A stretch of 64,000 bases of DNA from positions 248,882-312,881 of the forward strand of contig NIVC01000769.1 in NCBI GenBank assembly GCA_002269645.1, given 5' to 3'. The notes beneath the pieces were generated by a model that saw only the letters and a program-made list of their open reading frames with translations, had not been told where the DNA came from and did not search any database. This stretch comes from Macrostomum lignano (taxonomy: Eukaryota). Each line of letters starts with the position of its first letter. Position 1 is the stretch's first letter. Position numbers and translations under genes: made by a program. This document shows positions 1-64,000 of this stretch, one piece after another.

Positions 1-206
1 TAGACTCAATAGATGGTCCCCACCCCCACTCCTCTACTTCACCGCTTCAGGTGCACCTGCGAACAAAAAAAATTGCAGGCCGATTCGGGCTAATTTGCAG
101 TGAGCAGGGGAACAACTATTTGGCTGCGGGACCAGCTGAGCACCAGGGTAATTCTCAGGTCACTGCCGATCCTCCTTTAGCATCAATTACGCGGGCTGCC
201 TGCTAA

Positions 207-448
<242 letters not shown>

Positions 449-1138
449 AAAAGAAATCCAATCAATCACGCGCCAACTTTAAATGCATTTTGAAAGTTCG
501 GAGGGGGAGAAATATTCGAATAGAAGCTCAGTTGGGAAAATATACAGGAAAATCCCTAGAAAAGTTTAAGGCTAAATCGGGCATGAAAGTAAAGTATCTT
601 AAAAAATGAATCCATTCCAACTACTTTCTTGCTCTATGCTATGCTTCTCAACTACCAAATTCAATCTAAGTCTTGAGGGTTTGTTTTAATGACTCGAAAA
701 CAGTCAAATGCTTTTATTTCTGTTTCAGCAACTCCCAGTACTTTGCTCCACCTCCCAAAAGCGGAGATGCACTGGGTCGTGAGATTAGCCACGAAGCAAT
801 TCCCCGTGTGTGTCCTGCAGCTTGGAGGGGAAGCATAGGAGTTATCAAGATGAGACAAACACAACAGATTTGCTTCCAGTTGTCCCGTGGGAGCCGGCAG
901 AAATTATTTATCTCGAAATCTTTATTAGCGACAGGCCAGGCGGCAGCCGTTCCCGAGTCAGTCCAGAAATTTCAACCCGCTGCTTGGAGAGCGAGATAGG
1001 GAAGGAGAGAGCTCTCCAGCTGGCGGCTGAGAGGCATGAGTAATTGCCTGAGTTGTGGGCAGGCAGACTTTGCCTGCGGCTGCCCACTGGTCCCGCATGT
1101 GCTGAGCGAGGCTCGGAAGATTTCTTTTATCTCTGCTT

Positions 1139-1375
1139 TACTGCCTGCTTACCTGCCTGCTTATCTACCTAGCTATGGTATGTACCTGCCTGCCCAGCCT
1201 ACCTTAGCACCAACACACCAGTCTGCTTATCAACCTATACATCTACCAACCTACCTGCCTACCATCGAACCCTTAGGTTGGTTCTTAAATATGCTCGTAG
1301 ACTTCTTATTCAGCAAATTCTCTTGGCCTCAAATCAATTACTACACTACCTGCCTACCTACCTACCTACCTAGCT
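1139..1375. repeat. Degenerate CCTA/CCTG low-complexity tract
   Basis: Recurring cctgcctacc / cctacctac motifs; explains the spurious 113-aa ORF. Confidence 0.7.
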
Positions 1376-2027
1376 AACTAATTAGCTGAGTCTTCGGTAG
1401 ATAAGGGGCTATGGGTGTCTGCGCTGCTTTCTGTGCCTTGTTCTCGTAAGTTGGCTCTCAGTTGGCAACTCATTTGCAAAATGGAAGCTGGGAGCTGTCC
1501 CAAAAACAAGAGTGTTAATTTTTTCTGTTCATCGCCGGCAATAAAAAACCATATCCATGATCCCACCGCTCCTTCATGCTCCATCAGTATTTGAACTAAG
1601 CTGTCAGGCAAACCGAACATCCCAGTCCTCACGAATTATGGATTTACTTTACATTCTGCAGCTCAGTTTCAGCGGTAAAATTCGATGCAGCCCGCCTGCG
1701 ATCCAGCGGCCTCAGGGGAGGCAGTCAGTCGGTTGTTCTGGGGAAAGGCTGCTTTGAGTTGAAAGTCTAGAAAACTGTTTGCACAAGCGCGCACAGATGG
1801 CTTGGGAGGGCAGAAAGTCCCAAAAAATAGCAAAAACCGCTCCCGATGTCAAATATTTGGGTGTATTTGACTTCGCTTTGGGGCCTGGAATTCGACAGAC
1901 TTGGGCTTCTGCAGGTCTAATATTGCAGACATTCAGGTTTCACCTCCTTTGACCGGGACTTGAGCTGCTAGAGACGCTTTGAGAAACTGCAAGGAGAAGT
2001 CAAATTTGTTGTCTTTCACTTCTACCG

Positions 2028-2392
2028 GTCACCGACACGCTTCCACACCGGTCACAGACACGCTTCCACACCGGTCACAGACACGCTTCCACACCGGTCA
2101 CCAACACGCTTCCGCACCGGTCACAGACACGCTTCCACACCGGTTACAGAACGCTTCCACATCGGTCACCAACAAGCTTCCACACCGGTCACAGACACGT
2201 TTCCACACAGGTTACAGACGCGCTTCCACACCAGTTACAGAACGCTTCCACACCGGTCACCGACACGCTTCCGCACCGGTAACAGACACGCTTCCACACC
2301 GGTCACATACCAGCTTCCATACTGGTCACAGACCAGCTTCCACACCGGTCACAAACACGCTTCCACACCGGTCACAAACACGCTTCCACACC
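2028..2392. repeat. 23-bp minisatellite (CACCGGTCACAGACACGCTTCCA) in the GPCR intron
   Basis: About 16 tandem imperfect copies, starting ~45 bp past the GPCR donor site. Confidence 0.95.
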
Positions 2393-2436
2393 CGTCCAGG
2401 TGTTTCCGAGACCAGGCAAAGGCAGCCGCAACCAAC

Positions 2437-2949
2437 CTGAAACCTGTCCAGCGCAATGGCCACAATGGAGAAGGTGGACACAAACAGGTTGAGTCCGGTG
2501 AGTCCGTTGGCCAGCTTGCACAGCGGGGTGCCGTACCGCCAGCTCAGGTAATCTTGCAGCAGGCGCAGCATGTTGATTGGCTGGGTCACGGTGCACAGTA
2601 TGAAGTCAGACAGAGCCAGGTTCAACACGAAAACGTGCCTCGGTGAGCTGACGAACCGGCCGCAGCAGATCAGTCGGATCACCAAGCCGTTGCCCACAGC
2701 ACCGAAGAGGATCAGCAGGCAGAAGACGGCCATGCAGGCGGCCACGGCTGGCAGTTCGGCTCTGGCCAGCTGCTGCTGCTGCTGTCGCATCTCCAAGAAC
2801 TTTTCCACAAAGCCAGTGTAGTTCTTGCACATGTAGTACAGGTACAGGCCCGCTATGTGGTTCCTCTGTCGCATGTGCCTCAGGCAGCCGTCGCTGCTGC
2901 CGTTCAAGCTGTCGTTTAGCATGGGACTCCCTAAGGTAGAGTAGCTCAT
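2437..2949 (-). CDS. Class A (rhodopsin-like) neuropeptide GPCR, NPY/NPF/RFamide-receptor-like; exon 1 (N-terminus to TM3). Remaining exons not found and probably lie left of the window.
   Basis: N-terminus with N-glycosylation sequons (NDS, NGS); TM1 GAVGNGLV; TM2 NLALSDFILC..P; W-x-x-G-x-x-x-C-K (WRYGTPLCK); TM3 ending SIVAIALDRF. Donor CAG|GTTGGT at 2437/2436. Confidence 0.88.
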
Positions 2950-3084
2950 GGCCTAGCTGCTGCGGCGCTTTGCTTCCTAAGGGGAGAAACATTTCTTGCT
3001 GGGATGAACATTTTTTAATTCCGCAGTGATGCCTGAAAAACTGGCCGGCCAATCAGCTGCTCGGCTTGGCTGCGATTGGCGACA

Positions 3085-3258
3085 TCCGGCTGGGACACTG
3101 AGACACCCGAATGGGACACTTAGACACCCGACTGGGACACTGAGACACCCAGCTGGGATACTGAGACACCCGAATGGGACACTGAGACACCCGAATGGGA
3201 CACTGAGACACCCAGCTGGGATACTGAGACACCCGAATGGGACACTGAGACACCCGAA
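3085..3258. repeat. 21-bp minisatellite (GGGACACTGAGACACCCGAAT)
   Basis: About 8 tandem copies. Confidence 0.93.
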
Positions 3259-3504
3259 TACTATCGCCAGCAGCACAACTGGATTACAGTATTAAACCAA
3301 GATTTAGCGTCTTTGCATGCCAGAGTTTTGGATCTAATTTTAGAGTGTCTGTGAGTTTTTGACTGGTACTTTGATTGAGCGGAAGGATACAGTTTTAAGG
3401 CATATAATTTGGCATTCAGGCGACTAGCGGCTTGCGAGAGAATATTATCAGACAGAGATTTGCGAGTATAAACGCACGAGCCTTGCGATACGTCAATATA
3501 AATT

Positions 3505-3878
3505 CGCTCGTATAAATATTTGCAGAAGCGCTGCGGGCACCACCCTGGCGCAACGCCTTCGGCGACATTGTCCCACAAACCAGCCCTTGAGGCGATTCTG
3601 CACATTCCGCTGACTCCTGAGCGCATACAAGAGCGTCAATACCGTATACAGGCACTCATACACACGCTCACACAGGGTGTACAGCGGCCCTGACTGTCTA
3701 ATCCTCAGGCATGTACACTCTCTGTGCGTTGGGGGTTGGCCCTCATGGGCGCGAATCGCGCGACAACCCCCCCTGGCCAATTAGCGTGCACAAGCAACAA
3801 GTTAATATGGCGGTGCAACGGAATCGAACCAAGGGGTCGTGGCGCGAGAGTCGGACGCGTTCACCGCTGAGCTGCTCC
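3505..3878 (-). mobile_element. tRNA-headed SINE, family A (minus-strand copy)
   Basis: Reverse complement begins GGAGCAGCTCAGCGGTGAACGCG (A box) ... GGTTCGATTCC (B box). The body GGGGGTTGTCGCG..GGCCAACC..GAGTGTACATGCCTGA..CTGTACACCCTGTGTGAGCGTGTG aligns with 41876-42176. Confidence 0.75.
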
Positions 3879-4511
3879 TAATATATCAATGCTAAGCCAG
3901 AAAAGCATTTGTTAGGTTCAGTTTGACGGCTGCCATGCAGCCAAGACAGACACTTTGAGTTACAGGCGTCGATGCCAAGGGGGGAACCAAGGTGAGGCCG
4001 AAATCCAGACTTGCATTGCTGTTTTAGACATTTTGTCTTAGTAACTGCCATGCAGCTTTAGGCGCCTTCGGTACACCGGGGCTCAGTTGCTAATTCTGAG
4101 CAAATGTTTCTGCAGCCACGAACCCCCCCCCCAGCAACCCCTCCCTTCTGTTTTCATTCAGGCCCGACCCTCTGCCCTCAAGCTCGGAGATTTTCTATTG
4201 TGCAAACAGTGGCCCCTTAGGGCAAGTCTCCTCCAGCTTGCAGTCACTCGGAGAGAAGAATTTCTATAGAGGCACCGAGGCCGATTTCCATTGTGTGCGT
4301 GCCCAGACAATTTTGCCATCTATAGGCGGCCCGCCCCGCAGCGCCCGAGCCCGGCAGTTTATAATCGGAGACCCCGCGGCTCCTCTGCTACCCGCCTTTC
4401 GCCCCCTCAGCAGCTTAGAAATTCTCCGTAGCCGGCTTGGAGCAGAGCGGCGCACCCAGTTTCTCGCTTCTGTCACTTTTGACTCCCACCGCCTCCCAAC
4501 CGCTCAGCACC

Positions 4512-5212
4512 ATGGACTTCCTAACCGCTTACGAGGCCATCGACACCGACTTCTCCGGCGAGATCACCAGCGAGGAGCTGGAGGCCTACTGCCGCAAGCA
4601 CAATTACGAGGACAAATTTGTCGAGGTAAGATTGCTGCGTGAGACTGAGGCTTCTGAGCAGCTGAGAATACCCCTTGAGTCACTCCTATGCGGCACTCCC
4701 GACGCGTCGCCTTGCAGAAGTGGCTCCGCCTGTTCGATCACGACAACTCCGGGACCATCACCATCGAGGAGTTCTGCGAGACTCTCGGCCTCGTGCCCAA
4801 GCAGGAGTACATGTGAGCAGCTGAATTTCACGGCGATCGAATAAATCAATAAATCCCAACAATCCCGAATCCCCCACCAACAACCCAACCCAGGGAGAAG
4901 GTGCAGATCAACCGCGAGAAGTCCTCCGGCGTGATGGACGGCGTCAAGATCATCACAGAGGACCCGGACATGACCGACGAGCTGAAGGAGGAGATCGTCC
5001 AGCTGGCGCGCACCGCGCAGGAGCAGTTCGAAAACGAGCGCGACATTGCCCGCTACATGAAGTCCGAGCTGGACGCGAAGTTCGACCGGGCCTGGCACGT
5101 GATCGTCGGCCGGTTCCAGTACGGCTCCTTCTGCACGCACGAGGTCGGCCGCCTGTTCCACTTCTACGTGGTGCGGAATGCCATCCTGGTGTGGAAGACG
5201 CCGGACTACTGA
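4512..5212 (+). CDS. EF-hand + dynein light chain-like protein (tegumental allergen-like, TAL family), 175 aa; exons 4512-4625, 4718-4812, 4894-5212
   Basis: Two EF-hand loops (DTDFSGEITSEE, DHDNSGTITIEE) and a C-terminal DLC domain (DIARYMKSELDAKFDRAWHVIVGR..YGSFCTHE). Phase-consistent GT-AG introns; total 528 nt. Confidence 0.93.
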
Positions 5213-5960
5213 TATCCGCTCCCCCCTGCTGCCCACGTACTGACTGATCTGTTAGCAGTAAGAAATATCTACCAGCCGTCACTACTCATTACTCTTATCA
5301 GTAGTCACTCGCGCTACTAAGGAAGCCAGCCTACTGTGTCTTGACAATTTTCATTTTTGCTCATCGATTTTAAATTGTCTTCCATTGATTAAAAACCGCG
5401 CAAAATTACCTGACGCTTTGTGTGAATCCAATTTTTATTGCCCGCACTGAATACATTGTCAGCCAGGCGGTGAGCCGAGTGGTTTCAGATCCGCCAGATT
5501 AGTTACAATTGGCAGCGCAGCGAGTTTGTCTCGTGTCTCGCATCCGGCACTAACAGTGGGCTCAATTAACCGTGCTCTGGCACAAGCAGCCGTTGAGACA
5601 GAAAACAATTGCTATTTGATTTGTCTGTTTCAGATTTTGCCGATCAATTCCTGTGCGCCTTAAATCCACATGAAATCTGACAGTCTGCACTGGCATTGTG
5701 ACATCCGCTTGGTGCTAGGCAGTGAAAGCAGCCAGTCTCAGCATTGCTGATCGTTTTATAATCAATTTATTCGATTGCCTGTCCTACAATAACTGACTTG
5801 CCAGTGTCAGTATAGCCGTTATTTTTCGCATGCTATTAATGCTAGAGAGAGCATGTAGCATTTCTTTACCCCAATCACTAATAGTACGAGCTAGCGAGCT
5901 ACGCCCACTTTAAAACACCTGGCACCAACCAAACCCGAAGCCGTTACCACCTCATTTGAC

Positions 5961-6586
5961 TTCTAAGCACACTGATCGATTCCCCTCTGACATCTAAGCA
6001 CACTGATCGATTCCCCTCTCACATCTAAGCACACTGATCGATTCCCCTCTCACATCTAAGAACACTGATCGATTCCCCTCTGACATCTAAGCACACTGAT
6101 CGATTCCCCTCTGACATCTAAGCACACTAATCGATTCCCCTCTGACATCTAAGCACACTGATCGATTCCCCTCTGACATCTAAATACACTGATCGATTCC
6201 CCTCTGAAATCTAAGCACACTGATCGATTCTCCTCTGACATCTAAGCACACTGATCGATTCTCCTCTGACATCTAAGCACACTGATCGATTCTCCTCTGA
6301 AATCTATGCACACTGATCGATTCCCCTCTGACATCTAAGCACACTGATCGATTCCCCTCTGACATCTAAGCACACTGATCGATTCCCCTCTGACATCTAA
6401 GCACACTGATCGATTCCCCTCTGACATCTAAGCACACTGATCGATTCCCCTCTGACATCTAAGCACACTGATCGATTCCCCTCTGACATCTAAGCACACT
6501 GATCGATTCCCCTCTGACATCTAAGCACACTGATCGATTCCCCTCTGACATCTAAGCACACTGATCGATTCCCCTCGGACATCTAA
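5961..6586. repeat. 31-bp minisatellite (TCTAAGCACACTGATCGATTCCCCTCTGACA)
   Basis: About 20 near-identical head-to-tail copies with no spacers. Confidence 0.97.
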
Positions 6587-7457
6587 ACGCACCGAGCGTT
6601 TCTCTTACTCGTAGGCAAGCGAATTCTCAAATTTTAAACTTTCTTTTCCAAAGCCCAGCTGCTATTGTTTAAGCGTCAGATCAGTCGAATATTTACCGAA
6701 TTTCGCATTAAAACAAATTGTATTTTTTTCAACCCGTATTGCAAAATATGTGGGTGGAATTCAAAAATTTATATATGATTATGATTCGGATTGCTTGGAC
6801 CTGGCAACATCATACCTCCCATGGGAACTCGGCGCCCAGAATCCAATAACATTTAAAACTGCTCTTGAGCCGATGATGAGGCTTGCAGTCTCTCAGCCTC
6901 AGCAGCGGCGGACACTTGAACCCGAGCTCGCCCGCCTGATCGCAATCGTTATGAGTTCGAAAACATTTTCTGTCTTGCTGCGCATGCCGCTATTGTGGTG
7001 TCTCTGAAATTGCTGTCGGGGCTGGGGTGGCTGGGGGTAAAGCTTTTGATTTTTGACAGCAAAATGGAATCAATGACAGCTGACTAATTAATTTTTGCCA
7101 GTCGATTGTTGTCAGATTGATAGTTTTCATGTTTCGGTATTTATATTTTTACACGGGATTTTCAGCAAGATGAAAGGCACACAAAGCAGCCCGGGGCCGC
7201 TAAAGCAGGAAAAAAGCGACAAAGAATGGGGCGGGAGCGCTGATCAATCAGGGAAATTGCCGACGCTCGGAATGGGAAAATGTTTATCTGGGATGACTGT
7301 AGGATTGGGCTTGACAGTGCTGTGCGGGGTTCAGCGATAGACCTTGAAGCAGAGGGCAACAACACGGATTAAAGCAAGAAGGCGGTGCTTCATATGCAGT
7401 TTCAAGTAAAGCTCGGTGTACCAAATTTGTGTAACTAGCGGTCTTTCTCTCAGTTTG

Positions 7458-8657
<1,200 letters not shown>

Positions 8658-10202
8658 TGTTGAATTGGTCCAAGGTCTCACTGGCGCTAACTGCAGGTCT
8701 CCGCTGACTTCTAGCTGGGGTAGCCGCTTCCTGTACGCCACTTAATAAGCAAGCGAAGGGGTGGGTCAGGGGTCTGGGAAGAGTGTTTTGAGCTGGATAA
8801 ACACGAGTAACTTAGGGAAGAATGGAGCCCCCCGCCAGCCAATGCTGCTGATTTATCCTCAGCCGCCAATTGCAGTTGAGATCCCCACTCAGCCTCTGAG
8901 CCACTCGCTCCCCATCCTCCGGCTTCCCCTAAAAGCCTCCTAATCCATTTCTCGGGGACACCGTGGCGCAGACAAAAGCTATCATAATTCAATAGCTGGG
9001 CAATAGCGATTGTTTAACTTATGCTTCAAACTTGCTCGGGAATCGGGGAGGCCGGATCAGCAGATTTCGCCATCTATTTGGAACCGACAGCGATAATTTA
9101 TTGAGCAGCGCTGCCCAGCTGGCGGTGTCACGGACACCCACGGCTTGTCAGATTCTTGCCTCCCAGCGAATTAGTCCTCCGCCTCCCCGTAAGTGGGATC
9201 TAATAAGATAATGCCCCTATCTTAATTAGCTGTCTCGCGCTGGGCCCGACCGCCGCTGCCCCGGTTCGGAGTCCTCATATTCCCTAAATCCACTCGCTTG
9301 ATACACCAGGAAGGGGAGGCAGGCTGCGTGTCCGGACTGAGCAGAAACTGGGCGGGATCATTGATTTGTCCATGTCAAAGAGATCAATAATTGCAGCATC
9401 GATGGGAACTGGTGGAGCAACTCTCTCGAATATTCTCAATTGGGGGGGTTGGGGTTGAAACGAAAGAAAGGTAAGCGGAAAGCTCAAAACAGATGTATCG
9501 GGCCCTGACTGCCTTAATTGCCTGCCCCCACCCCCTAATTTCGGCTAATTGCTGCGGCAGACCAGCTGGGGATCCACTGGGAAACACGCTAGACCGAGGC
9601 AGATGGACCCGGCAATAATTAATTATGAAATCGAGCCGCACTGGTAGAGGGAGAAGCCCCCCCCCGCTTTTTTCCCATTCCGGGGATACTCGCATGCTTA
9701 AAAACAAAGGTAGCTATAGAATGGGAGAAAAGAGAGGAAGCGAGCGCAAATAGGAAGCTGGATTTCGGGGAGGAGGGGGTTGGGGCTGCTTCATCATAGC
9801 CGGGTCCTTGGGCATCATTAGCTGAAGGCAGTCACAAAAGCAGCGAGCCAGAGCCAGGAGTTTCCTCAATCAGGTGGGTTTGGCTTTTTCTCTTGACGCT
9901 AGAAAATCCGCTGTGCCGGCATTGTGAGGATAAAGGAAAATTTTCTGCGTTCTAAACATGTTAGCTTGGCTAATTTTTTAATCTCGGAGGTGACACAAAT
10001 ATGCTGATATTTTTTGCGGTGCCTCTATTCTCATATTTTGTCTGCGATTATTTCCTTGCTGAGCAGGTTTGCGAGAGCTGTGCCGGGCTCTCCGAGCACT
10101 TCCGGATTAGAGATTTCACACCGCTCCGCTGCTTTTTACTCTCTGGAACAATTGCTCTTGCAGTGCTGCAACATCCTGTGCCAATCTGGCTGCGATGCGT
10201 CA

Positions 10203-11590
10203 GTGGGATCAATCTGGTCAGGGCCTCGGGGATCAATCTGGTCAGGGCCTCGGGAATCAATCTGGTCAGGGCCTCGGGAATCAATCTGGTCAGGGCCTCG
10301 GGAATCAATCTGGTCAGGGCCTCGGGAATCAATCTGGTCAGGGCCTCGGGAATCAATCTGGTCAGGGTCTCGGGAATCAATCTGGTCAGGGTCTCAGGAA
10401 TCAATCTGGTCAGGGCCTCAGGAATCAACCTGGTCAGGGCCTCGGGAATCAATCTGGTCAGGGCCTCGGGAATCAATCTGGTCAGGGCCTCGGGAATCAA
10501 TCTGGTCAGGGCCTCGGGAATCAATCTGGTCAGGGCCTCGGGAATCAGTCTGGTCAGGGCCTCGGGAATCAATCTGATCAGCGCCCCGGGAATCAATCTG
10601 ATCAGCGCCCCGGGAATCAATCTGGTCAGGGCCTCGGGAATCAATCTGGTCAGGGCCTCAGGAATCAATCTGGTCAGGGCCTCGGGAATCAATCTGGTCA
10701 GGGCCTCGGGAATCAATCTGGTCAGGGTCTCGGGAATCAATCTGGTCAGGGCCTTGGGAATCAATCTGGTCAGAGCCTCGGGAATCAATCTGGTCAGAGC
10801 CTCAGGAATCAATCTGGTCAGGGCCTCGGGAATCAATCTGGTCAGGGCCTCGGGAATCAATCTGGTCTGGGCCTCGGGAATTAATCTGGTCAGGGCCTCG
10901 GATGTCAAGCTTGTCAGGGCCTCGGGTGTCAAGGTTGTCAGGGCCCCGGGAGTCAAGCTTGTCAGGGTCTCGGGTGTCAAGCTTGTCAGGGCCTCGGATG
11001 TCAAGCTTGTCAGGGTCTCGGGAATCAATCTGGTCAGGGTCTCGGGAGTCAAGCTTGTCAGGGTCTCGGATGTCAAGCTTGTCAGGGTCTCGGGAATCAA
11101 TCTGGTCAGGGTCTCGGGAGTCAAGCTTGTCAGGGTCTCGGGAATCAATCTGGTCAGGGTCTCGGGAATCAATCTGGTCAGGGCCTCGGGAATCAATCTG
11201 GTCTGGGCCTTTGGAATCAATCTGGTCAGGGTCTCGGGAGTCAAGCTTGTCAGGGTCTCGGGAATCAATCTGGTCAGGGTCTCGGGAGTCAAGCTTGTCA
11301 GGGTCTCGGGAATCAATCTGGTCAGGGTCTCGGGAGTCAAGCTTGTCAGGGTCTCGGGAATCAATCTGGTCAGGGCCTCGGGAATCAATCTGGTCAGGGC
11401 CTCGGGAATCAATCTGGTCTGGGCCTCGGGAATTAATCTGGTCAGGGCCTCGGATGTCAAGCTTGTCAGGGCCTCGGGTGTCAAGGTTGTCAGGGCCCCG
11501 GGAGTCAAGCTTGTCAGGGTCTCGGGTGTCAAGCTTGTCAGGGCCTCGGATGTCAAGCTTGTCAGGGCCTCGGGTGTCAAGCTTGTCAGG
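10203..11590. repeat. 24-bp minisatellite with two unit types (GGAATCAATCTGGTCAGGGCCTCG and GGATGTCAAGCTTGTCAGGGTCTCG-like) and higher-order duplication
   Basis: About 57 units; block ~10850-11000 recurs at ~11400-11560. Confidence 0.96.
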
Positions 11591-12639
11591 TCAATTTCAA
11601 GTCACGGATCTCTGAGCTCCGTGCTACACATGGTGCGTGGCGGCAAGATCCGCTGATGCCAAGGGGTACGCTCGTTATCGAGTGCTCCACAAACTCAACA
11701 GCAGCTCTGGGAAGGCTGCTTCAGGCGAGAAAGTAGCTGATTAAAAACGGCTCTCATAACAAAAATCTGTTGTGGCAGTTAGTCAGGAAAAATTCGTGTA
11801 TTTTCTGTTTTTTTTTAACTGGAAACTCAATTTTGCCTCATCAGTGCAAGGCCAGTCAGCAGTCAGCAGTCAGCAGTCAGCTCTTTCATTGATGACAGGC
11901 AAACTGACAGCTCAGGCGGAGCGGAGCGGGGACTTATTCAGGCGCGTCACCTGCAAACTCTGCTCAGCCAAATCTGCAGGCAAATAGCCTGGCTTGTCTT
12001 TGTTAATCTGTCATTCAGTTTCAATAGGAAAAGCGCTGCGGTGGCGCGAGCGCCAACACGCAAAGCTGACGACCACATCGATTAGCGCTGATTGACGCTT
12101 GACTTGAAAAATGCTTTTAATTACAGTGCCCCACCCCACCCCAGCCAGGTGGAGAGGGAGGAGCTTGGCAGGTCTTTCAGCTGCCGAATCTACAGAGCTG
12201 TCAGCTGTGATAAACCCGTCGGTGCATCAAAACTCCAAGCCTCAAGCAATAATGGGGAGGAGGGGGCACGTTTCAGCTTTTTTTGTTAAAGCCATCTGCC
12301 CGTTTGGCTCTTAGTCTAAAAGTTTCTCATTGTTTTCGAAAACATTTCTATCTAACCTCCATTGAATGATAAACACAATTGTTTTTTTTAATAACGACGT
12401 CCCACGGCGCAGTTCTGCTCAAATTTAGCCTGCAGGTTGTGCAACCGGTCTGCTTTTTCTAGTCGAGATCATTATGCCGAGAGTGAGAGAAGCTTTTCCA
12501 CTCCAATCATTAACTAGTAATAACAACGGGCTGAATCACAACGCCAAAATTTCACATCGTGATTCCCCAACTTCACGTTTCCCCTACGTACATGTAGCTC
12601 ACCTTAGCATGCACTCTCGCATGCTCCACTACCCAAATG

Positions 12640-12760
12640 CCCACTGCTTCACAACACCCAAACTTCACAATACCCAAACTTCACAATACCCAAACTTCAC
12701 AACACCCAAACTTTACAATACCCAACCTTGACAATACTAAAACTGTACAATCCGCAACCA
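12640..12760. repeat. Degenerate 16-bp repeat (ACCCAAACTTCACAAT)
   Basis: About 6 imperfect copies. Confidence 0.75.
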
Positions 12761-14747
12761 TTAAAACCTACGAGTACAAACTTCACAAATCATAGTCGTT
12801 TAGTTGGTTCCAGCCCAGGTGGGTTCAGAAGTCCTTGACTGGACTCGCACCGCCAGAGCAGGTCCTGAATAGCATCCCAGTGTTGGACAAGCTGCAGTTA
12901 TTTATAGACTCAATGCGTCATTCTCCTACAATGCAGGCCTGTGGGAGGGCGCAATTTCATAATTATCATATTATTGTCAATAATTAGTTGCAGCTAATTA
13001 GCCGATTACACTGGCCTCAGTCTGACGCCGGCCCATAATATTGATAGGCTGCAGAGTGTTGGGTGACATCATGCCTGCCCCGCACAGTGTCATCTGGGAG
13101 CTGCTCCATCCCTAATCATTCTGGGATCATGTCCGCCACCAGCCCCCATCATATAGATAGCAGCGCGTTTGATGCCTCCCGCGTGAGCGAGCCAGCCAGC
13201 CTGACATTGATTTAATAGCGGGATCAATTAGGCTAAATTAATTCGCGGCCGGCCAGCCAGAGCCTCTCTGCCGGTCAATAATGCTAATAGAATTGTTTGA
13301 CCGCCATTAGCCGCTCTGAGGTGCGGCACAGACGGCCGGACGGACGGACAGGCTCGCCGCTGCTGCTGGGGGGCTGCTAGCGATCGAGGCGGCGAGGCAA
13401 TCCTCACTTCTCTGCAACCCGCCGGATATTGCCGGGTCGCGGGGTGGGCCGCCATTTGCCGACTTAATTACACAGCCTATTAAGCTATTAGCTGAAGGGG
13501 CGCCCGGGTCTGTTTGCTTCTGGGAACAAGCGCGGAAGCAAGCGGATTTTCTTGCCGCTATTTTTTACACTGCGAGTAGGGGGGGGGGCGTTTGGGAAAT
13601 CCTTAAACAAAGAGCGGGACAAGGAAGGGATGCTTCTGTGTGCCAAGGGGGGAGGCAGAAAGATTTCCCAATACCGGCTTCTCAGTCGAAGGAAGGAAAT
13701 TTCCTGTCGCAAGCGCCCCCTGTACCTCCTGACAGGAACAAATCATTTTGTCGTCTCTGCGCGTCTCTGGCCTCCAAGTCCAGGTCCGACTGCGGAAAAG
13801 AAGCTGCGCCTTGTGCTTGGCCGGCAATTGCCGATGAGGAAGTAGGGGGGGGGGGCTATAATTAATTAGAGCAAATTGGCGGCAGCAATTCCCAGGGGGA
13901 AAAAAGAGCTGCTCAGCATGCGGAGGGCGGAGGGCGGAGTGGCGGAGGTTGCAGTTGAGGTGGTCCGCGACTCAAAATTCTGTAAACACGTGTCGGTGCT
14001 GCCCAGTCTGAGGTGCCGGCAGCTGCATTATGAGACCTTCTATCCGCGGGTGGCTAATTATCCCAGGTGCGCCGCCGGCTCGCTAACCAATTAAATTCCA
14101 TCCTTCAGTCAATTGAATTAGTTGGGCTTTGAGGCGCCACAATTGTTTGCCTGCCGCCCTGTCTCAGTTTTGGGGGGGGGGGTGGCTCTGCAGGCGCACT
14201 GGGCTTCTCATTTCTGGCACTCTTTGCTAATTGAATCTGATGAAGACAAGAAGCTGGCTAAACTCAAGCAACAAGGCAAATATTAAAGCGTCAGAACTGG
14301 ATGGGGCTAGGCGTATAAGAATCTATTTCCATTAATGCTAATAATATTGATGATAACAACAATAATGATAATAATAATACTAACACTAACCCGCAACCCC
14401 ACAAGCAGCAAAAGGAAGGCAAAGGCGGCGGGTTGGCAGCGAGCACAAAGTAGCGACGAGGTGGGGAAGGCGACCCCTTCAGATGTTGCATTTATTTTGC
14501 GCAATACACGGGCGTACGTTGAATTCGAAATTGATCGATAAAACCGGGAGAATAAAACAAGAGAAATAAACAAAATAAAAAATCTGAGCACTTGCACACA
14601 AACGGCCAAGCCAGAAAATACTGGGTTTAAGAACCCCCGGCACGCGGCGGAGGGGGGGGCCGGAGGAGAGGTGGGCGTAGAGAGTGGGGTGGGGTTAACA
14701 CACTTTACACTGAGGCCCACGGAGCAGGCCTAGTGTAAAGTAGACAA

Positions 14748-14850
14748 TAATATTCTCAGAAGGGCGCCCACAACCAGCTGTCAGGCATGTACACTCTCTG
14801 TGCCTTGGGGGTTGGCCCTCATGGCTTTGAATCGCACGACAACCCCCAGA
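14748..14850 (-). mobile_element. SINE family A fragment (no tRNA head, internally deleted)
   Basis: TCAGGCATGTACACTCTCTGTGCCTTGGGGGTTGGCCCTCATGG..GAATCGCACGACAACCCCC nearly matches 3705-3775. Confidence 0.75.
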
Positions 14851-16526
14851 TTGATTCGTTCAGCCCCCCCCCCCCTGATCCGTCCAGATGAAACAGCATC
14901 TCGGGCCAAACGCATACTGGCTTCTATTGGACTGTCCTTCACGGAAAGCTGTTCAGGACTACCAGCGGTCCTTGGTTGCAGTCAGGAGACCAGCAGGCAG
15001 CTCTGATCACACTCCATCGCCCCGCTGAGGAAGTATCGCATCGCACAACAAATTCCATTCTTGTTGTTCGCCTTTGGCTCTTAACAAAACACGCCAACCT
15101 CCCTCCTTCCTCAGCTTCTCCCTCGCCTCATCCGCTTCTCTGCCTCCCCAATTTAAAAGGCTAATCCTGCGGCCCATCAGGAAAAGCCCCCCCCCCTCAA
15201 ACGAGCGGCGTTGCATTTCATAGAAAATTTCCTGCTCCGCTCATTCAGCACTGGAATAGGGGGGGGGGGGGGGGCTGCGTGAGCTGCAGAACCGATTTCT
15301 GCGGAGTGGGGGTAGTAGAAGAAAGAATTGGCTCCTTAAGGAGGCCCCAGCCAGCGCAGAACTGCTGGGACTGCTTGGCTGACTGGCAGGAGAGCGGCGT
15401 CTCATCCGTCACATTTCATTGGAGACCAGCCAGCCGTAAAATTGGCCAATCAGGGCCGGCACCGCCGCTTGAAAAGGCTCTGCCCAGCGCTAGGGAGAAA
15501 CTGGGATCGGGCAGGCTTAATGTTGTCTTAATTGATCCATTAAAGTTAACTGGACCGGCGCGAGGCCAGGCCAGTGCGTAGTGCCGGTCTGGTACAGAAA
15601 TTCTCTCAGGCAAGGAGCCAATCCCAAGATTGCTTAGAGCGACTTTTCCACTATCTGCATCAATTTTGTCATTGTATTCCCAGTCTGAGCAGAGCATGAG
15701 TTCCTTGATTTCTTTGTAAGCTAATGGAGTGGCAGGCAGAGTTTTTGCGGAAGACTCGCGCATTCCAATGCAATAATTATTAATAATTAGGCTTCCTCCC
15801 GCTAATTGCCGGCCCCAAACCTCTGTCAGCGGCCGCTGCCTCTCTGAACTCCGCGCCTCTTTCCGTTACCCCAGCCACTCGTCTTAAGTGCTGCGAAGGC
15901 ATAATTCTATTAATTTTTGCGCACAAAGCAACAGTGCCATTATTCTTCTTTTTAATTGTAGCCAGACGACTGCGTGGCAGCGGAGAGCTTGCCTACCGAC
16001 AGTTTCCAGCTTTAAGATCCATTTTTTTCTGTTCCCTGGAATTGAAAGATTTTTTGCATCATTAAACAGCCTGCTGGCAAGGTAAATAATGTGCGTGAGT
16101 GAGACACACGGACGTAATTGCTGCAGCCTCTGAAATCCCTGACCAGCACAGCTATTCAATAGTTTGCTTGCCGGTCTCTCGGGACTCGAGAGCTCGGAAG
16201 CTGCACAGGGAAGAAGCACCTTCCCTGGCATCATGGAGCTCCTGCCTTTTAACAGGACTTGAAACCAAAGCTGCTCACGCAATTGTAAATTTGATGGCCA
16301 AAGCTTGTGAGCATCATTATTGAATTGCTAAATCACCAGCAACTGAACTCTTGGCTTGTAGAGAAATATATAACACTGTGCTACTCGTATCGGCTACTTT
16401 AAGTAGTGTAGCGCAGCAATACTCGTGCCCTAAAAATTCATGAGCTTGCTTATAAATTCGCTCATGAACTCGCTCATGACCACACTCAAGATCTTACTTA
16501 TATACTCACTCTATCACTTACTCATG

Positions 16527-16529
<3 letters not shown>

Positions 16530-16564
<35 letters not shown>

Positions 16565-17298
16565 AATACGCGACCCCGCATGCACAGTCACAGTTGGAGC
16601 AGGGCGCGTCAGATGGCGCGCTGCAGAGCCTGAGAGCGAACGAAGTCCGCTCCGTTGGCAGTGTCGGGCGCCCCAGCGTCGCACAGCAGGCAGTCCACGT
16701 ATCGACGGGTTCGGGCCCGACCCCGCCTGAACGGACCCTGCAAGGTGAGCAGCAGGACGTCCTGAACAAGTTGGGGGCAGTAGCTCTCGGCCCGGATCAT
16801 GTGGCCCGCCAGTTGTAGTCGCCGCCGGCGCAGGATAATGGACGGGCGCTGCAGCTTGGCCCGATCGTTCAGGGCCTCGGTCCCGACGCTCTCGTCAGCT
16901 CAAAAGGCCGCATTGAGCAGCCCTGAGTGCGCCGAGTGCAGCTGCCGCTTTAGCGTAGCCGTCAGCGTCCACGTCTCGGCGTTGTAGAGCAGGATGGTTT
17001 CGACCATCGCCTGCCACAGCCGAGCCCTCTGGCGGTCGAGCAGCGTTTCGGATTGGACAACGGCCCGGATCGAGCGCAAGGCCGCTCAGGCAAGTCCTCT
17101 GCGCCGCCGGAGGTCTTCCTCTACGTGAGGCACCAGACCGCCGAGGTAGGTGAACCGCTGGCAGCGTGCGAGCCTGGTCGTCTGGGTCCGCTGGGATGTC
17201 GGCCAGCACGTGCATTCAGCACCTCGGTCTTCAGCATGTTGACAACCAGACCGACGCTCGATGCCACCTTGACCAGCCTGTCGATCTGGCGCTGGGCG
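16530..17298 (-). mobile_element. 5'-truncated, inactivated non-LTR retrotransposon (RTE-like RT C-terminus) with (GTT)n tail and 9-bp TSD
   Basis: Minus-strand translation includes AQRQIDRLVKVASSVGLVVNMLKTEVL, RFTYLGG, and LWQAMVETILLYNAETWTLT, with premature TGA codons and frameshifts. (AAC)n tail at ~16527-16563. CTCATGAAC flanks both ends (16521-16529, 17299-17307). Confidence 0.88.
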
Positions 17299-17302
17299 CT
17301 CA

Positions 17303-17620
17303 TGAACTCATAAACTCATGAAATAACAAATGAACTCACTCATGCACACACTCATGCACTCACTCATGCACTCACTCAATTACTCACTCATGCACTCATT
17401 TATGCACTCACTTACTCATGCACTCATTCATGCACTCACTCATGCACTCACTCATGCACTCACTCAATCACTCACTCATGCACTCACTCATGCACTCACT
17501 TATGCACTCACTTACTCATGCACTCTTTCATGCACTCACTCATGCACTCACTCATTTAATCACTCATGCACTAACTTCTGTAGTCGCTCATGACCTCACT
17601 CATGACCTCACTCACGAACT
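17303..17620. repeat. (CACT/CATG)n low-complexity repeat, ~12-bp ACTCATGCACTC
   Basis: Direct reading; the same motif occurs at 16440-16520 and, inverted, at 44890-44948. Confidence 0.9.
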
Positions 17621-17976
17621 CTCTGGCTCATTAGATATCATAAGTTTCTTCGCTACTAAAAAGCACTTAAAATGAAACGAAGTGAAAATGTTTAAGAATT
17701 GCAATACAATGCTCCGGGGAATTCTTGTATTTGCTGAAGAATTATAAAATAAAATGAGCAAGCAATTTTGTTCTCAATTCTTTCTTTCTTGCAATAATTT
17801 TTAGAGCCACTCGATCCTCTTAACATGGCCAACCAGAACAGGTTTCTTCAAAAGGTTTTGCTTGCAGAAAAACCGTTAAAAATGAGACACAGAAACTGAT
17901 CCCACACCAGCTTTGGGTTCGCCCAGCAGAAAGTTTCAGAGGGAGTGGTGAACAACGGAAGTCCTCAGTCTGGTTG

Positions 17977-19882
17977 TCACTTCTTATCCGGCGCGGCGGC
18001 TGACGCGGTCGGCGCGGGCGAGGCGCCACCGGCCTTAGCGCCGGCTTGCCGCTTGCGCAGCATTTCGGCCAGCTCGTCGCGATTCGCCAGCAGTTTGTGC
18101 CAGTACTCCGGCTTGTTCTCCCAGAAGTCCTTGCTCCGACAGAACCACTCAAAGTAGCAGTGATGCTCGCCCTCGGGGAAGTAATAGTACACCGGCCGGC
18201 CGCATTCCGTCCTCTGCTGCTTTTTCTCCTTGTTTTCTTTGAAGAAGTTTTCGACATTCAGCTTCATAAGGCCGGTAAGGCCCGCAGTTTCAAGGTTGTG
18301 AGCGTACATCGACAGGTCAAAGATGTTCAGCAGGTGCTTACGGATGCCGATGTAGTTCACGTCGGCGAAGTCGATTTTCTTTTCAACGAAGCCGCAGTAG
18401 TTGGGGTCGCCCATCTTGGCCATGTCCACCATCATGTCCTTCATCTGGGAGCCGCCGTCCCCCCATTTGTCGTTTCGCTCTTCAAAAAAGTCTTTGTACT
18501 TTTCTATTTCTTGCTCAACATCCTCAGTGAGATGGCCAAGCTTTTTGCCGGACTCCTTCTTGAGGAAGAACCAAAGGTACTGCTTTTCCTCGTACAGAAC
18601 CTCATCACCAGTCTTCATAGTCATGTCCTCCTCACCGCGGTCCTTCAGCTCTTGAAGCTTCATCATCTGCCTATCGAACATGCCGTCCCAGGGAAAGTGG
18701 TTCTTGAGCAGTCGCAGCAGCACGTAGCAGGAGGACTCAATCTCACACAACGGAGTCCGCGGCGCCATCTGGTGGTTGGAGCGAGGCGCCCACCTGCGGT
18801 TGCCCAGCGGAGCCACCAGAGTAGATGTCCAGGTCTCCTTGTACTTTGTCACAAGACCATAATCGATCAGGTAGATAGTGTTGCCGTTCTCACCTTTGCC
18901 AGTCATCAGCTGATCGCACTTGAGATCATTGTGGGTCAGGCCTAGAGCCGTGTCCTGAATGCACTGCATCCTGGCGAAGAACTGATCCCCAACCATGAAG
19001 ACGGTGCTGACATCAGCGGGGAGTTTTGCATATTGGTTGCTGTTAAGTAAAATCTATAGTATCGCCGAAAGTGTACAAAGAAAAGACAAAATTAAGAATC
19101 CTACCGAGTTGACAGACGCTGCTCGTTTTGACGGCAATTGTAGCTGCAGATTTCCATCATGTCCTCCATATCCGGGCCGCAGATTTCGAACATGAGAAAG
19201 TGAAAGCCGTACATTTTGGTCTTTTTCGAGCTCTCAATATGCATGTAGGTGTAGTCGCCAAGGTGACCAAACGCGTACGGTCGAGTGAAGCCCCGGGTAT
19301 CTTTGTAGCCGAACCTAATAGGAAATGCAAGTACGACCGGCTCCAAGCAACTATTGCTATGTCCATAGAAATATAAATTGAAAATTTAATAAATAAACTG
19401 AAATATTACCTAGAAAAAATGTTGTTCAGTGTGTTGTACTCCTTGTAAACAGAGAATCTCTCGGGGTCTGCGTCTGGTAGGTTCTTAGGTGTAATGGGGA
19501 AGTTCTCCACTTGGAAGAGAAACGCTGTTTCGCATTTCATGGCCACGCCTTGGTTTTTCTTCAGTACCACGTCCGATTTATTGGGCGCCTTCAGGGCCTC
19601 TACCTGATTAAGGTATTCGTGCTTCTCGTCCCTGCCCAGTGTGACAGTAATGCTTTCGAGATCGTCGAATGTGACATCCTTCTTGGCCGTGACGAGAAAC
19701 ACGTGACCGAATGCTCCAGCGCCCAGAAATATAGCAGATTCTGAGTTGAAACTCTTCTTCAAGATCGGATCCTTGTAGATTTCGTTAGAGTAGAACTCGG
19801 TCAGCTTCTTCTTGACGATTTCCTCCTTCTCGGCCGGATTCACTGTCCTCTTTTTTGACCGCTTCTTGCTAGCGTCAGCCAT
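17977..19882 (-). CDS. Divergent casein kinase 1 (CK1/TTBK/VRK group)-like kinase, ~582 aa; exons 19410-19882, 19105-19350, 17977-19006
   Basis: GAGAFGHVF glycine loop, VAMK lysine, FEICGPDMEDMM (CK1 MELLGPSLEDLF), spliced QRLSTRTVFMVGDQ (CK1 RKFSLKTVLMLADQ), HNDLKCDQ catalytic loop, IYLIDYGLVTKY. Splice phases consistent; total 1749 nt. Confidence 0.87.
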
Positions 19883-20452
19883 GGCTTTAGAGCGTCCGCA
19901 CTATATCGCCTGGATATAGCTTTGGGAACAAATATAATTGAGTAACTAGTGCTTGATTCTCTGCACGGCGATATAGAAAAACTCAGCACTGTACTTGTAA
20001 GAACACTAGTAGAATATGCCAATATCCATAGACGACGACTTGAGACTGAGCTGCGTAGATCAAAGCAGAAATTTTGTCTACGGCATTGATTCAAGCCTAA
20101 AAATAGCTATTGGCTTGGCTTTGTCCCGTGCGCATAAACGTTTTCGAATGCTTTAAAAGTTCATCAATTTTTTAAGTGCATTGACTATAATCAGGCATCG
20201 GATCGGCATCATGACAATAGGCACCTTGACCCCCCGTGATGCGAGTGTACACAAACAAGTCAAAAGTCAACTAGAGGTGAAATATTTCCAAATAAATTAA
20301 ATGATCCTTAAACTATTTGTAGACAGTGGGAAAAATTGCAATTCTTGCTTAATAATTCTACAACACAACAACAAAATACGTTGTCAGCCAGTCAAACGAG
20401 AGACGTCACAGGGCGCGTTTCAGGGCCCTAGGCGCGAACGTAGGCCGCACCA

Positions 20453-20530
20453 CCGGCAATGTCCGGGGCGCCGGCAATGTCCGGGGCGCCGGCAATGTCC
20501 GGGGCGCCGGCAATGTCCGGGGCGCCGGCA
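20453..20530. repeat. Four perfect 18-bp GC-rich repeats (CCGGCAATGTCCGGGGCG)
   Basis: Direct reading; each unit contains a GGGGCG GC box. Confidence 0.9.
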
Positions 20531-21854
20531 TCAGCTAGCCAGCAGGCAGTCGACGAAACGCCGAGTGCGCGCCTGCCCCCTCCGGTAGGGTGTCTGCAGC
20601 GTGAGCAACAGCACCTCCTGCACCGAATGTAATAATATAAATAATAATAATAATAATAATAATAATTGTCCTAGCTAATTCCAATCAGGTTTAAGTAAAC
20701 TCCAGGTGAGCAGCCAGGTGCAACTACATTGCACTCGACCTTGCTTCTGATATCGTTTTGCATTCGTATTGTAGGCTGCATTCACGGTGCGGATTGTTCC
20801 AGATCTTTAAATTGTCCAGCTTAGCTACTTCATTTTTTATATGTACACCATCACACAGAGTTACCCACAAGTCCCATGGCCATTGTATTTCATTTCAACC
20901 TAAACTTTCTTTAAAGTTGCCTCTCTTCAGAGTCTTTTTTAAGTATTTCCAGTCAAAGAAGGAAGTATTATATTGATGTAATTAACTGCGGATTATTTGC
21001 CCGTCAGCTTGCTCAAATGTTTGTGTGGCATTCGAAATTGCCGACAGACTAATATGTATTATGTGGAGAACCAAGCGTCATGAATCCATAAAGGCTTAGA
21101 AAGCTGGGAGAGATCGGAACCCGGATGTTATAATCTCAAATTGTGATATATGGTGTGAAAGAAAGCTGATAAATTAGCATAAATACGCTCGTATAATGGG
21201 TCAAGGGAGCTAGCAATTAACTTGAAGTAAAAAGATAAAGCCTGTCAACAAAACCTTTTGAGGTGTAACTCTACTGAGTGGTAGCAAACTCTTTAATGGT
21301 GTATCTACATATTGTAGGACCAAAGATCGGACCATTAGTCTAGAAGTCCTTGATCCTCGCCTTCTGCTTTGCCTGATGTCTCGTATACTGCTTCATATTT
21401 TTTTATTTAGTCAACCCCAAACCATACACGGGATTCGGAAATAGCCTTCGAATTTAGGAAAGAATTTGTTTCAAAGAAATTTTAACAGTACAGTTTAGTC
21501 GGTGTTTGGACAGCATAATTTCTTTCAGTAGCAGAAACTCTGTGTTAAAACAGGCAATCGACCTCGAATTGAGTACAAACTTAAAACCGATATTTTCTGA
21601 GAAACTTCTGCGAAGCACCAAGTTTCCAGCTCACAGATGGCTTGATTGATTGAAAGTCTAGAATTTCATAAAATAATGCTGTTGCCTGTGAACCTAGACT
21701 TTTATAACAATGTTTTTTCTCCTTAATAATGGGATAAAATCAATCAATTTACCCTAATCAACTGTTTTAATTCTAAAAACCTTACTTGGTAAATTTTTAC
21801 GCTAGTAGAAGTCACAAACTTCATTCGTCTTGTATATCAATAATTTCGATTCGA

Positions 21855-22845
21855 TCAGTCAATTCATTAAAAAAATATGATTATACTATAGCCTAGGTAT
21901 ATTCACTAAGTTATATATACAAAAACTAATCTATTTATTGATAGCTATGGTTGCTTTTAGAAAAAATCTAAACTAGAAGCTAGGATAGGACATGTTAACA
22001 CTCAACCTTATTTTTTAAACATGTGAAACAAAGTCCTATACAAGATTGTATGTTTACATTTCATCTGCTAAGAAAATAGAAAAATAAATGGTTCTATTAA
22101 TTTAAAGAAACATTTCTAGCAGCTATAAATTTTAACATGAATTTATTAATTAGTCTTGACATGGTAATTGATAGGAAATGGTAATTTTATTTAAACATAG
22201 TCCAAGTCATAAATAAATATTAGGAATAAAATTTATATAAAGTCTATAATCTAAAACTTTGTTTAAAGATCATAGAATAGAAATGTTAACAAACTTTATA
22301 TTTATAATAAAAGAAAATATTTTTGTCTTACAAAGTATTTATAGAAAGATAATGCATATATCATTTAAATACTTAGCATGCCTTTTATTACCAAATTATC
22401 ACTAATTTCTACAATATTCCAAAATAAAAAAACATGATCTTTATATATGTATATAAAGATAGATATAATCTATATCTATATTATAGATAGATATAATATT
22501 TTGATATATTAACTAAATAACATTATTTATGATATAATTTGCTAGTTTTGCTAGATTTGCCAATTTTTTTAAATATTGTTGTGGTAGAAGCAAATATGCT
22601 ATAAAATCTTGTTACTAGATTTCCTAAAGCTTTGGAGATTCTTAAATAAATGAAACTAGTTTTATTATAAAACAGTTATAACACAGGATGGGGCAAGCCA
22701 ACATAATTAAAGATCAAAAGAAGACTAGCCTTATTATAACTCAGTTCAAATTCAAGCCTTCAAAATCCTATATATGATTTTTCTATTTGGTAATAGAGAA
22801 GGCACTTCTAAATCTGCAGTTAACTCTCATTGTTAAGAGTTAGTA
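21855..22845. other. AT-rich island with no CpG dinucleotide
   Basis: No CG found by manual scan between the CGs at ~21852 and 22846; no ORF of 60 aa or more in the track. Confidence 0.75.
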
Positions 22846-22963
22846 CGAGTGTAGCAGAAAAATGAACAAAACAACTCTTAGATCTGCGATTAGAATTAGA
22901 TTCTGATAACTGATTTCTGCAGCAATAAATAGCTCCAGCACTTGTGCACGGCTCTTCTCCCTG

Positions 22964-25900
22964 ATGGCGGAAGCGCCAGCGGACTCTGGTGCCAATATTG
23001 ATGAAGCGGTCAGCCAGCTGGCCGAAGAAGCGCGCCTACTTGGCGTTGAATTACGCAGCGGCGCTTGGCGCGCTCAACGGCGCCTTCAACAGCTGACAGA
23101 GCGACTCAAGCCGGTTGAAGCTGAGCAATGCCGACTTGGGCGGCTGCGCGTCGATGCCCCCGACCTGCCGAGTGCGGACCTGCTGCGCGGTCTTGCCGGC
23201 CTGATGCAGCGCAACGAGATGCTGAGAGACCAAGTTGCTGAGCAGGAGTGCTCACTGCGACTACTGCTGGACCAGGTGCGTTGAGGCCCCCGTAGCTCCG
23301 CACTCGGCAACAGTTATTTTACAGTATAACTGCCAGTTGGTTAGGAGAGCCATGCTATTCCACCCACCCCTAGCAGCAGTGGCTCCGATTCGGATGCAGC
23401 AGGGAGATCCGGGTAGTGCCTGTGTCCGTCCTCAATGTTACGGACCAGTAGCACTTTGGTAGCGGACGAGCTGTCTGAAAATACAGGAGAGATCGGGGTT
23501 CGGGTCGATATAGTTAGTCTGTTCCGAGTAAAGGCGGGGCATTCGCTGATGAAGTGCTTCGCATTCACAATACTGGAGAGGCAGAATAGGCAGTTTTCAG
23601 TGCGGACTTTTTAGAAAGTTGATGTGTACTGACCAGGTGTTCTTGACACCTTGGGCTAGTTAACTAGGACTGGTTGAGATTGAAGAATTTTCGTCGAAAT
23701 CCTTTAATAACTCTCGATTATCTTGGCTGTAGTTAATTTGAATCTTGCTGACAATATAATGCAGGCAAGATTGAGGAATGTTGTGCCAAATGTTTACCGT
23801 CATGAAAATGCCTAATGGTCTTCAAACGGGGCTATGAGGCTGAAAGTCTATGAAGCTTTCAGGCCTGCCTCAAGTATCTTGCCAGTAACAGTGGGGTGTC
23901 AGTAACAGGAGACACCATCTACAGAGGCGCAGATCCCTGTGACTGATGCTGAAAGCTGTTTGGAACCAGCTGCTTTTCAGTGAGTGCATGACTACCTTTC
24001 AGCCTTTCAGGCGGGAAATTGCAGGGAAAAGTTTTCGGGGCAATTCTCGGACTCTTCAGTAAAAATTGTTAATGTGTCTGTTTATGCTCACCAGTACGAT
24101 CGCTAGATGCATACAGGGCACATTTGTTCTCGCTAATTCACTGATTATCTTCACCGGCCGAAATTGCAGGTGTCAGTCTATCAGGCGGCGGAGCGCCTAC
24201 CCGAGCTTGAGTCGGAGTGTCGCCGCCTCTCTGAGCAGCTGGCCAGACTGCCAGACTGCCAGACTGAGGCTTCGTCAGCGGCGTTTGGCGCCGATTCCAC
24301 CGAGTTGCTGTTTCAACTGAAAGCAACTGGAGAGCAGGTGATTGAGGACGTTAAATTTTAGTTCTTCTTACACTGTGTCTTTTCGAAAACCCTCAAACTG
24401 CACTTGACTGTAGTGCTTTTACCGTTTCGTCTTTAGATGGAGCTGGCCTATTCGGTTGCTATGGAAACGCAGCGAAAACTGTTGGAACTCTTGAACTCTG
24501 CTGCAGAGGAGCACGAGCGGACTTCAGCCAGATTGGAGGATCTGTTGTCTGAAACAGAGCTGGAACCGAATCCAGTGGAGGCAACCGTCATGGTTAGTGC
24601 ATGGGCAAATTGTACCGTGTCAGGATAGTTTAGAGCTAGCAAAGAAAAAAAAATCTTACGAAATTTTTTTTAGCTAAAAGCCGTTGCCAACAGAATTTTT
24701 CGCAATGCCAGGAATCGAATCGATTTGAACAAAGAGTACCTTGGCGAGACCGCGATCAAAAGTCTGCTCCAGATTATTCGAGTGAGTAATTCGTTTATGA
24801 TATTTATTGTTGTAAAATGAATAGCTTGAATGAAGGATATTTACATACCGATATAATAACTACGACCTATTTATACAGGAAGAGACGCTTCAAGCTGCAG
24901 GTAAAACCAACCAGTTGACCGAAAGCAAAGCACGTGCGGCGGCGGCTTACATTGATAAACCGAATTCTGATGAGGCGGAGGCGCGCAGGAATTTAGAAAT
25001 TTCTAGACAGGCTTTGGATTATAGCGAACCAGAAGAGCTCATTGGAAAGCCGCATGGAGTTGAAGTGGAACCAAATTCAGCTGCATCAAGACCTGGTTCA
25101 GGAAATTCTGCCAGAAGTTGCACCCAGGCCAGTATCCCTGAAGATGCTAGTTCCGTTGTGTCCTCATTCGTGGATTTGATTTCGCATAGCAGTTCAGCTG
25201 ACAAGGACCCAACAACTCTACAAGTTTCCAATGGGACAAAGTCTGCTAACCAGTCTGAAGTTCCCACAGAGCCCCGAGTTGGTGAGCTTGTAGCAGCCAC
25301 TGATCTCACCCAACAATCGTCTCGCAAAGGAGCGGAAGTTATTGAAAGCATATCAAAAGCTAGGGAGCTGAAAGTTCTCACAACAGACTCAAATGCTGTT
25401 GAGTTGGCAGAGGACGGCTTTTTGACCGTTCTTAATGACGATTCTGACCATTATTCGGTTTCTAGTGCAAAAGTTGGCCGATCAGTTGCAAGCACTCATC
25501 AAACGGACGTTGACCTGAGTCTGCTACTGGCTCCAAGCACAAAGTATTTTGATTCTGAGGAGAGAATTAAATACGAAGCTGCTACCTTTGATGAGATTTC
25601 GAGTGAAGAATCGTCTGAAATCCGGTCAATTGTTTCGATTAAGCCCGGTGGAGATTCTGATGCTGTCACCGATTGTGTCAGCAGTGCCAGTGCGAACTCC
25701 AACAACAGACAACAGCTGGAACAGCTGCTTTGCTCCTCCAATCAAGGAAATAAAGATAGAAGTAGTTGCAACTACAAACGCGGAACCTGTGCAATCAAAG
25801 CTGATAATAGTGCGAAACTGAATTTGAGTATCCATTTGACTAGTAAAGTGGACCAATTTGCTGGAGATGAAAGTCTGAGGACAAGCTTCCTGTCATCCGC

Positions 25901-28900
25901 AGTGCATCGGGAGGAATACGATTTTCCTACTAGTAGCAATACTACCAAAGACGGGTCGCTATCACGAAGCCAAGTTTCAAGCGAAAATGCTATGGTTGAA
26001 AGCAGGCTTATTTCGCAAGCCGGGGCTTCTCTAAATGAGGCTAATGATGAAAAGCTGACTTTGACGGAACCTGCCCCCGCCACAGTTGAAGGTATTGAAG
26101 AGAACCTACCGATATCGAAGATTGAAAGTTCGCACTGCGATTCTATCGTTGATGGCAGACAAGCTTTAGGAGCGAAAATCGCATCACTCGAAACTGGTAT
26201 TGCTGTAGAGGTGCCCTTGCCTGACGCTAAAGCGTCCAAAGTGCAGGATGTCATGGAGGAAACCCCGAACTCAGCAAGAAAGTCCCTTGTAGCATCAAAG
26301 ACAACATTGAAAAACAACTGGGCGTCAGAAATCCAAGCCTCTTCAGACGGAAGCATAATTAAAGGTGCGTCCACTACTGAGACAGATGTTTTAACTACAG
26401 AGTTTGTTCAGAGAGCAATGCTGGCTTCTGAGACCAAAGCTTACCAGGATAAGTACAGTGAGTCGAATTTGGAATTAGAAGTTTCACATATGAAAGAAAG
26501 AGACTCGAATGCTGGGAGCAAACTCATATTGCCGAAGAGGGATTTAGAAGAGAAGCCGACCTCTCACTTACATACGCATGTGATGGATAATGTTGAAGAG
26601 AGGCGAAGCTCTATTGCTGAACATTCAATTTTGGCTAGTTTTGTTGCGAAGAATCCAAATTTTTCGGCCAATGTTTCACCAGTCAGTGAGTCTCAGGCTT
26701 GTAAAACTAAACTTCCGCACATGAAGGCTGTGATGCAAGTTGAGTCATTTTTTGAAGCTGACATTTTTGCCAGTGCTGTTGAAAGCGAGCCGAACTTACA
26801 GTCGGATGTTTTACGTACGCAAAGCGCTTTAGAGGATATCTTCACCCCACAGACTAGAGGCACTGTTGAGCACGAGCCCACTTTGCCTTCTCGGATGTTT
26901 CCTAAAATCGCGGTGTTGAAAGAGGTTTCACAAATCGAAGCTCCAGCATCTACTAAGGGTAGTGTAGAAGATGAACAGACTTCTAAGAACCAATTCGCTT
27001 CTGTAGGCGAATGCTGCGAAGAAATTCCTACTTTTGAGACGCAAACTTTACAGGCTAAGGTAATCGATGAAGACAGACCCACGTCAGATAAGGCGTCTTT
27101 AACACTTTCCAGAAGTTGCAATCACGAAATTCAGAGCTTCCCTAAACAAAAGCCGACTTTTGAGAGCATTTTAAATGCGAATGACATTGCGAAACTGACG
27201 CTTACTCGAAAGGCCGAAGTTTCACGCGTGATAGACTCCGACGAAGAATCACTGATTTCAGTGACTGAAAATTCATCCGTAGTAAGCAGAACGAAAGAGA
27301 ATCTGGCGTCTGGGACCGACGCAGAAATACAGAGGATGAGAGTCCAGCTTCACAGACTCAAGATTTATGCGTGACGGGCACTTGAAAGAGACTCCAACAT
27401 TAGAGACGGTTTTCAAACAATTGGAATGAAAATCCTATACGAGCATAATTTTTCAGTAAGCCTAGATGAGACACCGACTGTAGAGACCGAAATTTCTCAC
27501 GCATCGGAAACTACGGGTTCAGCCCCGACATCAGAGACTGAAGGCTCTATCCTTCAAACATTCCGATTCAGAGATCACACGTAGAAAATTCCAAAGAAAC
27601 GCCGGAGGACTTATGTGTGATGAATAGTACCGCGAAGAAACAGAAGTCAACGTCAGCGGCTGAAAATTCGCGTATAGGCATGATAAACACTAAGAAAACG
27701 TCTCCTATTACAGCAGATGTTCAGAGTTCAGCAGATGGAAGAATTCCAACATCAAGTATCAACGTTCTACGCGTCAAAGATGCCGAAGAACTGAATAAAA
27801 CCCCTGAGTCCAAAGGTTCAAGCCTGATTGACGCCGCAGAAGATGCTCAAACTTCAGCGATAGAAATTTCAAAAGAATTAGAGACCGAATTTCACGCGTC
27901 ATTGACACAGAGAAAGTGAATCTGACTTCAAAGACGAAAGTTTTGCGCGTAATGGACCCTATGACGAATACTTCCGCTTTAAATGCCCAAACTTCGCTAG
28001 CACTGGGAATAGACTGTCAGGAAGAGACTTTGAAATCAGACACCGAAGGTTCAGTCAGTAAGGATGCTGAAGAAAATAATCTGTCATTCCGACAGCTTCC
28101 GACTTTAATGTCAGAATGTTTTCTCAGGGAGGATACTGAGGATAGAAAACTTACCTCAGAGACTGAAGGTTTAGGCCTGAATGAGGAGAATTTCACTTTA
28201 AAGAAAAGTAAAACGCCTGCAGGTTTTCAACAGTAGAGCCGGGTTCAAAGCGTGTCGGTCAGCCAGCTACTAGTGGAGCAGCTTCAGACACTGACAAGGT
28301 GGAGACGGATGCAGAGCGTGTCGATCAGCCAGCTAATAGTGCAGCAGCTTCAGATACTGACAAGGTGGAGCCGGATGCTGAGCGTGTCGATCAGCCAGCT
28401 AAGAGTGCAGCAGCTTCAGATACTGACCTGGTGGAGCCGGATGCAGAGCGTGTCGATCAGCCAGCTAATAGTGGAGCAGCTTCAGATACTGACCTGGTGG
28501 AGCCGGATGCAGAGCGTGTCGATCAGCCAGCTAATAGTGGAGCAGCTTCAGACACTGACCAGGTGGAGCCGGATGCAGAGCGTGTCGATCAGCCAGCTAC
28601 TAGTGGAGCAGCTTCAGATACTGACCTGGTGGAGCCGGATGCAGAGCGTGTCGATCAGCCAGCTAATAGTGCAGCAGCTTCAGATACTGACAAGGTGGAG
28701 CCGGATGCTGAGCGTGTCGATCAGCCAGCTAAGAGTGCAGCAGCTTCAGACACTGACCTGGTGAAGCCGGATGCAGAGCGTGTCGATCAGCCAGCTAATA
28801 GTGCAGCAGCTTCAGATACTGACCTGGTGGAGCCGATGCAGAGCCAGCTAATAGTGGACCAGCTTCAGATACTGACCTGGTGGAGCCAGATGCAGAGCCA

Positions 28901-31900
28901 GCTAATAGTGCAGCAGCTTCAGATACTGACAAGGTGGAGCCGGAGGCAGAGCGTGTCGATCAGCCAGCTAATAGTGCAGCAGCTTCAGACACTGACCTGG
29001 TGGAGCCGGATGCAGAGCGTGTCGAACAGCCAGCTAATAGTGCAGCAGCTTCAAGTATTAACCAGGTGGAGCCGGATACAGAGCCAGCTAATAATAGAGC
29101 AGCTTCAGACACTGACCAGGTGGAGCCGGATGCAGAGCGTGTCGATCAGCCAGCTAATAGTGCAGCAGCTTCAGATACTGACCTGGTGGAGCCGGATGCA
29201 GAGCGTGTCGATCAGCCAGCTAATAGTGGAGCAGCTTCAGATACTGACCTGGTGGAGCCGGATGCAGAGCGTGTCGATCAGCCAGCTAATAGTGGAGCAG
29301 CTTCAGATACTGACCTGGTGGAGCCGGAGCAGAGCGTGTCGATCAGCCAGCTAATAGTGCAGCAGCTTCAGACACTGACCTGGTGGAGCCGGATGCAGAG
29401 CGTGTCGATCAGCCAGCTAATAGTGCAGCAGCTTCAGACGCTGACAAGGTGGAGCCGGAGGCAGAGCCAGCTAATAGTGGACCAGCTTCAGACACTGACC
29501 TGGTGGAGCCGGATGCAGAGCGTGTCGATCAGCCAGCTAATAGTGGACCAGCTTCAGACACTGACCTGGTGGAGCCGGATGCAGAGCGTGTCGATCAGCC
29601 AGCTAATAGTGGAGCAGCTTCAGACGCTGACCTAGTGGAGCCGGATGCAGAGCGTGTCGATCAGCCAGCTAATAGTGCAGCAGCTTCAGATACTGACAAG
29701 GTGGAGCCGGATGCAGAGCGTGTCGAACAGCCAGCTAATAGTGCAGCAGCTTCAAGTATTAACCAGGTGGAGCCGGATACAGAGCCAGCTAATAATGGAG
29801 CAGCTTCAGACACTGACCAGGTGGAGCCGGATGCAGAGCGTGTCGATCAGCCAGCTAATAGTGCAGCAGCTTCAGATACTGACAAGGTGGAGCCGGATGC
29901 AGAGCTTGTCGATCAGCCAGCTAATAGTGGAGCAGCTTCAGATACTGACCTGGTGGAGCCGGATGCAGAGCGTGTCGATCAGCCAGCTAATAGTGCAGCA
30001 GCTTCAAGTATTAACCAGGTGGAGCCGGATGCAGAGCCAGCTAATAATGGAGCAGCTTCAGACACTGACCAGGTGGAGCCGGATGCAGAGCGTGTCGATC
30101 AGCCAGCTAATAGTGGAGCAGCTTCAGATACTGACCTGGTGGAGCCGGATGCAGAGCGTGTCGATCAGCCAGCTAATAGTGGAGCAGCTTCAGATACTGA
30201 CCTGGTGGAGCCGGATGCTGAGCGTGTCGATCAGCCAGCTAAGAGTGCAGCAGCTTCAGACACTGACCTGGTGGAGCCGGATGCAGAGCGTGTTGATCAG
30301 CCAGCTAATAGTGCAGCAGCTTCAGACGCTGACAAGCTGGAGCCGGAGGCAGAGCCAGCTAATAGTGGACCAGCTTCAGACACTGACCTGGTGGAGCCGG
30401 ATGCAGAGCGTGTCGATCAGCCAGCTAATAGTGCAGCAGCTTCAGATACTGACAAGGTGGAGCCGGATGCAGAGCGTGTCGATCAGCCAGCTAATAGTGC
30501 AGCAGCTTCAAGTATTAACCAGGTGGAGCCGGATGCAGAGCCAGCTAATAATGGAGCAGCTTCAGACACTGACCAGGTGGAGCCGGATGCAGAGCGTGTC
30601 GATCAGCCAGCTAATAGTGGAGCAGCTTCAGATACTGACCTGGTGGAGCCGGATGCAGAGCGTGTCGATCAGCCAGCTAATAGTGGAGCAGCTTCAGATA
30701 CTGACCTGGTGGAGCCAGATGCTGAGCGTGTCGATCAGCCAGCTAAGAGTGCAGCAGCTTCAGACACTGACCTGGTGGAGCCGGATGCAGAGCGTGTTGA
30801 TCAGCCAGCTAATAGTGTAGCAGCTTCAGACGCTGACAAGGTGGAGCCGGATGCAGAGCCAGCTAATAATGGAGCAGCTTCAGATACTGACCTGGTGGAG
30901 CCGGATGCAGAGCGTGTCGATCAGCCAGCTAATAGTGCAGCAGCTTCAAGTATTAACCAGGTGGAGCCGGATGCAGAGCCAGCTAATAATGGAGCAGCTT
31001 CAGACACTGACCAGGTGGAGCCGGATGCAGAGCGTGTCGATCAGCCAGCTAATAGTGGACCAGCTTCAGACACTGACCTGGTGGAGCCGGATGCAGAGCG
31101 TGTCGATCAGCCAGCTAATAGTGCAGCAGCTTCAGATACTGACCTGGTGGAGCCGGATGCAGAGCGTGTCGATCAGCCAGCTAATAGTGGAGCAGCTTCA
31201 GATACTGACAAGGTGGAGCCGGATGCAGAGCGTGTCGATCAGCCAGCTAATAGTGCAGCAGCTTCAGACACTGACCTGGTGGAGCCGGATGCAGAGCGTG
31301 TCCATCAGCCAGCTAATAGTGCAGCAGCTTCAGATACTGACCTGGTGGAGCCGGATGCAGAGCGTGTCGATCAGCCAGCTAATAGTGCAGCAGCTTCAGA
31401 TACTGACAAGGTGGAGCCGGATGCAGAGCGTGTCGATCAGCCAGCTAATAGTGGAGCAGCTTCAGACGCTGACCTAGTGGAGCCGGATGCAGAGCGTGTC
31501 GATCAGCCAGCTAATAGTGCAGCAGCTTCAGACGCTGACCTGGTGGAGCCGGATGCTGAGCGTGTCGATCAGCCAGCTAATAGTGCAGCAGCTTCAGACG
31601 CTGACCTGGTGGAGCCGGAGGCAGAGCCAGCTAATAGTGGACCAGCTTCAGACACTGACCTGGTGGAGCCGGATGCAGAGCGTGTCGATCAGCCAGCTAA
31701 TAGTGCAGCAGCTTCAGATACTGACCTGGTGGAGCCGGATGCAGAGCGTGTCGATCAGCCAGCTAATAGTGCAGCAGCTTCAGATACTGACCAGGTGGAG
31801 CCGGATGCAGAGCGTGTCGATCAGCCAGCTAATAGTGGAGCAGCTTCAGATACTGACCTGGTGGAGCCGGATGCAGAGCGTGTCGATCAGCCAGCTAATA

Positions 31901-33726
31901 GTGCAGCAGCTTCAGATACTGACAAGGTGGAGCCGGATGCAGAGCGTGTCGAACAGCCAGCTAATAGTGCAGCAGCTTCAAGTATTAACCAGGTGGAGCC
32001 GGATACAGAGCCAGCTAATAATAGAGCAGCTTCAGACACTGACCTGGTGGAGCCGGATGCAGAGCGTGTCGATCAGCCAGCTAATAGTGCAGCAGCTTCA
32101 GATACTGACCTGGTGGAGCCGGATGCAGAGTGTGTCGATCAGCCAGCTAATAGTGGAGCAGCTTCAGATACTGACCTGGTGGAGCCGGATGCAGAGCGTG
32201 TCGATCAGCCAGCTAATAGTGGAGCAGCTTCAGATACTGACCTGGTGGAGCCGGATGCAGAGCGTGTCGATCAGCCAGCTAATAGTGCAGCAGCTTCAAG
32301 TATTAACCAGGTGGAGCCGGATGCAGAGCCAGCTAATAATGGAGCAGCTTCAGACACTGACCAGGTGGAGCCGGATGCAGAGCGTGTCGATCAGCCAGCT
32401 ACTAATGGAGCAGCTTCAGATACTGACCTGGTGGAGCTAGATGCAGAGCGTGTCGATCAGCCAGCTAATAGTGGAGCAGCTTCAGATACTGACAAGGTGG
32501 AGCCGGATGCAGAGCGTGTCGATCAGCCAGCTAATAGTGCAGCAGCTTCAAGTATTAACCAGGTGGAGCCGGATGCAGAGCCAGCTAATAATGGAGCAGC
32601 TTCAGACACTGACCAGGTGGAGCCGGATGCAGAGCGTGTCGATCAGCCAGCTACTAGTGGAGCAGCTTCAGATACTGACCTGGTGGAGCTAGATGCAGAG
32701 CGTGTCGATCAGCCAGCTAATAGTGGAGCAGCTTCAGATACTGACAAGGTGGAGCCGGATGCAGAGCGTGTCGATCAGCCAGCTAAGAATGCAGCAGCTT
32801 CAGACACTGACCTGGTGGAGCCGGATGCAGAGCGTGTTGATCAGCCAGCTAATAGTGGAGCAGCTTCAGACACTGACCAGGTGGAGCCGGAGGCAGAGCC
32901 AGCTAATAGTGCAGCAGCTTCAGACAGTGACCTGGTGGAGCCGGAGGCAGAGCCAGCTAATAGTGCAGCAGCTTCAGACACTGACCTGGTGGAGCCGGAG
33001 GCAGAGCCAGCTAATAGTGCAGCAGCTTCAGACACTGACCTGGTGGAGCCGGAGGCAGAGCCAGCTAATAGTGCAGCAGCTTCAGACACTGACCTGGTGG
33101 AGCCGGAGGCAGAGCCAGCTAATAGTGCAGCAGCTTCAGACACTGACCTGGTGGAGCCGGAGGCAGAGCCAGCTAATAGTGCAGCAGCTTCAGATACTGA
33201 CCAGGTGGAGCCGGATGCAGAGCGTATCGATCAGCTAACTAAGAGTGGAGCAGCTTCAGGTGTTGATAAGGTGGATTTAAGTGCAGAGCCAGTTGATCAC
33301 TCATCATCACAGTCCAGGGTAGTTACAGGTGTTTACCATGTAGAGCCAAAGGCAGGGCATTTCGTTCAGCCAGCTAAGAGTGAAGCACCTGTTGGTATTA
33401 ACCAAGTGAAGCCCGGTGCAGAGCTTATTGATCAGTCAACTAATAGTGGATTGGATTCTGGTGTTTACGAGGTGGAACCGGAAGTAGAGCGTGTTGATCA
33501 ATCATCTCAGTCCAGAGCAGTCGCAGGTGTTGACCAGGTGGAGCTAAATGCGGAACGTGTTGATCATCAAGATAAGAGTAAAGCAGCTTCAGGCGTTGAC
33601 CAGGTGGAGCCGGATGCAGAGCGTGTTGATCAGCCAGCTAATAATGCAGCAGCTTCAGGTATTAACCAGGTGGAGTCGGATGCAGACCGCATCGATCCCG
33701 GTGACCAAAAAGTGAGAGCTAAATAA
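22964..33726 (+). CDS. Giant protein (~3,200 aa if frameshifts are repaired): coiled-coil N-terminus, FKBP15-C-terminal-like motif, Ser/Glu/Thr-rich region and long acidic tandem repeat. Exons 22964-23275, 24170-24337, 24437-24592, 24674-24781, 24879-33726; the last exon has several frameshifts.
   Basis: Four phase-0 GT-AG introns join into one frame that continues into the 819-aa ORF. LKAVANRIFRNARNRIDLNKEYLGETAIKSLLQIIREETLQ resembles the recalled FKBP15 C-terminal segment (KKIMNQVFQSLRREFELEESYNGRTILGTIMNTIKMVTLQ). One-base breaks at ~27330-28240, ~28835 and ~29330. The true start is uncertain. Confidence 0.72.
23341..23830 (-). mobile_element. Decayed non-LTR retrotransposon 3' remnant in intron 1 of the giant gene
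   Basis: Minus-strand CLFCLSSIVNAKHFISECPAF is a CCHC knuckle of the kind found after the RT in several LINE clades. Upstream LGIFMTVNIWHNIP resembles a LINE C-terminal motif. Stops and frameshifts present. Confidence 0.4.
28240..33240 (+). repeat. Coding tandem array: 66-bp unit (VEPDAERVDQPANSAAASDTDL) interspersed with a 54-bp unit (VEPEAEPANSAAASDTDL)
   Basis: Roughly 75 units; unit lengths are multiples of 3; 1447-aa uninterrupted ORF at 29383-33726. Confidence 0.95.
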
Positions 33727-34194
33727 TTTTTTGAACGTTGTAAATTTTAGCATTTAGGCATTTAATTACTGAAGGAGTTTAAAATTTGTTTCGAATTGGC
33801 TGTGCTCTGATTTACAGAGTTCTACGCTGTCGGCACTGTTTGCTCGCACCCTGCGACGCGGGTGCTGCCCGCTGTAGCTGTGCGGGACAGACAAACTTCA
33901 AGAGAAAAAAGTAAAATTAGTAATAATTGTGCGCTGATTGGCAGCAATCGTAAAGAGCTGCGTTTACCTTAAGACTGAAAATTTTATTGAAATCGATTTG
34001 CCGCTGAAAATTATCTTTGATCCTAAATTTTCAATCAATGTTGCGATCTCGATATTACATTTGAGTCTGATAGTACTCAACTGTTACCTGTAGCGCGTAG
34101 TTTGCATCACAGCTTATGAGCTGTCGCTTCTCCGACCTTATTTATCCCAAGAAGTTGGGATGCTATAGTTTTAAAGCAGCATTCAGTCATGAGA

Positions 34195-36262
34195 AACAGG
34201 GATCCAATCTCCATAGGAAATAGGGATACTATCCCCATGCAAAAAAGGGATACCATCCCCATGGGAAACAGGGATACCATCCCCATGGGAAACAGGGACA
34301 CATCCCCATGGGAAACAGAGACACATCCCCATGGGAAACAGAGACACATCCCCATGGGAAACAGAGACACATCCCCATGGGAAACAGAGACACATCCCCA
34401 TGGGAAACAGGGACACATCCCCATGGGAAACAGGGACACCATCCCCATGGGAAACAGGGACACATCCCCATGGGAAACAGAGACACATCCCCATGGGAAA
34501 CAGGGACACCATCCCATGGGAAACAGGGACACCATCCCCATGGGAAACAGGGACACCATCCCCATGGGAAACAGGGACACATCCCCATGGGAAACAGAGA
34601 CACATCCCCATAAGAAACAGAGACACATCCCCATGGGAAACAGAGACACATCCCCATGGGAAACAGAGACACATCCCTATGGGAAACAGAGACACATCCC
34701 CATGGGAAACAGAGACACCATCCCCATGGGAAACAGGGACACATCCCCATGGGAAACAGGGACACATCCCCATGGGAAACAGGGACACCATCATCATGGG
34801 AAACAGGGACACATCCCCATGGGAAACAGAGACACATCCCCATGGGAAACAGGGACACATCCCCATGGGAAACAGGGACACCATCCCCATGGGAAACAGA
34901 GACACATCCCCATGGGAAACAGGGACACATCCCCATGGGAAACAGGGACACCATCATCATGGGAAACAGAGACACATCCCCATGGGAAACAGAGACACAT
35001 CCCCATGGGAAACAGGGACACCATCCCCATGGGAAACAGGGACACCATCCCCATAAGAAACAGGGACACCATCCCCATGGGAAACAGGGACACCATCATC
35101 ATGGGAAACAGAGACACATCCCCATGGGAAACAGAGACACATCCCCATAAGAAACAGAGACACATCCCCATGGGAAACAGAGACACATCCCCATGGGAAA
35201 CAGAGACACATCCCTATGGGAAACAGAGACACATCCCCATGGGAAACAGAGACACATCCCCATAAGAAACAGAGACACATCCCCATGGGAAACAGAGACA
35301 CATCCCCATGGGAAACAGGGACACATCCCCATGGGAAACAGGGACACCATCATCATGGGAAACAGAGACACATCCCCATGGGAAACAGAGACACATCCCC
35401 ATGGGAAACAGGGACACCATCCCCATGGGAAACAGGGACACATCCCCATGGGAAACAGAGACACATCCCCATGGGAAACAGGGACACCATCCCCATGGGA
35501 AACAGGGACACCATCCCCATGGGAAACAGGGACACCATCCCCATGGGAAACAGGGACACATCCCCATGGGAAACAGAGACACATCCCCATAAGAAACAGA
35601 GACACATCCCCATGGGAAACAGAGACACATCCCCATGGGAAACAGAGACACATCCCTATGGGAAACAGAGACACATCCCCATGGGAAACAGAGACACCAT
35701 CCCCATGGGAAACAGGGACACATCCCTATGGGAAACAGAGACACATCCCCATGGGAAACAGGGACACCATCCCCATGGGAAACAGGGACACATCCCCATG
35801 GGAAACAGGGACACATCCCCATGGGAAACAGGGACACCATCCCCATGGGAAACAGGGACACCATCCCCATAAGAAACAGGGACACCATCCCCATGGGAAA
35901 CAGGGACACCATCATCATGGGAAACAGAGACACATCCCCATGGGAAACAGAGACACATCCCCATGGGAAACAGGGACACCATCCCCATGGGAAACAGGGA
36001 CACCATCCCCATAAGAAACAGGGACACCATCCCCATGGGAAACAGGGACACCATCCCCATGGGAAACAGGGACACCATCATCATGGGAAACAGAGACACA
36101 TCCCCATGGGAAACAGAGACACATCCCCATAAGAAACAGAGACACATCCCCATGGGAAACAGAGACACATCCCCATGGGAAACAGAGACACATCCCTATG
36201 GGAAACAGAGACACATCCCCATGGGAAACAGAGACACCATCCCCATGGGAAACAGGGACACA
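34195..36262. repeat. 23/24-bp minisatellite (CATCCCCATGGGAAACAGAGACA / CCATCCCCATGGGAAACAGGGACA), ~2.07 kb
   Basis: About 90 units of mixed 23/24 bp with a CCCATGGG palindromic core; source of many spurious ORFs. Confidence 0.97.
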
Positions 36263-37117
36263 ATACCTATCATAGACCCAGCTCGCCGCACTGCCGCTCC
36301 GCAGGTGTGCCCGCTGTCAGCCAGGGGGCTCCGTCGTGCCGCTCTGCCTCTTCGCCTCTGTTTTCAACGCGAGCGGAAACTCGGTGGCGGGTATTGAGCT
36401 ATAAACCTATTTATAAGATTTACAAGTATTTTTTATACTATTTTTTGATTGTTTGACGGCAAACAGTTTTGTTTAAAATACCTCAATTTTCGTGAATTTA
36501 ACTTTTCAACTTTTTTACCCGCAATCATTTTGATCTAACAGTTTAATTGATATAGTGAAATAATTCAATTTGATTCATTCATTCAAAGTTTTTCTGTTTT
36601 TTTGATAGATTTTTTCCTAAGTTTGATTATTTTTTGATTGCAGCATTTAAAATTAGATAAAAATTGACAAAAAATTGGTGCTTTCGTCTCGAGTTAACTT
36701 ATTTCTACGATTTACTCCTTGAGCAACTTGTCTACGACTTTTTAGATTAATATTATTCTACTCATACTGCTGATTAATACGATAGTTCATTGTTTAAACA
36801 TTTCTAGACTATGCACTGGTTTTATTGTATTAAATTAATTTTTGTCAAATACAATCCCAGTCCTTGGCAAAACTTGTTTCTATTCAACTTCTCCATGGTG
36901 ACAAAATGTTTGTTTTGCATTAGTTGATTACTTAAAGTAGTAAGTATTGAGGCTTTATGTGGTGATTGACCTAAAAAGCCGGGCCGTTTAGGGACTGCAT
37001 AGCTCTGTTTCCATTAGCACAGAAAACTTCCCCGAACTTATTTGATTGCTTCTAGAGGATATGCCTCGCAGTGGAATAATACTAATGTGCTTTTCTCAGC
37101 CATTGCTTCAGAATTAG

Positions 37118-37330
37118 CACTTGATTGCACCATAGTTGGGACTTGATTGCACCATAGTTGGGACTTGATTGCACCATAGTTGGGACTTAACTGCACCATA
37201 ATTGGGACTTGATTGCGCCATAGTTGGGACTTAACTGCACCATAATTGGGACTTGATTGCATCAGAGTTGAGATTTGATTGCATCAGAGTTGGGATTTGA
37301 TTGCATCAGAGTTGGGACTTGATTGCACCA
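37118..37330. repeat. 22-bp minisatellite (GCACCATAGTTGGGACTTGATT)
   Basis: About 9 copies ending ~20 bp before the KDM8 acceptor. Confidence 0.92.
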
Positions 37331-37351
37331 GTCTATATAATCCCTTCGCAG

Positions 37352-39122
37352 CCGGACGAGCTGCTGGCTGACTTCCTGTCCGGTTGCGTGGATTTCCCGC
37401 CGGCTGACGCGGACGTGGCTCCGCTGGTGCTGTACGAATTCGGCCGCCTAATGGACCGATTCGCCTCGACGGAACTTCGGCCGGATGAAGCGGAGAATCT
37501 GGCCGCCGATTGCCGCTCTATGCAGGAGCTGGCCTGGCACCGGCTGCATACCGGCCACTGGAAGGACGTGCCGGTGTTCTGGCGCCGGCTCTACGCCCGC
37601 CTGGCTTTCATTGTCGTCTGGCTTGGCCAGCAGCAGCGCCAAGCTGCCGACAGTCAGGTCGGTGACGAGCGCCTGCACGAACTACTGGCCGTCTGCGACC
37701 GCGGCCTGCTGCTCGGACACCCGCTGGCCCAGCTGGCCGGCCTGGCCGATCGGCTGCACGCACGGCTCCCCGCTGTGCCTGCCTGCCCGCCCTGCCGCTG
37801 CTGTCCGCTGGCTGAAGCCACTCGCGACTGGCCCGCTGCGTCCGCCGGGCCGGCCCGCGGTCGCACGGTCGTCCGGCTGACTCGGCCGTCCTTAGAAGAG
37901 TTCGGCCGCCTTAAAGAGCCAGTCATTGTATGCGGCGTCATGGACCACTGGCCGGCTATGCAGCGCTGGGACTGGCGGTACCTGCTGGACAGATGGGGCC
38001 ACCGAACTGTGCCTGTGAGATAGCACACGATTTACGATAGCAAATTCTTAGTAACACATTCCTAATAGCATATTCCCAATAACACATTCCCAGTAACACA
38101 TTCCCAATAACACATTTCCAAAAGAAAATTCCCGATGGCACATTCCCGATGGCACATTCCCGATAGCACATTCCCGATGGCACATTCCCGATGGCACATT
38201 CCCGATGGCACATTCCCGATGGCACATTCCCGATAGCACATTCCCGATGGCACATTCCCGATGGCACATTCTCGATGGCACATTCCCGATAGCACATTCC
38301 CGATGGCACATTCCCGATAGCACATTCCCGATGGCACATTCCCGATGGCATATTCCCGATGGCACATTCCCGGTGTCACATTCCCGATGGCACATTCTCG
38401 ATGGCACATTCTCGATGGCACATTCTTGATGGCACATTCCCGATAGCACATTCCCGATGGCACATTCCCGATGGCACATTCTCGATGGCACATTCCCGAT
38501 AGCATATCCAGATAGTAGATTCCAATTCACTCTAACCGCCTTCATCAAGATCGAGATCGGTTCCCGCTACACAGACGACGACTGGGGCCAGCAGCTGATG
38601 CCGCTCAGCGAATTTTTTAGCCGCTTCGTGGCGCCCCGATGCGCCGCTGCCGCCGACTCCGGTCCCAAGGCCTGCGAGCGGCTGCCCTGTGGCTACCTGG
38701 CGCAGCACGGCCTGCTGGACCAGCTGCCCGACCTGGCCAGCGACACGGACGTGCCCGACTACTGCTGCCTAGGCGACGGCGAGCCCGACGTCAACTGCTG
38801 GTTCGGTCCGCCGCACACCGTGTCGCCCTGTCACCAAGATCCCAAACCGAATCTGCTCTGCCAGGTGCGCGGATTCAAAGCTGTCCGCCTTTACCCGGCG
38901 GAGCAGTCGGACCGGCTCTACCCGGTTGGCGGCGGGCACCTCCTGGCCGGCACCAGCCGCATCGATGTGGAGCGGCCCGACCTGGCCGAGTTTCCCCTGT
39001 TCGACGGAGCTGACGAACTGCTGGCGCTGCTCGGGCCAGGCGAGGCGCTGTTCATCCCGGCCGGCTGGTGGCACCACGTGCGCAGCCTGTCCTGCAGCCT
39101 GAGCGTCAGCTTCTGGTTTTAA
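37352..39122 (+). CDS. KDM8: JmjC-domain hydroxylase JMJD5/KDM8; exons 37352-38014 and 38550-39122 (start codon unresolved)
   Basis: ELAWHRLHTGHWKDVPVFWRRLY, DHWPAMQRW, spliced RTVP|IEIGSRYTDDDWGQQLM, YLAQHGLLDQ, WFGPPHTVSPCHQDP (HxD) and PAGWWHHVRSL..SVSFW. Donor CCT|GTGAGA, acceptor AAG|ATC. Confidence 0.92.
38050..38505. repeat. 14-bp minisatellite (GGCACATTCCCGAT) filling the KDM8 intron
   Basis: About 30 copies occupying most of the 535-bp intron. Confidence 0.96.
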
Positions 39123-39187
39123 GTTGGACCTGCAGCTCTGGCTTGCGATAGCTTCTGACCAACCCGGCAGTTGTGTGGGTTGGATTG

Positions 39188-39350
39188 GAGTACAGTAGAG
39201 TAGAATGGAGTACAGTAGGGTAGAATGGAGTACAGTAGGGTAGATTGGAGTACAGTAGGGTAGATTGGAGTACAGTAGGGTAGATTGGAGTACAGTAGGG
39301 TAGATTGGAGTACAGTAGGGTAGATTGGAGTACAGTAGGGTAGATTATAG
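39188..39350. repeat. 20-bp minisatellite (GGAGTACAGTAGGGTAGATT)
   Basis: About 8 copies just 3' of the KDM8 stop. Confidence 0.95.
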
Positions 39351-40341
39351 TACTAGTTCGTGAACCATTTAAGTGTACGATTTGGCATTTTCTGTGCTTT
39401 CTTTAGGTTTCCTTACTTTTCTAATCCATGTCTAATAAGTTTGAGAATAATTCAGACTGATTTAGAAACCGTTGGGTTGAGTCGCAATGAAAATGATGAT
39501 CACTGCTTGCTAATAATGCTTTAAGCTTAATTTTTTGCCTGTAAAACCGGATGTTTGGCTGGGTGTTTAAATGTAAGTTAACCAACAAGTACGAGTAAAT
39601 TCTGAGCTTACTGACTGTAGCAGTGAAAATTAATGTACATGTACAAGAATATGTTTGGTTTGCCATGATGTAAAACACTGCTTTTTATATTGTATCTATT
39701 GCTAATAGTAAAATGTTATTATGTAAGTCCGAAACCTTCTGGCTTAGCGTGATAATTATGGGCATTTAGAGCCGGGCCCGTAAAAAAGTGGATTGCTTAG
39801 CAACTTTATCAGTCATTGTTGAACTTCCTCTGAAGCTTGAGTACATAACACTCGAGAAATCCAAAAGGATTATTTTCGAAAGAATCACTAATCCACAGCA
39901 ATACGCAGTAAGTCTTAGATGATGAAAGAAATACGGCGACCATGTAGATGTCCATGAAGATGTGTAAGTTCCAAGCCTGCCGGACCAATTTCCAGGCTGC
40001 TCTGTCTGTCAGAACTTCCAGCGCTTCATTGCTCGAGGAAGTTGAAAGCTACGCTCGTAATTGCTTGATTGCTTTAAGTGGTTAACAGAAACTTCTAAGT
40101 TTGCGTACTCAATTTTTGGAAACCAACTAGAGACTGGATCAGTTGCATCCACTGGAATCCACCGTGGTGACTCACTTGTACTGAGCGCCTTCCAGAGAGT
40201 CTAATGAATTCGGTAAAAATACTGTCGTAAATTTGCTGCCATACTCAAATGACAACCTACCAGACCACTAGGTTGCAAGGCTTTGATAAGCGTGAATCCA
40301 TTGTGTGCTCGGTTGCACAGCGCAATGCTAGCACTGTTATC

Positions 40342-40633
40342 CAGGGGCGTCGCCATGGATTTTATGGTGGGGGGGGCCAAAGCCAAGAATTTTGCATGTA
40401 CGTGTAAATTACCAAATTCCTGCATGTACATTATTTTGAGAATCGGTGTTGTCAGCATTTATTTTGGCGCCGCAGACACTCATTTTAGCGCAGCAGGCAC
40501 TCGTTTTGGTGCCACATGTGCTATATTTTTGCACCCTGAAAAAAATTATTGATTTTCACAAGGGGTCACAAGGCTGCCATAGCTTTTACTGGGGGGGGGG
40601 GACATGTCCCCCCAGTACGTGGCGACGCCCCTG
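40342..40633. mobile_element. Non-autonomous hAT-superfamily MITE, 292 bp
   Basis: Perfect 14-bp TIRs (CAGGGGCGTCGCCA / TGGCGACGCCCCTG) flanked by an identical 8-bp TSD CTGTTATC (40334-40341, 40634-40641); no coding capacity. Confidence 0.93.
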
Positions 40634-41573
40634 CTGTTATCGATGACGACATCCAACCGACTACTTGGATAAAATCAGTCGGAGAAAGCTCACTTTATTA
40701 ACACATCTATTTTGCTTGATCGCGGCAAAGGCGCATCGGTTATAACACTCATTGTACACTCATTGCCGATCCAATGGAAGGATCGGACAGCGAAAGCGCC
40801 GCTCTGGTAAATCACTTCCAATTCGGGAGCGATTTCTATTGTCTATGGTCGAACCCCGTTTCTCAAGACTGATGCTCATGGTGTGTTGTGATCACGAAAA
40901 AACTGGCTTAATAGTTTGACGTTGGTGTGAGCGAACCTCAAGGCTGAAGGTGATTTTACTTTCTATCAGTCAGAAAGCTGATCGGTTTTCCCTGAAACAA
41001 TCTTAATGTTCAGGGCTAACAAAACATTGACACAGCCTCGAAAAATGCGCGAGATTTTTTTGCTGAGAGTCAATATTTAGTAACAAAACTGTTTCTCTAC
41101 ACTTAATTGCATCCCAGCAGGATTGGAAAATCTAAGCGCATGGTGTCACGGATTGCAAATATTACAATTTTAATAACCTCGCGCGTCAGAAGAGGAGGAG
41201 TTTTGTTGAGTTGGAGTGCGACCTGCAGCAACAGGACTTCTTAAGTAAAAGAGTGCAACGTCCTACCTACTAGCTAGTGGTCCCTGACTTGCAGGCGGAA
41301 ATTATCGTTCAGAGTTTATGGAAAGTGGGCGCTCAGCAAACAAAAGTTTTCGTGCCGCGTGGGTGCGGAAGCAGTCCCGAATTTTCATTTCCTGCGTCAG
41401 TCCACCACCTAGAAGAAGATGGGCCAAGAATTCCAGCCTGCCAAATATCCTGTTCAACAATCTCTTTAGAAACTATATATACAGGTGCGTTTCTGATCGG
41501 AATTGTCTTGCATTGTCCATTCTGAGCGACTTCTGATCCCAGACTCCGGTTCTACGCAAGCAATTCGACGGCG

Positions 41574-43405
41574 ATGGCTTTTGTGTTCGGTAAGTATAAA
41601 CTGGCTGATAGACTGAACCACCTCCTCTTCATCTGCCCTAACAGCGCTCAAACCGAAACTTGTCCGCAGCTCTCATTTGGGCTTTGGTTGCCACGTCAAC
41701 CATGGCCAGCGGCGAGCTGGTGACCCTGACGGCCGAGCAGAAACAGGCCATTCTGGACGCGCACAACGTGCTGAGGGCCCGGACTGCGATGGGTCTCGTC
41801 GGGAACCAGCCGAAGGCTGCCAACATGCCAGCTCTGGTGAGTGCCGCTTCCCTCCCTCGCTAGGCTGTTCTCCTCGGGGCAGCGCAGCTCAGCGGTAAAC
41901 GCGTCTGAAACTTGGCGTCACGAACTCTGGTTCAATGCCGTGCAAGCTGGGGCTTGTCCACTAAAATTGGAGGGGGGGTTATCGTGCGGTTTGCACCAAT
42001 CAGGGCCAACCTTTAAGGCTCAGAGTGTACATGCCTGACTATTTGCAAGTCCGAGGACGCTGTGCACCCTGGGTGAGCGTGTGTAAGAGTGCGTGCCTGC
42101 CCACAGTATTGACGCGCTTAGCCTAGCGGTGTGACAGAATTGTCCAGAAGCCCTCCCGCAAATATTATTATTATCTAGCTATTCCTCTGCTATCATTACC
42201 AGCCCTGGTGGGTGCAACCAGCTGCTATCGCTAATCACCTTCCTTTCTCCTTCGCAGGAGTGGGACGACCGCCTGATGGACAGCGCCAACAACTGGGTGA
42301 AGCAGTGCGTGGCCGGACATGACAGCGGATCCGACCAAGCCCTGACCGGATATAGCTGGGTTGGCCAGAACTGGGCCGGCGGATACAGCGGCAACTTCAG
42401 CTAGTGCGTCTTGTGCAATATTGCAAGAATACGTTGTCAGATTATGATTTCCAGAATTGAGCACTTGTATGCTAACTCACTTTGCTCACCGTTACAGCTA
42501 CGTTGACTTGTGGTTCCGCGAGTACAAGGATTACACCTTCGCTACTAAGTCTTGCTCGGCAGTGTGCGGCCATTACACCCAGGTCGTGTGGGCCAAGACC
42601 ACATTGGTTGGCTGCGGCGTCTCCAGGTGCAGCAACTACCCGTACACCATTGTGTGCAACTACGCCACAGGCGGCAACTACAATGGTGAATATCCATACG
42701 TGAGCGGCGACGATGCCAGCCAGTGCAACGGCGAATACGTGTTCAAGCAGCGCGGCCTCTGCATGCGCAAGGACCAGTGCAACTCCGGCGACTGCACCTG
42801 CAGCATCTCGAGCTGCTTGAACGGCGGCGTTTTGGACTCCGCCAACTGCAAGTGCACCTGCCCGGACGGCTTCTACGGAAACAAATGCGAGAGTGAGTTG
42901 CCGTAGAATCTAGGAGCTAAGCCTCTGGGGGAACGGAGTGGCTCGGCTGATGTGCCAAAGGTTCGATGCTCAGCCGTTGGCTTGTGCATAAGCTGTGTGT
43001 ACATGCCTGACCATGTGAACGTCAGGGCCGCTGTATACTCTGTGTGAGTGCGTGCCTGCGTACGTATGCGCGTGCTCAGGGCATGATTGCCTGCTTCCTC
43101 GCTGGCTGCGGCTCCACTGTCGTCTTGATCTGCGGCAGCGTCTAAAACTATGGCCCTTACTAAAAAACTTATTGAGCTCATGGTGAAATGACTGACAACC
43201 CCCAACCCTGTCCTGCCCCCGCAACTTTGCAGAGCCGTGCGTCGACTCCACCCTTGCTAGCGACTACTGCAGCTACAGCACCATCTGCAGCTACAGCAGC
43301 TACGCGCCCAGGTGCCCCAAGAAGTGCAACCTGTGCAAGCCGGTCACGCTGCGCGATCTCAACGTGGTGAACAGGGACAACGTGAAGAGCCGATCGCCCA
43401 TGTGA
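41574..43405 (+). CDS. Secreted CAP (SCP/TAPS, VAL/CRISP-like) protein with EGF-like and ShKT domains, 298 aa; exons 41574-41589, 41670-41836, 42258-42403, 42498-42892, 43233-43405
   Basis: Signal peptide MAFVFALIWALVATSTMASG; ILDAHNVLRA; NMPALEWDDRL; GQNWA; CGHYTQVVWAKT; VGCG..C....IVCNYATGGN; EGF CLNGGVLDSANCKCTCPDGFYGNKCE; ShKT C..CSY...C..CPKKCNLC. All four introns are GT-AG and in phase (897 nt). Confidence 0.93.
41876..42176 (+). mobile_element. tRNA-headed SINE, family A (in CAP intron 2)
   Basis: GGGGCAGCGCAGCTCAGCGGTAAACGCG (A box), GGTTCAATGCC (B box), body shared with 3505-3878, ends in an (ATT)n tail. Confidence 0.8.
42913..43075 (+). mobile_element. Degenerate SINE family A copy (in CAP intron 4)
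   Basis: GGTTCGATGC B box followed by GTGTACATGCCTGACC..GTCAGGGCCGCTGTATACTCTGTGTGAGTGCGTG. Confidence 0.6.
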
Positions 43406-43504
43406 ACGGACACCAAACTGCCGGATTGAACTCTCTCAATGCTAGCCTTCCAATACTGGTGGTGGTGTAGAATTCTGAGTTGGCGATGCTGACTGGTTGG
43501 TTGA

Positions 43505-43510
43505 AATAAA
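43505..43510 (+). terminator. Canonical polyadenylation signal of the CAP gene
   Basis: AATAAA 100 bp after the stop codon, followed by T-rich sequence. Confidence 0.55.
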
Positions 43511-45571
43511 TCTGCTTTGAGTCTAAGTCTGCCTAAACTCTAAATACTTCCTATTTGTTTTGGTTATTTTAGCCAGCATAAAATTCAATACTCCAAGCTT
43601 TAAGAACTCGGGATAGAAGTACCGAAAAAAGAGATTTCAATAGATTTCTCTTCTTGCTAGCATACAAGTCAGCAATGTGAGACTAAATGATTGTTAGAAA
43701 CTACAATCACATGATACATACGGACAACTTCTTTCTTGTATTGCGGATTGTGGGGTTGAAAATGTTGATGCCAAATTAGTCTGAAAATTGACCTGGCAGC
43801 AGTGCAGTGAGCACACAACGATGTTTTCTCTCTTTACGCCTGTTCATCTCCCTCAGCTGCAGTGGGTGATAATAGGGAAATGCGGGTCTTTGTGAACTCA
43901 TGTGGGCTGAGATTTTCAATGACGCCACAGCCTTTGCTGAACAAGCTCTGAATTGAGTGGCTGACACCCCTTTTTAGTCAGTCTTAGTGAGCCTGGCAAC
44001 CTCTACTAGCCAGCGAGGAGGCAAGCAGCCGTGCCATCCCGCTAACCCCTGCGCACACGGATCTGTGCGCACAGGGTGTACACCCGTCTGACCTCATGGT
44101 CTCATATACTGATTCAATGACCAAACCGAGGGCGAGTCAGTCTGGCAATGCTGAGCGTAGCTAAACGAGAACACGTGGTGTCTCAAAAGCTGACAGATCG
44201 TTGAGTGGTAAAGATAAGAACGTGAGCCTGATGCCTGACACGAAGCGAAACATGTCGCTTACCAAAAAGTGATAGCGCTCAAATTCTTATTTTCACTATT
44301 CATCAAGGGCGCAACTTTACCGCAATATTGCTTTGAAATGGTAAAGAGCATTCTAGCCTCACTGTTGTGTAGTGCGTCTATCAGGTTCTGCGGACACACC
44401 TTCCGCCAATCTGGCACAGAACTAGATTGCCTGTTGAGGCTCTTATCACCGCTAAGAAGCTTGAAAAGCCTTCAGTTCTACGTGTGAACAGCCAAGGAGA
44501 TCTTGAATTAGAATCTGGAGTGACAACTTTTCCTCATTATCCGACAAATAGAGGCAAATTTTGGCATTTTCTTGTAGAAACGCGAGGAGTTGCTACTCTA
44601 GATTCTTGTTGACGGCCTCCTCGGACCAGCTGGAATGAGTCAGGCCGGCCGTGGGCCTCACAGATAAGGAAGACCAGATTACGCCGCTTCTCTGGCTGTT
44701 ATGCCCCCCGCTGCAGCCAATATAAGCGGTGCAGCGAGCGGAGTTCACAATAGCGCACCCGACCAGTGTTTCAGTTTCTCAGCATTTCCGCGGCGCTGCC
44801 CAACCGATTTAAAGCGACCAAGGCAAGCTTATAAAGCAGTTGTTTTCACTAGCTTCAAACAGGTACGAGGCGAGTTGATTGATTCTCTGAATGAGGTCAT
44901 GAGTGAGTTAATCAGTGAGTTCATGAGTTCATGGGTGAGCTCGTGAGTTCAAATAATGAGCCAAGGTGTGTTCGATGTAATTAGTAGGAGGAGAGCAAAT
45001 CGTGGCTAAGAATTTTGAAAGATGAATACGTAAAACTAATCACGTCCAAGTCTCTCCTATATTTTAAGTAGATGGGAGAACAGATATATATCCTCATTTT
45101 ATTTACTTCGCTCCCATTGGCTGTGACAATAGGCGGAATAGCATCCATTTAAACCTAGGGCTCACGCCAAGGACTACCAATTAATGGTCCTCGAAGGGGA
45201 TATTCAAAAGTCAACTCTAATAACACAGTCAGTTGAGTACATTGGGATGTACACCAAAGACATTCAGAATCAATGTAGGAGCTTACACACCATTCTTGCC
45301 TGCAACCGTCTTGTGCGCAACTCTAGCTTTGAAGAGCTCGCCTCCACATGCAGCCACGTTAATTTTGCCGAGAGGTGCAGCCTATGTGAGTGCCGTGAGC
45401 GTGTGTACTCAGGGGTCAGCGGATCGGGCATGACTGCTCGCCTCCTCTTTGGCTGCTGGATGACTGCCGTTTTGATTTTCAGCAGCACCCAATGCTCCCT
45501 GCAAACCTGGGCTAACTAGCTAGACTCTGCCTTTATTAGAACTCCTCATTCACCCCTCAGATCCCGTCGCT

Positions 45572-46711
45572 ATGGCAGCCCCGTGCACGGTTACCATGGA
45601 GATGATCACTGAAGCGACCGACTTTGTGCGCGCCCGCTACTCGGAGCAGCCGGAGATCGGGATCGTCTGCGGCTCTGGCCTGGGTGAACTGGCCGACAGT
45701 GTCGAGGAGCCGGCTGTGCGCATCCGCTATGGCGACATCCCGCATTTCGCGCAGAGCACGGTGCACGGCCACTCCGGCGTGCTGGTGCTCGGCCGGCTGG
45801 CCGGCAGGCGGGTCTGCGTCATGCAGGGCCGGCTTCATCCCTACGAGGGCCTCACCTACCTGCAGTGCTCCTTCCCGATGCGGGTGATGGCCAAGCTGGG
45901 CGTGTCGGTGGTCATCTTGACCAACGCGGCCGGCTCACTGCGGCCTGAGTTCCAGCCAGGCGACATCATGACCATCCGGGATCACATTAATTTTCCCGGC
46001 TTCTCCGGACGCAGCCCGTTGCAGGGCCTCAGCCCGGAGGTGTTCGGCGACCGATTTGTGCCGATGAATAATGCGTACGATAAGAAGCTGCGGGACAAGG
46101 TGAGAGGACTGCGACCCTACGGTGATTTTTTGGGAGCCCACTTTACCGTAGCATGTTCACAGAATTCAACTGAAGGAAAGTGTTCTCAACATCGGATCCT
46201 AACGTTTGAAGGTCAAATACTATTCACGGATAAATATGTCGCTATTATTCGTAACTTACTTAGTCGCTGTCTCTGTCTTGAGCTCTGAATCTACTACCGA
46301 TGTGGGAATGACCATAAACAACTCCATGTCAAGCATCAATTGACTGACACGGCCGCCGTGCACCGTCCCGCTTTCCCGCAGGTGGCAGCCGCAGCCGCAG
46401 CCAGCGGAGTGTCGCTCCGCACCGGCGTCTACGCTATGCTGGGCGGGCCGCACTTCGAGACTCCGGCCGAGTGCCGAATGCTGCGCAGTCTGGGCGCGGA
46501 CGTGGTCGGCATGAGCACCGTGCACGAGACCATCGTGGCCAGGCAGTGCAAAGTCCGCGTCATCGGCTTCTCCATCATCACCAACGTGGTGGTTACCGAC
46601 TCGGACTCGGAGCTTGACCAGACCGGCGTGCACCTGGAGGTGCTCAAGGCCAGCAAGCTGGCCGCCAATCGGCTGCAGTCCATCATCGCCCACACCATCG
46701 ACCAGTTGTAG
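45572..46711 (+). CDS. PNP: Purine nucleoside phosphorylase (trimeric, family 2), 285 aa; exons 45572-46099, 46382-46711
   Basis: GIVCGSGLG, VHGHSGVLVLG, MQGRLHPYEG, LTNAAGSL, GPHFETPAE, GADVVGMSTVHE, FSIITN (catalytic E, M, N present). Phase-0 GT-AG intron. Confidence 0.96.
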
Positions 46712-47096
46712 CCAATGCTGTTCAGAGTCCGTATTGTGGGTCAAACTGCGAATGCCCGTACGCCACTGCATGAACTGCTGAATCCCCTTCCTTAGGATGT
46801 TGGACCCGAGAGTTTGCTAGTCAGTTTTAAATGCTCCGATTTGCGAGTTCAGTCGACTTTACTTGATAAAGTCTCCCTGGTTTTGAATAAACTATAGTAC
46901 AGCGATTTCTGCTACAAAAACCAGTAAGCTGCTGCAGTTGATAAGCAGCTCGTACTGACTAAAAAATAAGAATTGGTTTTTACCTTTTTTCTATTTTATA
47001 TTTCAATTCTAATAAGAATATGTTACAAATTTACCAACAAAGATGCCATGCGGAATTGATAAAGAATACACATTTTCTTCTCTTGTAGCTCTTCTT

Positions 47097-47229
47097 AGTT
47101 CCTCCCCTGGTGTCGCACAGCATCTCCCACCAGCTCAGTTCCTCCCCTGATGTCGCACAGCATCTCCCACCAGCTCAGTTCCTCCCCTGATGTCGCACAG
47201 CATCTCCCACCAGCTCAGTTCCTCCCCTC
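47097..47229. repeat. Three 40-bp tandem repeats directly abutting the RYK stop codon (3'UTR)
   Basis: AGTTCCTCCCCTGATGTCGCACAGCATCTCCCACCAGCTC x3. Confidence 0.9.
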
Positions 47230-50200
47230 TCATACATAGACGCTTATCGTGTCATGAAATCCCGCAAGCGCCGCTTGAAGTTGCTTCAGTCGAGGCCGGC
47301 AGTCCGGTCGATAATGCCAGCAGCTGTGCATGATGGAGAATCTGAAATGTGTTAAAACCATCGACACAGCCTGATGGCTCCACATCTTTCCATCGCGTTT
47401 TCGAGAGGACAGGCGGTGTACATATTTGACAGCATTTTTTGCATTATCTGCGAGCTTAAATAGAAGTAGTGCCTCAAGTTCGATTCTGACTACTTGAAAT
47501 AGAGAATAAACCTCACAGCTGGTCCGGACAGTTGGTCGGCTTCGTCAATCTGAAGCCTTGGCGCAGATGGCGGCTCATCTCCAGCGGGTCAACTCGACTG
47601 TACGGCTGCTGGCACCTGGTGATGAGCTCCCAAAGCGTCACTCCCAGCGACCAAATGTCGGAGGCTGGCGAGAACTTTCGCTCGATCAGGGCTTCGACGG
47701 ACAGCCACTTGACTGGTCGGCTGTCGCCGTCCCCTGTGCACTCGTAGTCCGCCGGGAACAGGTCCTTGGCCAGGGCCGCGTCCCCGATGCGCACCGTACC
47801 GTCCGCCGTCAGGCTGCGGAGGGTGGCCAGGAGCAAGCTCTAGCAATGGACGCACTTTGTTATAAAGCTCTCAAAAAATCCTCACACGCAGTTGCGACAG
47901 GCGAGATCCCTGTGCACCACTTGCATGCGGTGCAGATAGGCCAGACCCTTGCCGATCTGCACCGCCATGTGCAGCAGCTGCTGTGTGGACAGGGTCTGGC
48001 GGAGGTAGTCGGGGGCGTACGAATTCTTAGTCTGCATGCGAGCGATACAGGGAGTTCTAGATAAGACCATCCGGATGGGGAAACCGACCGGTCACATCCA
48101 TTTTCCCTATTCTATCAAGATCAATAGATTTACTAGGCAGAGCTCCCGTGTTATTCAAGTGGCTTTCAAACGTTTTTTTCCTTGCCACAAAGCTGTCATT
48201 TTCATCACGCATTCGTCTATGCTTTCCGTGTTCCCAAAAATGGAATGAAGTTTTGTGTATGCACTAGCAGGATAAGCTTATGCAGAACCGAGCTTATTAA
48301 GGTTACAACAGATCGCCCTACTAACGAGTAGTAGGAAAGGACTGCAAAGGGAATCTTTTATTGTGTTGCACAAAGAGTTGCACACTGTAGATTCGAACGC
48401 TTGCCTACCGGTACTGGTGACTTCTTGTTCAAATCCCAGTTTTCGGGGGAAACATATTTAACAAGGTTAAAAAGAACTGAATTCCTACGAGTACTTAATA
48501 GGTAAGAAATTTGGGTCAATGAGAGTTTATCGCAAGTGAATTGCCCCGCGAGTGAAATTTCCCACTAGTGATTTGCTCGCGGAATGCATTAGCTTAGCAA
48601 GTAATTACCAGCGAAATTAAAAATCCTGCCTGTCATAACGTGACTCTCTGCTGCAACACCTGATGAAATTAAAAAATTGACCTGCAGTTGCTATCGAGTC
48701 ACTATCGGATTGACTTATTGAGCATTCCACGAAATATTGACCAGCAAATTCACTCCAGACAGAAAATTCTAATACCAAGGACAACTTTAGTAGAAGGACT
48801 CAACACTCGAAATCTATGGTAAATGTTTTGAAGGCCACTTTTCACCGAAAAATACACTACAGAGATTGGAGGTTTTAATTTTTCAGCACAAAAATTGTTA
48901 TTGCTTTCGATAGGAGGCAGACCCAGTGTTCATCTTTTGATATGTTGTGCCTTCCTTATAGCTCTATTGATATTCATAAAGCTTTTCGTTCAGAAAATTA
49001 GGATTCAAATGTTCAATTCTTATTCTAAGTACATTTGCATTTCTCCTGTGCCTAAAAATCATTAAAATGGCACGGCTCAGCTCATTGGTTTATGAATCCA
49101 TTTTGTCATTCTTAGCTGACTGTAACAATATGTGTAACAGAGATGATGAGGCCTTCAAAACATTTACCATAGATTTCGAGTGTTTCGTCCTATATACCGT
49201 GGCGCACAATGAATTGGGACTACCAAGTAAAATTATTTTTTTGGCATACTGGTCTTTGAACTAAATTCAAGTACTAAATTGGAAGTAAAACTTGTAGTAA
49301 TATTACTTTATGTTATTTATTTAGTATTTTGGCTCAATTTCCAGCAGTGTTTAGTTCAAAAAGCTGATATTTGAATGGGAAGTACAGTTTTAGGTTTAAC
49401 ATTGAAATAAGACCATATATAAATACTTGGGAAATAAGCCAAGCAAATGTCACTGATATCAAACTAACTACTCTAATACTTCGTAGCAGGTCCTTTTGAC
49501 TTAATCACACAGCATTGCACCGCCTAGGCATGCTGTCCACCAGCTTCTGGCACACTTCTGCCGCAATGGCAGCCCACGAGTCCTAAATGATACGGTACAG
49601 CTGATCAAGGGAAGCTGGCTGCTGCCTCTGGATGTCCGTCCCGCTCAACCCAGTTCCACCATTTCTTAATCGGATTGAGGTCTGGTGACTGCGCTGGCCA
49701 GTCCATGGTGCGGATGTTGTTCTCAGCAAGCCATGCATTCACAAACTTGGAGGTTTGCTTCGGATGGTTGTCCTGCTGAAACTGCCAGCTGTTCACTACA
49801 CCCAGTGGCAGCGCAACTACTGCCTCTTGTAGGTGGCTACCGAGGATGCCACGGTACTTCTGACTGTCCATGACGCCCTCAATGCGAGTTATTGGCCCAG
49901 GCCCAGCTCACAATCCAGCCCACACCATGACATTACCACCTCCATGCTTCATGGTACCAACGGTGCACCTGGGATCGAGTTCCTCACCAGCTCGGTGGCG
50001 CACATATTGGCGGCCGTCAGAATCAGTGCGGGAAATTTGCTCTCGTCACTCCAGTTGGTCTTGGCCCAGTCCTGGGGTGTCTAGCTTGCATGCTGCTTCG
50101 GCCAGTTCAAGCGCCGCTTCCCGGTTTTTGTCGGAGATAAACGGCTTCTTCCTAGCAATGCGGCCTTGCAGTCCAGCAGCTACCAGACGGCGGCGGACAG

Positions 50201-53200
50201 TCATGGGGTGCAGCTGGACACCACTGGGCACCAGAAGTTCACGGCTGATGTCCACAGCGGTGAGCCGACGGTTTGACTCGGACACTCGCACAATTCGTCG
50301 ATCCAGTCCGTGGTCAGTTTTCGGTGCCCTGCCAGGTCTTGGGGCACAGCCTGTGCTGCCTGTGCTGCTGAGGCGCCTGAGGGCTTGCTGGACGCGTGTT
50401 TTTTTTACTTTCCCAGCTGCGTGGCTTTGGCTCGCTGGGAAACTCCTTGGTCGAACAGGATCTTTATTTTGCTACACGACTCAGGCGATAGAGCTCTGCC
50501 TTTTCCCATTCTGGGAGAGTTCAAGATCATTTTTTGCTTGGAGTAGTATTCATTCATAGTAATTCATTGTGCGCCACTGTATATGTTACTTGAGTAGTCC
50601 TTGTCTAATACTCCATGAGCGACAGTCTACGGGAATGCGGGGCTGTAATGCTCACGCTCACGTGGTCCGGCCGGCCGGCGCGGCTGTCGATCAAGCGCAG
50701 CTTCAGGTTGCCGCCAGCCGGGTTGGGGTAGATCAGGTGCGGCCTGGGATCGCCGGGCGGCATGGTCGAGGCAAGCAGCGGATTGACGTGCCTGTGCTGC
50801 AGGCCGGCCAGCAGGACTCCCGACTGCGACACGGCGCTCAGCTGGTCAAGCCGGGCAGCCTCTGCTCGTGCAGCGATGAAGGAAAAACGGCAGCTGAGCC
50901 TTTCATTGTCCGGTTTAACTGGACAGCTTACTCGACCTCCCATTAAGTTTTTTGAGTTCAGGACCTAGAGTGAGCACACCTGTGCTTGTCTTCAGGACCT
51001 AGTGTGAGAAACACCTGTGCTTGTCTTCAGGACCTAGTGTGAGCACACCTGTGCTTGTCTTCAAGATTTAGAGTGAGCACACCTGTGCTTTCATACAGGG
51101 CCAGAGTGAGCACACCTGTGCTTTCATACAGGGCCAGAGTGAGCACACCTGTGCTTTTCATACAGGGCCAGAGTGAGCACACCTGTGCTTTTCATACAGG
51201 GCCAGAGTGAGCACACCTGTGCTTGCCTTCAGGACCTAGTGTGAGAAACACCTGTGCTTGTCTTCAGGACCTAGTGTGAGCACACCTGTGCTTGTCTTCA
51301 AGACCTAGAGTGAGCACACCTGTGCTTTCATACAGGGCCAGAGTGAGCACACCTGTGCTTTCATACAGGGCCAGAGTGAGCACACCTGTGCTTTTCATAC
51401 AGGGCCAGAGTGAGCACACCTGTGCTTTTCATACAGGGCCAGAGTGAGCACACCTGTGCTTTTCATACAGGGCCAGAGTGAGCACACCTGTGCTTTCATA
51501 CAGGGCCAGAGTGAGCAAATGAGCAACCATCTAGCCGCAACTTGATGGGTTGCTGAACACCAGAACCCATCTCTTAATTGCCTGCAGCCGGTCATTAATT
51601 AGATATTTATCCTGAGTTTACAGTTATGCTGTTCTAAATTGACTTGGCCAGCGGAAACAAAACTGCTCTGCTTTTTTAACATCGATTTATCAGTGGATTA
51701 ATAACTTTTTCCATAGGCGTAATGGAACTGGCGAGCTGGAATAGTTTTTCTCTGCTAGATTATTAAGTTCGTATGCCGCTATTCCAAGCTAGCAAGCTTG
51801 CTCTAAGCAATTCCTGCATTCCAATCGATGCCTCACTGGCTGTCGGCTTCGACCAGGCCTGTTCCCACGCACACCCGTCAGCCCCCGGAGAGCCCGCTGC
51901 CGCTCAACCCGCAGCTTCTCGACGCTCACTTTGCCTGGCAATCAGGAAATTGCATTCGACCGGGACTGCGATGCCCAAGGTTGGGAAACAGGGGGCGGGG
52001 CTGCGTGAGAAATATCCCACGCCATCCAACGTTTCCCATCGGGACTGCGGGTAGTTGGTTGGTTTTCGTTTCCACTGGCTAAACGCACTTTGCTGTCCAG
52101 TTTGTAATCGCCTGGCAGTTGCGGATAGAGGGACGATAAATTCGCTCAAAGAGCTTAGATGAGAGAAGAGTGACATAGTTTGCTTGTGTTTTTTTCGGCA
52201 GAAATGTGCTTTTATAGTTGGATCCGAGAAATTCTAAAATCGTGCGTTTATTGATGTCTATGAATTTAGTGCTTTGGAATGGGATTGTGTTGGAATCATG
52301 CTTTGCAGAATTGCGGTGTTGGAATGGGAGTTGGAGTTGCGGAGTTGGAACTGAGGTGCTGTAATTGGGGCTGGCGGAGTTGAAGTGCTGGAATCTGGGT
52401 GGCTGGAATTGGGATGCTGGAATTGGGGTGCTGGAATTGGGGTGCTGGAACCTGGGTGGCTGGAATTGGGATGCTGGAATTGGGGTGCTGGATTTGGGGT
52501 GCTGGAATTGGGTTGCTGGAATTGGGGTGCTGGAATTGGGGTGCTGGAACCTGAGTGGCTGGAATTGGGATGCTGGAATTGGGGTGCTGGAATTGGGGTA
52601 CTGGAATTGGGGTACTGGAATTGGGGTGCTGGAATTAGGGCGCTGGAATTGGAATGCTGGAACCTGGGTGGCTGGAATTGGGATGCTGGAATTGGGGTGC
52701 TGGAACCTGGGTGGCTGGAATTGGGATGCTGGAATTGGGGTGCTGGATTTGGGGTGCTGGAATTGGGGTGCTGGAATCTGGGTGCTGGAATTGGGATGCT
52801 ATAATCTGGGTGGCTGGAATTGGGGTGCTGGAATCTGGGTGCTGGAATTGGGATGCTGGAATTGGGGTGCTGAAATTAGGGTGTTGAAATCGAAGTGTTG
52901 GAGTTGGGTGGCGTTGGAATATGCTGGTAAAATTTGGAGTTAGTTTTAATCAGCATCCCCAATCATCGATTACCATACATGTAATTATGAACGTTAATTG
53001 GCTAAACCGAAATCGCCCTCGATTCAGCCACTCACCGACCACTGTCTTGATCAGCACCTCCTCGCGCCCACTCTTGACGATGTTCCTACCACGGCCGTGG
53101 GGCGGCTCCCAGCTGCCTCGGTACACCAGACCGTAGCAGCCTGCAGTGTGGCGGGCGTGCTTCAGAGTTCTCACGCAGCCAGCACCTGAAATATCTGGAC

Positions 53201-56200
53201 CGAAGTCAATATATCTGGTCACAGGGCTCACCTTCCATTAGGGTGTACTCAAGGCTGACTGTATGCCACGCGGTTTGAACCTTCAACAGAATGTCCCGAG
53301 GGCTACTGATGCGGCGTTGCACTATGGGTGAGGCGCCCAACTGGTGGCTGGGCTGGTCTGCAGGCGGTGGAGCGAGGATAGGGATTTAATCTTAGATATT
53401 AGACATCTACCTTAGACATCTACTCTGAGCCTTAGACATCTACTCTGAGCCTTAGACATCTACTCTGAGCCTTAGACATCTACTCTGAGCCTTAGACATC
53501 TACTCTGAGCCTTAGACATCTACTCTGAGCCTTAGACATCTACTCTGAGCCTTAGACATCTACTCTGAGCCTTAGACATCTACTCTGAGCCTTAGACATC
53601 TACTCTGAGCCTTAGACATCTACTCTGAGCCTTAGACATCTACTCTGAGCCTTAGACATCTACTCTGAGCCTTAGACATCTACTCTGAGCCTTAGACATC
53701 TACTCTGAGCCTTAGACATCTACTTTGAGCCTAATGGGCTGTAGTCTAGTGATTAGAGCGTCGGACTCACGATTTAAAGGTCGGGGGTTCCATTCTCGAC
53801 CCACTCGGAACAATTTGTGTCCTTGAGCAAGACACAACTCTGCATTGCTTCAGTTCACCCAGCTGTAAAATGGGTGCCAGCATTAGCTGGGGTAATTGAG
53901 GCTGTGTGTGGCGACCCCCCAGTCCTTGGACTGAACAGCCGTACGCAGCCTTCAGATGCGCCGAGCAATAACTGCGGCTGAGCTGTTGGTTGTACATCTG
54001 ACCAACTGGGGCAGGTGCAATCAATTGTTATTATTATTTTCTCTTAAATAAGGCTGAGACATTTTCTCTCAGCCTTAGACATCTCTCAGCCTTGGATATC
54101 TCTCAGCCCTAGACATCTACGAGTACTCTCTTAGCCTTAGACATCTACTCTCTCAGCCTTAGACCACTACTCTGAGCCTTAGACATTCTCACTCAGCCTA
54201 TTTATTGTGAGTTATACACAGCTTTCAGAAATTGAATCAATAGGAGCATTCCCAGATCTATAATTCTCAGCGTCGTCTCACTGGAGGAGGTGGCCCTGCT
54301 GGTCAGGCTGCAGCTGTCCGACCCGTCGCTCCAAATCACTGCCGTGCTCTGCAGCGTGCGGCCTTTTAACGCCGCCGCTTTGCCAGCCGACGCAGCTGCG
54401 GTGGCGGCGCCAGAGCTGGCCTTTTTCAAGCGGAAGCAGCGGCATAGCAGCAGGTAGGTGACCGCTGCCGCGGCCAGCAGCGCCACAAGCAACACAAACA
54501 GCAGCGGGAGCAGCAGTCTCAATGCCGCTGGCGTGCGCACCGCGACAGCCGCCTGATTGGTTTCAGAGAGAACTGACTGCTCTCGTGTCTCTGCTGTAGA
54601 CTTGTTATCTGACTTTGGCTTCTCTTCTGTAAATTTTTCAATGAAATCAAGCTTTAAATTCATTGAGAGAGTTTGACGTATTTTTGTATTTAATATACGA
54701 GTGTAATTGGTAGTTAACTTCTGGCTTTTGCTCTCCAAGATACTTCAATTTTTATCACAACACCCTTCCCAATACCCCAGTTCCCTTCCCACCACCCCAG
54801 TTCCCTTCCCATCCCCTCCAATTCTCCTCCCACCACCCCAGTTCCCTTCCCACCACCCCAGTTCCCTTCCCACCACCCCAGTTTCCTTCCCACCACCCCA
54901 GTTCCCTTCCCACCACCCCAATTCCCTTCCCACCACCCCAATTCCCTTCCCACCACCCCAGTTCCCTTCCCACCACCCCAGTTTCCTTCCCACCACCCCA
55001 GTTCCCTTCCCACCACCCCAATTCCCTTCCCACCACCCCAGTTCCCTTCCCACCACCCCAGTTCCCTTCCCACCACCCCAGTTCCCTTCCACCACCCCAG
55101 TTCCCTTCCCACCACCCCAGTTCCCTTCCCACCACCCCAGTTCCCTTCCCACCACCCCAGTTCTCCTCCCACCACCCCAGTTCCCTTCCCACCATCCCAG
55201 TTCCCTTCCCACCACCCCAGTTCCCTTCCCACCACCCCGGTTCCCTTCCCACCACCCCAGTTCCCTTCCCACCACCCCAGTTCCCTTCCTACCGCTCAGC
55301 AAACTCCGGCGATTCCCGGCAGTCCGGCCGCACAATTTTCGCCTGCGAATCCGCAGTTGCACAGGCGGCTCGCCAGGCCGTAGGGTGACATTCAGCAGGA
55401 TGGCCAGCGGAACCTCGGCGAGCGCTGCCCCAGTGCAGGGTAGCGAGGCGTCGAATGCTGCAATTTAAACAAAAGCGATTGTAAAAAAATTCGGCATAGC
55501 TTTCGTTCTGAGAAAAATATTCGTCTACTGGCCAATAATTTTGCTCCCTTTCCGTCAACCTTTGCAGTCGTTATCACCTTCTGTCTCCTTTACGTCTTTC
55601 GACGCCAAGAATTGCCTTATTTTTCGAAGCTTTATTGGATAGAAAAGCAGGGCGAAGTACATGTGCTTCCATTTTGATTTGCTTTTCTCTTGGCTGTCAC
55701 ACCTGGCGCCTCTCCGATCCCCCCACATTAAACCAGGACACACACACTATTCACCTTAGGCCGCTCAATCCCTCAGTCTCGTGTCCTCAGTCCCTCAGTT
55801 TCAGTCCCTCAGCCTCAGTCCCTCAGTCTCGTGTCTTCAGTCATTAGCCCCTCAGTCCCTTTTGTCCCACAGTTACTCAATTCCAGTATCGTGTACTCAG
55901 TCCCTCAACCTCAGTCCCTCAGTACCTCAGTCCCTCAGTCTCATGTCCTCAGTCCCCCAGTCTCATGTCCTCAATCCCTCAGTCTCACTTCCTCAATCTC
56001 TCAGTCTTAGATCCTCAACCCAGTATCCCTACTTGAGTCGGCGTGCGGCACGAATCCCTGGGCAGCAATGCTTAACACTGGCGAGCCCATGGCTTTCTGG
56101 TCCTCCACCGAGAAGCCGATCGAGTAGGGCATCTGAAATTATTGTATCGCTTACGAATAGATTACGCGTTCACTGCTAAAACTAGACGAATTAATTAAAT

Positions 56201-57177
56201 AATCACTTCACGTTGACTGCGAGCTACATTGCGAGCTCAATTACATTGCGACCATCTAACTGTCCCCAAAGTGGTATCAAATGCGAAAGCAAAAGTGGCA
56301 AAATATGCCATTATTGGTGGAAAAGCGAGTTTTTTGTTGTTCCAAAACAGTTGGCTTTTCTTCCAACCGCCGATAGCCCACTCGCCTCGTGGCCGGCCCT
56401 GTTGGCCCAGCGAAATCGCAGCTTTGCCACCGACAGCGGCACGGAGATGCTGAAGCCGAGCGCGTATTTGTTCACCGTGCCATTGAACACGTAAAAGACC
56501 CTGGAGGCGTTGCCTGATCCTGCGGGTTGAGCCAGTCTGCCTTTCATAGGGCCTGTCCTTGTGTCTGTCTCAGTGTCTGACCGGGTGTCTGTCATGTCTG
56601 TCCTAGTGTTTATGTGTCTGTCCTAGTGTCTCTCCGGGTGTCTGTCCTAGTGCTTCTGTGCCTGTCCTAGTGTTTCTGTGCCTATCCTAGTGTTTTTGTG
56701 TCTATCCTATTGTTTTAGTGTCTCCGGGTGTCTGTCCTAGTGTTTATGTGTCTGTCCTAGTGTCTGTCCGGGTGTCTATCCTAGTGTTTTTGTGTCTGTC
56801 CTAGTGTTTTTGTGTCTATCCTATTGTTTTAGTGTCTCCGGGTGTCTGTCCTAGTGTTCTAGTGTTTGTCCGTGGTGTCTGTCCTAGTGTTCTAGTGTTT
56901 GTCCGGGGTGTCTGTCTTAGTGTTCTAGTTTTGTCCGTGGTGTCTGTCTTAGTGTCTATCATATTGTTTTAGTGTCCGTCCTAGTGTCTATCTAACTTAG
57001 TTTCTGTTAGAATTAGTGAGGCTGATTCACAGCCAGATTAATAAGAAACTTACTGACAGCAGCTCTCATATCATTGCGGGTCACATAGAGGTCAAGCAGT
57101 CCAGCACCGAGAGGCAAACTCTCGAGCAGCCCTAGTAGAAGCAGCATCATCATCAGTGGTGCCAGCTTCTCAGCCAT
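47230..57177 (-). CDS. RYK: RYK/Derailed Wnt-binding receptor tyrosine pseudokinase; exons 57054-57177, 56386-56519, 56033-56132, 55293-55457, 54282-54626, 53232-53357, 53036-53140, 50662-50861, 47886-47995, 47517-47813, 47230-47341
   Basis: Signal peptide; WIF domain (FYVFNGTVNKYALGFSISVP..LRFRW; MPYSIGF..AMGSP..QGFVP; CTG..EV..RRRKLC); TM helix; kinase with EGCYG, VLIKTV, GNLKL, HRDLACRNCV, DAALAKDLFP, RPVKWLSVE, SDIWSLGVTLWEL; PDZ-binding C-terminus VYV. All splice phases are consistent. Confidence 0.93.
49197..50579 (-). mobile_element. Tc1/mariner DNA transposon, full-bounded but inactivated, in RYK intron 8
   Basis: 19-bp TIRs (CCGTGGCGCACAATGAATT / AATTCATTGTGCGCCACTG, 18/19 match), each flanked by TA. 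Minus-strand transposase fragments RRLTAVDISREL..TVRRRLVAAGL.GRIARKKPFIS and FQQDNHPKQTSK..WPAQSPDLNPIK, broken by frameshifts. Confidence 0.92.
50960..51517. repeat. 33/34-bp minisatellite (GAGTGAGCACACCTGTGCTTTCATACAGGGCCA plus a CTTCAGGACCTA variant) in RYK intron 7
   Basis: About 16 copies of two variants in a duplicated block arrangement. Confidence 0.94.
52300..52920. repeat. 14-bp minisatellite (GGAATTGGGGTGCT) in RYK intron 7
   Basis: About 40 imperfect copies. Confidence 0.94.
53400..53733. repeat. 20-bp minisatellite (TTAGACATCTACTCTGAGCC) in RYK intron 5
   Basis: About 16 near-perfect copies; degenerate copies resume at ~54065-54200. Confidence 0.96.
53736..54037 (+). mobile_element. 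tRNA-derived SINE family B with CORE-like central domain
   Basis: GGGCTGTAGTCTAGTGATTAGAGCG (A box), GGTTCCATTCTC (B-box-like), GTGTCCTTGAGCAAGACAC..GCTTCAGTTCACCCAGCTGTAAAATGGG (53817-53874, resembling the recalled MIR/CORE consensus), TTA-repeat tail. Confidence 0.75.
54770..55290. repeat. 20-bp purine/pyrimidine-asymmetric minisatellite (CAGTTCCCTTCCCACCACCC) in RYK intron 4
   Basis: About 26 copies; begins at the donor dinucleotide (55292). Confidence 0.96.
55765..56010. repeat. Degenerate 8-bp repeat (CTCAGTCC) in RYK intron 3
   Basis: Direct reading. Confidence 0.85.
56558..56995. repeat. Degenerate TGTCTGTCCTAGTG repeat in RYK intron 1
   Basis: Direct reading. Confidence 0.88.
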
Positions 57178-58196
57178 GTTAGCGCAGCCTGTTGAGGCTG
57201 AGTTGGCATCGGCATGTTGCAATTTGTTTGGATATTTGAGCAACTGCGGAGCAAATGGACTCCGCGGTTGGCTTTCCACCAATCGCCAGTCGAAAATAAA
57301 AGATCGCCGAGTCAGTTAATCCAGTTGCCTACTTCTAGTAGCTAATTGACATGTATTTTGAAAGCCAATAATGTTGAATTACAGTTAATGAGCGCGCTAC
57401 AGTCGCAATTCAGACCGAAGAGGCATTTTCAGTTTTTAGTTATTATTTCTCACTACATATAACTCTAACTCCGTATCAGTTATTACAGGCGCTCTGCTCG
57501 AACTCGTTAATAAATTACCCAAATACTTCTCAGACACTACATGATTGCTACCCAGACACTGCTCGAATGCTAGTCGGAAACTACTCAGACACTACTCGGA
57601 CACTACTCGGATATTACTCGGACACTACTCTGAGTACACTACACTCGTTTTGTGTGCTAATATTATCGAGTTATATTACGAAGAGACTAGATAGCACCTA
57701 GCTTTATTCGTTTAGTGTATGCTCGTAAGTTTCACGTTTACAAGTTAACGAACTCATTGCTTGAACATTACGGCCTATTGATGTCACTACGAAGGTAGGC
57801 TAACTTGTACGTAGACCCAGAGAAACAGGTAGAAAAAGCAGAAGCACAGTAAGACTTTCTCCGGTTGCAAGTAAATTGCCCTTACTTTTTAACCAAAAAT
57901 TTTTCCTGGATACTACGAGTACTATAAAATAAAGCATTAAAATGTCAAATACAAGGTAAATGCAAGCTATCATTTATAGTTTCGGCTCATATGATTTTTG
58001 TTTCGGCCTGAATGTTATAAAAACCGGTTAAAAAGATTCAAACCAAAATTAGAGTAGACAGTTAAAGCAAAACTTTAATCAGCCCTCAATGCCGCAAACA
58101 TGTATATTTGTTTCAGTCGATTCCGCTTATTCCGATAAAGTTAAAAAAGAGAAAGAAAAACGGTTTCTACTCAACAGTCTGTCAAAGTAAATTTTG

Positions 58197-61100
58197 TCAG
58201 CGCTTGCCGCGACGCGACCCGCAACAGACGCCGCCGGTGGAGACTTTCGAAGACTCCGATTTCAGCGACGGGTCAGACGAGTCGGGCCAAGCCGCGGACG
58301 GCGAAGGCGGTGGCGGCGCCAAATTCTCGCGCAGAGTTGACCATGGCTGGGCTGGCCGGGCCACAAACTGGCTCACAATGATGCGGCCGAGCAGCAGGCG
58401 GAGCGCGCCGCAGTCGCTAACTCAGGCCGAGTCCAATTGTCAAGCAGCCAGCGCGCTCGCGCGTCCCAATCATATTCAGCAGGCCGCTCATCCTTCCTAA
58501 CCGAAGCAGTGGACACCGAGTCAGCATCGGTGGAGGCGTCGTTGCTCGCGTGAACCTCTCGAATCTTGCCTTCCAAATATCGCATTGCTCGCTCCATCTG
58601 GGACTCCAGCTGAGCCCAGTCTACGGAGGTGGCTCCACGAAACTGACTAAACACAATGCGACCAAGTAGCGGCTTTGGTCGGCGTCGCTAAGCGCGCTTA
58701 TATGTGGAAACATTGGCGCCTTTCACTGAGGAAGTTTTAGAGCCAGATGCAGCACCAGCTTTATTGGCTCCTGCAGCCGCTTCATCAGCACCAGCACCAG
58801 TTTTTTCAACAACAGCTTTTTACGTCACCTGAACCAGAGTCATCTGCATCGGCACAGCTTCATCGAATTTTCAGAGTCTGCAAACCATATTGGCCAGCAC
58901 TTTGTTGATTCTCGAGAACGCTCTGAAGTTTATCACTGTTTACTCGTATTTTTTTAGGGATGGGAAAACGCTGTTGGACTCGAAGCCACGATTCGCCATC
59001 GAAATCCGACAAATTGCGAATGCTTCGATAGGGAGAAATTGCACGGTCGACAGATCGCTCCTCCATCTCTTTGAAGACAAGCGCTCAACAGAAGCTGGGC
59101 GTTCAAAAACTGACACAGAGCAAAAAAGAGCCAGTGGAAATAAAGTAGACTCATCAGACGAACCGCGCCAAAAAGCTCGACGAGAAATACTCATGCTTCG
59201 ATCAGCCGAATATCCATCCTCTTGCACATCCAAGCAAAGCTGACTAAACGAAACACTGCTGCTACCATCGAAAAATTCTGATGATTCGAAACCATCAGAT
59301 AAAACGTCCACCTCCGGGTTACAAATAACATCAAGGAGAAAGCGTAACTCGTTGACAACATCCAAAAACGAACTGTCATCCTAGAAGCTGCAAAAATATT
59401 CCTTTCCTTAAGACACCCTGCCTCATCGAGCAAGTCCAGCTGGTGTCGCACGTCTTCGTCTACTTGCTTGTCGGCCTGATCTATTTCGACGAACTTGAGT
59501 TGATCCTCTTTGAATCGGCGCTCCGCTCTTGCAATGTCGCGGCGAGCGCGCTCATCGCGACGTCGTCGTTCGCGGCGACGGTGGCTCACGAGCTCTTCTA
59601 GACGCATGGCTTCTCGCTCTCGCTCCCGCTCTGGCGCCTTCAACTTGTCTTCTTTGCGCATTGGAGGCAGATCCTCTTCGATCTCGCTGGCTTCGCGATC
59701 TTCTAATACTTTGTCATCGAACAGGTCTATCTGGCGTCGCACGTCTTCGTCTACTTGCTTGTCGGCCTGAACAATCTCGTCTACCTCGAATTCATCGTCT
59801 TCGAATCGGCGCTCCGCTCTTGCAATGTCGCGGCGAGCGCGCTCATCGCGACGTCGTCGTTCGCGGCGACGGTGGCTCACGAGCTCTTCTAGACGCGCGG
59901 CTTCTCGCTCTCGCTCCCGCTCTGGCGCCTTCAACTCGTCTTCTTTGCGCATTGGAGGCAGATCCTCTTCGATCTCGCTGGCTCGCGATCTTCTAATACT
60001 TTGTCATCGAACAGGTCTATCTGGCGTCGCACGTCTTCGTCTACAGTACGCTTGTCGGCCTGAATCGATCTGTCGACCTGAATTGATCGTCTTCGAATCG
60101 GCGCTCGCCCTTGCAATGTCGCGGCGAGCGCGCTCATCGCGACGTCGTCGTTCGCGGCGACGGTGGCTCCCGAGCTCTTCTTGACGCGCGGCTTCTCGCT
60201 CTCGCTCCCGCTCTGGCGCCTTCAACTCGTCTTCTTTGCGCATTGGAGGCAGATCCTCTTCGATCTCGCTGGCTCGCGATCTTCTAATACTTTGTCGTCG
60301 AACAGGTCTATCTGGTGTCGCACGTCCTCGTCTACCAGTACTTCTTCGTCGGCCTGAACAATCTCGTCGACCTTGAATTGATCGTCTTCGAATCGGCGCT
60401 CCGCTCTTGCAATGTCGCGGCGAGCGCGCTCATCGCGACGTCGTCGTTCGCGGCGACGGTGGCTCACGAGCTCTTCTTGACGCGCGGCTTCTCGCTCTCG
60501 CTCCCGCTCTGGCGCCTTCAACTCGTCTTCTTTGCGCATTGGAGGCAGATCCTCTTCGATCTCGCTGGCTTCGCGATCTTCTAATACTTTGTCATCGAAC
60601 AGGTCTATCTGGCGTCGCACGTCTTCGTCTACTTGCTTGTCGGCCTGAACAATCTCGTCTACCTCGAATTCATCGTCTTCGAATCGGCGCTCCGCTCTTG
60701 CAATGTCGCGGCGAGCGCGCTCATCGCGACGTCGTCGTTCGCGGCGACGGTGGCTCACGAGCTCTTCTTGACGCGCGGCTTCTCGCTCTCGCCCGCTCTG
60801 GCGCCTTCAACTCGTCTTCTTTGCGCATTGGAGGCAGCTCCTCTTTGATCTCGCTGGCCTCGCGATCTTCTAATACTTTGTCGTCGAACAGGTCTATCTG
60901 GTGTCGCACGTCCTCGTCTACCAGTACGTCTTCGTCGGCCTGATCGATCTGATCGACCTTGAATTGATCCTGTTTGAATCGGCGCTTCGCCCTTGCAATG
61001 TCGCGGCGAGCGCGCTCATCGCGACGTCGTCGTTCGCGGCGACGGTGGCTCACGAGCTCTTCTTGACGCGCGGCTTCTCGCTCTCGCTCCCGCTCTGGCG

Positions 61101-64000
61101 CCTTCAACTCGTCTTCTTTGCGCATTGGAGGCAGATCCTCTTCGATCTCGCTGGCCTCGCGATCTTCTAATACTTTGTCGTCGAACAGGTCTATCTGGTG
61201 TCGCACGTCCTCGTCTATCAGTACTTCTTCGTCGGCCTGAACAATCTCGTCGACCTTGAATTGATCGTCTTCGAATCGGCGCTCCGCTTTTGCAATGTCG
61301 CGGCGAGCGCGCTCATCGCGACGTCGTCGTTCGCGGCGACGGTGGCTCACGAGCTCTTCTTGACGCGCGGCTTCTCGCTCTCGCTCCCGCTCTGGCGCCT
61401 TCAACTCGTCTTCTTTGCGCATTGGAGGCAGATCCTCTTCGATCTCGCTGGCCTCGCGATCTTCTAATACTTTGTCGTCGAACAGGTCTATCTGGTGTCG
61501 CACGTCCTCGTCTACCAGTACGTCTTCGTCGGCCTGATCGATCTGATCGACCTTGAGTTGATCCTCTTTGAATCGTCGCTCCGCTCTTGCAATTTCGCGG
61601 CGAGCGCGCTCATTGCGACGTCGTCGTTCGCGGCGACGGTGGCTCGCAAGCTCTTCTTGACGCGCGGCTTCTCGCTCTCGCTCCCGCTCTGGCGCCTTCA
61701 ACTCGTCTTCTTTGCGCATTGGAGGCAGATCCTCTTCGATCTCGCTGGCCTCGCGCGCTTCTAACTCTACGTCATCGATCAAGTCCAGCTGGTGTCGCAC
61801 GTCTTCGTCTACTTGCTTGTGGCCTGATCATCTGTCGACCTTGAGTTGATCCTCTTGAATCGGCGCTCCGCTCTTGCAATTCGCGGCGAGCGCGCTCATG
61901 CGACGTCGTCGTTCGCGGCGACGGTGGCTCACGAGCTCTTCTTGACGCGCGGCTTCTCGCTCTCGCTCCCGCTCTGGCGCCTTCAACTCGTCTTCTTTGC
62001 GCATTGGAGGCAGATCCTCTTCGATCTCGCTGGCCTCGCGATCTTCTAATACTTTGTCGTCGAACAGGTCTATCTGGTGTCGCACGTCCTCGTCTACCAG
62101 TACTTCTTCGTCGGCCTGAACAATCTCGTCGACCTCGAATTCATCGTCTTGAATCGGCGCTCCGCTTGCAATGTCGCGGCGAGCGCGCTCATCGCGACGT
62201 CGTCGTTCGCGGCGACGGTGGCTCACGAGCTCTTCTTGACGCGCGGCTTCTCGCTCTCGCTCCCGCTCTGGCGCCTTCAACTCGTCTTCTTTGCGCATTG
62301 GAGGCAGATCCTCTTCGATCTCGCTGGCCTCGCGATCTTCTAATACTTTGTCATCGAACAGGTCTATCTGGCGTCGCACGTCTTCGTACTTGCTTGTCGG
62401 CCTGAACAATCTCGTCTACCTTGAATTGATCGTCTTCGAATCGGCCCCGCTCTTGCAATGTCGCGGCGAGCGCGCTCATCGCGACGTCGTCGTTCGCGGC
62501 GACGGTGGCTCACGAGCTCTTCTTGACGCGCGGCTTCTCGCTCTCGCTCCCGCTCTGGCGCCTTCAACTCGTCTTCTTTGCGCATTGGAGGCAGATCCTC
62601 TTCGATCTCGCTGGCTTCGCGATCTTCTAATACTTTGTCATCGAACAGGTCTATCTGGCGTCGCACGTCTTCGTCTACTTGCTTGTCGGCCTGAACAATC
62701 TCGTCTACCTCGAATTCATCGTCTTCGAATCGGCGCTCCGCTCTTGCAATGTCGCGGCGAGCGCGCTCATCGCGACGTCGTCGTTCGCGCGACGGTGGCT
62801 CGAGCTCTTCTTGACGCGCGGCTTCTCGCTCTCGCTCCCGCTCTGGCGCCTTCAACTCGTCTTCTTTGCGCATTGGAGGCAGATCCTCTTCGATCTCGCT
62901 GGCCTCGCGCGCTTCTAACTCTACGTCATCGATCAAGTCCAGCTGGTGTCGCACGTCTTCGTCTACTTGCTTGTTGGCCTGATCCATCTGATCGACCTTG
63001 AGTTGATCCTCTTTGAATCGGCGCTCCGCTCTTGCAATTTCGCGGCGAGCGCGCTCATTGCGACGTCGTCGTTCGCGGCGACGGTGGCTCACGAGCTCTT
63101 CTTGACGCGCGGCTTCTCGCTCTCGCTCCCGCTCTGGCGCCTTCAACTCGTCTTCTTTGCGCATTGGAGGCAGATCCTCTTCGATCTCGCTGGCCTCGCG
63201 ATCTTCTAATACTTTGTCGTCGAACAGGTCTATCTGGTGTCGCACGTCCTCGTCTACCAGTACTTCTTCGTCGGCCTGAACAATCTCGTCGACCTTGAAT
63301 TGATCCTGTTTGAATCGGCGCTCCGCTCTTGCAATGTCGCGGCGAGCGCGCTCATCGCGACGTCGTCGTTCGCGGCGACGGTGGCTCACGAGCTCTTCTT
63401 GACGCGCGGCTTCTCGCTCTCGCTCCGCTCTGGCGCCTTCAACTCGTCTTCTTTGCCCATTGAGGCAGATCCTCCGATCTCGCTGGCTTCGCGATCTTCT
63501 AATACTTTGTCATCGAACAGGTCTATCTGGCGTCGCACGTCTTCGTCTACTTGCTTGTCGGCCTGAACAATCTCGTCTACCTCGAATTCATCGTCTTCGA
63601 ATCGGCGCTCCGCTCTTGCAATGTCGCGGCGAGCGCGCTCATCGCGACGTCGTCGTTCGCGGCGACGGTGGCTCACGAGCTCTTCTAGACGCGCGGCTTC
63701 TCGCTCTCGCTCCCGCTCTGGCGCCTTCAACTCGTCTTCTTTGCGCATTGGAGGCAGATCCTCTTTGATCTCGCTGGCCTCGCGATCTTCTAATACTTTG
63801 TCGTCGAACAGGTCTATCTGGTGTCGCACGTCCTCGTCTACCAGTACTTGCTTCGTCGGCCTGAACATCTCGTCGACCTTGAATTGATCGTCTTCGAATC
63901 GGCGCCCGCCCTTGGCAATGTCGCGGCGAGCGCGCTCATCGCGACGTCGTCGTTCGCGGCGACGGTGGCTCACGAGCTCTTCTTGACGCGCGCTTCTCGC
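58197..64000 (-). CDS. 3' part of a giant unknown protein: about 15 copies of a 97-99 aa E/R/D-rich repeat followed by a unique C-terminal region. Fragmented by one-base indels; 5' end lies outside the window.
   Basis: ORFs 59191-59952, 60222-60758, 60721-61800, 61828-62409, 62364-63389 and 63386-63973 all encode the same repeat. Downstream pieces (58940-59365, 58860-59066, 58373-58647, and a frame ending RRGKR* at 58197) are joinable only with frameshifts or short introns, so the structure is tentative. Confidence 0.6.
59420..64000 (-). repeat. 291/297-bp coding tandem array
   Basis: Period visible from equivalent ORF starts 60901, 61198, 61495 (297 bp apart); 291-bp variant carries ADKQVDEDV. 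Confidence 0.95.

Follow-up and report, generated by a model that had tools for sequence, protein, structure and literature searches.

A probable orphan giant gene with arrays of charged helical repeats at a contig end of the Macrostomum lignano genome

Trichohyalin, an intracellular protein of the vertebrate hair follicle, is very large and carries tandem E/R/Q-rich repeats; it has been proposed to form an extended helix stabilised by ionic bonds and to act as a scaffold of the cytoskeleton. Charged single alpha-helices (SAH; the ER/K type of myosin VI/X, INCENP and drebrin, and CAF-1 KER) work both as spacers and as springs of constant force (PMC4183817, PMC5812594). Arginine-rich mixed-charge domains of R/D and R/E composition form condensates and localise to nuclear speckles (bioRxiv 10.1101/771592, PMC9324279). 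The flatworm M. lignano itself produces Mlig-ap1 and Mlig-ap2, giant proteins (5,407 and 14,794 aa) with long tandem repeats and without homologues outside flatworms; both are secreted and cysteine-rich, with vWD, EGF, TSP, TIL and lectin domains, Mlig-ap1 possessing KR regions with a pI above 14 and Mlig-ap2 255-aa and 221-aa repeats (PMC6410801).

The locus described here shares with Mlig-ap1 and Mlig-ap2 the organism, the giant size, the long tandem repeats and the lack of homologues beyond flatworms. It lies in a 64,000-nucleotide stretch (the window) that closes contig C769 in the Mlig_3_7 assembly of M. lignano. We consider it rather likely that the minus strand of 58197–64000 holds the 3′ end of a real, undescribed gene for a giant intracellular protein, and that the breaks in its reading frame are assembly errors. 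Positions 59423–64000 form a single tandem array (period 297, 15.7 copies, 92% matches, score 7604 in TRF), here called array 2, delimited by TRF, unit alignment, type order and the contig end. Its sense strand is the minus strand, the peptide blocks quoted in the initial annotation being minus-strand translations. That annotation gave 59420–64000 for the giant feature, and both limits have to be revised. The contig stops at 312,881, which is window position 64000, so that the 5′ side of the array is cut off and the array does not end there; past 59420 the gene continues as a unique tail. The array in the window most likely represents the last ~16 units of the giant protein, preceding this C-terminal tail.

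Four unit types can be distinguished, A and C of 291 bp (97 aa) and B and D of 297 bp (99 aa), and the sole length difference among them is one in-frame 6-bp indel. The initially proposed frame-preserving unit lengths of 291 or 297 bp apply to the type consensuses and not to the window sequence, where true lengths range over 285–297 bp and are not a multiple of three in 4 of the 14 full units. The types follow in the order 5'>ABCAABCDBDABaA>3', with a degenerate terminal unit at the end, which bears out the proposed higher-order structure among units. A variant containing the motif HQLDL had been noted at ~59440, ~61790 and ~62940; exact matches, with a chance expectation of zero, occur on the minus strand at 59431–59445 (the degenerate terminal unit leading into the tail), 61780–61794 (type C unit 61711–61995) and 62934–62948 (type C unit 62865–63155). 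Three consecutive indel-free 297-bp units of types D, B and D lie at 60820–61710 (minus strand), as judged from stop-free translation, type consensus and AlphaFold modelling. Their 297-aa product, P0001, is the cleanest protein sample in the window.

The unique C-terminal tail occupies 58197–59422 on the minus strand and ends with GGVCCGSRRGKR followed by TGA (stop at 58197–58199). It was delineated from an open reading frame on contig C167, from the frame pieces in the window and from a three-way alignment. On C167, the ORF 32940–36788 leaves array 2, spans 416 unique codons and closes with the stop, and the tail has the same 416 codons in the intact copy on C692. The window tail contains 9 gapped codons and two shifted-base clusters resembling paired indels; because of one-base indels private to the window it lies in pieces (58940–59380, 58860–59084, 58373–58687 and 58197–58421). 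Downstream, an AT-rich region read directly from the sequence (57177–58196, minus strand) reaches to the ATG of the next same-strand gene and represents a 3′ UTR or an intergenic spacer, with an AATAAA at ~57706.

Genome-wide, the array-2 repeat is present on four contigs only (C769, C167, C692 and C2625), and C769, C167 and C692 are three copies of one locus, since the downstream flank is common to all. From the three other contigs, the putative gene appears to consist of a unique N-terminus, an array 1, array 2 and the unique tail, and it appears to be one long exon. The N-terminus comprises ~570 aa; C167 has a 492-codon unique ORF that enters 20 units of array 1 in frame. Array 1 is built of near-identical 78-aa units that are acidic and contain aromatic residues. 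A 2.2-kb N gap separates the two arrays on C167, and on C2625 (59,108 bp) array 2 at 4–38183 is followed by array 1 up to the contig end, with no other sequence, their junction being frameshifted as assembled. Because this 59-kb contig holds only the two arrays, the protein would reach ~20,000 aa or more on the basis of the assembly; copy numbers are unreliable in arrays exceeding the read length.

The array-2 unit contains 60% charged residues and has a net charge of −11. The initial annotation described a basic ER helix alternating with an acidic linker. The unit is indeed predicted to have a strongly charged helix of R and E with an acidic block after it; the 47-aa "basic" block, however, is of mixed charge (net +4), and only the 24-aa core SHRRRERRRRDERARRDIARAERR reaches +8 (13 R, 5 D/E, 75% charged). 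A single-sequence AlphaFold model of P0001 (mean pLDDT 76.9, pTM 0.24) places helices at residues 5–62 and 68–93 of each unit. It thus predicts a continuous helix of ~58 residues, which spans an almost hydrophobic-free R/E stretch and the first part of the acidic block, and a second helix of ~25 residues followed by a Pro-Pro hinge ending the unit. The acidic half is amphipathic, since it carries a V/I/L/F stripe.

The R/E block of ~42 residues resembles SAH in being dominated by R and E and poor in hydrophobics, and here too a long isolated helix is predicted, with pLDDT >90. Of its residues 68% are charged, and L21, V22 and I40 are the only large hydrophobics. The block falls short of the dense i/i+4 and i/i+3 opposite-charge network of SAH: over its 42 residues we count 6 such pairs at i/i+4 and 12 at i/i+3, compared with ~30 each in an AEEEKRK design of equal length that we counted ourselves as a yardstick. 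Further departures from SAH are a core with net positive charge and no Lys, a helix that extends into an acidic, amphipathic segment, and a motif that is repeated >100 times instead of forming a single linker. Trichohyalin, compared by description and not by alignment, is likewise very large, intracellular and built of charged tandem repeats; it showed no sequence similarity in any search, and the present protein has no S100/EF-hand head, a much longer, two-block unit and roughly ten times the size. The ~106-aa spectrin-type repeat was considered and rejected, as the unit has no Pfam match and no Foldseek match in the PDB, and is modelled as two helices without a bundle.

No match to a known family and no homologue outside M. 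lignano was found in Pfam, PDB, Foldseek or a scan of 1.8 billion proteins, in agreement with the initial annotation, which had recognised no family and whose guess of a flatworm was also correct. The only matches in the protein scan were fragmentary "hypothetical" M. lignano models, and the unit, the N-terminus, array 1 and the tail are all devoid of Pfam domains. We conclude that the protein is probably an orphan giant helical polyampholyte.

Its R-rich cores (RRRERRRRDERARRD) alternate stretches of R with D/E in the manner of arginine-rich mixed-charge domains and could act like them, directing the protein to a nuclear or cytoplasmic condensate (speckle-like body, germ granule) instead of forming a mechanical element. 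The known condensation of such domains, the charge density of the core and the basic stretch MKRRKSKQNR that opens the annotated N-terminus are consistent with this, but we consider it improbable. Speckle-type domains are disordered, short and near-neutral, whereas for the cores the model gives a helix at high confidence (pLDDT >90), inside a strongly acidic 99-aa unit with hydrophobic stripes. Charge segregation does not exceed that of shuffled sequences (z = −0.4), and a protein of ~2 MDa would be an unlikely nuclear import cargo.

The coding status of array 2 is supported by its open frame being in phase with the 416-codon tail, and that of array 1 by its phase with the N-terminal ORF. An intact array-2 unit is open in only 1 of 6 frames, and the array combines this with type indels in multiples of three and continuity with unique coding sequence, as expected of a coding tandem repeat. 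Between C167 and C692, conservation of the tail exceeds that of the DNA flanking it ~10-fold (2 of 1248 nt differ in the tail CDS, against 20 of 1200 nt in the adjacent downstream non-coding DNA). NCBI lists short, partial CDSs in these frames, PAA56389.1 in array 2 and PAA89041.1, PAA53306.1 and PAA77023.1 at the N-terminus; since this annotation was guided by the transcriptome (PMC5730564), the gene is presumably transcribed.

Variation within the arrays speaks less clearly. Among 192 units we collected 84 distinct substitution variants, 22 synonymous and 62 non-synonymous, against a neutral expectation of 21 and 60. Codon-position bias, which the initial annotation had proposed as a coding test, gave a weak, non-significant signal (recurrent variants by position 22, 13, 23), with no excess of synonymous or third-position variation, so the coding status rests on the other evidence. 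Nor did a codon-preference score single out the frame. In favour of coding, GC at the three codon positions is 0.83, 0.33 and 0.60, and stop-creating variants are absent from the coding frame (~3.5 expected, P = 0.03), against 6 and 7 of them in the remaining two.

The neutral ratio and the non-significant bias would suit arrays that are a non-coding satellite, perhaps as transcribed repeats or as an enormous intron that separates the tail exon from the N-terminal one; an open frame could in that case arise as a by-product of the GA/CG-rich 297-bp unit. Simple and tandem repeats make up 15% of the M. lignano genome, other satellites in the window are open in several frames, array 1 is open in 2 of 3 sense frames, and frameshifted units occur on all contigs. 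We regard a satellite as unlikely given the phase of both arrays with unique ORFs, the single 6-bp indel between unit types, the missing nonsense variants and the transcript-guided CDS inside array 2; the indels, moreover, outnumber substitutions ~5:1 and are biased to homopolymers, a signature of error and not of natural decay.

As assembled, the window contains no giant or continuous ORF. The array frame falls into six pieces (59191–60003, 60222–60806, 60721–61827, 61828–62415, 62364–63509 and 63386–64000), the longest encoding 381 aa. The giant protein of the initial annotation is thus split, yet the array is very probably part of one. Relative to the type consensus, 9 of the 14 full units carry 1–2-bp indels (22 deletions, 3 insertions). 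Units whose length is not a multiple of three account for between 29% and 55% on every contig, which leaves none of the assembled copies with an intact array. On C2625, 227 bases are deleted and 10 inserted in the units, against 49 substitutions, with deletions ~4.6-fold enriched in 3-base homopolymers. Overall, units longer than 297 bp are almost absent. Since the indels are so deletion-heavy, homopolymer-biased and in excess over substitutions, the frame in the window was most likely broken by consensus errors of long reads that stayed uncorrected, and not by decay. The M. lignano assembly was made with Canu from PacBio reads and polished with Pilon, and only 64% of its bases were rated error-free; the breaks fall in tandem repeats that abut the end of the contig, a place that polishing with short reads cannot correct.

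The frameshifts could also be genuine mutations, the gene being real and the C769 copy a decaying redundant homeologue. Such redundancy exists, given the additional, duplicated chromosomes of the DV1 line, and across 2.7 kb of unique sequence 12 indels are private to the window copy, compared with 2 on C692 and 0 on C167. We find this quite unlikely, however, because 11 of the 12 are one-base deletions, most within short one-base runs, and in the three-way alignment the apparent substitutions are mostly shifted-base clusters, true ones being rare. The private indels are also denser toward the contig end (8 at 58650–59400 and 3 across the next 1.3 kb), as falling consensus quality would give.

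M. lignano is known for adhesive proteins that are giant and repetitive (PMC6410801). A role outside the cell, as structural material or as an adhesive (for instance rhabdite content or the glue of the adhesive organ), is nevertheless very unlikely, since the signal peptide that the initial annotation suggested looking for is found at neither annotated start (MKRRKSKQNR..., MPLRQTV...), Pfam detects no vWD, EGF, TSP or lectin domain, and the repeats differ from the KR regions of Mlig-ap1 and the 255-aa and 221-aa repeats of Mlig-ap2. Identity with either adhesive protein is ruled out on the same grounds. The polyanionic giant at 24834–33726, put forward earlier as a possible companion, is a separate gene on the opposite strand and not part of this one.

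We speculate that inside the cell the protein could form a chain on the micrometre scale, with semi-rigid, charged helices as its links, in which R-rich cores and acidic amphipathic helices might zip electrostatically within or between molecules. It may thus act as a structural spacer, spring or scaffold, a role deduced from its predicted architecture. In its boldest form, which strikes us as doubtful, an orphan single-exon protein of ~20,000–23,000 aa and ~2.4 MDa, among the largest known from animals, would constitute a new class of electrostatic filament or spring, micrometres in length, whose arrays are kept in frame by selection. This would involve two arrays almost perfectly homogenised by concerted evolution, with unit order differing between homeologues, and a specific flatworm cell structure as its site, e.g., sperm, rootlets or the terminal web.

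If intact, the gene would give M. lignano a protein of titin-like size without a recognisable domain, and a natural case for studying the mechanics and electrostatic assembly of long charged-helix arrays as well as frame maintenance in giant coding arrays under concerted evolution. It is also tractable, M. lignano being a transgenic, RNAi-amenable model. Currently the gene is spread across at least four contigs and annotated only as short "hypothetical" fragments and one chimera, a UniProt model that joins its sequence to a RYK-like receptor; it is consequently missed or misassigned in studies of expression and in proteomics.

The array at 59423–64000 (minus strand) probably represents the 3′ end of a real orphan giant gene, truncated and riddled with errors. 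Tandem Repeats Finder resolves it as a single array (period 297, 15.7 copies, 92% matches, score 7604), and the peptides quoted in the initial annotation are its minus-strand translation. Cutting at a conserved anchor yields 14 full units of this repeat, hereafter array 2, with lengths of 288, 296, 291, 288, 287, 294, 285, 297, 297, 297, 289, 296, 291 and 291 bp. They fall into four types, A and C (291 bp) and B and D (297 bp), which are separated by one in-frame 6-bp indel and by substitutions, with no other length difference, and which are arranged as 5'>ABCAABCDBDABaA>3'. The earlier statement that units measure 291 or 297 bp and keep the frame therefore holds for the types but not for the window sequence as it stands, where lengths range from 285 to 297 bp. 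When compared with the consensus of their type, nine of the 14 units show 1–2-bp indels (22 deletion and three insertion events, none of these 25 being a multiple of three), because of which the array breaks into six ORF pieces, the longest of 381 aa; three consecutive clean units can be translated at 60820–61710 (minus strand). The recurring variant motif HQLDL was recovered as exact matches at 59431–45, 61780–94 and 62934–48, as described earlier, the first of these copies sitting within the degenerate terminal unit. The contig, C769, on which the window spans 248882–312881, is 312,881 bp long and ends where the window ends, so the array is cut at 64000 by the contig end.

A search of the contigs of this genome (assembly of 764,410,778 bp in 5,269 contigs) found the array-2 unit on four contigs only: that of the window, C167 (34167–44658, minus strand, 35 anchor-defined units), C692 (136–11404, plus strand) and C2625 (4–38183, minus strand, ~128 units), with the array beginning at the contig start in the last two. 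The window contig, C167 and C692 have a downstream flank in common at 98.5% identity and are three copies of one locus, which fits the partly duplicated karyotype of DV1 (PMC5730564). On C167 the whole architecture lies on one strand. A unique ORF of 492 codons continues in frame into a 78-aa unit present in 20 copies (array 1, 46877–51480; LPVPDERGLLQEHEAFDKMYVYAEECVSWEEEAAHFEEERVPPALAREEELWRREEKKHFFEAVEEEAKKKPSAEEAD); a 2.2-kb N gap separates array 1 from array 2, which is followed in the same frame by a tail of 416 unique codons ending in GGVCCGSRRGKR and a stop. The tail is also found in the window at 58197–59422, broken up between frames, and an AT-rich spacer comes directly after its stop. 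Within the tail, a motif is duplicated internally at ~58197–58690 (LLGRIVFSQFRGATSVDWAQLE and LLGRIIVSQFVARPAQPWSTLRE), and its C-terminal end reads CCGSRRGKR.

Contig C2625 (59,108 bp) consists of repeats alone, array 2 running to 38183 and array 1 from ~38300 to the contig end at 59108 (~89 units). In this copy of array 1, the interval from anchor to anchor is exactly 234 bp in 70 of 83 cases, with no differences among those 70 units, and on C167 two substitutions in total were counted across 19 units; such homogeneity could stem from very recent expansion, conversion or polishing towards the consensus. Comparison of array 1 with array 2 units gave no significant similarity (E = 2.3). C2625 alone encodes ~19,600 residues. 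Adding the unique ends and array 2's mixed-type 3′ part would bring the protein to more than 20,000 aa, an assembly estimate because copy numbers are unreliable in arrays longer than the reads. The end of the window contig and the start of C2625 are compatible in orientation and unit types with a possible join.

The array is likely to be coding rather than a satellite. Intact array-2 units are open in one of the six frames, with a stop in every unit in each of the other five. This frame and that of the 416-codon tail are in phase, as are array 1 and the N-terminal ORF, and we estimate that unique ORFs of 416 and 492 codons would each arise by chance with a probability of roughly 1e-9 or less. 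C167 and C692 differ at 2 of 1248 nt in the tail coding sequence and at 20 of 1200 nt in the adjoining downstream DNA. Across 192 units, 84 distinct substitution variants were counted, none of which creates a stop in the coding frame (~3.5 expected, P = 0.03), and the same set includes six and seven stop-creating variants in the other two frames; GC content at the three codon positions is 0.83, 0.33 and 0.60. The NCBI annotation of this assembly, made from RNA-seq-guided transcripts (PMC5730564), has partial coding sequences in exactly the array-2 and N-terminal frames: PAA56389.1 (Mlig012748.g2) in array 2 of C2625, and PAA89041.1, PAA53306.1 and PAA77023.1 (Mlig022173.g1 and.g3) at the N-terminus on three contigs.

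Within the array, synonymous and non-synonymous variants stand at 22:62 versus a neutral expectation of 21:60, with no excess, and second codon positions are less variable, but not significantly. Codon-position bias, named as a check in the initial annotation, was not significant, and this test alone therefore does not establish coding. A codon-preference score did not tell the frames apart; its reference, the handful of confidently identified genes in the window, is too small a set. Several other tandem arrays in the window have many open frames, on either strand (34120–36077, 52079–52949, 54707–55468 and 55764–56989), with repeats such as GNRDTSPWETETHPHGKQ, FQHPNSSTPIPA and the 20-mer AGTTCCCTTCCCACCACCCC at 55000–55293; an open repeat frame is therefore weak coding evidence in this genome.

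The earlier impression that the repeat belongs to no recognised family held up in database searches, none of which gave a match outside M. lignano. Pfam returned nothing above threshold for the array-2 unit, array 1, the N-terminus or the tail, and the PDB yielded neither a sequence match nor a fold match (Foldseek). A phmmer scan of 1.84 billion representative proteins had four M. lignano fragments or models as its sole matches, and the matching proteins all come from this species (UniRef A0A1I8F6H6, A0A1I8F5B1 and A0A1I8HPW6; NCBI BOX15_ locus tags). A word-index search found no match to the tail and M. lignano's own annotation alone for the N-terminus. In our literature search Mlig012748 was unnamed, the peptide motifs were not printed in any paper found, and nothing relevant came up on a described satellite. 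Identity with the known giant repetitive adhesive proteins of M. lignano was rejected, as Mlig-ap1 has KR regions, vWD and EGF, and Mlig-ap2 has 255-aa and 221-aa repeats and TSP. The giant gene is new as a described entity; its general kind, giant charged tandem-repeat proteins, is known, and nothing so far indicates a new principle. Its size and the model organism are grounds for further attention.

Unit B (99 aa) contains 20 R, 4 K, 14 D and 21 E, making it 60% charged with a net charge of −11. Residues 1–47 have a net charge of +4, including a 24-residue core (SHRRRERRRRDERARRDIARAERR) at +8, and the last 52 residues carry −15; array 1 units are at −14. For three array-2 units submitted without an alignment, AlphaFold predicted in each unit a ~58-residue helix with pLDDT above 90 across the R/E part, then a ~25-residue helix and a low-confidence Pro-Pro hinge; given a pTM of 0.24, a compact fold is not predicted. 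On reading the sequence, hydrophobic residues are almost absent from the R/E stretch, and V/I/L/F recur every 3–4 residues in the acidic half, so the latter is amphipathic. Compared with canonical ER/K single helices, the salt-bridge pattern is far sparser, and a simple charge-segregation measure is no higher than in shuffles; the proposed term "block copolymer" is therefore true loosely but not strictly. The N-terminal fragment gave no confident AlphaFold model (pLDDT 32.6), and a signal peptide is absent from the annotated N-termini MKRRKSKQNR... and MPLRQTV....

We infer that the protein may form a chain inside the cell, made of semi-rigid charged helices with Pro-Pro hinges as joints and acting as a spacer, spring or scaffold; by our arithmetic, full helicity at 0.15 nm per residue would give it a length of roughly 3 micrometres. 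Electrostatic pairing between the R-rich cores and the acidic amphipathic helices could occur, intra- or intermolecularly. The main functional rival is that the giant protein forms a condensate, and the R-rich core of the unit resembles arginine-rich mixed-charge domains. The closest analogues would be charged single-helix spacers or springs and scaffolds of the type of trichohyalin, which is rich in E and R; a full set of defining features was not recovered for either of these analogues or for the mixed-charge domains, so the giant protein is filed in none of the three. The observation of a giant charge-block protein is confirmed in part, and its structural interpretation supported in part.

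The frameshifts in the window are probably not real, and it is unlikely that the window holds a genuinely decaying third copy. Over the 2.7 kb of unique sequence in the tail and flank, 12 indels are private to the window, versus none for C167 and two for C692; 11 of the 12 are one-base deletions, most of them in short single-base runs, and their density is highest beside the array and the contig end. What look like substitutions in the window are in many cases clusters of shifted bases, i.e., paired indels. On C2625, 106 B-type units have 227 deleted and 10 inserted bases versus 49 substitutions, the deletions being ~4.6-fold enriched in 3-base homopolymers. Across all contigs, unit lengths peak at 297 and 291 bp and tail off towards smaller values, and one unit alone reaches 298 bp; the unique DNA of C167 and C692 differs with the usual surplus of substitutions over indels. 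Such an indel pattern is characteristic of long-read consensus errors, beyond the reach of short-read polishing in near-identical repeats. The assembly, Mlig_3_7, was produced from PacBio reads with Canu, short-read polishing with Pilon and scaffolding with SSPACE, and 64% of its bases are error-free by REAPR (PMC5730564). Tail dN/dS between homeologues is unusable, as true substitutions are too few and the window differences are indel artefacts.

The next gene on the minus strand, at ~47230–57176, encodes an RYK-like receptor with exon-like ORFs at 57013–57315, 56311–56622, 54202–54744, 52950–53237, 50605–50964, 47882–48091, 47513–47839 and 47230–47544. Besides its own ATG at ~57176 and a signal peptide (MAEKLAPLMMMLLLLGLL), it has WIF and tyrosine-kinase domains and a transmembrane segment; in the UniProt model that includes these exons, Pfam recognises WIF and PK_Tyr. 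A0A1I8HPW6 (3445 aa), a UniProt model that covers the equivalent of ~46256–64000 and is named 'Ig-like domain-containing protein', is a chimera of spliced-together repeat units, part of the tail, the RYK-like receptor and an antisense read-through of a purine nucleoside phosphorylase-like gene. The latter (45524–46711, plus strand; Pfam PNP_UDP_1, E = 9.5e-25) adjoins the RYK-like gene at its 3′ end, and a Tc1/mariner-type transposase remnant (49605–50471, minus strand; DDE_3, HTH_Tnp_Tc3_2) appears to sit within an intron of that gene. The suggested link between the charge-block array and the "polyanionic giant" at 24834–33726 was not supported, the latter being a separate gene on the opposite (plus) strand. 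It comprises an 846-aa unique N-terminal ORF without a Pfam match, followed by a long array of ~22–24-aa units (DAERVDQPANSAAASDTDLVEP) with frame breaks at ~28.2–29.6 kb.
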